From assembly GCA_028284465.1 (NCBI GenBank), contig JANQRR010000015.1, positions 17,286 to 81,285 on the forward strand: a stretch of DNA of 64,000 bases. Direction: 5' to 3'. Under the pieces are notes generated by a model that saw only the letters and a list, made by a program, of their open reading frames with translations, was not told the origin of the DNA and made no database searches. The stretch comes from Gammaproteobacteria bacterium (GTDB lineage Bacteria; Pseudomonadota; Gammaproteobacteria; JAJFKO01). Shown piece after piece: positions 1 through 64,000 of this stretch (position 1 is its first letter; each line of letters starts with the position of its first letter). Made by a program: the position numbers and the translations under genes.

Positions 1-19188: not shown

Positions 19189-20190
19189 CTAATATTCAAT
19201 GACATTTTTAATTTTACCTTTGAAAATTCGATATGAACTGAAAGTATAAAACATCAATACAGGGATCATGATCACAGCGCCAACCATGGTAAACGCTAAG
19301 GCATAACGTGGTGATGCTGCTTGCCATATGGTAATCGCATGCGGCACGATGTAAGGCCATGAACTATAACCAAAACCAATATAAGCGCATATAAACATCG
19401 TTACACTTAACCAAAAGGGCCAATATTCATGGCGGCGATCGATAGCTATCCAACACCAAATAAATACAATCCCAGTCACGATAGGCAAGATAGCTAAATA
19501 AGGCATTCTTGCTGGATTGAACCATTTAGAATTAATCGTCGGATCAACAAATGGCGTCCATATACTAATCGCAACCATAAATAAAGCAACAATCACAATC
19601 GCAACTTTTGCAAGCTTGTAATATTTTTCTTGTAACTCACCGGTAGTTTTGCCAATCAGTCGTGTCGCGCCTAACAGCGCATAACCAAAAATAACACTTA
19701 CGCCAGTGGTAATACTAAACGGTGTCAGCCATTTATATGCGGGCACCACCAAGTAATGAATATCGGAGCCAAAGCCTTTAACAAATGTTCCTAACAACAA
19801 GCCTTGTAAAAATGCTGCGGCAATAGATCCAAAGGTAAATAATGCTTCCCACTTACGTTTATTATGTGCTTTAGCTTTTAAGCGAAATTCAAAAGTAACG
19901 CCACGAAATAGGAGACATACCACCATTAAAATTAATGGTAAATATAATGTTGGCAAAAGCGTGCTAAATGCTGTTGGGAAAGCACCATACAATGACGCCC
20001 CGCTTAACACTAACCAAGTTTGGTTACCATCCCAGTTTGGTAGCACTGAGCTAAACACAATATCACGATCTTCATCTTTACGGATGAATGGCAGCAAAAT
20101 CCCAGCTCCTAACGTAAAACCATCAAGGATCACGTACATTAAAATACATAAAGCAATAATTGCTCCCCAGCCCATGATTAAATATGTCAT
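19189..20190 (-). CDS. cydB: Cytochrome bd-type quinol oxidase subunit II, short CioB-type.
   Basis: A 333-aa polytopic protein with ...LPNWDGNQTWLV... (the conserved CydB W-DGNQ-W motif). It overlaps cydA by 4 nt. Confidence 0.9.
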   Translation of the reverse strand: MTYLIMGWGAIIALCILMYVILDGFTLGAGILLPFIRKDEDRDIVFSSVLPNWDGNQTWLVLSGASLYGAFPTAFSTLLPTLYLPLILMVVCLLFRGVTFEFRLKAKAHNKRKWEALFTFGSIAAAFLQGLLLGTFVKGFGSDIHYLVVPAYKWLTPFSITTGVSVIFGYALLGATRLIGKTTGELQEKYYKLAKVAIVIVALFMVAISIWTPFVDPTINSKWFNPARMPYLAILPIVTGIVFIWCWIAIDRRHEYWPFWLSVTMFICAYIGFGYSSWPYIVPHAITIWQAASPRYALAFTMVGAVIMIPVLMFYTFSSYRIFKGKIKNVIEY

Positions 20191-21557
20191 TTTTTCTGCT
20201 CCGTCCGTGAACCGACTAAGTAAGTAAATGGCTGATCATAAGATTCTAGTTTTATTTCTGGCCCAGCCCGTAGGATTTTGAATAAAAATTTAAAATAGAA
20301 ATAACCAAAAATGATCCCATAAACGATGACAATTAATGCTAATGAAGTGATGACATGATAAAGATTAACATGCGAGGCACTATAATCTGTGCGCAAATGA
20401 TTATATACAACCCAGGGTTGACGCCCAGTTTCTGCGGTGACCCATCCCGTCCATACAGCGATAAAGCCGATAGGTGCAATCCAAGTGCAGATATGTAAAA
20501 ACCAACGTTTGTCATATAATTTTTTACGGAAGCGCAACCATAAACTGGTGAATACTACTAATAGCATTAATAAACCAAGTCCGACCATAATTCTAAACGC
20601 ATAAAATACGAATGGCACAAAAGGTTGATCTGCTCGTGGCACCGATTTTAAACCGACGAGCTTGCCATCCCAATTATGAGTATTAATGAAAGCGGCACCT
20701 TTTGGAATTTTAAGGGCAAACAAATTCTTTTGTAAGGTCATATCAGGGTAGGCAAAAATTAAAAATGGTGCGCCACGTTGAGTATTCCACACACCTTCCA
20801 TCGCTGCAGTTTTAATCGGTTGATTGCGATGAACTTCTAAACCAACACTATCGCCAACATAAATTTGTACGGGCACTAAAATCGTTAATGCCGCTAAGGT
20901 AAAAGAAAAACATTTTTTGGCGAAATCAAGATGCACTTGTTTTAAGATGTAGTACGCTGACACACTGGTGATCACAAAACCTGTGGTAATGTATGCTGCT
21001 AATAACATATGGAAATAGCGTGGGATCACTGAGGGATTAAAAATAATATGTAACCAATCATCAGCGATGAAACGACCATCTTTAAGCACCACACCATCAG
21101 GGGTTTGCATCCAAGAATTAGCTGATAAGATCCAAAATGCTGATAAGGTCACGCCAACAAACACTAAACACGTTGCAAAATAATGCAATTTAGGCCCCAC
21201 TTTATCCCAGCCAAAGAGCATAACACCTAAGAAACCTGCTTCGATGAAAAATGCGGTTAACACTTCATAAGTGAATAAGGAGCCAAGCACATTGCCGACA
21301 GCATACGTAAAGCCGCTCCAGTTAGTGCCAAATTGAAATTCCATCACGATGCCGGAAACTACGCCCATACCAAAAGTAAGCGCAAATACTTTAGTCCAGA
21401 ATTTACAGATCCGATAATACAGCGGATTTTTGGTTTTTAACCAACAGCCTTCCATGATCGTTAAAAAAGTCACTAAGCCGATACTAAAAGCAGGAAATAA
21501 AATATGAAAACTTACAGTAAAGGCAAATTGAATTCTTGAAAGTATCGCAATATCCAT
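20187..21557 (-). CDS. cydA: Cytochrome bd-type quinol oxidase subunit I with a short Q-loop (CioA-type).
   Basis: MDIAILSRIQFAFTVSFHILFPAFSIGL..., GWVTAETGRQPW and the conserved CydA motifs are present. At 456 aa it is consistent with cyanide-insensitive oxidase type. Confidence 0.9.
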   Translation of the reverse strand: MDIAILSRIQFAFTVSFHILFPAFSIGLVTFLTIMEGCWLKTKNPLYYRICKFWTKVFALTFGMGVVSGIVMEFQFGTNWSGFTYAVGNVLGSLFTYEVLTAFFIEAGFLGVMLFGWDKVGPKLHYFATCLVFVGVTLSAFWILSANSWMQTPDGVVLKDGRFIADDWLHIIFNPSVIPRYFHMLLAAYITTGFVITSVSAYYILKQVHLDFAKKCFSFTLAALTILVPVQIYVGDSVGLEVHRNQPIKTAAMEGVWNTQRGAPFLIFAYPDMTLQKNLFALKIPKGAAFINTHNWDGKLVGLKSVPRADQPFVPFVFYAFRIMVGLGLLMLLVVFTSLWLRFRKKLYDKRWFLHICTWIAPIGFIAVWTGWVTAETGRQPWVVYNHLRTDYSASHVNLYHVITSLALIVIVYGIIFGYFYFKFLFKILRAGPEIKLESYDQPFTYLVGSRTEQKK

Positions 21558-21763
21558 AACAGCAGAATTCCTTGTATAGATCTATCCGATCCGGAAAATT
21601 AAAATACCATGACTATAGTACCGATTCATGATTCATTTCGCAACTTACATAACGGCGTAAATTTCAGCATTTACTGACATTATGCGCGTCGACAGGCCAT
21701 CAAAGTATTGCCATACTGTGATGGTTTTTTTCAATATCATGATTTTTAAGAGGAGACTATGGA

Positions 21764-22054
21764 ATGAAAAAAATTATTATAATGAGCGCATTTGCATTGA
21801 TCCTGGCATTACCATTAACAAGTGTCGCCAGTGTTAATCATCCTATATCACATGCAGTTGGTCAGGTTAATGTCAATAAAGCAGACGCAAAGGCATTAAC
21901 GACAGTAAAAGGCATTGGCGCCAAACGTGCACAAGCGATTGTGGATTATCGACAACAGCATGGTGCGTTTAAGTCAATGGATGACCTTGCTAAGGTTAAA
22001 GGGATCAGCAGCAAAATGGCAGAAAAAATACGCAGCCAGTTAAAGCTTGGTTGA
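21764..22054 (+). CDS. comEA: ComEA-like periplasmic DNA-binding helix-hairpin-helix protein.
   Basis: Signal peptide followed by VNVNKADAKALTTVKGIGAKRAQAIVDYRQQHGAFKSMDDLAKVKGI (tandem HhH). AAGAGGAG RBS. Confidence 0.8.
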   Translation: MKKIIIMSAFALILALPLTSVASVNHPISHAVGQVNVNKADAKALTTVKGIGAKRAQAIVDYRQQHGAFKSMDDLAKVKGISSKMAEKIRSQLKLG

Positions 22055-22146
22055 TAAATCGTTGTACTATGATAAAATTTCATCGCTTCCTAACCATTTA
22101 GATAGCTGGGGAGCGATGATCATACAAATTAGGATTTGAATTCAAA

Positions 22147-23313
22147 ATGAAAGTATTAACCGTGTTTGGAACACGTCCTGAAGCGATTAAGCTTGCCCCT
22201 GTGGTCAAGGCATTACAGGAAGTAGAGCAAATACAAAGTTACATTTGTGTCACTGGCCAGCATCGCCAAATGCTCGATCAAATGTTGGCATTGTTTGCCA
22301 TAACGCCTGATTATGATCTGAAGATTATGCGGCCCGGACAAACTCTTACAGATATCACCACAACAATATTACAGAATCTTAAACCGGTGTTAACGAAGCT
22401 TCAGCCTGATTGGATTATCGTTCAAGGTGATACCACAACCGCGTTTGCGGCAGCGCTTGCAGCATTTTATCAACAAATTGCAGTTGCGCATGTTGAAGCG
22501 GGCTTGCGTACGGGTGATCGTTATTCACCGTGGCCAGAAGAAATGAATCGCAAATTAGCGGGGGCTTTAACAACATTACATTTTCCGCCGACAGAACATG
22601 CGGCGCAGAATTTACAACAAGAAAATATTGCTGCAGATTCTATTATTGTTACGGGTAATACAGTGGTTGATGCATTATTGGAAGTCACTACAAAATTACG
22701 CACCGATCAAACCTTAGCGAATCATATCGCGAGCAATTTTCCATTTTTAGATCCAAATAAAAAACTTATTTTAGTGACAGGGCATCGGCGTGAAAATTTT
22801 GGTGGTGGTTTTGACACTATTTGTCAGGCATTAGCTGAGCTAGCGCAAGATGATAACGTGCAGATTGTTTATCCTGTGCATTTGAATCCGCGAGTGCGCG
22901 AACCGGTTAAGCGTATATTAGGCCAAGCAAATAATATTCATTTAATTGAACCATTAGATTATGTGCCTTTTGCATATTTAATGGATCAAGCATATTTAAT
23001 TTTAACGGATTCAGGCGGTATACAAGAAGAAGCGCCTTCGCTAGGCAAGCCAGTGTTAGTTATGCGTAATACTACTGAACGTCCTGAAGGGGTTATGGCA
23101 GGCACGGCAAAATTAGTTGGTACTGATCGAGAAAAGATTGTCTGTGAAACTAAAACGTTACTCAATGATCAACAAGCGTATTTAGCTATGAGTCGCGTGC
23201 ATAATCCATATGGCGATGGTAATGCTGCCAGTCGAATTGTTGATGCGTTATTGTCATATGGACAGACTAGTTCAGATAAACATTCAACAAAAGTGCTGGA
23301 AAAGATTTCATGA
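22147..23313 (+). CDS. wecB: UDP-N-acetylglucosamine 2-epimerase, non-hydrolysing.
   Basis: [19 protein letters not shown]...[27 protein letters not shown]. are WecB/MnaA motifs. Confidence 0.9.
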
Positions 23314-23843
23314 TTAACATTTACAAAGCGATTCAACCCCATTTAGCGAAATGGTTTGGTTTTCCTGAACAAGACACCTTTTGCCAGGTTGCGACTGTTG
23401 ACAAGAATACACCGCGGAATACACCGTGGGTTAGAACCATGCGTATGCATGCATTGTCTGAAGCTGGAGAAGTAACGTTATTAACGCGCACTAACACCGC
23501 AAAATGGCAGCAGCTACAAGCTTGTCCGAATGTTAGCATTTGTTTAGCCTATCCTGGGCATGGGCAAATTATCGCTTCAGGGCTCGCATCATTAAAGACA
23601 ACAAACGATAATGATGTTGCAGTCAAGGCATGTTGGGAAGAATTGCCGGCTACGATCAAGCGTTATTATCCAACTCAAGAACCAGTGACAGTGGTACCAA
23701 AAGATTTCGGCATGATTGTGATTGCTACCACAGTATGGGAAGTATTACAGATCAATGCACAAGATTATTTTCAGAGTCTTAGAACCTTATTCAGTTTTGC
23801 AGGTAATGCTTGGTATGAGCAAGCAGTTCCGGTCACTAGTTAA
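23310..23843 (+). CDS. Pyridoxamine-5'-phosphate-oxidase-like, FMN-binding split-barrel family protein.
   Basis: 177 aa with a general-stress-protein-26/PNPOx-like profile. It overlaps wecB by 4 nt and is co-transcribed with it. Confidence 0.45.
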
Positions 23844-25500
23844 ATGCGTGTAAGATTGCCGCGACATGTTTATCCCACGTATATTTCGCTAACACTTCAT
23901 TTCTTGCATTTTGCCCTAGAGTAGTTTGCCATTGAGGATTTTCAATCACAAACTTTATTGCGCTTAGCAATTGACGAGTATTCCCCGGTTCGGTTAATAC
24001 CGCTAATTCAGAGTTATTGTCAGGTAAGGTTTGAGGTAATTGCTCAACACGTAATGAGTTTTTTAACACTTCGCCAATTTGTTCCAGATCCGATGCAATG
24101 ATCGCTTTGCCCATAGCCATATATTCAAAAAGCTTGGTTGGTGAACCAAAAAAACGACTTCCGTCAGGATTGACTATATGTGGTGACATTAAAATATCAG
24201 CAGCAGCTAAATATAATGGCGCTTGATCTTGCGCCACCAAGCCAGTGCAAATTACATAGTTATCATCACCAGCTTGATTTAAAATTTGCTTCACTAATGC
24301 CATGTTAATGCCATCACCAACCAACATAAAACGTACTTCGTGTTGATCAAGCCAAGTGCGATGCTTATCAATTAACTCACGAATAACTTTTGCTAACACA
24401 TCAACGCCATGCCATTTACCAAATGTGCCGATGAAAGTTAATACTTTAGCAGAGCGACTTAATTGATATTGTTGGCGCAGATCACTAATTGCATCCTGAT
24501 CAAAACGCTGCGGATTAAAAATTTGCGGATCAACACAGTTAGGGTAACAAACGATCCGCTTAGGCTCGATCCCTTTTGCAATTAAATCATCGCGTAAGGC
24601 GTTAGATATAGTTACGATTAAATGCGCATGCCGCAAGCAAATTGTTTCAGCTAAACTTGCCGTGTTTGCAAATCGTAATCCTTTGCCCCAATGCTTTGCC
24701 ACCCAAACTTCAGGGCCATTATATTCTAGCACTAAAGGAATTTTGAAACGCCGCGATAACAATACACCGGAAAAATTGGCAATCGACATTCGTTGATAAA
24801 TAAATTTTGGTTTAATTGCAGCGATATGAGATTGTAATTGAGTGACAAAATTATAATTACAGCGATAATAATTCAGCTCATTAGGGATACTAAAATGTTG
24901 TAATGGATTTATCGTGATAATGTTAATATTAGGATCAAACATTACAGGTTGATACAGTGCGGCATAATGAATGTGATCATTTTGTTTAGCTAGCGCATTA
25001 ATGACTCCGGCAATATGGCCCACTGAACCACCGGTGTTGACGCCATACCACAAATTTGCATTTAAATAGACAATCGCATCATTATCATGCGTATTTATTT
25101 TTAATCGCGGTTTGCGTTGTAATAATCGCAATTCAAGATGACTACGCAAGGCTGACATTAATGAGATAAATGAAGTAAATCCTAATTGTGGAATAGCAGC
25201 TAATAAAGCCAATTTAGTATAGGTTTGTTGCTGTAGAGTAGGATCAATCACGATAGCTTGTGAACAGCCAGTAAAGCAAGCAAGAATTTTTAAGATTGAT
25301 AAAATCGGCCGACTATTCTCACTGTTAACGATCAAATATAATGGCTGTTGTTTCATCGAGCGTAGGCGTCGCCATAATTGCCACCACGATAATTTATGCA
25401 GCTCTGCTAGGGTGATAAAGGTGCAGGGGGTATCGATTTGGTTGCCAAACTGTTGTTGAGCTTGGGTTGTCAATGAGTAAGGGCTGAGCACAAATGCCAT
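23836..25500 (-). CDS. GT4 glycosyltransferase (GT-B fold) with an N-terminal extension. It is a paralogue of the GT domain in the 47288-50035 gene.
   Basis: FIGTFGKWHGVDVL, FFGSPTKLFEYMAMGKAIIASD (the E-x7-E region) and a long shared identity with FTGTFGAWHGIDVL / FFGSPTKLFEYMALGTGIIASD of the 915-aa protein. Confidence 0.75.
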   Translation of the reverse strand: MAFVLSPYSLTTQAQQQFGNQIDTPCTFITLAELHKLSWWQLWRRLRSMKQQPLYLIVNSENSRPILSILKILACFTGCSQAIVIDPTLQQQTYTKLALLAAIPQLGFTSFISLMSALRSHLELRLLQRKPRLKINTHDNDAIVYLNANLWYGVNTGGSVGHIAGVINALAKQNDHIHYAALYQPVMFDPNINIITINPLQHFSIPNELNYYRCNYNFVTQLQSHIAAIKPKFIYQRMSIANFSGVLLSRRFKIPLVLEYNGPEVWVAKHWGKGLRFANTASLAETICLRHAHLIVTISNALRDDLIAKGIEPKRIVCYPNCVDPQIFNPQRFDQDAISDLRQQYQLSRSAKVLTFIGTFGKWHGVDVLAKVIRELIDKHRTWLDQHEVRFMLVGDGINMALVKQILNQAGDDNYVICTGLVAQDQAPLYLAAADILMSPHIVNPDGSRFFGSPTKLFEYMAMGKAIIASDLEQIGEVLKNSLRVEQLPQTLPDNNSELAVLTEPGNTRQLLSAIKFVIENPQWQTTLGQNARNEVLAKYTWDKHVAAILHAFN

Positions 25501-25620
25501 AAATCAATAATCCAGGTTCTGAGTTGAATTGAGCAAATTGTAACATGTAATAAAGACCTTGAAAAAGCCGCGCATAATTAATACCATGTAGCAAATTTTT
25601 GCAGTGAGTTCCCACATAAA

Positions 25621-26829
25621 ATGTTTAAAAAAATAACAGTTGTTGGTTTGGGTTATATTGGCTTGCCTACGGCCAGCTTATTGGCAACCAAGGGTTTCAT
25701 GGTTCAAGGCTGTGATGTCAGTCCGCAAGTCGTAGAAACTATCAATCGTGGCGATGTTCACATTGAAGAGCGCGATCTGGACTTATTAGTGAAATCAGCG
25801 GTTAATAGTGGGCATTTAAAAGCATCGCTAACGCCTGAGCCTGCTGATGTCTTCATTATTGCGGTGCCAACGCCTTTTAAGGAAGGTCATAGCCCAGATT
25901 TAAGTTATATTGAAGCAGCTGCTAAAGCTATTGCCCCACAGTTACAGCCAGGTAATTTAGTGATCCTTGAATCCACCAGCCCGGTTGGCACTACTGAAAA
26001 ACTAGCCGATTGGCTTGATGCTAGTACGAAACAGATCTATTTAGCGCATTGCCCTGAAAGAGTGCTTCCCGGGCAAATTATTCGCGAATTAGTCGATAAC
26101 GATCGGATCATTGGTGGTATTGATCCGGCTTCTGCAGAACACGCTAAACAATTTTATCAGCAGTTTGTTAATGGCGAAATTTTATTAACGAATGCGCGCA
26201 CGGCGGAACTCGCTAAATTAGTTGAGAATGCTTATCGCGATGTTAATATCGCTTTTGCCAATGAATTATCGATGATCTGTGAACAGCTTGATATTGATGT
26301 TTGGGAACTCATTCAATTAGCTAACCGTCATCCGCGCGTTAACATCCTACAGCCAGGGCCAGGAGTTGGCGGTCATTGCATCGCCGTTGATCCGTGGTTT
26401 ATCGTCGATGCGGCGCCGCAAACGGCAAAACTAATTAAAACCGCGCGTGAAGTTAATAATGCTAAGCCAGAAACGATTATTGCTAAAGTTACCAAGCATG
26501 CCAAAGCATTGCATTATCCGGTAATCGCTTGTTTAGGCTTAGCGTATAAAGCGAATATTGACGATTTGCGGGAGAGTCCGGCATTAGCGATTGTTGAACA
26601 ATTAGCGCAATTGCAAGTTGGTAAGATCATGGCAGTAGAGCCACATATTGATGCATTACCAGGCGCATTGAAAAACCATGCTGATAATGTTTGTTTAGCT
26701 TCATGCCATGAAGCGTTACAAGAAGCTAATATCATTGTATTGCTTGTTGATCATCAAGCTTTCGCGGATCTTGATCATGAACTGTTGCAAGAAAAAATTG
26801 TGATTGATACGCGAGGCTTGTGGCGCTAG
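25621..26829 (+). CDS. wecC: UDP-N-acetyl-D-mannosamine dehydrogenase.
   Basis: ITVVGLGYIGLPTA Rossmann motif, GGHC catalytic Cys and a 402-aa UDP-glucose/GDP-mannose dehydrogenase family protein adjacent to wecB. Confidence 0.85.
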   Translation: MFKKITVVGLGYIGLPTASLLATKGFMVQGCDVSPQVVETINRGDVHIEERDLDLLVKSAVNSGHLKASLTPEPADVFIIAVPTPFKEGHSPDLSYIEAAAKAIAPQLQPGNLVILESTSPVGTTEKLADWLDASTKQIYLAHCPERVLPGQIIRELVDNDRIIGGIDPASAEHAKQFYQQFVNGEILLTNARTAELAKLVENAYRDVNIAFANELSMICEQLDIDVWELIQLANRHPRVNILQPGPGVGGHCIAVDPWFIVDAAPQTAKLIKTAREVNNAKPETIIAKVTKHAKALHYPVIACLGLAYKANIDDLRESPALAIVEQLAQLQVGKIMAVEPHIDALPGALKNHADNVCLASCHEALQEANIIVLLVDHQAFADLDHELLQEKIVIDTRGLWR

Positions 26830-28721
26830 TGTGTGGGATAGCCGGTGCAATTGTTTTTGATGATTGGCAATTAAGTGAAGATTACTTATTAGCGATGCGT
26901 GATTCAATGATCCATCGTGGTCCTGATGGGGCTGGCATTTGGCTTTCCCCACAGCGCAAAGTTGGTTTGGCACATCGACGATTATCTATTATTGATTTAT
27001 CCTCCAATGCTTCGCAACCGATGACGTTTGCGGATGAACGTTATTGCTTAACATTTAACGGTGAAATATATAATCATGCAGAGCTACGCCAAGAGTTGCA
27101 GCAACTAGGTCATCAACAATGGCAGACTGATCATTCCGATACAGAAGTGGTTTTACGCGCGTTTGCACAATGGGGCATTGCTTGCGTAGAAAAGTTTCGT
27201 GGCATGTTTGCCTTCGCTATTTGGGATGCACAGCAACAAACGTTATGGCTAGTGCGCGATCGAATTGGCATAAAACCATTATATTACAGTGTGCATCACA
27301 ACCGCTTAACGTTTGCTTCAGAAATTAAAGCGTTATTAACCGATCCACAACAACCGCGTGCGGTAAATGAGCAAGCATTATTTCATTATTTATCTTTTCT
27401 AACCACGCCAGCACCTCAAACATTATTTGCGGGCATTAACAAATTACCTAATGGCACATGGTTAAAAGTAACTGCCAACGGTGACATTCAACAACAACGC
27501 TATTGGGATGTGTGGGATCATGTTAAGCCATTAACGCAACAAAGTGATGATGATATTGCTGATCAAGTGCTTGAAGAATTACGCACTGCAGTCAATTATC
27601 GTAAAGTTGGTGATGTGCCAATGGGTGTGTTCTTATCGGGCGGGATTGATTCAAGTACTAATGCAGCATTGTTTTCAGCAGGTGAAACTCAGCCAATTAA
27701 TACCTTTTCCATTGGTTATGATCATGATTATGCTAGTTATCAAAATGAATTACACCATGCCAAAGCTGTAGCGCAAATGGTTAATGCAAATTATCATGAA
27801 AAATTATTAACGGTTGACGATTTACTAGCGTTTTTACCTGAAATGATCCGTTTGCAGGATGAGCCAATTGGTGACCCGGTTTGTGTGCCAGTATATTATG
27901 TATCAAAATTAGCGCGAGAACAGGGCACGATTGTCTGCCAAGTCGGTGAAGGGGCAGATGAATTATTTTGTGGTTATCCCAGTTGGAAAATCAAATGGCA
28001 ATTGCAGCAATATAATAATTTACCGGCAACAGGATTGTTAAAACGTGGTTTGTTAAGCATGTTACATAAAATGGGTAAAGGTGAATCCATCCCATATGAA
28101 TTACTGCGCCGTGGCGTAAATGATGTACCGATCTTTTGGGGTGGAGCAGAAGCATTTACGTATACCCAAAAGCATCAATTGTTAGCGCCACGTTTACAAC
28201 AGCAATTTAAAGATTATTCATCGTGGGAAGCTATTAAACCGTTGTACCAACATTTCCAACAACGTGCGTGGCAGCCATCAACTTTAAATTGGATGAGTTA
28301 TATCGATCTCAATTTACGTTTGCCGGAATTATTATTAATGCGGGTTGATAAAATGAGTATGGGAGTGAGTTTAGAAGCGCGAGTGCCATTCCTAGATCAT
28401 AAATTTGTGGAATTAGCCATGAGTATTCCAAGTGAAGTTAAATTTAGACATAAGCGTTTAAAGCATATTTTAAAACATGCCGTGCGTAACGTGATCCCTG
28501 CAAACATCATTAACCGTAAAAAGCAAGGTTTTGGGGTGCCTGTGCATGAATGGTTGCTGGATCGTCTTGGTGCTCAGGCAAGCCAACAGCTCAATAATTT
28601 CTGTGATCAGTGTGATTTATTAGATAAACGTAAAGTACAGCAGTTTATTGCGCATAATAAGGGGCATCAAGTGTGGTATTTGTTGAATTTGGCATTGTGG
28701 TGGCAAGAATATATTGCTTAA
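26829..28721 (+). CDS. Asparagine-synthase-like class-II glutamine amidotransferase (AsnB/WbpS-like). Probable uronic-acid amidation.
   Basis: GTG start giving (M)CGIAG, the N-terminal nucleophile Cys. HRGPD, SGGIDSS (PP-loop SGGxDS) and DRMSM motifs are present. Confidence 0.85.
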   Translation: MCGIAGAIVFDDWQLSEDYLLAMRDSMIHRGPDGAGIWLSPQRKVGLAHRRLSIIDLSSNASQPMTFADERYCLTFNGEIYNHAELRQELQQLGHQQWQTDHSDTEVVLRAFAQWGIACVEKFRGMFAFAIWDAQQQTLWLVRDRIGIKPLYYSVHHNRLTFASEIKALLTDPQQPRAVNEQALFHYLSFLTTPAPQTLFAGINKLPNGTWLKVTANGDIQQQRYWDVWDHVKPLTQQSDDDIADQVLEELRTAVNYRKVGDVPMGVFLSGGIDSSTNAALFSAGETQPINTFSIGYDHDYASYQNELHHAKAVAQMVNANYHEKLLTVDDLLAFLPEMIRLQDEPIGDPVCVPVYYVSKLAREQGTIVCQVGEGADELFCGYPSWKIKWQLQQYNNLPATGLLKRGLLSMLHKMGKGESIPYELLRRGVNDVPIFWGGAEAFTYTQKHQLLAPRLQQQFKDYSSWEAIKPLYQHFQQRAWQPSTLNWMSYIDLNLRLPELLLMRVDKMSMGVSLEARVPFLDHKFVELAMSIPSEVKFRHKRLKHILKHAVRNVIPANIINRKKQGFGVPVHEWLLDRLGAQASQQLNNFCDQCDLLDKRKVQQFIAHNKGHQVWYLLNLALWWQEYIA

Positions 28722-28727
28722 AGGAAA

Positions 28728-30134
28728 ATGTGTATTATGGAAAGACCGTTAAGAATTTTAGTGTTATACAATGAGAAGCAGCTGTTAATTAATCCAGAGT
28801 TTGACCTCATTAAAAGTTTTGCGCAGTATTCAAAGCATGAGATTTGGTATCTTACAATTTATCGGGAAATGCCGGAAGCGTTAGATCTAACAGCATTTGA
28901 TGTGGTTATTTTAAGTTACTCGGTATTGCTCAATCAAACCAATAGTGCCATGACAGGCGAATTATCTACGTTATTTTCACAAGCATTACAAGCATACCAG
29001 GGATATAAAATTGCTTTTATCCAAAATGAGCATGAAAACACCAATAACTTACGAGCAAATATCCTTAAACTTGGGATTGATACCGTCTACACTCATGTGC
29101 CCGAGGCTTATATTTCCCAAGTGTTTCCACCAAAACAATTTCCTCAAACCAGATTTATGGCATTAACTACCGGGTTTGTGCCATTGTCACAGCCATTATT
29201 TGACCAGCTAATAAAGCCACTACATGAGCGTCGTTGGGTGATAGGTTATCGCAGCATCATACCACCTTTCTGGCATGGTCAATTAGCGCGTGAAAAAGTC
29301 TTGATTGGTGAACGTATGCAGCGGGAGTGTAGTAAACGAGGGATCGCCGCTAATATCAATTGGAAGTTATCATACGGTAATTCTTGGTATCGTTATTTAG
29401 CAAAGTGTAAAGCAACGTTGGCAACAGAAGTAGGAGTTAACGTTTTTGATGTTGATGGAAGTATTCGTCAGCACGTTACTTCACTTATACAACAAACTTC
29501 CGATCTTAGTTATGACACGCTGTATGAAAACTTTTTGCATCAGCATGACAATAAAATCCAAATGAATCAAATATCACCGAAAGTTTACGAAGCAGCAAGC
29601 TTAAAAACGGCATTAATTTTATTTGAAGGAGAGCATTCAGGTGTAGTTGAGCCTAACAAACACTATATTCCACTCAAAAAAGATTTTAGCAATCTTAATG
29701 ATGTTTTTAATAAATTAGCTGATAATAATTATTTGCAACAGATAACAGAGCAAGCGTATGAAGATATTATTCAAACTGACAAATATCATTATAAACATTT
29801 CATTGCGAGATTGGATGCAAAACTATCTGAAGTTGTGGCGACGCGATCATCAGTTGCTGCAACCCAGTCAACAATGCGGTATCTTAATGTTAATATGTTC
29901 AAGAATAAGTCGAATTTTATTCCATTATTGTCTCTTCCTACAGATAAGCCGTTGCGAATAGAACAATTATCGGCATATCAATCCTGGGGGCTTGAACCAG
30001 CGTTCATTAATGCTCAATACAATCAATTAGAGACATTGACACTGTCATTTCTAGGTAAGCAAATCCAGGTAGCGTTGCCGCGAAGAATATTTTTAGCATT
30101 ACGCGCATTAAGGCGTAAGATTGTTGGTTTATGA
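28728..30134 (+). CDS. Hypothetical 468-aa protein of unknown family. It is a paralogue of 35270-36589.
   Basis: Shares blocks with the 439-aa protein: KATLATE.G.NVFD, KMNQISPK, HYIPLKKDFSN and an N-terminal ILVLY...FDVVIL.YS motif. Confidence 0.6.
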   Translation: MCIMERPLRILVLYNEKQLLINPEFDLIKSFAQYSKHEIWYLTIYREMPEALDLTAFDVVILSYSVLLNQTNSAMTGELSTLFSQALQAYQGYKIAFIQNEHENTNNLRANILKLGIDTVYTHVPEAYISQVFPPKQFPQTRFMALTTGFVPLSQPLFDQLIKPLHERRWVIGYRSIIPPFWHGQLAREKVLIGERMQRECSKRGIAANINWKLSYGNSWYRYLAKCKATLATEVGVNVFDVDGSIRQHVTSLIQQTSDLSYDTLYENFLHQHDNKIQMNQISPKVYEAASLKTALILFEGEHSGVVEPNKHYIPLKKDFSNLNDVFNKLADNNYLQQITEQAYEDIIQTDKYHYKHFIARLDAKLSEVVATRSSVAATQSTMRYLNVNMFKNKSNFIPLLSLPTDKPLRIEQLSAYQSWGLEPAFINAQYNQLETLTLSFLGKQIQVALPRRIFLALRALRRKIVGL

Positions 30135-30210
30135 TGATTGATGCAGATGGATGTAGATGCTAAAATGCAGCACATTCTTGCTAGCATGATGTTAATTTAT
30201 GGAGATAAAT

Positions 30211-31158
30211 ATGAAAATTTTAATTACAGGTGGTGCTGGATTTATTGGATCACACCTAACTGATCAGTTAATAGCCCGTGGCAATCAAGTATTAGTGATT
30301 GACAATTATTCAACTGGACGCAGAGATAATTTAACACAACATGCTAATCTTAAAATTGTTGAAGATACCATTGCCAACGTTCACATGGTTCAGCAAGTAT
30401 TTGCAGAGTTTAAACCGGACTATGTTGTACATGCTGCGGCATCTTATCAAGACCCAAATAATTGGCAAGAAGACGCTGCCAGTAATGTTGCGGGTACAGT
30501 TAATGTCGTTAAAGCTGCGGAACAAAATCAAGTTAAGCGTTTAATCTATTTTCAGACGGCATTATGCTATGGATTAAAACCCGAGCAGCAACCTGTGCCG
30601 ATTGACCATCCTTTAAAACCAGAAGGAAGCAGTTATGCAATTAGTAAGACTGCAGGTGAAAGTTATATTCGCTTAAGTGAATTGAATTACCTTAGTTTTA
30701 GATTAGCGAATGCGTATGGTCCACGTAACATTAGCGGACCATTGCCTACTTTTTATCATCGACTGAGTGCAGGTAAGCCGTGTTTCGTTATGGATACTCG
30801 TCGGGATTTTCTCTATATTGATGATTTAATTGCCGTAGTGATAAAAGCACTTGATGGCGCAGGTGACAATCGGCGAGCTTATCATATTTCTTCCGGTGGT
30901 GATTTTGCAATTAAAGAATTATTTGATGCTACAGTGGCAGCACTGAACATTAAGCTTGAGCAAGAAGTAGAAGTACGTCCGCGTAATCCTGATGATGCTT
31001 ATACAATTTTATTGTCGCCTGATGATACGCAGCGTGATTTTGCTTGGCAAGCATCAACGCCTTTAGCTGAAGGGGTGAAGAAAGCGATAGATTATTATCG
31101 TGAGTATGGGATCACGCAAACTTTTACGCATTTAAAAATTGCCGAAACAACGGAGTGA
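30211..31158 (+). CDS. NAD-dependent sugar epimerase/dehydratase (extended SDR).
   Basis: MKILITGGAGFIGSHL Rossmann motif, YxxxK present. Start chosen at the internal ATG with a GGAG RBS. Confidence 0.8.
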   Translation: MKILITGGAGFIGSHLTDQLIARGNQVLVIDNYSTGRRDNLTQHANLKIVEDTIANVHMVQQVFAEFKPDYVVHAAASYQDPNNWQEDAASNVAGTVNVVKAAEQNQVKRLIYFQTALCYGLKPEQQPVPIDHPLKPEGSSYAISKTAGESYIRLSELNYLSFRLANAYGPRNISGPLPTFYHRLSAGKPCFVMDTRRDFLYIDDLIAVVIKALDGAGDNRRAYHISSGGDFAIKELFDATVAALNIKLEQEVEVRPRNPDDAYTILLSPDDTQRDFAWQASTPLAEGVKKAIDYYREYGITQTFTHLKIAETTE

Positions 31159-31222
31159 TGAGTATCATTTCAATCTCGCAGTGATAATTATTTAAATAAA
31201 ATTTAATTTCTATGGATATATA

Positions 31223-32269
31223 ATGCAAAAGTTTAAAGGAAGTAAGATTTTAGTCGTCGGTGGGGCAGGATTTGTTGGTAGCAATTTAGTAAAAAAACTA
31301 TTAGCCTACGAGCCATTGCAAATAGTGGTCATCGATAATTTATTATCGGCGGAACGAGAAAACCTACCTGAACATAAAGCGTTAAGCTTTATCGAAGGTT
31401 CGATCACTGATGACAAAATTTTACATGAGTTGCAGGATGATTTTGCTTATATATTTCATTTGGCAACATTTCACGGCAATGGCAGCTCGATTCATGATCC
31501 ACTCGCTGATCATGCCAATAATACCTTGACTACTTTAAAATTATTCGAGCATATACACCACTTTAAACAGTTAAAAAAAGTTGTGTATTCCTCGGCTGGC
31601 TGTGTTGCAGCAGAGAAAACTTTTTCCCAAGCACAAGCGACCACTGAAGAAACTATGCCATCGTTGTATCTCGACTCACCCTATCAAATTTCTAAGTTAA
31701 TTGGTGAGTTATATGCAAATTATTATTTTAAACAAAAAGGTTTGCCGGTAGTTAAAGCGCGATTTCAAAATGTTTATGGTCCTGGGGAAGTACTTGGTGC
31801 GGGGCAATGGCGAGGCACACCCGCAACGATCTGGCGCAATGTGGTGCCCATTTTTATTTATCAAAGTCTGCATCAATTAGCATTGACAGTTGAAAATGGT
31901 GGTATTGCTACCCGAGATTTTATTCACGTTGACGATATTTGTCATGGGTTAATGTTGTGTGCTTTAAATGGCGAGCCAGGAGAAAACTATAACCTTGCTA
32001 GTGGCGTAGAGACATCTATCAAAGAGTTAGCCACATTAATTAATCAATTTACTAATAATAACATTCCAATAGCTTTAAAGCCTAAACGTGATTGGGACCA
32101 TTCAGGAATGCGTTATGGTTGTACGGAAAAATCTAAGGATAAATTAGGTTTCGTGGCCACCACCGATTTAGCTGCAGGGCTCCAACAAACGATTGCCTGG
32201 ACTCAAGCTAACATGTCGCGTATTGAAGCATGTATTGCGAAACATTCGCAACATTTAGAGTCTGCTTAA
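31223..32269 (+). CDS. NAD-dependent sugar epimerase/dehydratase (extended SDR), second copy.
   Basis: KILVVGGAGFVGSNL and YQISKLIGE (YxxxK). Confidence 0.8.
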   Translation: MQKFKGSKILVVGGAGFVGSNLVKKLLAYEPLQIVVIDNLLSAERENLPEHKALSFIEGSITDDKILHELQDDFAYIFHLATFHGNGSSIHDPLADHANNTLTTLKLFEHIHHFKQLKKVVYSSAGCVAAEKTFSQAQATTEETMPSLYLDSPYQISKLIGELYANYYFKQKGLPVVKARFQNVYGPGEVLGAGQWRGTPATIWRNVVPIFIYQSLHQLALTVENGGIATRDFIHVDDICHGLMLCALNGEPGENYNLASGVETSIKELATLINQFTNNNIPIALKPKRDWDHSGMRYGCTEKSKDKLGFVATTDLAAGLQQTIAWTQANMSRIEACIAKHSQHLESA

Positions 32270-32271
32270 CT

Positions 32272-34179
32272 GTGTGCGGGATTGCAGGAATTATCGACAT
32301 TAGTGCTGCTGCTGAGCAATTAGCCGAGCGAGTTGCAGCAATGCAAGCAACCCTTAAGCATCGTGGGCCAGATGATGCCGGTGATTATCTTTGTCCTGAC
32401 ACAGGTTCGGTGATGTTAGGTCATCAACGTTTAGCCATTATTGATCCAGAGCATGGCGCTCAGCCAATGACGACAGCTGATGGCATGATCACTATCGTGT
32501 TTAATGGTGCTATTTATAATTATTTAGAGTTGCGTCGTGAATTGATTGGCTTACAGCATCCTATTCATAGTTATTCTGATACCGAAGTTTTATTATATGC
32601 TTACCGGCAATGGGGTGAAGCATGTTTGACAAAGCTACAAGGCATGTTTGCGTTTGCTATTTGGGATAGACATAAACGCAAGTTATTTTGTGCCCGTGAT
32701 CGCTTAGGGATAAAACCATTTTATTTTGCGCGCACAGAAAATTTTTTTGTTTTTGCTTCAGAAATTAAAGCAATTTTAGCTTCGAATTACCTTACTGCAT
32801 CGGCAGATTTTCAAAGTTTGCAAGATTATGTGACTTTTCAATATACCTTGGGTGATAAAACATTATTTAATCAAGTTTATAAACTCGAACCTGGTTGCAT
32901 GTTAACAGTCAGCTTAGATGATGAGCGACTTAATGTGGCACATAAACAATATTGGGATCTCGATTATACAATAGATGATCACCATAATGAGTCTTATTTT
33001 ATTGATCATCTCGCATTTTTGCTTGAAGATTCTGTGCGTCAACATTTACGTTCTGATGTCGCCCTCGGGGCGCATTTATCTGGTGGTTTAGATTCAAGTA
33101 CTGTCGTATGCATGGCAACGTCGATGCTAGCAGGCGCTGAATTTAAAACCTTTACTGGTGCGTTTCATGAAGGTCCAGCTTATGATGAAACTCATTATGC
33201 TAAATTAGTTGCGCAGTCAGTTAATGCAAATTATCAAGAAATTTATATTCCAAGTGAAGAGTTTGCTAACATCTTACCTAAACTTATTTATATGATGGAT
33301 GAACCTGCCGCGGGGCCCGGTTTGATCCCACAATATTTTGTTTCTAAATTGGCAGCAGAGCATGTCAAAGTGGTGCTCGGTGGGCAGGGCGGTGATGAAT
33401 TATATATTGGTTATGCGCGTTATTTAGTAGCGTATCTCGAAAAATGTCTACACGGTGCAATTTTTGCAACGGCAAATCAACAAAAGTATGCAGTATCATT
33501 AGATTCTGTGATCCCACATTTGCCTTTATTACAAAATTATGTGCCGATGCTACAACATTCATGGCGAGAAGGTTTGTTTACCAATGAAGATGAACGTTAT
33601 TTTCGTTTGATCAATCGCAGTGAGAATAGTCAACATTTATATTCACCAGAAATTTTTACCGGTTATTCAAGTTTCGCTCAATACCAACAAATTTTTAATA
33701 AAGCTGATCTGCATTCTTTGATTAATCGCATGACCTATTTCGATTTGAAAGCATCGTTGCCAGCATTATTGCAGGTTGAAGATAGAACTAGTATGGCAGT
33801 GTCATTGGAATCACGCGTGCCATTGCTTGATCATCGGATTGTCGAGTTCTTAGCAACAGTTCCACCAAATATCAAATTTGCGCAAGGTCAAAGTAAATAT
33901 TTGTTTCGTCAAGCGATAAAAAATGTGATCCCTGAGCCAGTATTGTCACGCCAAGATAAAATGGGTTTTCCAATGCCAATTCAACAATGGTTTAAAGACT
34001 GCGCACGCGATTTTGTTATGGAGATCTTATTTTCAAATCGCGCCCGCCAGCGTGGGATTTATAATATTCAGGCAATTGAGCAGATGTATCAGCAGGAGCA
34101 TCAATATAGCCGAATTATTTGGGGGGTGTTGTGTTTGGAATTATGGCATCGTATTTATATTGATGGCGATGGATTTTGA
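32272..34179 (+). CDS. Asparagine-synthase-like glutamine amidotransferase, second copy.
   Basis: GTG start giving (M)CGIAGII. HRGPDD, SGGLDSS and EDRTSMAVSLESRVP motifs are present. Confidence 0.85.
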   Translation: MCGIAGIIDISAAAEQLAERVAAMQATLKHRGPDDAGDYLCPDTGSVMLGHQRLAIIDPEHGAQPMTTADGMITIVFNGAIYNYLELRRELIGLQHPIHSYSDTEVLLYAYRQWGEACLTKLQGMFAFAIWDRHKRKLFCARDRLGIKPFYFARTENFFVFASEIKAILASNYLTASADFQSLQDYVTFQYTLGDKTLFNQVYKLEPGCMLTVSLDDERLNVAHKQYWDLDYTIDDHHNESYFIDHLAFLLEDSVRQHLRSDVALGAHLSGGLDSSTVVCMATSMLAGAEFKTFTGAFHEGPAYDETHYAKLVAQSVNANYQEIYIPSEEFANILPKLIYMMDEPAAGPGLIPQYFVSKLAAEHVKVVLGGQGGDELYIGYARYLVAYLEKCLHGAIFATANQQKYAVSLDSVIPHLPLLQNYVPMLQHSWREGLFTNEDERYFRLINRSENSQHLYSPEIFTGYSSFAQYQQIFNKADLHSLINRMTYFDLKASLPALLQVEDRTSMAVSLESRVPLLDHRIVEFLATVPPNIKFAQGQSKYLFRQAIKNVIPEPVLSRQDKMGFPMPIQQWFKDCARDFVMEILFSNRARQRGIYNIQAIEQMYQQEHQYSRIIWGVLCLELWHRIYIDGDGF

Positions 34180-35273
34180 AACCATCCATGTTGACAAAGT
34201 ACATCAACAATTTTTCGTGCTGCATGACCATCACCAAAAAAATCGGGGCGATCCTGCTTTGGAATTTTAGTCAATGCTGTTTGTATCGCTTTAGGATCAA
34301 TGTTATCTAAGCAACCGACTACAGTTTGCCAGCCGCAGGTTTCAATCTGTGGCCACGGAGTACGATAAAAAAATGTGATCACGGGTTTACTAGCGAAATA
34401 AGCTTCTTTTTGTAGGCCACCAGAATCAGTCAAAATGACATCAGCGTGATTGATCAAAGCTAACATATTCAAATATCCCTGTGGAGGGATTACTTTTAGA
34501 TTTGGTAATTGCTTTAAAGTTTCTAGCAAGCCGAATTCACGCAAGCAATTTTCAGTGCGTGGATGAATAGGAAATACGATATCTTTGTCAATGGATTGCA
34601 ATAAACTAATTAAATTTTCTAGCTTGGTTTTGTTATCAGTATTCTCTGGGCGATGTAAAGTGAGTAAATGATAATTGTTTTTTGTTAAACCAAATTCATG
34701 AATGATGTTATGCGATTCATTGACGAATTTATTAAAATGTAAATACGCGTCATACATAACATCGCCCGTGAAGTGGGCTTTAGCAGTAAGGTTTTCTTTT
34801 GCGAGGTTTTGCTGTGAAATAGTATCAGGGCAAAACAAAAGATCTGCTAAATGATCGGCAACGATGCGATTGGCTTCTTCCGGGTTAGTTTTGTTGTATG
34901 TTCTAGGTCCAGCCTCAATATGCGCAATCGGAATATGTAGTTTTACTGCAGCTAATGCCGCTGCTAAAGTTGAATTGGTATCACCAAAAATAATGATCCC
35001 TTTAGGGTGTAGTGATATTAAATGTTCTTCGATATTTGTTAATATTTCTGCAGTCATTTTGCCGTGTGTTTTGCTAGCAATCGTCAATTGAATATCAGGT
35101 TTAGGTAAGTTGAGATCAGCGAAGAAAACTTTATTCATATTATCATCGTAATGTTGACCTGTATGAATGATAATATGTTCTAACCCACGCGATTTTATTT
35201 CATTATGCACAGGCGCCAACTTAATAAATTGTGGCCGATTTCCAACAATGGTAATTATGGGCTGTTTGTTCAT
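34155..35273 (-). CDS. UDP-N-acetylglucosamine 2-epimerase family protein. WbpI-like candidate that would act on UDP-GlcNAc3NAcA.
   Basis: MNKQPIITIVGNRPQFIKLAPV...TDSGGLQKEAY. Second 2-epimerase in the locus, adjacent to the Wbp-type cassette. Confidence 0.8.
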   Translation of the reverse strand: MNKQPIITIVGNRPQFIKLAPVHNEIKSRGLEHIIIHTGQHYDDNMNKVFFADLNLPKPDIQLTIASKTHGKMTAEILTNIEEHLISLHPKGIIIFGDTNSTLAAALAAVKLHIPIAHIEAGPRTYNKTNPEEANRIVADHLADLLFCPDTISQQNLAKENLTAKAHFTGDVMYDAYLHFNKFVNESHNIIHEFGLTKNNYHLLTLHRPENTDNKTKLENLISLLQSIDKDIVFPIHPRTENCLREFGLLETLKQLPNLKVIPPQGYLNMLALINHADVILTDSGGLQKEAYFASKPVITFFYRTPWPQIETCGWQTVVGCLDNIDPKAIQTALTKIPKQDRPDFFGDGHAARKIVDVLCQHGWFQNPSPSI

Positions 35274-36589
35274 GATGTTGTGCTCTTTTGTGGAGTGTTT
35301 CGTAGATATTTTTGCAAGTGAGAATCAACAAAATAGGCATTATACGTTGTAACATCCGTTGGTGATAATGGTTTGTTCATTGGTAGGGCTGTAAGGTTTT
35401 TGAGATTATATTGATAATTGGACTTGGCATTTATCGGTAAAAAATCGAATTCATATAATGAATTTATTGTTTTTGGAGTAGCTACATTATTAATAAGAGT
35501 GTTATCAATTGTAGCAATAAACTTTTTGTAAGTATATTTTTCTGAGAGAAGAATATCGTTATATGCTTGCGTGGTAATTTCCTCTAAATAATTATGATCA
35601 TCAAGTTTAGCAAGTACTTCCTCAACATTGCTAAAATCTTTCTTTAGTGGGATATAGTGGATATGTGGTTTGATAATACCGGAATATTCACCTTCATAAC
35701 AAATAAGCGCCGTTTTTAAGGCAATAGCTTCAAATATTTTAGGCGATATTTGATTCATTTTAACTTTACCTTCATGCTGCGCAAGATATTTAGCATGAAT
35801 TTCTGCATAACTGATAGTTGGATTGACATTTAATTCTTGTTGGATGCTTTGCCGAATTTCATAACGATCATCAAATACATTGCAACCGCTTTCTGTGGCT
35901 AATGTAGCTTTAGCATTAGCGAGAAACTGATACCAGGCATCACCGTAGATCCGTTGATGATCTTGCCAGGCGATATTAGCAGGAATGTTTCGACGTTCGC
36001 ATTCTGCAAGCATACGTTTGCCAATTGCCATTTTTTCTTGACAGAGGTCTCCATACCATGAAGCTAAAATTCTAGCGCGATAACTAATAGCGTATTGACG
36101 CTGTGTGAAAGGCTTATGATATTGATGTAACTTAAGATGGTTATCAGCGATATAGCCAGTTAATACACTGATAAAGGTTACTGTTGGAAAACGCGAGTGT
36201 GGGTAAATCGTATTAACAAATTGTTTAGGTACACAAGTGTAAACTAGTTTTATATTTAATTGTTCGATGAATTGTCGAGTATATTCAGTGCCATCATATT
36301 CATCTTGTACAAACAGCACTTTATAACCTTGATATTTTTTTAAAGCAGGAATAAAAGCAGGAGACAATTGTAAACAGCCTTGATTTAAAGGTTGGCAAGT
36401 TCTAATTGAGTAATTAATAATAATCACATCAAACATCTCTAGATCAATAGTGCAAGCAGCATCGTGAGTTGCATGTACATACTGAATATTATGTTGGGAA
36501 AATAAACTAAAGCTTGACAGATATTCATAATGGCAATTAGTGAGGTTTGAATATGCATCATAAAGGATTAGTACATTCAATTTGGCCAT
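35270..36589 (-). CDS. Hypothetical 439-aa protein, paralogue of 28728-30134.
   Basis: See the paralogue blocks listed for 28728-30134. It overlaps the 2-epimerase gene by 4 nt. Confidence 0.6.
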   Translation of the reverse strand: MAKLNVLILYDAYSNLTNCHYEYLSSFSLFSQHNIQYVHATHDAACTIDLEMFDVIIINYSIRTCQPLNQGCLQLSPAFIPALKKYQGYKVLFVQDEYDGTEYTRQFIEQLNIKLVYTCVPKQFVNTIYPHSRFPTVTFISVLTGYIADNHLKLHQYHKPFTQRQYAISYRARILASWYGDLCQEKMAIGKRMLAECERRNIPANIAWQDHQRIYGDAWYQFLANAKATLATESGCNVFDDRYEIRQSIQQELNVNPTISYAEIHAKYLAQHEGKVKMNQISPKIFEAIALKTALICYEGEYSGIIKPHIHYIPLKKDFSNVEEVLAKLDDHNYLEEITTQAYNDILLSEKYTYKKFIATIDNTLINNVATPKTINSLYEFDFLPINAKSNYQYNLKNLTALPMNKPLSPTDVTTYNAYFVDSHLQKYLRNTPQKSTTS

Positions 36590-36766
36590 ATTTCACACTC
36601 TTTTGATCTGCTAAAAGTGGAACTACACGTTAAAAAAGCTTGAGTGTCAACCTTTTTAATTAAGTTTAACAATCATAGGTAACTATGTTAAAATACTCGA
36701 CAATATTATATGGTTATATTCTGGCCTAAAACTAGGGAAATAACATAAACAAAGGCATTTGATAGG

Positions 36767-38128
36767 ATGACTGAAATTTCGGCGCTTGAAGATAATTCAC
36801 AACAATTAGTGGATCATCAAAATTGTAACTTGACGGCTTTATTGCAAAAAATTAATACGAAAACTGCTCGGGTTAGTGTCATTGGACTTGGTTATGTTGG
36901 CCTACCTTTTTTGTTAGAAAAGGCTAAAGTTGGTTTAAATGTCATTGGCATTGATCGGCTATCTCATCGTGTGGCTGCTGTTAAAGCCGGGAAAAGCTAT
37001 ATCACAGGAATTGATGATGCAGAACTTCAACAGGTGATTGCTAGTGGCTTAGTTGATACCACTACGGACTATGCTGGCCTAGTTGATGCTGACGTTATCG
37101 TGATCTGTGTACCAACACCGCTAGATAAAAACTTATGTCCAGACTTACAGTATGTGGTCCACGTCGCGCAGCATATAGCTAAATATTTACAGCGTGGGCA
37201 GTTAGTTAGTTTAGAATCCACCACATACCCCGGTACGACGCAAGAAATTATTAAGCCTATTTTAGAAGAAAATGGCTTAATTGCTGGCGAAGATTTTTTT
37301 TTAGCACATTCGCCTGAACGAGTTGATCCTGGCAATCAACGTTATAATACCATTAACACTAATAAAGTTGTGGGTGGTAATGATCCTCAAAGTTTAATCG
37401 CTGCTGAAGCATTTTATAAGTTAGCGATTGAAAATGTTGTGTCTGTTAGTAGTGCAAAAGTGGCGGAAATGGTTAAAGTATTTGAAAATACTTATCGTGC
37501 TGTCAATATCGCTTTAGCAAATGAAATGGCGTTATTATGTGATCGTATGGATATAAATGTTTGGGAAGTGCTAGATGCAGCATTCACTAAACCTTTCGGG
37601 ATCATGCCTTTTTATCCAGGGCCAGGTGTTGGTGGTCATTGTATTCCAGTTGATCCGCATTATTTAGAATGGAAAGCGAAAGAGTTTCATTTCCAAACTC
37701 GGTTTATTATGTTGGCAAGTGAGATTAATCGCAAAATGCCAAAGTTTGTGGTGGATAAAATCGCTAGGCTATTAAATCAAAAACAAAAAGCGTTAAATGG
37801 TGCTAATGTTTTAATGTTAGGAATAACGTATAAAAAAGATGTGCCTGACTATCGAGAATCGCCAGCATTAATTATTTATGAATTGTTACAACGCGCTGGC
37901 GTTAATATAGGTTACCATGATCCTTTTGTGCCGGAAATAGAATTAGATGGACATAAAATTGTAAGTATGGAATTGAATTCAACAATAGTTGGTGGTGCTG
38001 ATTTAGTGTTAATTACCACAGCACATACCACTATTGATTATCAAAAAATAGTTGATCAAGCGCAGATCGTTTTAGATACGCGCAATGTAACTAAAGGAAT
38101 GCAAACTAATAAAGTGGTGTTATTGTAA
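36767..38128 (+). CDS. UDP-N-acetyl-D-glucosamine 6-dehydrogenase (WbpA/WbpO-like).
   Basis: VSVIGLGYVGLP, GGHCIPVDP. Family as for wecC but a distinct paralogue heading the WbpB/E/D genes. Confidence 0.8.
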   Translation: MTEISALEDNSQQLVDHQNCNLTALLQKINTKTARVSVIGLGYVGLPFLLEKAKVGLNVIGIDRLSHRVAAVKAGKSYITGIDDAELQQVIASGLVDTTTDYAGLVDADVIVICVPTPLDKNLCPDLQYVVHVAQHIAKYLQRGQLVSLESTTYPGTTQEIIKPILEENGLIAGEDFFLAHSPERVDPGNQRYNTINTNKVVGGNDPQSLIAAEAFYKLAIENVVSVSSAKVAEMVKVFENTYRAVNIALANEMALLCDRMDINVWEVLDAAFTKPFGIMPFYPGPGVGGHCIPVDPHYLEWKAKEFHFQTRFIMLASEINRKMPKFVVDKIARLLNQKQKALNGANVLMLGITYKKDVPDYRESPALIIYELLQRAGVNIGYHDPFVPEIELDGHKIVSMELNSTIVGGADLVLITTAHTTIDYQKIVDQAQIVLDTRNVTKGMQTNKVVLL

Positions 38129-39105
38129 TGGAAAAACAAACACAAAGAAGTATTGGGGTTGTCGGTGCTGGTAAATGGGGACGTAATATCATCAAAACTT
38201 TGCATGGGTTAGATGCTTTACATGCTATTGCTGAAGTTGATGATGTCTATCGCCAACAAATGAGTGAGCTTTATCCTCAAATTGACATATTTGATGATCA
38301 TGAAAAAATGTATCACGCTAATATTGATGTCGTTGTCATTGCAACACCAGTGATCACTCATTACGAATTAGCAAAACAAGCCTTATTGCTAGGCAAAGAT
38401 GTATTTGTTGAAAAGCCAATGACGTTTACTGCAGATGAATCTCGACACTTAACTCAAATTGCTAAAGAAAAAGATTGTGTGTTAATGGTTGGGCATATGT
38501 TATTGTATCAACCAGCAATCCAATTTATTAAACAATATCTTAACGACGGTCATTTAGGCAAAGTTTATAGCCTGCATCAAGTACGACGTAATTTAGGTAC
38601 CATTCGTACTCAAGTTAATGTTTTATATTCACTTGGCGTACATGATTTAGCAGTACTTGCTTATTTAGTTGGTGAATCAGCTCAATCAGTAACTGCAGCA
38701 GGTCAATCGATTGTAAGCCCAGGCATTGAAGATGATATGACGGTGCATATCCAATATGCCTCTGGCATTCAAGCGCACCTTCACATTTGTTGGTTGTGGC
38801 CAGTTAAAGATAGACATTTGATGATCTTAGGTGAGAAAGGTGCATTGCTGTATGATGAGTTGAATCATACGGTTACCTTATATCGTCATTATGCTAACGC
38901 TGATGCTACTGTGTCTAGTTCTGGTGGTAGCGAGATTATTTATCGAGGTAGTAATCAGCCTTTGACACAAGAAATGCAGCATTTCCTCGATTGTGTGCAC
39001 AGTCATCAGCAACCACTAAGTTCCGGACAGCAAGGGTTGGAAGTGGTAGAATTGATGGAATCGATCACTAAGCAATTATCAACTGAGGAATTGCATGTCT
39101 ACTGA
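38128..39105 (+). CDS. Gfo/Idh/MocA oxidoreductase (WbpB-like UDP-GlcNAcA 3-dehydrogenase).
   Basis: [12 protein letters not shown]ossmann motif and EKP motif. Its position between the WbpA-like and WbpD/E-like genes supports the call. Confidence 0.8.
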
Positions 39106-39688
39106 TTATTTTGTGCATGATACAGCGATTATCGATGCAGGCGCAAAAATTGGCATAGGTACGAAAATATGGCACTGGGTGCATGTGTGCGCTAGTGCAC
39201 AGATTGGTGAAAAGTGTAGCTTAGGCCAGAATGTTTTTGTGGGTAATAATGTTCGCATTGGTGATCAAGTCAAAATTCAGAATAACGTTTCTGTGTATGA
39301 CCAAGTAATTCTAGAAGATCATGTATTTTGTGGGCCAAGCATGGTGTTTACCAATGTTTATAATCCGCGATCAGCGATTTCTCGCAAACATCAATATCGT
39401 CCAACCTTAGTTAAGCAAGGTGCAACGATTGGTGCGAATGCAACAGTTGTTTGTGGAATAACTATTGGGCGTTACGCATTTATTGGCGCCGGTGCAGTGG
39501 TTACCCAGGATGTGGCAGATTTTGCTTTAATGGTTGGCGTGCCTGCTAAACAAATAGGTTGGATGAGCGCCTATGGTGAACGTTTAGATTTACCATTAAC
39601 TGGCTCAGCAAACACTACATGTAAGCATACTGGTGCGCACTATCAATTAGTTAATAGTCAATGCATCATCGCAGAGGAGATAGCTTAG
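39095..39688 (+). CDS. Hexapeptide-repeat (left-handed beta-helix) N-acetyltransferase, WbpD-like.
   Basis: Repeated [LIV]G..... hexapeptides run throughout the protein. Confidence 0.8.
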
Positions 39689-39692
39689 CATA

Positions 39693-40805
39693 ATGAAATT
39701 TATCGATTTAGCAACTCAGCAGCAACGTATTAAACCCTTACTTGATCAACGTTTGCAGGCGGTATTAGCTCATGGGCAATATATTATGGGGCCTGAGATT
39801 GTAGAACTTGAAGATCAATTAGCAAAATTTGTTGGGGTTGATCATTGTATCAGCGTGGCAAGTGGCACCGATGCATTATTAATTGCGATGATGGCTTTAG
39901 GTGTTAAGGCAGGTGATGAAGTTATTACAACCCCATTTACCTTTATCGCTACGGGTGAAATGATCCGTTTACTCGGAGCAATTCCAGTGTTTGTTGATAT
40001 TGATCCATATACTTATAACCTTGATCCGGCAAAGCTTACACAAGCAATCACTGCACGTACTAAAGCTATCATCGGAGTAAATTTATTTGGTCAATGCGCT
40101 GACTATCAAGCGATTAATGCAGTGGCTGCACAATACCACATTCCGGTGATTGAAGATGCTGCGCAAAGTTTTGGTGCTACGCATCATGGTGAGCAGTCTT
40201 GTAGCTTAACTACAATTGGTTGTACCAGCTTTTTTCCTTCCAAACCATTAGGCTGTTATGGTGATGGTGGTGCTTGTTTTACTAATGATGCAGCGTTAGC
40301 AACAACAATGCGACAAATTCGGGTTCATGGGCAATCGCAACGTTATCAGCATAATATCATCGGCATTAATGGGCGCTTAGATACTATGCAAGCAGCAGTA
40401 TTGTTGGCTAAGTTAACTATTTTTACCGCCGAAGTTAAAGCTCGTCAACAAATCGCTGACTACTATAACCAATTACTTCAAGACATTGCAGCCATTCCAA
40501 CGATTATGCCAGAGAATACCAGTGTTTACGCGCAGTATACCATTCAGATTGAAGAGCGCGATACCTTGCGTGAACAGTTAAAAGCAGCGGGTATTCCAAC
40601 CGCTGTGCATTATCCTAAGCCGTTGCACTTACAGCCTGCTTTTGCTGATCTTGCAATTGCACAACAGCATTTTCCCATAGCAGAAGAGGTTGCCAAGAAA
40701 GTGATCAGCGTGCCTATGCATCCTTACTTAAAAAAGGAGACAATTTCTACAATTGCTGCTAAAATCACCAAAATTTTAGCTGGTTCCGTGAGTATGAATG
40801 CATGA
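39693..40805 (+). CDS. DegT/DnrJ/EryC1/StrS-family PLP aminotransferase, WbpE-like.
   Basis: SGTDAL.IA, active-site region FFPSKPLGCYGDGG (Lys in SKPL). Confidence 0.85.
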   Translation: MKFIDLATQQQRIKPLLDQRLQAVLAHGQYIMGPEIVELEDQLAKFVGVDHCISVASGTDALLIAMMALGVKAGDEVITTPFTFIATGEMIRLLGAIPVFVDIDPYTYNLDPAKLTQAITARTKAIIGVNLFGQCADYQAINAVAAQYHIPVIEDAAQSFGATHHGEQSCSLTTIGCTSFFPSKPLGCYGDGGACFTNDAALATTMRQIRVHGQSQRYQHNIIGINGRLDTMQAAVLLAKLTIFTAEVKARQQIADYYNQLLQDIAAIPTIMPENTSVYAQYTIQIEERDTLREQLKAAGIPTAVHYPKPLHLQPAFADLAIAQQHFPIAEEVAKKVISVPMHPYLKKETISTIAAKITKILAGSVSMNA

Positions 40806-41605
40806 TCATTAATAAAAAAACATTTGCTGGTTATTTTCAAGGTATTTGGGCAAGTCGCTATTTTTGGACTCATTTGGCGTTGTCAGATCTACGAGCGCGT
40901 TTTCGTCGTTCTAAGCTTGGTATTTTATGGGCGATTCTTAATCCTTTATTGTTAACGTTATTACTTTCGTTTGTCATGGGTACCTTATTTCATCATTCAA
41001 TAGGTAGTTATGCGCCTTACGTATTTTCTGGGATCATTATTTGGACCTTAATTGTCGATTCAGGAGTGCAAGGTTGTCATTCATTAATTGTTGCCGAAGG
41101 TTATATCAAACAGTTTAGTCACCCAGCAATTATTTATCCGCTAAGAACGGTGTTGATCAATATGTTTATGTTTGGTTTTGGTTTTATGGGGTTGTTTATT
41201 TGGGTGTTATTGTGGCGTCCTAGTAATTTAAATATAAGTTTAATTAGTTTAATTCCAACCTTCATTCTTTATTTCTTGGCAGCATGGCCATTAGCAATCA
41301 TCACTGGTTTCATCAATAGTCAATTTCGTGATTTTGTGCAAGTTTTAGTATTAGTCTTTCAAGCGTTATGGTATACCTCACCAGTGTTTATCTCTGCTGA
41401 AACATTTGTTAACGCGCATCTGGGTTTTTTAGTGCATTATAATCCTATTTATCATGTGTTGAACTTAGTACGTGCGCCAATGCTCTATGGTAGAATGCCA
41501 ACACTCATAGATTATAGTGCGATTATTATTGTTGCTATGATATTTTGGATCGTTGCCATCATCAGGATCAAACATTACGAAGATAATATTATTTTTGCCC
41601 TATAG
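40802..41605 (+). CDS. wzm: O-antigen/teichoic-acid-type ABC exporter permease.
   Basis: 267 aa with 6 TM helices and an ABC-2 type permease. It overlaps the upstream gene by 4 nt. Confidence 0.8.
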   Translation: MIINKKTFAGYFQGIWASRYFWTHLALSDLRARFRRSKLGILWAILNPLLLTLLLSFVMGTLFHHSIGSYAPYVFSGIIIWTLIVDSGVQGCHSLIVAEGYIKQFSHPAIIYPLRTVLINMFMFGFGFMGLFIWVLLWRPSNLNISLISLIPTFILYFLAAWPLAIITGFINSQFRDFVQVLVLVFQALWYTSPVFISAETFVNAHLGFLVHYNPIYHVLNLVRAPMLYGRMPTLIDYSAIIIVAMIFWIVAIIRIKHYEDNIIFAL

Positions 41606-41616
41606 GTTGTTTTGTT

Positions 41617-42372
41617 ATGAATGCAGTTGTTGAATTAGATCAAGTTAATATGCATTATCGCACAGGTGCTTATCGCATGCTGTCAATCAAAGAATCTGTT
41701 TTTAATTTTTTAGCACGTAAAAAAAGTGAAAAACAGTTTATCTACGATGTGCATTCTTTAAAAAATATGAGCTTTAAAGTGCAAGAGGGGGAACGAATTG
41801 CTTTATTAGGGCATAACGGTGCGGGTAAAAGCACGTTATTAAAAGTCATTGCAAATATTTATCCTATCTCTGATGGCAAATTAAATGTCGTCGGTAAAGT
41901 ACGATCGTTATTTGAATTATCAACCGGATTTGAACCAGAAGCGACAGGTATTGAAAACATTATTTATCGTGGTTTACTCTTAGGGCAATCGCCAAAATAC
42001 ATGCGCAAAATCCGTGATGAAATTATTGAATTTGCAGATATTGGTGAATTTATTAATTATCCGTTAAAAACGTACTCTGCAGGTATGCAAGTGCGTTTGG
42101 CTTTTGCGATTTCGACCATGATTGAAGGCAATATTTTACTGTTAGATGAAATTTTAGGGGCAGGGGATGCTAATTTTATTGAAAAAGCCAAAGCGCGGAT
42201 TTTATCTCTTATTGAAAAAGCAAGTATCATGTTTTTAGCTAGCCACGATTTGGTAACAATCAAAGATATTTGTACGCGTGGGCTAGTGATTGAACATGGT
42301 AACTTAATGTTTGATGGTCCAGTGAATGAAGCCGTAGATTATTATAAACAACTTATTGCTAAAAAGGAGTGA
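41617..42372 (+). CDS. wzt: O-antigen ABC exporter ATP-binding protein. It is short, with no C-terminal carbohydrate-binding domain.
   Basis: Walker A GHNGAGKST, signature YSAGMQVRLAFA, Walker B ILLLDE. Only 251 aa long. Confidence 0.85.
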   Translation: MNAVVELDQVNMHYRTGAYRMLSIKESVFNFLARKKSEKQFIYDVHSLKNMSFKVQEGERIALLGHNGAGKSTLLKVIANIYPISDGKLNVVGKVRSLFELSTGFEPEATGIENIIYRGLLLGQSPKYMRKIRDEIIEFADIGEFINYPLKTYSAGMQVRLAFAISTMIEGNILLLDEILGAGDANFIEKAKARILSLIEKASIMFLASHDLVTIKDICTRGLVIEHGNLMFDGPVNEAVDYYKQLIAKKE

Positions 42373-42373
42373 C

Positions 42374-43210
42374 ATGACTACAGTGGCACGGACAGATATT
42401 AGTAAAGCTAATGAAGAATTTTGGACAGAGCTTTGTGGAACGGTATTAGCTAAGAATTTAAATATTGTCGATCACTCACTAGAGTCTTTACAGAAATTTG
42501 ATGACTATTATTTGAATTTTTACCCTTATTTACTCCAACATCTTACGCTGGCTGAAGTTAAGGATAAAAAAATTCTAGAAATTGGTTTAGGTTACGGTAC
42601 TTTAGGGCAAAAGCTCGCAGAAAATTGTCGAGAGTATATTGGCCTCGATATTGCTGCAGGTCCAGTCAAGATGATGAATCATCGTTTAAAGATGCAATCT
42701 TTACCAGGCAAAGCAATACAAGGTAATATGCTCGAGTGCTCATTAGAGACAGCAAGCGTTGATGGAGTAGTTTCCATTGGGTGTTTTCATCATACTGGTG
42801 ATGTGCAACGCTGTATTGACGAAACATATCGTGTTTTGAAAAAAGGCGGTTTTGCTTATCTTATGTTATACAATCGTTACTCTGGGCGGCAATGGCGACG
42901 TTGGCCAAACCAGACTTTCAAGCATTGGTTGCAAGAATATCTTGGGATCGGCAGTGCAATTAATGAGGTGTCTGAGCAGCAACGTGCAGCGTATGATCCT
43001 AACCAAGAAGGTGCAGCAGCGCCCGAAACGACATTTCATTCAATTAAGGAAATTAAACGAATGATGCATAAGTTTTCTAATGTTAAGTGTTATCGGGAAA
43101 ACTTCGATAATGTTATTTACAAAGGTAAGATTAAAATTCCTCGCGAGAAGTTATTATCAAACTTAGCTAAAGTTGCAGGGCTGGATATTTATATAAGAGC
43201 GACTAAATAA
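42374..43210 (+). CDS. Class-I SAM-dependent methyltransferase.
   Basis: ILEIGLGYGTLGQKL (motif I) and VLKKGGFAYL (motif post-II). The ATG at 42374 has an AAGGAG RBS; the track start at 42356 is a TTG. Confidence 0.7.
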   Translation: MTTVARTDISKANEEFWTELCGTVLAKNLNIVDHSLESLQKFDDYYLNFYPYLLQHLTLAEVKDKKILEIGLGYGTLGQKLAENCREYIGLDIAAGPVKMMNHRLKMQSLPGKAIQGNMLECSLETASVDGVVSIGCFHHTGDVQRCIDETYRVLKKGGFAYLMLYNRYSGRQWRRWPNQTFKHWLQEYLGIGSAINEVSEQQRAAYDPNQEGAAAPETTFHSIKEIKRMMHKFSNVKCYRENFDNVIYKGKIKIPREKLLSNLAKVAGLDIYIRATK

Positions 43211-43213
43211 CTT

Positions 43214-45217
43214 TTATAAACAATCTAAATTACGATTGATCCATACTTCATGCCAAAGGATGGCATTCATCACGGTCCATAAGTGAAAAGAGTAGCCGCC
43301 ACCTGATCGCATTTGTTGTGATAATAATTTAGTAAAATAATCTTTATTGATAAAACCGGCTTTAACAAGGTCAGATTTATTAAATGCATCTAAACACCGT
43401 TGACCAAAATCAGGTTCTTTAAACCATTTCTCCATCGGCGCGCCAAAACCTTGCTTACGTCGATATAACATATCGTCATCAACAAAGGGCTCAGCAATTT
43501 TTTTCAAAATGGCTTTGCCAATGCCGTTATGCAGTTTATATTCTGCTGGCAAGCGCATCGCAAATTCAACAATATCATGATCTAAAAAAGGCACACGTGC
43601 TTCAATCGAATGTGCCATAGTCATTTTGTCTACCCGCATTAATAAATGTTCAGGTAAACGCAATTTATGTTCCATATAGGGAATTTTTTGTAAAATTTCC
43701 GGTTCAACGAGCTGGCCATTTAAGCTGCCAAGATAATGATTAACAATCGCGTGGCTATCTAATTTGCTATGACTGGCAGGTAACAAATTAGCAACAGGAC
43801 ATTCTAATGATTGCCCAAAGGGAGCTAGATCAGGCGTTAATTGGGAGCGCATATCACCCCACCAGCACACCGCGCCACCCCAAAATAATTGTTGTTGTTG
43901 GCGTGCACGTTGAATAATAGCTTTATCTTCTATGGCTAAGCCGGGCAGTCGATGTTTAGATTTGAATAATAATCTTTGCCACCAAGAAGACTGCTGTTGG
44001 GCGGGTAAATACACGTCTTGATATTTTTTACGGTAATGATCACACCACCAATATCCTAAAAAGTTTTCATCAGCGCCTTCGCCGACTTGCACTACGGTAG
44101 TGCCTTTAGATTTAACTAATTTAGCGAGAAAGTATAAAGGAATACAAACATTGTCAGCGATAGGTTCATCTTGTAGCTGTACTAATAATGGTAAAAAATC
44201 TAATGCTTCTTGCCCATTAATTTGGGTTTCATAATGATCGGTGCGGTAACGTTTAGCAATGCGACGTGCATATTCAAATTCATTAAATTCTTCATGAGTG
44301 GCATAACCTATAGAAAATGTGGTTACCGGTCTATCCATTAACTCACTCATTAAAGCGACGTTTAGACTTGAATCTACGCCACCTGATAATAATACGCCAA
44401 ATGGTACATCAGCTACCATGCGTCGGCTGATCGCTTGACGTAATAAACGTAATAATTCTGCTTCAGCATCGGCTGGTGATAAATCATTAGGAGAATAAGT
44501 AAGTTCACGACTAGGTTTACAATCCCACCATTGCCAGGCGTGCGCGTTGCCTTGATGATTGATCGTGATCCCAAAGCCTGCCGGTAATTTCCAAATACCT
44601 CTAAATAAAGTCATTGGTGCAGGAGTTACAATAAATGTTAAGTAATGCCAAAAAGCAGTATGATCCATTTCGCGAATGACATCCGGATGCGCTAGTAAGG
44701 ATCGTATCTCAGAGCCAAACACCCATTCACCGGTATTGGTGCGGCTAAAATATAATGGTTTAATGCCAATTCGATCGCGTATTAAATGTAATTCTGGTTT
44801 GTCAGGATTACGGCGATCATAAATTGCTATTGAGAACATACCTACAAGTTTAGGCAGCATATCAACATGCCATTCTTCAAAAGCATGCAAAATCACTTCA
44901 GTATCAGAATGATCGGTTTTCCATTGGTATTTGCCAAGTTGCATTAATTCTTGGCGTAATTGTTTATGATTATATATTTCACCATTAAAAACAATAATAA
45001 CGGAATTGTCAGTATTAGCCATTGGTTGTTGCGCGGCATGAGATAAATCAATGATGGATAAACGGCGATGACCGAGGGCACAACGGTGATCAGGCGCGCG
45101 CCATAAGCCGGCATCATCAGGGCCGCGATGAGTCATAGCATCACGCATGTTAATTAGTGTTTGGTTATCAACGACACTTTTGTTTGTTGAACTAAAACAA
45201 CCAATGAATCCACACAT
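43214..45217 (-). CDS. Asparagine-synthase-like glutamine amidotransferase, third copy.
   Basis: The start at 45217 gives MCGFIGCF. HRGPDD, SGGVDSS and the asparagine-synthase C-domain are present. Confidence 0.85.
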   Translation of the reverse strand: MCGFIGCFSSTNKSVVDNQTLINMRDAMTHRGPDDAGLWRAPDHRCALGHRRLSIIDLSHAAQQPMANTDNSVIIVFNGEIYNHKQLRQELMQLGKYQWKTDHSDTEVILHAFEEWHVDMLPKLVGMFSIAIYDRRNPDKPELHLIRDRIGIKPLYFSRTNTGEWVFGSEIRSLLAHPDVIREMDHTAFWHYLTFIVTPAPMTLFRGIWKLPAGFGITINHQGNAHAWQWWDCKPSRELTYSPNDLSPADAEAELLRLLRQAISRRMVADVPFGVLLSGGVDSSLNVALMSELMDRPVTTFSIGYATHEEFNEFEYARRIAKRYRTDHYETQINGQEALDFLPLLVQLQDEPIADNVCIPLYFLAKLVKSKGTTVVQVGEGADENFLGYWWCDHYRKKYQDVYLPAQQQSSWWQRLLFKSKHRLPGLAIEDKAIIQRARQQQQLFWGGAVCWWGDMRSQLTPDLAPFGQSLECPVANLLPASHSKLDSHAIVNHYLGSLNGQLVEPEILQKIPYMEHKLRLPEHLLMRVDKMTMAHSIEARVPFLDHDIVEFAMRLPAEYKLHNGIGKAILKKIAEPFVDDDMLYRRKQGFGAPMEKWFKEPDFGQRCLDAFNKSDLVKAGFINKDYFTKLLSQQMRSGGGYSFHLWTVMNAILWHEVWINRNLDCL

Positions 45218-45224
45218 AAAAAAT

Positions 45225-47291
45225 TTACTCCCAAAATTGATCAGCAAGTTTGCTAGCAGAAGTAATACTAAGTTGGTTTGATACTTGCGGTTGTACTAGC
45301 CATGTTATTTTAGTAATACTAGGATCATTTAATTTTGCAACCAACATTAAAGTTGGTATTCGCTTGCCATAACCGGGCGCGTACCAAGAGTTTTCAACTT
45401 GCCATGATAAATTATCTGTTTGTAATTTAAAGCTATGCTGATCATTGGTGATAATAACTGTGTTATCGCCTAAATCAGCGTTTAAACCAGGATGTAGTAA
45501 TAATTGCCAGCGACGTTTAGATAGGTTATCGCCAGTAAAGATATCATCAACAATCATACTATCGTCGGCTAGTAATAAAATGCGGCGATCATGCTGTTGT
45601 TGATCTTTAGTGAAACGACCATGAACGCCTTGCATGTTATTCATGTGGCGTTTTTCAACAAAAGATGTTTCACCTTGTTGGCGTAAATTAAATAGTACAG
45701 CAGGATCAAATTGATGTTGTTCTTGATCATTGATTAACACGGTATTATGAATAGTGGTGCTGCGATGTTGGTTGCGTGCAGCCGGATCTTGCGTATAAGT
45801 ATAATTTCCAGCATCAACAAACACCGGTTGTTGTTGGTAGCACCATTCTATGGATAATTGATCACAATGCTTATGATTGCCAACGCCATCGGTGCCTGGC
45901 CCAAGATTGGCAAAAGTGAGATGGCTTTGTGGTGATTGCAGCACAGCAATGCCACTAGTTGGATAAACTTGTGGATTTGTCGATGAAAATTGCTTGGTAT
46001 CGATATCAACTGTAGGCCAGCAGCATTCACTCACTTGGTTAGTTTTAGCAATGTTAGCGCTAAACGCAGGTAACGAAAATACTTTCGCTGCCGCAACAAA
46101 TAAATGATCAAAAGAATCTGTTTGCCAATGTTGGTATTGCGCAAAGATATGCGCACGCGCATTATCCGCATCTCCAATTTGCGCGACACGGCTGCTTGGC
46201 TGGCGTAAGCTATGTAAAAATTGTAATCCAAGTAATAAGCGTTGTTTGTAATTCTCAGATAACGGGAGTTTAGCATGCTGAGATAAGGCATAAGCCGATA
46301 AAAACATTTCAAGCATAAAACGGTGATAAGACAAGCTAGATTCGTAAGGGCCACCGTCAGTGAGAATTTGTCGTGTAATTTGTTGTTGTAAACCAGTTTC
46401 AGCAATACCTCGCCACACACAAGCGGCATCTAGGTGTGGGAAATTGAGAGCAAGCCAATACAAACCAAAAAAATTAGCCACACCATGGTTAGAAACAATC
46501 AGTTTGCCATGGAAAGTACCATATTCAAGATTTGCCACCATAAAACGGCCATGCATCACTAAGCTTTTTAGCAGGCGGCGCCACCAAAGGTATGTTAAAG
46601 TTTTGGAATGTTGAAAAAAGTTTAGTGCTGCTAACCAACCAACAATACGTAAACTAACATCCATATTACAAGCCCAATGCACGCCAAAACCGACAGGATT
46701 TTTGCGAATAAAATCCATAATGATGTTGGCAAAGTAACGCGCGTAACGTTCATCTCCTGTCAACCAATAGGCTTGACCAATGGTTACTAAATGTTGACAG
46801 CGAGTGATTTCCCAAGGGCCTTTTATATCGGCATTGCGAGAATTTTTTTGTGTAGCTTGATACCAACGCCAATGATTGAATAATTGTGGGAATTGTTGTT
46901 TAGTAATGGGATCTTTACGCCAATTAAGTTGCCAGCCATGAGCTTGGGAAGAACGACGCATATCGACACTACCACCCCCTAAAATGTCAAACTTACCTTT
47001 AAGTAATTCATTAGCAGTTTCAATAATAATGTTAACTTGTTGTGGATATTCTTTTTTTAACGTAGCAATAAATGTATGTTGATCGGTAGGAAGAAAATTC
47101 CGTTGACCGAAATGTCCTAAGCGTTGCGCAATGACATATTGCTTAAAGCTGCTGATCCCCATTCGCTTTAATATTGCAGTCATTTCGCCATCACTGGGCA
47201 AGCGTTGTAAAAAATAATGTTTACATTCCCACAGCCGTAATTGTAAATAATCCAAGCTATTACAGCAGGCTTGTGCAATTTGTCTGATCAT
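45225..47291 (-). CDS. Heparinase II/III-like (alginate-lyase superfamily) protein, 688 aa.
   Basis: WHLHYFD-like N-terminal region (WQLNWRKD), W..N.DV.LRIV.W, GG..ESS.SYH blocks typical of Hepar_II_III family proteins found in polysaccharide loci. Confidence 0.7.
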   Translation of the reverse strand: MIRQIAQACCNSLDYLQLRLWECKHYFLQRLPSDGEMTAILKRMGISSFKQYVIAQRLGHFGQRNFLPTDQHTFIATLKKEYPQQVNIIIETANELLKGKFDILGGGSVDMRRSSQAHGWQLNWRKDPITKQQFPQLFNHWRWYQATQKNSRNADIKGPWEITRCQHLVTIGQAYWLTGDERYARYFANIIMDFIRKNPVGFGVHWACNMDVSLRIVGWLAALNFFQHSKTLTYLWWRRLLKSLVMHGRFMVANLEYGTFHGKLIVSNHGVANFFGLYWLALNFPHLDAACVWRGIAETGLQQQITRQILTDGGPYESSLSYHRFMLEMFLSAYALSQHAKLPLSENYKQRLLLGLQFLHSLRQPSSRVAQIGDADNARAHIFAQYQHWQTDSFDHLFVAAAKVFSLPAFSANIAKTNQVSECCWPTVDIDTKQFSSTNPQVYPTSGIAVLQSPQSHLTFANLGPGTDGVGNHKHCDQLSIEWCYQQQPVFVDAGNYTYTQDPAARNQHRSTTIHNTVLINDQEQHQFDPAVLFNLRQQGETSFVEKRHMNNMQGVHGRFTKDQQQHDRRILLLADDSMIVDDIFTGDNLSKRRWQLLLHPGLNADLGDNTVIITNDQHSFKLQTDNLSWQVENSWYAPGYGKRIPTLMLVAKLNDPSITKITWLVQPQVSNQLSITSASKLADQFWE

Positions 47292-50035
47292 GATATCGGT
47301 TTAGTTGCTTTAATCACTAAATTCCAACCGCAGCATTTACCTAATAAATTTATTGGCAACCAACGTAGAATTCTTGGCAATTCAGCTCTCATAAGTTGAC
47401 GTTGAATAATATGAATGTTATCGAAGTCGCTAAATAACCCGCGCAAACGTCTTTTGCTATAGACTTTAACTAAAGGACGGGCGTCATTCTCAGCTAACTC
47501 AACTCGACGTGACATGATTTCACCGATTGAATAATTGTTCGTTAATTTTTTTTCAAACCATTCAACACCGACTAAATTTTTCCAAAAATGATAAGAGTTT
47601 TGCGCATACACCATTATGATAACTTTACCACCGGGCTTTAATACCCGATACATTTCTTTAACAATTTTTGCAGTATTAGGTGAATGATGAATGACACCGT
47701 TACTATAAACCACATCGAATGTATTATCGGCGAATGGCATATTTTCAGCATCACCGTGATGAAATTCACCGGTTAAGTTACGCAGTTTAAAGTTGGTTTT
47801 TGCATGTGCTAAATGTCCTGATGATAAATCTAGATCTGTAACTAAAGCACCGTGTTTAGCAAATTGTGCCAGATCGGTGCCAATGCCGCCGCCAACTTCT
47901 AATACTTTCTCACCAGCATGTTGATCAAATTCCATATCGTGTAATAACCATGGACCATATTCTTGATAGCGGTAACGCTCAACTTCTTCAAACCAAGGTA
48001 ACGTGTAAAGCTCGATCCCATTAACATATTGACTACCACAAGGATTGTTATCCCATTGAGCTTGCACTTGATGTTTATAATGATCATCTGCTAATTCATT
48101 TTTTTGATCGACATCAACCAGTAATGTTTGACGTTGGTCAATAGGTAAAAGCGTATGAATTTTGCTAAGGTAGGATTTCGATAAAACGTCTGGTAATAAA
48201 TATTTACTTGGTTCTTTTCGATAAAGAAAATTCCATAAGCGGGTAACGTGATGTTGCCAGCTATATGTTGTTAATACTGCTTGGCGTGCATTCTTACCTA
48301 ATTGTTCACAAATAGTTTGATGATTGATCAGAAATTCAATTGCACTAATGAAATGTTTGCGATTACCAGGCTGACAGAGAATAGCTCTTTGCTGATCAAC
48401 AGTTGTTGTTGAAGATAAATTATCAGCAAATAATGCAGGTCTAAGAACGTTGCCTATCTGCATGAGGTCACTAGCGATAATGCCTGTGCCCAGTGCCATA
48501 TATTCAAATAACTTGGTGGGTGAACCAAAAAATTTAGTGGATTGCATATGGGTTGCATGCGGGCAAAGAAAAATATCACAGGTTTGTAAATGATGAAGTG
48601 CTTTGTCAGGTGCTATCAAGCCAGTGATATGGACTTGATCATCAAGCTTATGTTTAGCAATGGCTGCATCGATTAAATGGCGCAAACTACCATCACCGAT
48701 TAATAAAAATTTGACATGAGTGTGTTGTTGACAAATATTAGGTATGAGATCGGCAAGTACATCTATGCCATGCCAAGCACCGAAAGTACCCGTAAAACCA
48801 ATAACAATATCGTTAGCTTGCCAACCTAAAGCAAGTTTATTTTGTGCTTTTGCGGCAGTGGTGATTGGTTTGAAAATATCAGGATCGGCACCATTTGGGT
48901 TTACTAAGATTTTTTCACTCGATACACCACGCTCGATTAGTTCAAGCGCTACGACATCTGAGACGACATTGATGGCAGAAGCTTGCTTAAATGCAGCCAT
49001 TTCTGCATCTAAAAACAATTGTTCATTTGTGTAAGTATGGTTATTGAAAGAACGTTGCATCGTTAATTCAGAGCCATTATATTCAACAATATAAGGGATA
49101 TTTAATTCTTTACTTAAGTAAGCCCCTAAATAATTACCTAAGCAAATTCTTTCGTAAATAAAAGCCGGCGCAATAGCAGCAAGTTCTGATTTCAGCTTGG
49201 TATAATAATGGCTGTTAGCAAGTAGTAATTTGCTTTCTGCTTGGGATTTAAGATTTTTTAACACGACTTGTTTGATGTTCATATCATCTAACATTTTAAA
49301 ACGAGAGCCTATAAACACAGTTAGCTCAGCACAATGTTTTTGTAATTCTTTAGCGACATAGCAGGTATGGCTATAAGAACCACCGGCAGTAAGTTTTGCC
49401 CAGAAATCTAACCGCAAATAAACACCTTTTTTGGCTTCAGTTGCTTGCAGCGGGATTGGTGAGCAAGATGATAATAGTTCTGCTAAGTCTTTTGCAATTT
49501 CAGCGTTAGGTTGTTTAAACTTACGCAATAAAGTAGTACGCAAATTAGCAGGCAAAATATTTAAAGATTTGCGCAGCATAAATTTTGTTAACCAAAATGC
49601 CTTATGGGCAGCAGCTTTATAACTATGTAAGTAAAATAGTTTGTTAATATGACGTAACCAAAAAAAATTGCGGCTAATTTTTAAAAAGCACAAAAACAGC
49701 CAGATCTGTTGATAAGTATCCAAACGTTCTTTATCGATAACTTCAATCGCTTCTTCTTGTGGCCAGTAGAACCAAAGTTGCAATTGTTGCTGCTGAATAG
49801 TTTTGGCAAGTTCTAAATATTTTTTGTGAGGTGCGCCACCATTAATAGCAATAACAACGCCAGCACAATCATGCTGTTTGATCGCATGTACAATATCGTT
49901 GCAAGGTTTGAGCTTCGGAATAGCAATATTAATTTGATGACGTTCACTAAACTGAGTTAATCGATCATTGTTAATGATCCCGGCTTGGTTATCGTCGTGA
50001 GAATAATAAAGATAGTTATGTGCTTGGTTATTCAT
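47288..50035 (-). CDS. Bifunctional GT4 glycosyltransferase and C-terminal class-I SAM methyltransferase (about 915 aa).
   Basis: GT4 E-x7-E region FFGSPTKLFEYMALGTGIIASD, then VLEVGGGIGTDL and LKPGGKVII methyltransferase motifs. The start was set at ATG 50035 (MNNQAH...), 2 nt after the upstream stop; the longer ORF would overlap the upstream gene by 196 nt. Confidence 0.7.
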   Translation of the reverse strand: MNNQAHNYLYYSHDDNQAGIINNDRLTQFSERHQINIAIPKLKPCNDIVHAIKQHDCAGVVIAINGGAPHKKYLELAKTIQQQQLQLWFYWPQEEAIEVIDKERLDTYQQIWLFLCFLKISRNFFWLRHINKLFYLHSYKAAAHKAFWLTKFMLRKSLNILPANLRTTLLRKFKQPNAEIAKDLAELLSSCSPIPLQATEAKKGVYLRLDFWAKLTAGGSYSHTCYVAKELQKHCAELTVFIGSRFKMLDDMNIKQVVLKNLKSQAESKLLLANSHYYTKLKSELAAIAPAFIYERICLGNYLGAYLSKELNIPYIVEYNGSELTMQRSFNNHTYTNEQLFLDAEMAAFKQASAINVVSDVVALELIERGVSSEKILVNPNGADPDIFKPITTAAKAQNKLALGWQANDIVIGFTGTFGAWHGIDVLADLIPNICQQHTHVKFLLIGDGSLRHLIDAAIAKHKLDDQVHITGLIAPDKALHHLQTCDIFLCPHATHMQSTKFFGSPTKLFEYMALGTGIIASDLMQIGNVLRPALFADNLSSTTTVDQQRAILCQPGNRKHFISAIEFLINHQTICEQLGKNARQAVLTTYSWQHHVTRLWNFLYRKEPSKYLLPDVLSKSYLSKIHTLLPIDQRQTLLVDVDQKNELADDHYKHQVQAQWDNNPCGSQYVNGIELYTLPWFEEVERYRYQEYGPWLLHDMEFDQHAGEKVLEVGGGIGTDLAQFAKHGALVTDLDLSSGHLAHAKTNFKLRNLTGEFHHGDAENMPFADNTFDVVYSNGVIHHSPNTAKIVKEMYRVLKPGGKVIIMVYAQNSYHFWKNLVGVEWFEKKLTNNYSIGEIMSRRVELAENDARPLVKVYSKRRLRGLFSDFDNIHIIQRQLMRAELPRILRWLPINLLGKCCGWNLVIKATKPIS

Positions 50036-52313
50036 GATTGTCAATAGTTTCCTTGTTAAAAATAAGATCATCAATTCGTAAAGCCACAGCAGTGGTTTCA
50101 ATAATTTCGGCATAAGGAATAGGTGCAGCTTGTTGCTGCTTAATAGCCTTGCCCAAAGCAAGCAACTCATTAAAATGACCTTTGTCAGTATCACCACGCC
50201 ATAATACTGTGCCATCGCTAGCACGCGTTAAGCTTTGATAATCATCTAGAATATATGCTTCGCCATCGACAAATACTTCAATATATTCTTTAGGCAAGCC
50301 TTGTTTAGGGCCTAACGCGGTATACATAAGATTAGCGATGCTGCCATCTTCATAGCCTAGTGTTGCTATGAAATTATCATTCTTTAAATAAGGCAGTTTG
50401 CCGGGAGTAATCGCTTGAGCGGTAATGTGATTTACCGGAGCGTCGGCAAGATAGCGAAAACAATCGTACATATGACAGGCTTCACCTAAGTTGCGGCCGC
50501 CACCTTGTTGGTTTTGGATCCAATGATCCGGTTTAATGTAACCACCATTTAAGCGATAATTAATCATTAATGGAGAAGTGCGGTTTGTCAAAATACGTTT
50601 TAATTTTTGCATCGCTGGCGAAAAACGTCGATTAAAACCAACCATAAGCAATGGTGGATTTGTTAACGCGGAATATGTTTCATTGATCTCATGTAATTCT
50701 TCCCAGGTTAACGCTAGTGGTTTTTCTACAAAGATATGTTTATTCGCTTGTAAACCAGCGATCACTTGTTTAGCGTGATCACAATGTCGGGTAGCAATCA
50801 CTAGTAAATCACAGTCATCATTTGTTAATACCGGTGCAAGTTCACTGGCAAAAATTTCTAATTGATGAGTGCGCACATAATTGCCGCCACGGACGGCATC
50901 GCGACTAACAATACCTTGCAAAAAGAATAAATTATCGCATTTTGCCATTTGTGGTACTAGCATTGCTGTGCCAAAAGCGCCAGCGCCAACTAAGATATAA
51001 TTAATTTTATCACGCTGTGGTTTACGATGGCCGTGTAAACGGATCAAGGTGGCGTCAGCAGGCTGAGGTGATGGCATAGTTTCTTGAGGGTATTCAATCA
51101 TCACGCCAAGTAAACTTTGCTTGCGATCATTCAAAAGTTGTTTATAGGTTGCTGGTGCTTCATCAAGCGTAATCGTTTTATCAATTATTTTATCAATGTT
51201 AATTTGTCCACGAGCGATTAATTCCATATAGGCTTGCATGTTGCGATTGCTGGTCCAGCGTACATAAGCATAGGGATAATCACGGCCTTGTTCTTCATAA
51301 CTTGGATCATAACGCCCAGGTCCATAAGACGAACTGATCAACAAGGTAATTTCTTTTTTATAAAAATGTTGACGTTTAACGTGTAAGCCGACATCACCAA
51401 CGATAACAACGGTGCCTTTGCGGCGAGTTATTTCCATTGCTGAATTAATAACGTGATCCGATTTAGTCGCTGCAGTGATGAGAGTGCGATCAGCACCGTG
51501 ACCTTGCGTGGCATTGTTGATAAGTTTAACTAACGTTTTATTATCACTGCAGCCAGCATTCATGCCAAGATCTAATGCGCGTTGTACGCGTTCGGCAGAT
51601 AAATCCATACCAATTACATAACAACCATTAGCACGTAGCATTTGGATAGTTAACTGACCTAATAAACCAAGGCCAATAACTACAATAGTTTCACCAAGAG
51701 TAGGTTGTGCCTGGCGTATGCCTTGTAACGCAATGGTGCCTAAGGTAGTTGAAGCGGCTGCTTTAACATCACAACCTGATGGAATAGGACAGACTAAATT
51801 ACGTGGCACGCTGATATATTCTGCGTGGTTAGCACAGCCTGCGCCAGCACAAGCAACTAATTCACCCGGCGCAATATCATTAATACCATCACCCACAGCA
51901 ATGACTTCACCTGCAGCTGAATAGCCGACATTCCAACCCATAGCAAGCATTTCATCCGCTTGCACATCCATTTCTTCAGCGCTTAACTCATCAGGAGCAG
52001 CATTGGTGGCGACGGCAGCGAATGCTTTAGCTTTCACTCGACGCGCAATTAGACGGAGTCTTTCGGCAGCTTTTTGCGGATCACGAATAGCTTTGCCCAG
52101 ATACATACGAGCGAGGTTGGTATAATTCTTAGCTTTAGCAATAGGTGTCACATTCGGTGTTTGCGCAGTGCTGGTGGTCCGTAAACTCGCTAATTCAGTT
52201 CCTGGACTTATCATTGAATAATGAACTTTGATCAATATATTGCCAGGCGTGGCGCTCGGAGCGGGCATTCGGGCAATTAACGCCCCTGAACTGTTAAGCA
52301 GGATCTGCTTCAT
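50028..52313 (-). CDS. Bi-domain oxidoreductase: N-terminal zinc-type alcohol dehydrogenase (MDR) domain fused to a C-terminal Gfo/Idh/MocA domain.
   Basis: The start at 52313 (MKQILLNSSG...) parallels MKQVVQNLKTG of the 58965 paralogue. GLGLLGQLTIQMLRANGCYVIGMDL (MDR Rossmann) and INYILVGAGAFG ... HIFVEKP (GFO/IDH). Confidence 0.75.
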   Translation of the reverse strand: MKQILLNSSGALIARMPAPSATPGNILIKVHYSMISPGTELASLRTTSTAQTPNVTPIAKAKNYTNLARMYLGKAIRDPQKAAERLRLIARRVKAKAFAAVATNAAPDELSAEEMDVQADEMLAMGWNVGYSAAGEVIAVGDGINDIAPGELVACAGAGCANHAEYISVPRNLVCPIPSGCDVKAAASTTLGTIALQGIRQAQPTLGETIVVIGLGLLGQLTIQMLRANGCYVIGMDLSAERVQRALDLGMNAGCSDNKTLVKLINNATQGHGADRTLITAATKSDHVINSAMEITRRKGTVVIVGDVGLHVKRQHFYKKEITLLISSSYGPGRYDPSYEEQGRDYPYAYVRWTSNRNMQAYMELIARGQINIDKIIDKTITLDEAPATYKQLLNDRKQSLLGVMIEYPQETMPSPQPADATLIRLHGHRKPQRDKINYILVGAGAFGTAMLVPQMAKCDNLFFLQGIVSRDAVRGGNYVRTHQLEIFASELAPVLTNDDCDLLVIATRHCDHAKQVIAGLQANKHIFVEKPLALTWEELHEINETYSALTNPPLLMVGFNRRFSPAMQKLKRILTNRTSPLMINYRLNGGYIKPDHWIQNQQGGGRNLGEACHMYDCFRYLADAPVNHITAQAITPGKLPYLKNDNFIATLGYEDGSIANLMYTALGPKQGLPKEYIEVFVDGEAYILDDYQSLTRASDGTVLWRGDTDKGHFNELLALGKAIKQQQAAPIPYAEIIETTAVALRIDDLIFNKETIDNHE

Positions 52314-52416
52314 TCTTGCTTGTTCCTTATTAAAAGTGGGCATTTTAGCATATTTTGCCAAGCGAGTAAGTGATGTTACGATAGAGTGAGCTGGAAGCAT
52401 AAGGCGAGGAGAATGG

Positions 52417-54021
52417 ATGCAAACAGAATTTCGTCAATTATTGAAAAAATCCGCGGTTGCGTTATTAGTTGGTATCCCATTATTTGTTATTTCCATGTTG
52501 GATCTTACGGCAGTAACACCTGGTATTAACCAAATCATCTGGATCATTGTTGGTTGCATCGTATTTTTAATCATGCTCTATTCGGGTAGGCATTTTTATA
52601 TCGGTGCTTGGCTGGCATTTAAATCGCATAATGCCAATATGAATACCTTAGTTTCAGTTGCGACTGGCCCAGCTTGGTTATATTCAATGATTGTTTCTAT
52701 TTGGCCAAGCTTATTGCCACCATTAGCCCGCCATGTTTATTTTGATACGCCAATGACAGTGATTGGTTTATTGGTGTTAGGCGCGGCTCTAGAATTACGC
52801 GCAGGTGAAAAAACGGCTGAGGGCATTAAACAATTGGCTGAACTCCAACCTAGCCAAGCGCAGCTTATAAAAAATGATCATAAACAACAAACGCGGATCG
52901 AGCGAATTACGATTGGCGATATCATTGAAGTGCGACCTGAAGAAACTATCCCCATGGATGGAATTATTGTTACTGGCACTACTCAAGTTAACGCTGCTAA
53001 ATTATCGCCACTGCAACAATTAGTCGCAAAAAATGTTGCTGATAAAGTTTATGCTGGCACGGTTAATGTAACAAATAAAATCCGCATTAAAGTGTTAACG
53101 ACATATAAAAATAATGCAGTGAATGTTATTGTCGATCAGCTTAAGCAATCCCAGAATACTAAACCCGCTATTAGTAAAATCGCTGATAAAGTCGCTGGTA
53201 TTTTCAGCCCATTTGTATTAATCGTATCTTTTATTACTGCGATGGTGTGGATGAGCTTTGGGCCATCGCCACAGATTGCCTACATGTTAACAACTTTTAT
53301 GGCAGTGTTATTGATCGCGTGTCCATGTGCGCTTGGGTTGGCGGCGCCAATTTCAGTAGCAGTGGGTTTAAGTAAAGCTGCGCATTGGGGAGTATTGTTG
53401 CGTCAAAGTGATGCGTTACAAGCGATGAAAAGTATTACAACTTTAGTGATTGATCAACTTGGCAAAGATGCCAAATTTGTTGTTAATAAGTTACAAAAGC
53501 GCAAGCTCAAGATTATTTATTTAGCAACAACCCAAGAACAACAACTTGAAGAGCAATTATCACAACTGGGTATTACAGAAATTAAGCGAGTGAATAATGC
53601 CAATGAAATCGTTGATTTTATTACAGCGTTAAAGGATAAAAATGAAATCGTTGGTGCATTGAGTGATGGTGTGCACAACAAAGATTTATTAGAAGCGGCT
53701 AATGTTGGTATTGCCTTAGGTATGGAATCTTACAAAGCAACATCAGCCGATGTTGCCATCATAGGTGAGTCATTTTACGGTTTATTAGATGCGTTCACTA
53801 TTGCCAAAGCGACTTTAAGTAACATTAAGCAAAATTTAACAGGAGCATTTATTTATAATAGTTTAGGCATTCCAATCGCAGCTGGTGTGTTTTATCCGCT
53901 CGTCGGTAAATTGTTAAATCCTATACTCGCTGGTGCACTGATGGCGTCATCATCGTTGGTGGTGATCCTAAATGCTAATCGTTTGCGTTTAGTTAAGCCG
54001 CTCAGGGAGAAGCAAAAATGA
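52417..54021 (+). CDS. P1B-type (CopA-like) ATPase homologue with degenerate catalytic motifs and no N-terminal metal-binding domain. Probable pseudo-ATPase.
   Basis: The TM core with CPC (res 302-304) is retained. DKTGT is replaced by DQLGK (res 345-349), TGES by SPLQ, and GDGxNDxP by SDGVHNKD. The N-domain is only about 60 aa and has no HP motif. Confidence 0.7.
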   Translation: MQTEFRQLLKKSAVALLVGIPLFVISMLDLTAVTPGINQIIWIIVGCIVFLIMLYSGRHFYIGAWLAFKSHNANMNTLVSVATGPAWLYSMIVSIWPSLLPPLARHVYFDTPMTVIGLLVLGAALELRAGEKTAEGIKQLAELQPSQAQLIKNDHKQQTRIERITIGDIIEVRPEETIPMDGIIVTGTTQVNAAKLSPLQQLVAKNVADKVYAGTVNVTNKIRIKVLTTYKNNAVNVIVDQLKQSQNTKPAISKIADKVAGIFSPFVLIVSFITAMVWMSFGPSPQIAYMLTTFMAVLLIACPCALGLAAPISVAVGLSKAAHWGVLLRQSDALQAMKSITTLVIDQLGKDAKFVVNKLQKRKLKIIYLATTQEQQLEEQLSQLGITEIKRVNNANEIVDFITALKDKNEIVGALSDGVHNKDLLEAANVGIALGMESYKATSADVAIIGESFYGLLDAFTIAKATLSNIKQNLTGAFIYNSLGIPIAAGVFYPLVGKLLNPILAGALMASSSLVVILNANRLRLVKPLREKQK

Positions 54022-54650
54022 TTATCGGGATTAACATTACTTTAGCAGTTTTGATTTTATTTACCATTTGGTGGTTTTGGCTGTATAAACCCAAAGGCGG
54101 CAAAGTAGTTACCACAGGCAAAGTGACTATTGAAGTAGCTGGTGGCGTTTATAAGCCTGATATTATTCGTGTCCAAGCTGGGCAAACGTTGCGTTTGCAA
54201 ATCATTTTAAAAGACGATGCTGGTTGTGCACGTACCTTGCTTTTTCCGGAGCTGCAAGTTAGTAAAGAACTTATAAAAGATAAAACTGTAGAATTGACGA
54301 TCACGCCAGATAAAGTCGGTGAATATAGTTTTGCTTGTCCAATGAATATGTACAAAGGTAAGTTAATCGTCACTGAACCAGCACCACAAGATATCATTAT
54401 CGCAGCAGGTGCTTATCAGCCAAGCCAGATCCAAGCACGCGTTGGCCAACAAATTCAGCTGCGGTTTATTCGTAAAGATCCAAGTAAATGTGCGGAAGTG
54501 GTAAACTTTCCTGATTTTAATATTGCTGAAGAAATTCCTTTAGCAGAGCCAAAAGTCATTCGTATTACTCCAACCAAGCCTGGCGAGTATCCCTTTAGTT
54601 GTTCGATGGGGATGTATCGCGGCAAGCTAATCGTCACAAATAAATCCTAA
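54018..54650 (+). CDS. Membrane-anchored protein with two tandem cupredoxin-like domains.
   Basis: N-terminal TM helix, then two roughly 90-aa repeats each ending F[AS]C[PS]M.MY[KR]GKLIVT. These resemble the Cupredoxin_1-type domains often fused to or adjacent to CopA, but without the His ligand. Overlaps the upstream gene by 4 nt. Confidence 0.55.
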   Translation: MIIGINITLAVLILFTIWWFWLYKPKGGKVVTTGKVTIEVAGGVYKPDIIRVQAGQTLRLQIILKDDAGCARTLLFPELQVSKELIKDKTVELTITPDKVGEYSFACPMNMYKGKLIVTEPAPQDIIIAAGAYQPSQIQARVGQQIQLRFIRKDPSKCAEVVNFPDFNIAEEIPLAEPKVIRITPTKPGEYPFSCSMGMYRGKLIVTNKS

Positions 54651-54776
54651 AAACCATCTAAAAACAAACAATTAGTGCTGTGCTCATTAAGCAGCCAATA
54701 TCTTTAATTTAAAAATGGACAAAAATATTCCATTACTGTAAGATTAGCGGCATTTTGTTGAGTAGAGTAAAAATAT

Positions 54777-56834
54777 ATGCCTAAAAACAATAATAGGCGT
54801 GGAAGAAGCGGAAAGAGCAAGCAATCAAAAGAAAAATCAAGAAAAAAGCAATTATCATCATATGCGACTCCTGAAAGCCGAGTAAAATTGCGACGATCGC
54901 AAAAACGATATCAGCAAGCTAATGCACAGTTCCATCAGCTTATAGCTACTGATCTAATGTTGTTAACAACAATATTTCTATTATGTTTTGCTGATAATCC
55001 ATACCAGCAGACAATAGATTTTCTACTTGCAGGCGGTATTAGTGACGCATTAAATGATTGGGAAGTGCCAGAAGGTTTACATTACACTATTATATATTCC
55101 TTTATATTAATGCTGGCAGTGACTGTGCCTAACGTTGCTAGAATGTTTTATAAAAAATTAATAGCATTATTTTCACGTCATTTATTTTCAGGAGAGGTAG
55201 AGTCAGCAAGTGCAACAGATTTCCTTTGGGACCAATTGACTGCTGAACAAATTAATAGAGAAACAGGGCTGCTTACCAAAGCAACTGAAATTAAAATTAG
55301 CCGAGCAGATAAGCTTTTGCTTGGCAACTATGCCTTTTTTGCTATCACACAAATTTTTAAAAATCTCGTTATTAACTTAGAAGATCAACAAGCGTTAGTG
55401 GATTCATGGAATAATCCATTATTAGTAGCTGGGGATCAATTGTTGGTGTGCGGTGTTTCTTTTATAGTGACTAATAGGGTATATCTGTTATATAGAAGAC
55501 TAACTGGATATGCTTTTGATTCTGCGAAAGCATTACAGAAACTTCAAAGGATCACTAGTAAATTACATGACGATATAAAATTTAGCTATAAAAATATAAG
55601 TGCTGTAGAAACATGGCGTCAAATGTATGCTTTGCCATTTGCAGGGATTGCTCAGCTAGATGAACGATATGTTTTTGTATTAAGGACAACGTGGGCAAAA
55701 AACATTAGCATAGATGCAAAGATTCTGGTGACTAATGTGTTAGGGGTTTTTTTAGAAAAATCGCCTCATATTAAAGTTCTCGTGGCGAATCAACATGCGA
55801 TGCTCATTTCTATAGAAAATAAACATTTCACTAAAAAACTAGCGCATGAAAAACAACAGCTAAAAGAAAATATTCAGTATGCAATGGAAAACTTGTCTAA
55901 AATGCAACAGCTGAATGATAATCTTAATTTTCGTCTTAGAGTGCTTTCAGGTAGTGATCCTAATAGTTACTCTGAACTAAAATATCATGTAGATAGTGTT
56001 ACAGGTAAGCCGGAATTTAATTTGATCATAAAAATAGGTGGGCTATTGCTTAATAGCGTAGTCAAATTGCGAAAAAACTCCCAAGATGCTTTCCCAAAAA
56101 ATTCCATGTTAATTCTTCATAACAAACTTGCTATTTTTAATATAGAAGATGTTGATTATACCCAAAAAAAATTGCAAAGTCTGTTTTCAAGACATCAGCC
56201 CAGGCTAGGAAGTTTTTCCAAAGCCGCAGAAAAAGCAGAACCTGCAAAAAAACAACCAAAAAAAAGAAAACCCAAAACGAAGAAAGGTAAAGAAAAAGTT
56301 TCGCATCAAACTTTTGAAGAAAAATATAATACTAAGCATAATTTTTTTGTGCATGATCGTCCATGGTTGAGTTTGTATCATCATAATGTTGTAAGAAAAA
56401 AACCAGCTAGTAAGCGGGATCAGCAACTGGCTTATTCAAAAAAGCTAAAGACAATCCAAATTAGAATTGAAGGAGAAAGCAAGACACACACGGTAAAAGC
56501 TAAAAATTTTCATTTTTTAAATCAAACTGATCAGATCCATAAATCTTCAAACACTTTTGTTTGGGTTGATGCAAAAAATACAGGTTTCCAATACTTTAAG
56601 CGCCAGACAAAAAAGGGTGCATTCTGGATAAGAGCGAAGGAATTAGGCAGGGCTGCTGCAACTTGTGCATCCAAAGGTAAGCAAGGCATCAAGTTGCTTA
56701 ATAAAACACAATGTGAAATCAAAGTAATAGGAAAACAAAGAATTGATGGGGTATTGGTAAATGCTACAATAGGTGATGATCCTACTGTTTATAAAGTATG
56801 GCGACTTGGTGTCGGTTGGCATAATAGTAAATAA
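54777..56834 (+). CDS. Hypothetical 685-aa lysine-rich protein with N-proximal TM segments and a basic KKQPKKRKPKTKKGKEK tract. Effector-like.
   Basis: Long ORF with a basic low-complexity N-terminus, 3-4 hydrophobic helices and no recognisable enzymatic motifs. Confidence 0.6.
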   Translation: MPKNNNRRGRSGKSKQSKEKSRKKQLSSYATPESRVKLRRSQKRYQQANAQFHQLIATDLMLLTTIFLLCFADNPYQQTIDFLLAGGISDALNDWEVPEGLHYTIIYSFILMLAVTVPNVARMFYKKLIALFSRHLFSGEVESASATDFLWDQLTAEQINRETGLLTKATEIKISRADKLLLGNYAFFAITQIFKNLVINLEDQQALVDSWNNPLLVAGDQLLVCGVSFIVTNRVYLLYRRLTGYAFDSAKALQKLQRITSKLHDDIKFSYKNISAVETWRQMYALPFAGIAQLDERYVFVLRTTWAKNISIDAKILVTNVLGVFLEKSPHIKVLVANQHAMLISIENKHFTKKLAHEKQQLKENIQYAMENLSKMQQLNDNLNFRLRVLSGSDPNSYSELKYHVDSVTGKPEFNLIIKIGGLLLNSVVKLRKNSQDAFPKNSMLILHNKLAIFNIEDVDYTQKKLQSLFSRHQPRLGSFSKAAEKAEPAKKQPKKRKPKTKKGKEKVSHQTFEEKYNTKHNFFVHDRPWLSLYHHNVVRKKPASKRDQQLAYSKKLKTIQIRIEGESKTHTVKAKNFHFLNQTDQIHKSSNTFVWVDAKNTGFQYFKRQTKKGAFWIRAKELGRAAATCASKGKQGIKLLNKTQCEIKVIGKQRIDGVLVNATIGDDPTVYKVWRLGVGWHNSK

Positions 56835-56846
56835 TAAGTTTTAAGT

Positions 56847-58862
56847 TTAAGGTTTTGTGCTCAGATTGATGATCAGCGGTTGTTCAAGCTTACCCATTCG
56901 TTGCCAAACAAGTTGCTGACTTGCTACAACAATGCCATAGCTTGGTGAAATTCGCGTGGGTTCGATTGTCATTTGCCAATCAGCCACATTATGCCACTGC
57001 AATCTAAAAGGTTTGTGGTTTTTAATTAATTCAATAATGCCATTATCAATAATATTGATATTTACACCAGGTGCTAAATGTAACGGAATTCGCAGATGAT
57101 GTTCACCTACACCACTAAATTCATCTTTAATCATTAATTGATGCAGTTGATGATCTAATTTAAGAGTGCGTTTGAGGGTAACTGGTTTAGGTAAACGTTG
57201 GTAACCGGTATGCGAGCCAATAAAAATAGTATGTTGTTGAGTGGTTTCCCAATGCTGAACTATAGGCTTAGCGTCATAGTGTAAATGCCAAAGATGGCGT
57301 TCATCAATAAAGCGATTAATTTCTGCATGGTCCACTTGTGGAGTATTGTGATAAGCAGTCGATCGAAAAAGATTACGATCACTTGGTGATGCAGTATAAA
57401 CATAAGCACCGCAATCGCTGATCAATAATTCATGATCGAGCATGGCTGCAAATGCTAAACAATCATTATGGCCATGGCCGCCGCGACCGGCTAAACCAAT
57501 CGGCCCGCAGTCAATAAATACATGATCGCAATCATTTTGCATAATATAAAAACCACCTTGTTCGAAAGCAATTGATTGTGGCATGATAGTTTGCTCAGAG
57601 GTGGATGATGTTGCAGCAGCTTCACCTAGCCACCAAAATAATTCATTCGCATTAGCAGTGCCAATAGCTTGTAATGTAGGATCATTAAAAGTATGGCCAA
57701 CTAAGCCGCAGAGGTAACGGTGATCTGTTAAAGCTTGATCGCCAAAAGCTAAGGTGCGAGCATCATCAGCATCACCCCATAATGGTGTGCTGCCATCACA
57801 ACGTGAATACGCTTTGGTAAAATATGCCATATTGATCAAGCGTTGCTGATATTGTTCACTGATCGGCAATTGTTGCGCCTGGCGATATAACGCTGGTAAT
57901 AAAAATAACTCTAATACCAAGCGATGATAAGCAATTGATGCTTCGTAATCGACACCATCAGCAAATACTTGCAATTCAATTTCAGTTGTTAAAATATGCC
58001 ATCCAAGTTGTTGCCAACGTTGCGCAGTTTTGCTGGTATTAAAAAACAATCCCGCGACAACTAAACCGGCGGCATCGGCGGTATAGTGATTTCCGTTAAC
58101 ATCGGATTGTTCTAAATGTTTAGCAGTAAATTCTGCATGTAAAAATAAGCTTTGCAGAAATTGGGTTTGAAAAGCAGGATCTTGCCAAGCAGGGCTTGCA
58201 TTAAATACTTGAAATAGCCATGTCCAAGTGATGATCCGCAAAGCGACTTCCATAGTGCAAGCCCAATTGACACTATAAGCATAAGGGTTTTGTACAATCC
58301 AATCAGCAATGATATCTTTAGCTGCTTGTGAATAGCGCTCATCATGCGTTAATAAATAAGCTTGGCCAAGTGGCATAAGCCATTGCATGCGAGAGATCTC
58401 CCACGGAATTTTAATATCACTGGCATCCTCAAAATTACAGATAGTGATATCAGCAAAAAATTTTGGTTGCCAGCGTACGTTAGTTTTATAATCTCGATGC
58501 CAATCAATTCGTTCGCCTAGATCAATTAATCCAGTGCCTAGCAAATCAACTTTATGAGCTAATGCAAGTTCAGCTTTGGCAACAATAGTAGTGCTTGCTT
58601 GAGGGAATCGGTCGCTAAATTGCTGGCAATCATTGGCAGAGATAACAGCAGGGTAAGGTTGCTTTGCTAAGGTTTGCCATAAAGTGGCAAGATCAGGCAG
58701 GTTGGTAGCTTGCAGTAAATATTTTAAATTAAATTTAGTAGCATAACGTGGTGCATAATAGCGCTCAAATTGAATGCGACTTTCTTGATAGAGTCGTTTA
58801 GCAATAATATGCGGTGGTTTACGTAATCCACGTTTGATTTTTTTGAGCAGATTATATGGCAT
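56847..58862 (-). CDS. Heparinase II/III-like protein, 671 aa, paralogue of 45225-47291.
   Basis: Shares W.CNMDV.LRIV.W / WACTMEVALRII.W, GG.YESS.SYH / YEASIAYH, HGH.D blocks with the 688-aa copy. Confidence 0.7.
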   Translation of the reverse strand: MPYNLLKKIKRGLRKPPHIIAKRLYQESRIQFERYYAPRYATKFNLKYLLQATNLPDLATLWQTLAKQPYPAVISANDCQQFSDRFPQASTTIVAKAELALAHKVDLLGTGLIDLGERIDWHRDYKTNVRWQPKFFADITICNFEDASDIKIPWEISRMQWLMPLGQAYLLTHDERYSQAAKDIIADWIVQNPYAYSVNWACTMEVALRIITWTWLFQVFNASPAWQDPAFQTQFLQSLFLHAEFTAKHLEQSDVNGNHYTADAAGLVVAGLFFNTSKTAQRWQQLGWHILTTEIELQVFADGVDYEASIAYHRLVLELFLLPALYRQAQQLPISEQYQQRLINMAYFTKAYSRCDGSTPLWGDADDARTLAFGDQALTDHRYLCGLVGHTFNDPTLQAIGTANANELFWWLGEAAATSSTSEQTIMPQSIAFEQGGFYIMQNDCDHVFIDCGPIGLAGRGGHGHNDCLAFAAMLDHELLISDCGAYVYTASPSDRNLFRSTAYHNTPQVDHAEINRFIDERHLWHLHYDAKPIVQHWETTQQHTIFIGSHTGYQRLPKPVTLKRTLKLDHQLHQLMIKDEFSGVGEHHLRIPLHLAPGVNINIIDNGIIELIKNHKPFRLQWHNVADWQMTIEPTRISPSYGIVVASQQLVWQRMGKLEQPLIINLSTKP

Positions 58863-58964
58863 AGTGTATGTTATAAAAAAGTCCAGTTATTTGCAAATTG
58901 TTAGGTGTTTGAGGTGCTTTGTTATGCTACAATTGCCGCAAATTGAGTTCATGGGCCAAAATCA

Positions 58965-64000: not shown

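What the first reader, a model, noticed from the sequence alone, without database searches (positions are those of the whole stretch)
43214..52313. Uncharacterised cassette, copy A: bi-domain oxidoreductase, GT4-methyltransferase fusion, heparinase II/III-like protein, AsnB
A fused zinc-ADH/Gfo-Idh-MocA oxidoreductase (761 aa) sits next to a heparinase II/III-like protein, an AsnB-like amidotransferase and a GT4. This combination recurs in polysaccharide loci of diverse bacteria and archaea, but none of its proteins has a demonstrated activity. The heparinase-like fold is structurally related to glycosaminoglycan C5-epimerases and lyases. It may therefore act on the polymer, as a uronate C5-epimerase or in trimming, while the bi-domain oxidoreductase suggests an oxidation/reduction epimerisation on a nucleotide sugar. 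The GT-methyltransferase fusion would couple transfer with O- or N-methylation.
Basis: partly seen in the sequence, partly recalled or inferred. Interest (0 to 1): 0.65.

Follow-up and report, generated by a model that had tools for sequence, protein, structure and literature searches.

The report
Conserved uronic-acid sugar-inverting glycan cassette
The four genes are real and form a tightly coupled operon found in many bacteria; it most likely remodels and polymerises an amino-uronic-acid sugar for a cell-surface polysaccharide, with a cytoplasmic "heparinase-like" enzyme and a two-domain oxidoreductase flipping sugar stereocentres, a pathway for which I found no published description.

The parts
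50028..52313 (-). Bi-domain oxidoreductase, copy A (761 aa): an N-terminal MDR domain without zinc ligands plus a C-terminal Gfo/Idh/MocA domain
   Evidence: Pfam. The family alignment shows invariant GxGxxG and D237 in the MDR domain, and GAGxxG, V469-S-R471, the EKP motif and GEACH in the Gfo domain. AF2 model pLDDT 79. Foldseek neighbours of the Gfo domain are C3-oxidising sugar dehydrogenases, including WlbA, KanD2/GenD2 and levoglucosan DH.
47288..50035 (-). GT4 glycosyltransferase fused to a class I SAM methyltransferase (915 aa), with an unassigned ~215-aa N-terminal region
   Evidence: Pfam. The start codon overlaps the OR stop by 8 nt. The same fusion is found in L002, L086 and L087, and the two parts are separate genes in Pseudomonas L001 and L085.
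45225..47291 (-). Cytoplasmic PL12-like Hepar_II_III protein, copy A (688 aa)
43214..45217 (-). AsnB-type glutamine amidotransferase (667 aa), probably forming the uronamide
   Evidence: Pfam and NCBIfam. Starts MCGFIG, giving the Cys2 nucleophile. It is a conserved member of the module.
40802..43210 (+). Wzm (40802..41605), Wzt (41617..42372; 251 aa, no C-terminal binding domain) and a second methyltransferase (42356..43210), convergent with the cassette
   Evidence: Pfam. The same three functions follow Hep in the orthologous modules.
56847..62755 (.). Copy B: Hep 56847..58862(-), bi-domain OR 58965..61097(+) and Hep 61091..62755(+, 7-nt overlap with the OR)
   Evidence: Pfam. The OR is 55% identical to the Ralstonia EPS-I operon OR.
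22147..28721 (.). Precursor supply for ManNAcA: WecB-like 22147..23313(+), GT4 23836..25500(-), WecC-like 25621..26829(+), AsnB 26820..28721(+)
   Evidence: Pfam. The WecB-like and WecC-like proteins are 61% and 59% identical to Ralstonia EpsC and EpsD.
30199..40805 (.). 2,3-diacetamido-uronic acid branch: WbmH/G-like and WbmF-like SDRs (30199..32269), AsnB (32230..34179), WbpI-like 2-epimerase (34155..35273, -), and WbpA/B/D/E-like genes (36767..40805)
   Evidence: Pfam. PDB matches to 2q1w (E 2.6e-105) and 2pzj (E 1.8e-138).

Best explanation
Copy A is one module of a large cell-surface glycan locus (about 22-63 kb of the window). It builds an ABC-transporter-exported polymer of a 2-acetamido hexuronic acid or its amide.

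Proposed steps (all inferred):
1. UDP-D-ManNAcA is supplied by the WecB/WecC-like genes.
2. The bi-domain oxidoreductase inverts a ring hydroxyl, most likely C3. One NAD(P) domain oxidises it to the ketone and the other reduces it from the opposite face.
3. The cytoplasmic PL12-like protein removes the C5 proton next to the carboxylate, using the conserved Asn/His/Tyr/His set. It returns the proton from the other face instead of eliminating O4, which makes it a C5 epimerase. C3 plus C5 inversion converts D-ManNAcA into L-GalNAcA.
4. The GT4 domain polymerises or transfers the sugar.
5. The fused methyltransferase and/or the downstream one modifies or caps the chain.
6. AsnB converts the C6 carboxylate into the amide.
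7. Wzm/Wzt export the chain.

Shown here: the gene content, the operon structure, conservation of the module, cytoplasmic location, the fold, the conserved catalytic residues, and presence of the OR-Hep pair in the Ralstonia EPS-I operon plus a probable equivalent pair in V. vulnificus YJ016, whose products both contain L-GalNAcA.

Inferred: every catalytic step, the substrate level (nucleotide sugar, lipid-linked intermediate or nascent chain), and whether copy A yields the same sugar as the EPS-I-type copy B.
For: - Operon and domains.
- Module synteny: OR, then GT4(-MT), then Hep, then Wzm/Wzt, MT and AsnB in 6 of 6 Hep-clade loci.
- OR-anchored survey of 53 loci: Hep in 26, AsnB in 24, either one in 38, GT4 in 43.
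- Flanking dehydrogenases are WecC-type 29 times and WbpA-type 4 times. In L034 a WecB~WecC fusion abuts the OR.
- Ralstonia eps operon: epsC(wecB), epsD(wecC), other genes, then an OR of 713 aa and a 'heparinase' with a 4-nt overlap. The window has close orthologues: OR_B 55%, WecC 59%, WecB 61%.
- EPS-I and V. vulnificus YJ016 glycans contain alpha-L-GalNAcA-(1-3)-Bac (PMC11200240).
- The adjacent genes VV0357 ('zinc-binding dehydrogenase') and VV0358 (heparinase II/III-like) are each required for capsule (PMC6037467). Older annotations give B-type ORs the same name, 'zinc-binding dehydrogenase'.
- Stereochemistry (established knowledge): D-Man and L-Gal differ at C3 and C5 only.
- The structural neighbours of the Gfo domain oxidise sugar C3.
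- A C5 epimerisation of ManNAcA after transfer has been proposed for V. cholerae VpsJ, an unrelated protein (PMC13463779).
Against: - No biochemical activity is known for any member, and the link to L-GalNAcA is a correlation from two organisms plus elimination of the other operon genes.
- I did not verify that VV0357 is a bi-domain OR.
- Copy A's OR is only 35% identical to the EPS-I OR, and its Hep only 20% to the EPS-I Hep. It may therefore make a different epimer or act at a different level.
- About half of the OR loci show no Hep within 10 kb, so the OR can work without it.
- Nearly all Hep invariant residues are also conserved in true PL12 lyases. Only H475 differs (Q in heparinase III). 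Nothing in the sequence separates epimerase from lyase.
- Copy A lies next to the wbpABDE operon. If its substrate were ManNAc3NAcA, C3 oxidation would be impossible.
- The OR model is only moderate (pLDDT 79, pTM 0.55), and its most conserved motif is disordered in the model.
Confidence: 0.45

Rival explanations
1. Hep is a genuine cytoplasmic beta-eliminating lyase. It trims the nascent chain, sets chain length, or leaves a 4,5-unsaturated non-reducing end that can no longer be extended. The oxidoreductase acts on that product or on an unrelated step.
For: - Every catalytic residue of PL12 is kept.
- In ABC-type pathways the whole chain is made in the cytoplasm, where Hep resides.
- The authors of the V. 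vulnificus paper favoured a lyase role.
Against: - A lyase is not expected to be essential for making capsule, yet the VV0358 deletion abolishes it.
- In Wzy-type loci such as Ralstonia and V. vulnificus no polymer exists in the cytoplasm.
- This view leaves the C3/C5 inversions needed for L-GalNAcA in EPS-I without any candidate enzyme.
- Known biosynthesis-associated lyases such as AlgL are periplasmic (own knowledge).
Confidence: 0.15
2. The oxidoreductase works through a 4-keto intermediate, in the manner of GDP-mannose 3,5-epimerase. One domain oxidises C4, Hep (or the OR itself) epimerises both C3 and C5 by enolisation, and the second domain reduces C4. This would also allow ManNAc3NAcA as a substrate for copy A.
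For: - Copy A is adjacent to the wbpABDE-wzm-wzt operon.
- Two nucleotide-binding domains would fit separate oxidation and reduction half-reactions.
- Bordetella converts UDP-ManNAc3NAcA to the L-galacto form with SDR enzymes (PMC3849452). Own knowledge: this route is thought to proceed through a 4-keto intermediate.
Against: - 4-Keto-hexuronic acids decarboxylate readily, as in UDP-xylose synthase and ArnA (established knowledge). That would destroy the carboxylate that Hep and AsnB need.
- The Gfo domain's neighbours are C3 dehydrogenases.
- The window already encodes WbmF/WbmH-like enzymes for the diacetamido sugar.
Confidence: 0.15
3. The OR is a WbpB-like 3-dehydrogenase that feeds an aminotransferase, with the MDR domain recycling the nicotinamide cofactor. 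Hep and AsnB are independent tailoring enzymes with no joint epimerisation role.
For: - WlbA/WbpB is among the structural neighbours.
- DegT-type aminotransferases lie within 10 kb in 12 of 53 OR loci.
Against: - Most OR loci lack an aminotransferase (41 of 53).
- The window and Ralstonia loci already have dedicated enzymes for their amino sugars.
- OR and Hep are translationally coupled in Ralstonia and in copy B.
Confidence: 0.1

Closest known systems
Ralstonia solanacearum EPS-I (eps) operon genes: 'dehydrogenase' RS_RS22000 and 'heparinase-family protein' RS_RS21995
   Same: Both have a bi-domain OR followed directly by a Hepar_II_III protein, downstream of WecB/WecC homologues. Window copy B's OR is 55% identical, its WecC 59% and its WecB 61%. 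Their function is also unassigned in the literature I could search.
   Different: EPS-I is a Wzx/Wzy-type heteropolymer locus. Copy A belongs to an ABC-transporter module with a GT4-methyltransferase. Its OR is 35% and its Hep 20% identical to the Ralstonia proteins.
Vibrio vulnificus YJ016 VV0357 ('zinc-binding dehydrogenase') and VV0358 (heparinase II/III-like)
   Same: An adjacent dehydrogenase and Hep pair linked to a capsule locus. Each is required for capsule, serum resistance and virulence (PMC6037467). The glycan contains L-GalNAcA (PMC11200240).
   Different: I could not compare the sequences here. The bi-domain nature of VV0357 is inferred only from its annotation.
PL12 heparinase III (Pedobacter HepC 4MMH; Bacteroides BT4657 5JMD/5JMF; 4FNV)
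   Different: Sequence identity is 15-18%. The window protein has no signal peptide and sits in a biosynthetic operon rather than a glycosaminoglycan-utilisation locus. H475 replaces the Gln of heparinase III.
Lyase-fold uronate C5-epimerases (human dermatan-sulfate epimerase 1, 6HZN); also the functional analogues Glce, AlgG and the proposed V. cholerae VpsJ
   Different: There is no detectable sequence-family membership (no Pfam epimerase hit). DS-epimerase, Glce and AlgG act on finished polymers outside the cytoplasm (own knowledge). VpsJ is described with a different set of fold relatives.
WbpB/WlbA UDP-GlcNAcA 3-dehydrogenase and other Gfo/Idh/MocA sugar C3 dehydrogenases (KanD2, GenD2, levoglucosan DH)
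   Same: These are structural neighbours of the C-terminal domain. The EKP and GFNRR motifs are kept.
   Different: In the window protein the domain is fused to a zinc-less MDR domain through a family-specific, strongly conserved linker motif (SYGPGRYD...VRWT). No aminotransferase partner is required.
ABC-transporter-dependent O-polysaccharide systems with terminal methylation (E. coli O8/O9a WbdD-Wzt), and the Bordetella wbm O-antigen locus
   Same: Both have Wzm/Wzt plus methyltransferases and AsnB-type amidotransferases. The window has WbmF/WbmH orthologues and the WbpABDEI set. Long Wzt proteins, one with a weak Wzt_C hit, occur in orthologous modules.
   Different: The window's Wzt is 251 aa and has no carbohydrate-binding domain. 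I could not test whether Bordetella wbmA-E include OR or Hep homologues.

Membership tests
PL12 / Hepar_II_III polysaccharide lyases | (alpha/alpha) toroid plus beta-sandwich fold with sequence-family membership | tested here: met
PL12 / Hepar_II_III polysaccharide lyases | Catalytic Asn / Tyr / His | tested here: met
   N268, Y322 and H473 align with N216, Y270 and H400 of chain 4MMI. From memory these are N240/Y294/H424 in precursor numbering. They are conserved in 77-80 of 80 homologues.
PL12 / Hepar_II_III polysaccharide lyases | Secreted or periplasmic enzyme in a catabolic context | tested here: not met
   No N-terminal hydrophobic segment: the highest 10-residue KD window is 0.80, and the family median is 0.99. 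The gene is embedded in a biosynthetic operon.
PL12 / Hepar_II_III polysaccharide lyases | Beta-eliminative cleavage activity | not testable with these tools
   This needs an enzyme assay.
Uronate C5-epimerases | Sequence membership in a known epimerase family (Glce C5-epim_C, DS-epimerase, AlgG/AlgE) | tested here: not met
   No such Pfam or NCBIfam hit. Only the fold resembles DS-epimerase 1.
Uronate C5-epimerases | An L-configured (C5-inverted) uronic acid in the product glycan | not testable with these tools
   Indirect only: the glycans of two organisms with the pair contain L-GalNAcA. The glycan of this organism is unknown.
Bi-domain-containing oxidoreductase (NCBI name): MDR + Gfo/Idh/MocA fusion | Both domains in one chain, with the family motifs SYGPGRYD, GFNRR and GEACH | tested here: met
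   Pfam. Invariant columns. Homologues at 55-65% identity carry this name.
Zinc-dependent MDR alcohol dehydrogenases | Catalytic zinc ligands (Cys, His, Cys/Glu) | tested here: not met
   The positions read S33-x2-S36-x-G-T-E and G130-Y131-S in place of the Cys and His ligands (alignments). Motif positions were assigned from my own knowledge of the MDR family.
ABC-transporter-dependent O-polysaccharide pathway | Wzm and Wzt encoded with the glycosyltransferases | tested here: met
   40802..42372. The same pair lies within the orthologous modules.
ABC-transporter-dependent O-polysaccharide pathway | Terminal-cap recognition through a Wzt C-terminal domain | tested here: not met
   The window's Wzt is 251 aa and contains the ABC_tran domain only. 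Orthologous modules have 567-608-aa Wzt proteins, one with a weak Wzt_C hit.
AsnB-type uronamide-forming amidotransferases (WbpS; WbmC/I/Z) | N-terminal Cys nucleophile, GATase domain and Asn_synthase domain, in a uronic-acid glycan locus | tested here: met
   The MCGFIG start, Pfam and the locus context. The activity on sugars is itself only inferred in the literature (PMC2615507).
Ralstonia EPS-I-type OR-Hep pair | Orthology to the eps operon OR and Hep | tested here: inconclusive
   Copy B's OR is 55% identical, which indicates orthology. Copy A's OR is 35% and its Hep 20%, which makes it a paralogous subfamily.

The most novel reading that the evidence does not exclude
The bi-domain oxidoreductase and the cytoplasmic PL12-fold protein together form a previously unrecognised, very widespread two-enzyme route to L-configured 2-acetamido-hexuronic acids (D-ManNAcA to L-GalNAcA). 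A polysaccharide-lyase scaffold serves as a biosynthetic C5-epimerase, and a dual-cofactor oxidoreductase drives a directional C3 inversion. In the copy-A subfamily the pair has been recruited to act on a growing ABC-exported homopolymer.
Probability: 0.4. Interest if true: 0.75.

Novelty: new variant of a known kind. Interest (0 to 1): 0.6.

Why it matters
L-GalNAcA and related L-hexosaminuronic acids occur in virulence-linked glycans. Examples are the EPS-I wilt factor of Ralstonia, the V. vulnificus capsule, and P. aeruginosa O3, O10 and O19. In the literature available to me no enzyme is assigned to their formation.

The OR family is very large. More than 8,000 proteins scored in each search, and at least 600 hits came from species-representative genomes across many phyla. 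PGAP still gives it only a descriptive name.

The analysis yields a concrete, cheap test: two proteins, UDP-ManNAcA, and NAD(P). A positive result would do four things:
- annotate thousands of genes;
- explain why a 'heparinase' is essential for capsule synthesis;
- add a bacterial cytoplasmic example of a lyase fold turned epimerase, paralleling animal dermatan-sulfate epimerase;
- help predict glycan structures from sequence.

Tried and rejected
rejected. No Hep protein has a signal peptide or TM segment.
- **Chance association:** rejected on the basis of synteny and the survey.
- **Recent duplication of copy A and copy B:** rejected. Identities are 23-36%.
- **Literature:** ten full-text searches found no functional study of the OR or of biosynthetic Hep proteins. 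Preston 1999 and Lam 2011 are not held.
- **Bordetella wbmA-E:** I could not establish whether these genes include OR or Hep homologues. The papers name only wbmB as a glycosyltransferase and wbmC/I/Z as amidotransferases.
- **Organism identity:** exact look-ups gave singleton clusters without names. The window's own genome was not among the 80 genome-contig hits returned. A Legionellales-like origin is only a guess from GC content (~38%) and the ankyrin/TPR proteins.
- **Unassigned regions:** Pfam at E<=1 found nothing convincing in the ~120-aa insert of long A-type ORs, in the GT4-MT N-terminal region, or in the 439-, 468- and 685-aa proteins.
- **Promoters and terminators:** the scan over 42900-52700 found no more sites than shuffled sequence. 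There are no tRNA genes in the window.
- **Rosetta-stone fusions:** no OR-Hep fusion was found among the loci, only one WecB~WecC fusion.
- **Active-site differences:** I looked for residues that would separate epimerase from lyase and found only H475 versus Gln, which is not diagnostic.
- **Not tested:** occurrence in archaea.

Full report
**Observation**

The interval 43214-52400 holds four long minus-strand ORFs and no competing ORF of note. Pfam assigns them as follows:
- 50028..52400: ADH_zinc_N plus GFO_IDH_MocA.
- 47288..50224: GT4 domains plus Methyltransf_11.
- 45225..47291: Hepar_II_III_N plus Hepar_II_III_C.
- 43214..45247: GATase plus Asn_synthase.

I refined three start codons.
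- The oxidoreductase (OR) starts at ATG 52313, behind an AAGGA, and reads MKQ like its homologues.
- The GT4-methyltransferase starts at 50035 and overlaps the OR stop by 8 nt.
- AsnB starts at 45217 with MCGFIG, the obligatory Cys2 nucleophile, 7 nt after the Hep stop.

Hep and the GT4-methyltransferase overlap in an ATGA.

**Surroundings**

The cassette is part of a glycan locus spanning about 22-63 kb.
- A WecB-like epimerase (22147..23313) and a WecC-like dehydrogenase (25621..26829) flank a GT4 and precede an AsnB.
- Two SDR enzymes (30199..32269) match Bordetella WbmH/WbmG (2q1w, E 2.6e-105) and WbmF (2pzj, E 1.8e-138). According to PMC3849452, these enzymes convert UDP-ManNAc3NAcA to the L-galacto form.
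- A third AsnB, a WbpI-like epimerase and WbpA/B/D/E-like genes follow. Next come wzm, wzt and a methyltransferase, which run convergently into the cassette.
- Beyond a degenerate P-type ATPase and a cupredoxin gene lies 'copy B': Hep, OR and Hep at 56847..62755.
- Copies A and B are old paralogues. The ORs are 36% identical and the Heps 23-26%.

**Conservation**

HepA has full-length homologues at 40-50% identity. I examined six loci of this clade: the window, Pseudomonas sp. No.21, P. chlororaphis, a 6.9-Mb genome and two metagenomic contigs.
- In all six the order is an A-type OR, then GT4 (fused to the methyltransferase in four), then Hep.
- After Hep come Wzm/Wzt in five of the six (in L087 an ABC-2 permease/ATPase pair lies upstream of the OR instead), one or two methyltransferases, and one or two AsnB genes.

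I also scanned one genome per species with an OR alignment. This gave at least 600 confirmed hits across Pseudomonadota, Bacteroidota, Chloroflexota, Bacillota, Campylobacterota, Patescibacteria, Chlamydiota and other phyla. For the 53 loci with at least 5 kb on both sides, iterated HMMs found the following within 10 kb:

| Feature | Loci (of 53) |
|---|---|
| Hep | 26 |
| AsnB | 24 |
| Hep or AsnB | 38 |
| GT4 | 43 |
| UDP-sugar 6-dehydrogenase | 23 |
| 2-epimerase | 27 |

- The dehydrogenases are WecC-type 29 times and WbpA-type 4 times.
- In one locus a WecB~WecC fusion abuts the OR.

**The heparinase-like protein**

- None of the three window copies, and none of the 45 aligned homologues bar one borderline case, has an N-terminal hydrophobic segment or a TM helix.
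- An AlphaFold model built on 45 sequences is confident (pLDDT 92, pTM 0.93).
- Foldseek ranks heparinase III first (E 1e-24). PL35, PL17, PL33 and PL15 lyases follow.
- A family profile matches heparinase III at E ~1e-62. N268, Y322 and H473 align with its Asn, Tyr and His. From memory these are the residues described as catalytic for Pedobacter HepIII.
- In 80 biosynthetic-locus homologues, including the Ralstonia protein, W124, R215, H269, Y322 and H473 are invariant and N268 is present in 77.
- Almost all of these residues are also present in the lyases. Only H475 differs (Gln in heparinase III). The sequence shows an active C5-deprotonating enzyme but cannot say whether the outcome is elimination or reprotonation.

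**The oxidoreductase**

- Both nucleotide-binding motifs are intact. The MDR domain has GxGxxG with an invariant Asp at the end of beta2. The Gfo domain has GAGxxG followed by an invariant V-S-R.
- From general knowledge of these families, that pattern suggests NAD in the first domain and NADP in the second. This is an inference.
- The zinc ligands of classical MDR dehydrogenases are replaced.
- The model is moderate (pLDDT 79). The family's most conserved motif, SYGPGRYD...YEE...DYP...VRWT, is its least confident part.
- The Gfo domain's neighbours include KanD2/GenD2, levoglucosan dehydrogenase, NAD-dependent glycosidases and WlbA (UDP-GlcNAcA 3-dehydrogenase). All of these oxidise sugar C3. 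An NADP-bound PmdC is the top hit.
- The family is very large. More than 8,000 proteins scored in each of two searches, and the searches were capped.
- The A-type subfamily mostly carries an extra ~120-residue insert with no known family. The window's copy lacks it.

**The lead to function**

- A tblastn search of plasmids hit 133 Ralstonia megaplasmids.
- In the annotated record the hit lies inside the eps (EPS-I) operon. The gene order is: phosphatase, tyrosine kinase, UDP-GlcNAc 2-epimerase, wecC, two transporters, a GT, an acyltransferase, the OR (713 aa), a 'heparinase' (611 aa, 4-nt overlap with the OR), a GT, the initiating transferase, an acetyltransferase and an aminotransferase.
- The window's copy-B OR is 55% identical to the Ralstonia OR. 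Its WecC and WecB homologues are 59% and 61% identical to EpsD and EpsC.
- A 2026 preprint lists these two genes as 'the dehydrogenase' and 'the heparinase-family protein' of the eps cluster and assigns them no function.
- PMC11200240 states that alpha-L-GalNAcA-(1-3)-beta-D-Bac occurs in the glycans of P. solanacearum GMI1000 (citing Orgambide 1991) and of V. vulnificus YJ016.
- In YJ016 the adjacent genes VV0357 ('zinc-binding dehydrogenase') and VV0358 (heparinase II/III-like) are strain-specific. Each is required for capsule, serum survival and virulence (PMC6037467).
- Several B-type ORs carry the same old name, 'zinc-binding dehydrogenase'.
- D-mannose and L-galactose differ only at C3 and C5. 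In the eps operon the remaining genes are accounted for by the bacillosamine branch, transfer and export. The OR and Hep are left as the only candidates for the two inversions that turn EpsC/EpsD-made UDP-ManNAcA into L-GalNAcA. This is an argument by elimination plus a two-organism correlation, not proof.

**Mechanism proposed**

- The OR inverts C3 by oxidation in one domain and reduction from the other face in the second.
- I consider a 4-keto route less likely, because 4-keto-uronates decarboxylate readily (established chemistry of UDP-xylose synthase and ArnA).
- Hep inverts C5 through the carboxylate-stabilised carbanion.
- On a nucleotide sugar, or on a non-reducing terminal residue, O4 is a free hydroxyl and a poor leaving group. 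That would favour reprotonation over elimination.
- In Wzy-type loci a cytoplasmic Hep cannot reach finished polymer, so it must act on the nucleotide sugar or on a lipid-linked intermediate. The latter has just been proposed for the unrelated VpsJ of V. cholerae (PMC13463779).
- In ABC-type modules such as copy A the whole chain is cytoplasmic, and GT4 lies between the OR and Hep. Chain-level action is therefore possible there.
- AsnB would amidate last, because Hep chemistry needs the carboxylate.
- The methyltransferases are conserved members of the module. Orthologous modules have long Wzt proteins, one with a weak Wzt_C hit, which fits a terminal methyl cap as in E. coli O8/O9a. The window's Wzt is short (251 aa), so that coupling is not evident here.

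**Limits**

- No enzyme activity is known for any member.
- Copy A is a paralogue of the EPS-I type and may make a different epimer.
- Half of the OR loci lack a nearby Hep.
- Lyase chemistry is not excluded.
- I did not verify the domain structure of VV0357.
- The organism and its glycan are unknown.

**Novelty and score**

The gene families and the pathway type are known, and the gene pair has been seen before (the Ralstonia and V. vulnificus papers). Three things have no counterpart in the literature I could search:
- the definition of the module;
- its link to UDP-ManNAcA and to L-GalNAcA-containing glycans;
- the reading of a cytoplasmic PL12-fold enzyme as a biosynthetic C5-epimerase paired with a dual-domain C3-inverting oxidoreductase.

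I rate it a new variant of a known kind, with interest 0.6.

Noticed in passing
window 52417-54650: A 534-aa P1B-type ATPase-like ORF has the CPC motif but no DKTGT (it reads VIDQLGK), a degenerate hinge (SDGVHNKD) and a short N-domain. With a 4-nt overlap it is followed by a 210-aa protein made of two cupredoxin-like repeats. The pair sits between glycan cassettes A and B, divergent from the copy-A operon.
   Followed up: partly
window 30199-32269: Two SDR genes are close homologues of Bordetella WbmH/WbmG (2q1w, E 2.6e-105) and WbmF (2pzj, E 1.8e-138). They lie next to an AsnB and the WbpABDEI set. This points to a Bordetella-like UDP-L-GalNAc3NAcA(N) branch in the same locus.
   Followed up: partly
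window 50028-52313, residues 329-358: The most conserved motif of the bi-domain oxidoreductase family (SYGPGRYD..YEE..DYP..VRWT..RN) is the least confident stretch of the AlphaFold model (pLDDT below 50). It may be a lid or an interface that orders only with substrate or a partner.
   Followed up: no
L001:2714-5350, L002:4670-7315 and about 100 homologues: Most A-type oxidoreductases are 875-900 aa because of a ~120-residue insert after residue ~100. The insert has no Pfam match. The window's copy A is one of a minority of short forms.
   Followed up: partly
window 28728-30134 (+), 35270-36589 (-), 54777-56834 (+): Three proteins inside the glycan locus have no family assignment. They are 468 aa, 439 aa (weak Glyco_trans_1_2, E 0.01) and 685 aa (lysine-rich, with one hydrophobic segment near residue 54).
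   Followed up: partly
window 5000-16050: Large TPR (1794 aa), unassigned (719 aa) and ankyrin-repeat (890 aa) proteins lie in a lower-GC stretch (0.30-0.34). They resemble the eukaryote-like effectors of intracellular bacteria. The window's proteins, including RpsA, are singletons at 90% identity in the protein collection.
   Followed up: no
L034:7419-10004: A single ORF fuses the UDP-GlcNAc 2-epimerase and the UDP-ManNAc dehydrogenase, and it ends 4 nt inside the start of the bi-domain oxidoreductase.
   Followed up: no
L086:21558-22148 and L087:20771-22169: In two orthologous modules a second unit of GT4 (or GT2-GT4) plus another Hepar_II_III gene follows the AsnB genes. Tandem Hep-containing units are therefore not peculiar to this window.
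   Followed up: no

Follow-up and report, generated by a model that had tools for sequence, protein, structure and literature searches.

Can a copper pump keep a function in its membrane domain after the ATP-driven cycle has been lost? This question is raised by two overlapping genes in the window (the whole stretch of DNA that was analysed, 64,000 nucleotides), of which the first encodes a homologue of the Cu(I)-ATPase CopA with degenerate catalytic motifs and the second a membrane-anchored protein with two cupredoxin-like domains. A cycle through a phospho-aspartate is the defining feature of P-type ATPases. In one survey the DKTGT motif was present in 99.77% of P-type ATPases, and the exceptions were treated as possible errors (PMC3896382). 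Here, a whole clade has abandoned this cycle and has kept the ion path under strong selection, which suggests that a P-type pump can retain, in its membrane part, a separate function.

The gene pair and its genomic setting

Both open reading frames and their 4-nt overlap were recovered at the positions given in the preliminary description. The following features were assigned to the operon:

52355..52382, + strand: sigma-70-like promoter candidate TTGCCA-16-TACGAT with extended TG, 5' of the operon (consensus scan)
52417..54021, + strand: pseudo-pump gene, 534 aa, CopA-like and catalytically dead as judged from its motifs; helices MA, MB and M1-M6, A- and P-domain folds
54004-54008, + strand: GGGAG Shine-Dalgarno sequence, 8-9 nt 5' of the di-CupA ATG
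54018..54021, + strand: ATGA overlap of the stop and start codons of both genes, translational coupling
54018..54650, + strand: di-CupA gene, 210 aa, predicted membrane-tethered tandem CupA-type Cu(I) chaperone

The promoter candidate is weak evidence, because the number of sites in the consensus scan was not above the shuffled expectation. A MerR/CueR-type dyad was not found at the promoter region of the window's operon. The pair is situated within an approximately 40-kb polysaccharide-synthesis locus, and thus the location that had been described as the LPS locus stands. No sign of the proposed insertion event was seen: neither flanking direct or inverted repeats nor a tRNA nor a GC anomaly or shift was found around the pair, and mobile-element boundaries were rejected for the same reason. 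By rpsA, the host is placed no more closely than as a deep-branching gammaproteobacterium, the best non-self match being at 73%. A 685-aa ORF 3' of the pair carries a separate promoter-like site, and searches of Pfam, NCBIfam and PHROGs gave no match to it. It was rejected as a third component of the module due to its absence from all other family loci.

A CopA homologue that has lost its catalytic residues

The 534-aa protein aligns with CopA of L. pneumophila (LpCopA, 3rfu) at E=4.6e-90 in two blocks, residues 4-350 with CopA 77-430 and residues 338-526 with CopA 544-734, a homology far above chance. With Pfam, E1-E2_ATPase alone was detected (residues 142-323); Hydrolase/HAD and HMA gave no match, in agreement with the lack of N-terminal HMA domains noted before. 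The protein is organised as follows:

52417..52821, + strand: helices MA, MB (platform), M1 and M2, with entry residues M75 and E126 and exit-side D110
52822..53166, + strand: A-domain fold, with the dead TGE loop S197-P-L at 53005-53013
53320..53328, + strand: C302-P-C304, Cu(I) ligands of M4, invariant in the 8 core members of the family, in the relative L135 and in canonical CopA
53383..53790, + strand: P-domain remnant, Rossmann-like, with D346-QLGK at 53452-53466 and S416-DGVHNKD at 53662-53685
53791..53994, + strand: helices M5-M6, with Y480-N481 at 53854-53859 and M509..S512-S513 at 53941-53955

All soluble-domain signatures are degenerate. In the window protein the TGE dephosphorylation loop is replaced by S197-P-L (a loop that is variable across the family), DKTGT by D346-Q-L-G-K, TGD by A-T-T, and GDGxND by S416-DGVHNKD; the TGD and GDGxND positions are degenerate in all family members aligned. 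HMMER and MAFFT place each of these motifs unambiguously relative to LpCopA and canonical CopAs, so that misplaced motifs are ruled out and the description of a P1B-ATPase homologue with a kept membrane metal site and dead motifs is borne out. The region of LpCopA from about 431 to 555, the N-domain, has no counterpart in the window protein, the SEHP/HP motif is missing, and the deletion point lies immediately after DQLGK. The approximately 65 residues between DQLGK and SDGVHNKD represent the second half of the P-domain; the N-domain is therefore absent and not, as initially read, reduced to about 60 aa. The Asp of DKTGT, described before as kept, is indeed present as D346 in the window, but the position varies across the family: it is occupied by D, D, T, T, T, T, D, and E in the 8 core members and by N, L, and T in L135, P0131, and P0123, respectively. 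Because the Asp is not conserved, D346 has no functional weight.

Lacking a nucleotide-binding domain and a usable phosphorylation site, the CopA-like protein should, as judged from its sequence, be unable to run the P-type (Post-Albers) cycle, and neither ATP-dependent Cu(I) transport nor phosphoenzyme formation is predicted. Its AlphaFold2 (AF2) model (pLDDT 88.3, pTM 0.83) contains eight transmembrane helices and is nearer to inward-open E1 structures, e.g., the E1-state CopA 7r0g (TM-score 0.89-0.90), than to E2P structures (0.57-0.61). From this preference of the model for an E1-like state, the state adopted in the cell does not follow.

The Cu(I) path through the membrane domain

In the membrane domain the P1B-1 signature is complete, with CPC in M4, YN in M5, MxxSS in M6, and helices MA and MB, and the CPC, YN, and MxxSS residues do not vary among the 8 core members and L135. 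M75 and E126 of the window protein correspond to the entry residues M148 and E205 of LpCopA, and D110 corresponds to the exit residue E189. Equivalents of LpCopA M148, E205, D337, C382-P-C384, Y688, N689, M717, and S721 are invariant in the aligned family, whereas the equivalent of exit residue E189 is Asp in all aligned members. The Cu(I) route of CopA is complete, from the entry triad on the cytoplasmic side via both transmembrane sites to the acidic residue at the periplasmic exit.

The transmembrane helices and the periplasmic loops are conserved in the family to the same degree as in 63 canonical CopAs. For the soluble domains, in contrast, the identity amounts to 0.32 in the family versus 0.71 in canonical CopA (A-domain) and to 0.27 versus 0.74 (P-domain). 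Conservation of the periplasmic loops could also be caused by folding or stability as an alternative to ion exit. Family-specific fixed substitutions are concentrated in M1, M2, M4, and M6, the helices that line the Cu release pathway, and this cluster hints at an altered gating.

The partner resembles CupA, not a periplasmic blue-copper protein

Pfam detects two Cupredoxin_1 domains in the 210-aa protein (E=7e-44), which terminate in CPMNMYKGKLIVT and CSMGMYRGKLIVT. The single membrane anchor and the two cupredoxin-like domains with these C-terminal motifs were thus seen as reported earlier:

54021..54083, + strand: N-terminal transmembrane anchor, residues 2-22, followed by invariant W-F-x-x-x-K-P-K-x-x-K
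54120..54374, + strand: CupA-like domain 1, with C70 (54225-54227) and C107-P-M-N-M111 (54336-54350)
54387..54638, + strand: CupA-like domain 2, with C158 (54489-54491) and C195-S-M-G-M199 (54600-54614)

Among PDB sequences the protein matches CupA (2mry/4f2e, E=1.7e-15) and the metal-binding domain of CopA (4f2f, E=3e-11). The AF2 model (pLDDT 87.8) was matched by Foldseek to 4f2e with a TM-score of 0.82 and an rmsd of 2.1 Å and to 4f2f with a TM-score of 0.79. The two domains are 42% identical to each other, and the ligand residues of both are invariant in 8 orthologues. By sequence, the partner belongs to the CupA-type Cu(I) chaperones, with two domains in tandem and Cys...CxMxM ligands.

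The protein had been addressed as a periplasmic copper-protein-like partner, a view that has to be revised. Both domains of the window partner contain 0 histidines, and a type-1 copper site is therefore impossible. The His-Cys-His-Met set of a type-1 protein and a Sec/Tat signal are absent, the N-terminus lacks a basic n-region, and matches to the pseudoazurin and NosZ profiles are far under the cut-offs. No basic residue precedes the anchor and the invariant K-P-K-x-x-K follows it, so that by the positive-inside rule the chaperone domains probably face the cytoplasm (N-out/C-in), as those of CupA do. A periplasmic blue-copper partner was rejected, since histidine is lacking, the CupA ligands, sequence match, and fold are present, and the anchor charges point the opposite way.

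Conservation of the gene pair and its relation to copA-cupA operons

Ten family loci were examined for neighbours, the sequence clade comprising 11 members and its core 8. The di-CupA gene is located directly downstream of the pseudo-pump gene in all 10 loci (10/10), and wherever the two genes of a family locus do not overlap, the gap between them is 13 nt at most. The tight coupling to a copper-protein partner, observed in the window as the ATGA overlap, is thus a property of the family.

The pairing as such is not unprecedented and derives from a widespread operon type. About 100 other cupA-like genes adjoin CopAs that have all five catalytic motifs, and in one survey all five were present in 60 of the 60 complete canonical ATPase ORFs located beside cupA. 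Because cupA adjoins an intact CopA in these about 100 loci, the module of pseudo-pump and di-CupA protein represents a derived copA-cupA operon. A 2020 review describes CupA-type chaperones as confined to a few streptococci; our survey places them beside CopA in many proteobacteria.

At one locus each, the CueR-like regulator and the CopA neighbour were observed. In case of L050, a CueR-like regulator and a MerR-type promoter are situated upstream of the family operon; a conserved CueR operator before every family operon was rejected, since it was seen in L050 alone and neither in the window nor at the other loci. In case of L053, the pseudo-pump gene, the di-CupA gene, and an intact HMA-CopA gene are located head to tail on one strand. 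This CopA was rejected as the direct ancestor, because a sister position to the family was recovered in no more than 1/60 bootstraps. In the other nine of the ten loci no CopA occurs within the flanks read.

A rare clade under purifying selection

About 11 relatives with 45-50% identity were found in unrelated genomic contexts, all of them from uncultured gammaproteobacteria. They group as one clade, with the 8 core members supported by 100/100 bootstraps and all 11 by 58/60. Intact ORFs of similar length occur in at least 11 independent assemblies, and in one case a 2.17-Mb chromosome has retained the module. Among 1.84 billion cluster representatives no more than a handful belong to the family, which is very rare. 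Due to this rarity and the restriction to uncultured gammaproteobacteria its ecological weight is probably small.

For the closest pair, omega is approximately 0.05 in the transmembrane core and 0.19 in the soluble domains. In the P-domain region omega ranges from approximately 0.19 to 0.46, and this region is consequently under purifying selection. The relatives share the motif degeneracy of the window protein and have no intact copA at the position of the pseudo-pump gene. Since the degeneracy is conserved in orthologues, it reflects function and not decay.

Individual members differ in the extent of their losses. P0128 still has its N-domain, though already in a dead form (DQTGI, ADNP), and L135 lacks the A-domain as well but retains the di-CupA partner and every path residue. 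The family thereby provides a natural deletion series, from a dead N-domain that is kept (one member) via loss of the N-domain (most members) to loss of both N- and A-domain (one member). Isolated CopAs without N-domain, P0169 and P0189, are derived from other lineages. A literature search yielded no published description of such a pseudo-pump family, in line with the initial impression that it is not a described one, and nothing relevant on pseudo- or N-domain-less P-type ATPases.

Possible functions of the module

With moderate confidence we favour a conserved copper-handling membrane module that originates from a copA-cupA efflux operon and carries out ATP-independent Cu(I) exchange, preferably as a conduit. 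Most likely Cu(I) is exchanged between the chaperone and the membrane sites without ATP, and possibly it also passes across the membrane. The tethered chaperone would capture cytoplasmic Cu(I) at the membrane, where each CupA-type domain would hold a binuclear Cu(I) site at the cytoplasmic face, provided that it binds as CupA does. It would then exchange Cu(I) with the transmembrane sites without ATP, and Cu(I) would traverse the protein, which would act as an ATP-independent conduit and not as a store, in a direction set by the acceptors on either side. The transmembrane sites of CopA are loaded directly by chaperones via the entry platform, bind Cu(I) with femtomolar affinity, and are loaded independently of ATP already in the real pump (PMC7558416). 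Passage of Cu(I) is favoured because conservation on either face of the membrane domain reaches the level of working pumps. According to the conduit model, abandonment of the Post-Albers cycle would have been followed by a stepwise loss of the N-domain, the catalytic residues, and even the A-domain.

Some points stand against a conduit. Passive Cu+ efflux would oppose the membrane potential unless periplasmic sinks hold the Cu(I) activity very low, and passive influx would sit uneasily with the CueR-like regulator of one locus. In addition, purifying selection still acts on the A- and P-domains of most members (omega <0.5), for which the conduit model gives no reason. We know of no natural precedent for ATP-independent ion passage through the membrane domain of a P-type ATPase. 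That the family represents the first natural conversion of a P-type ATPase into an ATP-independent ion conduit, with an autonomous P1B membrane domain linking a tethered cytoplasmic chaperone and the periplasm, is therefore put forward tentatively, as a bold reading that may well not hold.

Rather unlikely, though to be taken seriously, is a membrane Cu(I) buffer, in which an E1-locked protein and the tandem chaperone would form a tethered sink under copper stress without any translocation, the former binding up to 2 and the latter up to 4 Cu(I) and thereby lowering cytoplasmic Cu(I). The loading of CopA sites by chaperones without ATP and with femtomolar affinity (PMC7558416) suits this reading, as do the duplication of the CupA domain, which doubles the capacity, the E1-like AF2 model, and the CueR-like regulator of one locus. 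Against a mere store, the exit Asp and all periplasmic loops are retained at the level of canonical pumps, more than 500 residues and eight helices are costly for the binding of two ions, and the fixed substitutions in M1, M2, M4, and M6 hint at altered gating. Pseudoenzymes often regulate active paralogues, and a dead paralogue with its chaperone might dock on a real CopA or another partner, either as a scaffold that recruits chaperones or as a copper sensor by which the active pump is modulated. The head-to-tail arrangement with an intact HMA-CopA in L053 would agree with such an accessory or regulatory subunit, and the A- and P-domain folds under purifying selection could serve protein-protein contacts. 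We nevertheless consider it improbable, given that 9 of 10 loci lack a CopA in the flanks read, the L053 CopA does not branch as sister to the family (1/60 bootstraps), the A-domain is gone in L135, and the strict conservation of the whole ion path is left unexplained.

A still-active pump, with N-domain or phosphorylation supplied in trans or with another energy source, might be suspected from the A- and P-domain folds kept in most members. This is very improbable: the phospho-Asp is replaced by Thr, Asn, or Leu in most members (by which an N-domain in trans was rejected), the Mg2+/phosphate-binding TGD and GDGxND are gone, the flanks hold no conserved candidate partner gene, and one member has no A-domain. 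Least credible is a decaying copA pseudogene or assembly artefact without function, even though every catalytic motif is lost, the family is very rare, and isolated N-domain-less CopAs (P0169, P0189) occur in other lineages. Intact ORFs with 45-50% identity in at least 11 independent assemblies, the monophyly of the clade, omega values of 0.05 (transmembrane core) and 0.19 (soluble domains) in the closest pair, the invariant Cu-path residues, the conserved pairing and coupling, and the presence of the module in a 2.17-Mb chromosome effectively refute it; a recent pseudogene is ruled out by orthologues, phylogeny, and dN/dS. The family could tell which abilities a copper pump's membrane domain has alone, how copper is transferred from chaperone to membrane without energy input, and how pseudo-transporters evolve.

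Comparison with known systems

Like CopA (LpCopA 3rfu/4bbj; A. fulgidus 7r0g), the pseudo-pump has eight transmembrane helices including MA, MB, and the platform, an identical entry triad (Met/Glu/Asp), the CPC, YN, and MxxSS sites, conserved periplasmic loops, and A- and P-domain folds. It differs from CopA by the lack of HMA and N-domain, the loss of TGE, DKTGT, TGD, and GDGxND, the fixation of Asp at exit position E189, and soluble domains that evolve approximately 3-4 times faster than the transmembrane core, whereas both rates are about equal in CopA.

With the cupA-copA system of S. pneumoniae (4f2e/2mry; 4f2f) it shares two CupA-type domains per system. Here both are located on one tethered polypeptide, whereas in S. 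pneumoniae one resides on CupA and one is fused to CopA; furthermore, the ATPase gene precedes the chaperone gene, which is also the arrangement of other proteobacteria, and the ATPase partner is, by its motifs, catalytically dead. Proteobacterial copA-cupA operons were found, e.g., in Mariprofundus ferrooxydans PV-1 (L047), a Coxiellaceae MAG (L015), Hyphomicrobiaceae, and marine metagenomes. They agree with the family in gene order, tight spacing, the N-terminal anchor motif, and the C...CxMxM ligands, but their ATPases keep all five motifs and their chaperone has a single domain. The CopAs of these operons are about as near to the family as the other canonical CopAs sampled.

Reuse of a transporter scaffold and its membrane pathway without an energy-coupled cycle is exemplified by the ABC proteins CFTR and SUR and by the palytoxin-opened Na,K-ATPase. 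CFTR still binds and hydrolyses ATP, and the palytoxin effect is pharmacological and not evolved. All of these belong to other protein families than the pseudo-pump, whose function is proposed here from its sequence. If the conduit reading is true, the transition from pump to carrier or channel would be comparable in kind to that of CFTR among the ABC transporters.

Gene pair and catalytic motifs

The module consists of two ORFs (ORF listing) whose start and stop overlap as ATGA:

52417-54021, + strand: ATPase-like protein of 534 aa (window protein)
54018-54650, + strand: partner protein of 210 aa

A GGGAG ribosome-binding site is located just 5' of the ATG of the partner gene. The window protein aligns with CopA of L. 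pneumophila (LpCopA, 3rfu) at E=4.6e-90. The alignment falls into two blocks, one pairing residues 4-350 with CopA 77-430, the other pairing residues 338-526 with CopA 544-734; the N-terminal HMA domain and ~115-125 N-domain residues are thus lacking. Pfam recognises E1-E2_ATPase alone, with no HAD/Hydrolase or HMA match, and NCBIfam scores are far under the CopA cut-offs. The P1B-ATPase homologue with an overlapping partner gene reported in the preliminary description is therefore real, and its catalytic motifs, placed on LpCopA numbering by alignment, are indeed degenerate with the membrane CPC kept: C302-P-C304, Y480-N481, and M509..S512-S513 are unbroken. A shrunken N-domain of ~60 aa was misidentified, since the ~65 residues from DQLGK to SDGVHNKD belong to the P-domain and make up its second half.

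Catalytic motifs of LpCopA and their counterparts in the window protein
LpCopA T277-G-E: S197-P-L
LpCopA D426-KTGT: D346-QLGK
LpCopA T577-G-D: A-T-T
LpCopA G623-DGVND: S416-DGVHNKD

Partner protein

In the AF2 model of the partner (pLDDT 87.8), a helix at the N-terminus (residues 2-22) is joined by a flexible linker to two beta-domains, which are mutually 42% identical. Domain 2 matches S. pneumoniae CupA (2mry/4f2e; E=1.7e-15) and the CupA-like domain at the N-terminus of CopA from the pneumococcus (4f2f; E=3e-11), and the best fold match of the partner is 4f2e (TM-score 0.82, rmsd 2.1 A). The CupA-type ligand set is invariant in eight orthologues. Neither domain contains a histidine, which excludes a blue-copper site and hence a blue-copper protein. 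No basic residue precedes the anchor and an invariant KPKxxK follows it; by the positive-inside rule both domains are predicted to be cytoplasmic, as for CupA. Due to the CupA match, the lack of histidine, and these charges, the earlier assignment as a periplasmic copper-protein-like partner is probably wrong.

Cu(I) path and predicted structure

The Cu(I)-route positions, including exit E189, are those of the LpCopA structure papers. All are invariant in the family of orthologues with degenerate motifs (8 core members, further members aligned), i.e., the entry residues M148, E205, and D337 and the two TM sites, one formed by C382-P-C384 plus Y688, the other by N689, M717, and S721 (LpCopA numbering), and the exit position E189 is Asp in every family member. 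The entry triad and both TM sites are confirmed by a review (PMC7558416).

In the AF2 model of the window protein (pLDDT 88.3, pTM 0.83), eight TM helices are accompanied by an A-domain rich in beta-strands and by a P-domain that is compact and Rossmann-like. Inward-open E1 structures give the best superpositions (7r0g, TM-score 0.89-0.90; HMA4 and ATP7B E1 structures, 0.84-0.86), compared to 0.56-0.61 for E2P and E2 structures, which may hint at a likeness to the inward-open state. Fixed family-specific substitutions gather in four helices that presumably line the release pathway:

M1: G82A, T85P
M2: A112P, I114T, N120V
M4, just ahead of CPC: T294F, T296A, I299L
M6: A508L

Family membership and selection

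A search of 5.8 billion proteins retrieved thousands of full-length CopAs covering just 65% of the query, and seven short proteins (535-549 aa) with 99% coverage and 45-50% identity. Four further sequences, namely the fragment P0123, the divergent P0131, P0128, and a 427-aa member at locus L135, came from an exhaustive profile search among 1.84 billion cluster representatives and from searching with the partner. The family is thus very rare yet real. Neighbour-joining trees recover the 8 core members as monophyletic in 100/100 bootstraps, likewise when restricted to TM columns, and all 11 sequences form one clade in 58/60.

Divergence within the family amounts to 0.48 substitutions per site in the TM core and 1.64 in the soluble domains, compared to 0.38 and 0.31 in canonical CopAs. 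Conservation of each TM helix and periplasmic loop equals that of 63 canonical CopAs, whereas it is 0.32 vs 0.71 for the A-domain and 0.27 vs 0.74 for the P-domain. Nei-Gojobori omega of the closest pair is ~0.05 for the TM core and ~0.19 for the soluble domains (0.26-0.46 for the soluble part of other pairs), values which are rough as dS is near saturation. Neither partition is neutral. The phospho-acceptor position reads D, D, T, T, T, T, D, and E in the core members, N in L135, L in P0131, and T in P0123; the Asp of the window protein is thus incidental. With clade support and omega below neutral, orthologues do keep the degeneracy, and judged from the sequences the family is long-lived, under selection, and incapable of forming a phosphoenzyme.

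Deletion series

P0128 (521 aa, truncated by a contig end) nests beside sequence P0002 at a distance of 0.24 and retains a dead N-domain, with DQTGI for DKTGT, ADNP for SEHP, and SHN for TGD. End-points of the N-domain deletion differ slightly among family lineages. Both observations suggest that P0128 is an intermediate, and that loss of catalysis preceded loss of the N-domain, the latter having occurred repeatedly. The most reduced module is that of L135:

L135:6740-8023, + strand: dead-pump gene, 427 aa
L135:8001-8627: di-CupA gene, overlapping the former by 23 nt

Besides the N-domain, this member has lost the entire beta-core of the A-domain (equivalent to residues ~138-223 of the window protein) and a portion of the P-domain, and it escapes every Pfam model. 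Its TM core is 44-57% identical to that of the window protein and every Cu-path residue is present. Since TM core, Cu path, and di-CupA are kept, the family function, whatever its nature, resides in the membrane domain plus chaperone. The L135 module adjoins an ATP-synthase operon carrying AtpR and gene-1.

Clean, independent N-domain deletions also occur in two unrelated CopA lineages, P0169 (732 aa, two HMA domains, high GC) and P0189 (616 aa, one HMA domain), with broken DKTGT (DARDT and DGLDD, respectively) and GDGxND kept; these may be pseudogenes or further dead-pump families.

Gene context and ancestry

The cupredoxin gene follows the ATPase-like gene in all ten family loci with downstream sequence, overlapping it or at most 13 nt away. 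Except for L051 with a single domain, the partner has two domains. Flanking genes are unrelated in every locus. Scanning the partner alignment against species-representative genomes and metagenomes yielded 123 loci, 118 with a small ORF carrying the C...CxMxM motif. Outside the family, all complete neighbouring ATPases carry DKTGT, TGE, CPC, GDGxND, and SEHP. The module is thus a derived form of the widespread copA-cupA operon, in which the motor of the pump was lost and the chaperone domain duplicated.

TM-anchored single-domain CupA-like genes with the full C...CxMxM are situated directly 3' of intact CopA in many proteobacteria (loci L010-L047 and L057-L134), e.g., Mariprofundus ferrooxydans PV-1 (L047), a Coxiellaceae MAG (L015), Trinickia (L018), Hyphomicrobiaceae (L025), and many marine metagenomes. 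In a 2020 review (PMC7558416), the occurrence of CupA is given as restricted to some few streptococci.

Only in L050 is the dead-pump operon preceded by a CueR-like MerR regulator (TIGR02044, 110 bits, under cut-off; C-x8-C loop) and a MerR-type promoter (TTGACC, 19-nt spacer with an ACCTT-N12-AAGGT dyad), at L050:5457-5861 and 5940-5975, respectively. A second palindrome, CTTTAACC-CTAA-GGTTAAAG, lies 5' of the regulator gene. No MerR/CueR-type operator was found at the operon of the window. In L053, an intact HMA-CopA is encoded directly 3' of the dead-pump pair; the tree does not support it as sister of the family.

Surroundings in the window

The pair is situated inside a polysaccharide-synthesis locus (~22000-63000, rich in paralogues) with no detectable insertion scars around it. 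The host itself, an uncultured gammaproteobacterium, branches deeply (best non-self rpsA match 73%).

26820-28721, 32230-34179, 43214-45247: three asparagine-synthase-like genes
45225-47291, 56847-58862, 61091-62755: heparinase II/III-like genes (three or four)
47288-50224: glycosyltransferase-methyltransferase fusion, 978 aa
50028-52400, 58965-61097: two ADH_zinc_N-GFO/IDH/MocA fusion proteins
54777-56834, + strand: 685-aa ORF, Lys/Arg-rich N-terminal and central stretches
5000-10384 and 10848-13007, - strand: ORFs of 1794 and 719 aa without Pfam domains
13378-16050, + strand: ankyrin-repeat protein, 890 aa

As mechanically called, ORF 50028-52400 overlaps ORF 47288-50224 by ~197 nt and begins just 16 nt from the divergent start at 52417. 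The gene probably starts at a Met farther downstream, around 52313, in which case ~100 nt would remain as divergent promoter region. The 685-aa ORF matches nothing in Pfam, NCBIfam, or PHROGs, is a singleton in a 15-billion-protein collection, has a GC of 0.33-0.35, under its surroundings, and was not found beside the module in any other locus. The large ORFs, the ankyrin protein, and the chromosome of just 2.17 Mb of one family host hint at a host-associated lifestyle.

Proposed function

The alignments establish a scaffold that reads as a non-phosphorylatable CopA with a complete Cu(I) path constrained, on either side of the membrane, as strongly as in pumps, and a CupA-type partner that is obligatory to the module. 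In CopA, the TM sites are loaded directly by chaperones without ATP and bind Cu(I) at about 1e-15 M (PMC7558416). The tethered tandem chaperone would capture cytoplasmic Cu(I) and exchange it with the TM sites of the dead pump, a relay that we consider fairly probable. Cu(I) might then pass through the protein without ATP, in a direction set by the acceptors on each side and the membrane potential; such a conduit evolved from a P-type pump, which would be categorically new, is a tentative proposal.

We lean to passage because of the retained exit Asp and periplasmic loops, the location of the fixed substitutions in M1, M2, M4, and M6, presumably the helices of the release pathway, and the dispensability of the A-domain. 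A pure membrane Cu(I) buffer, to which chaperone-loaded TM sites would equally belong, is unlikely with these features. It is improbable that the module serves a working pump as accessory or sensor, as the neighbouring CopA of L053 might suggest. A trans-complemented pump, set against the varying phospho-acceptor position, is ruled out by the evidence as highly implausible, and so is a pseudogene, degenerate motifs included, whose probability is close to nil given the selection on both partitions.

Comparison with known systems

The literature search found no account of a P1B family that is conserved and yet catalytically dead or devoid of the N-domain, in line with the earlier note, which did not recognise it as a described family. 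The sole related remark found concerns a point-mutated DKTGT of unknown meaning in 0.23% of P-type ATPases (PMC3896382). A dead-pump family would surprise specialists, albeit a rare one with a function as predicted from sequence. The ATPase-like protein lacks four defining features of functional P-type ATPases and retains the membrane signature alone. The partner agrees with CupA in fold, ligand set, and position beside a P1B-type gene, and in its predicted cytoplasmic side. In mechanism, the closest system is CopA/CupA copper trafficking.
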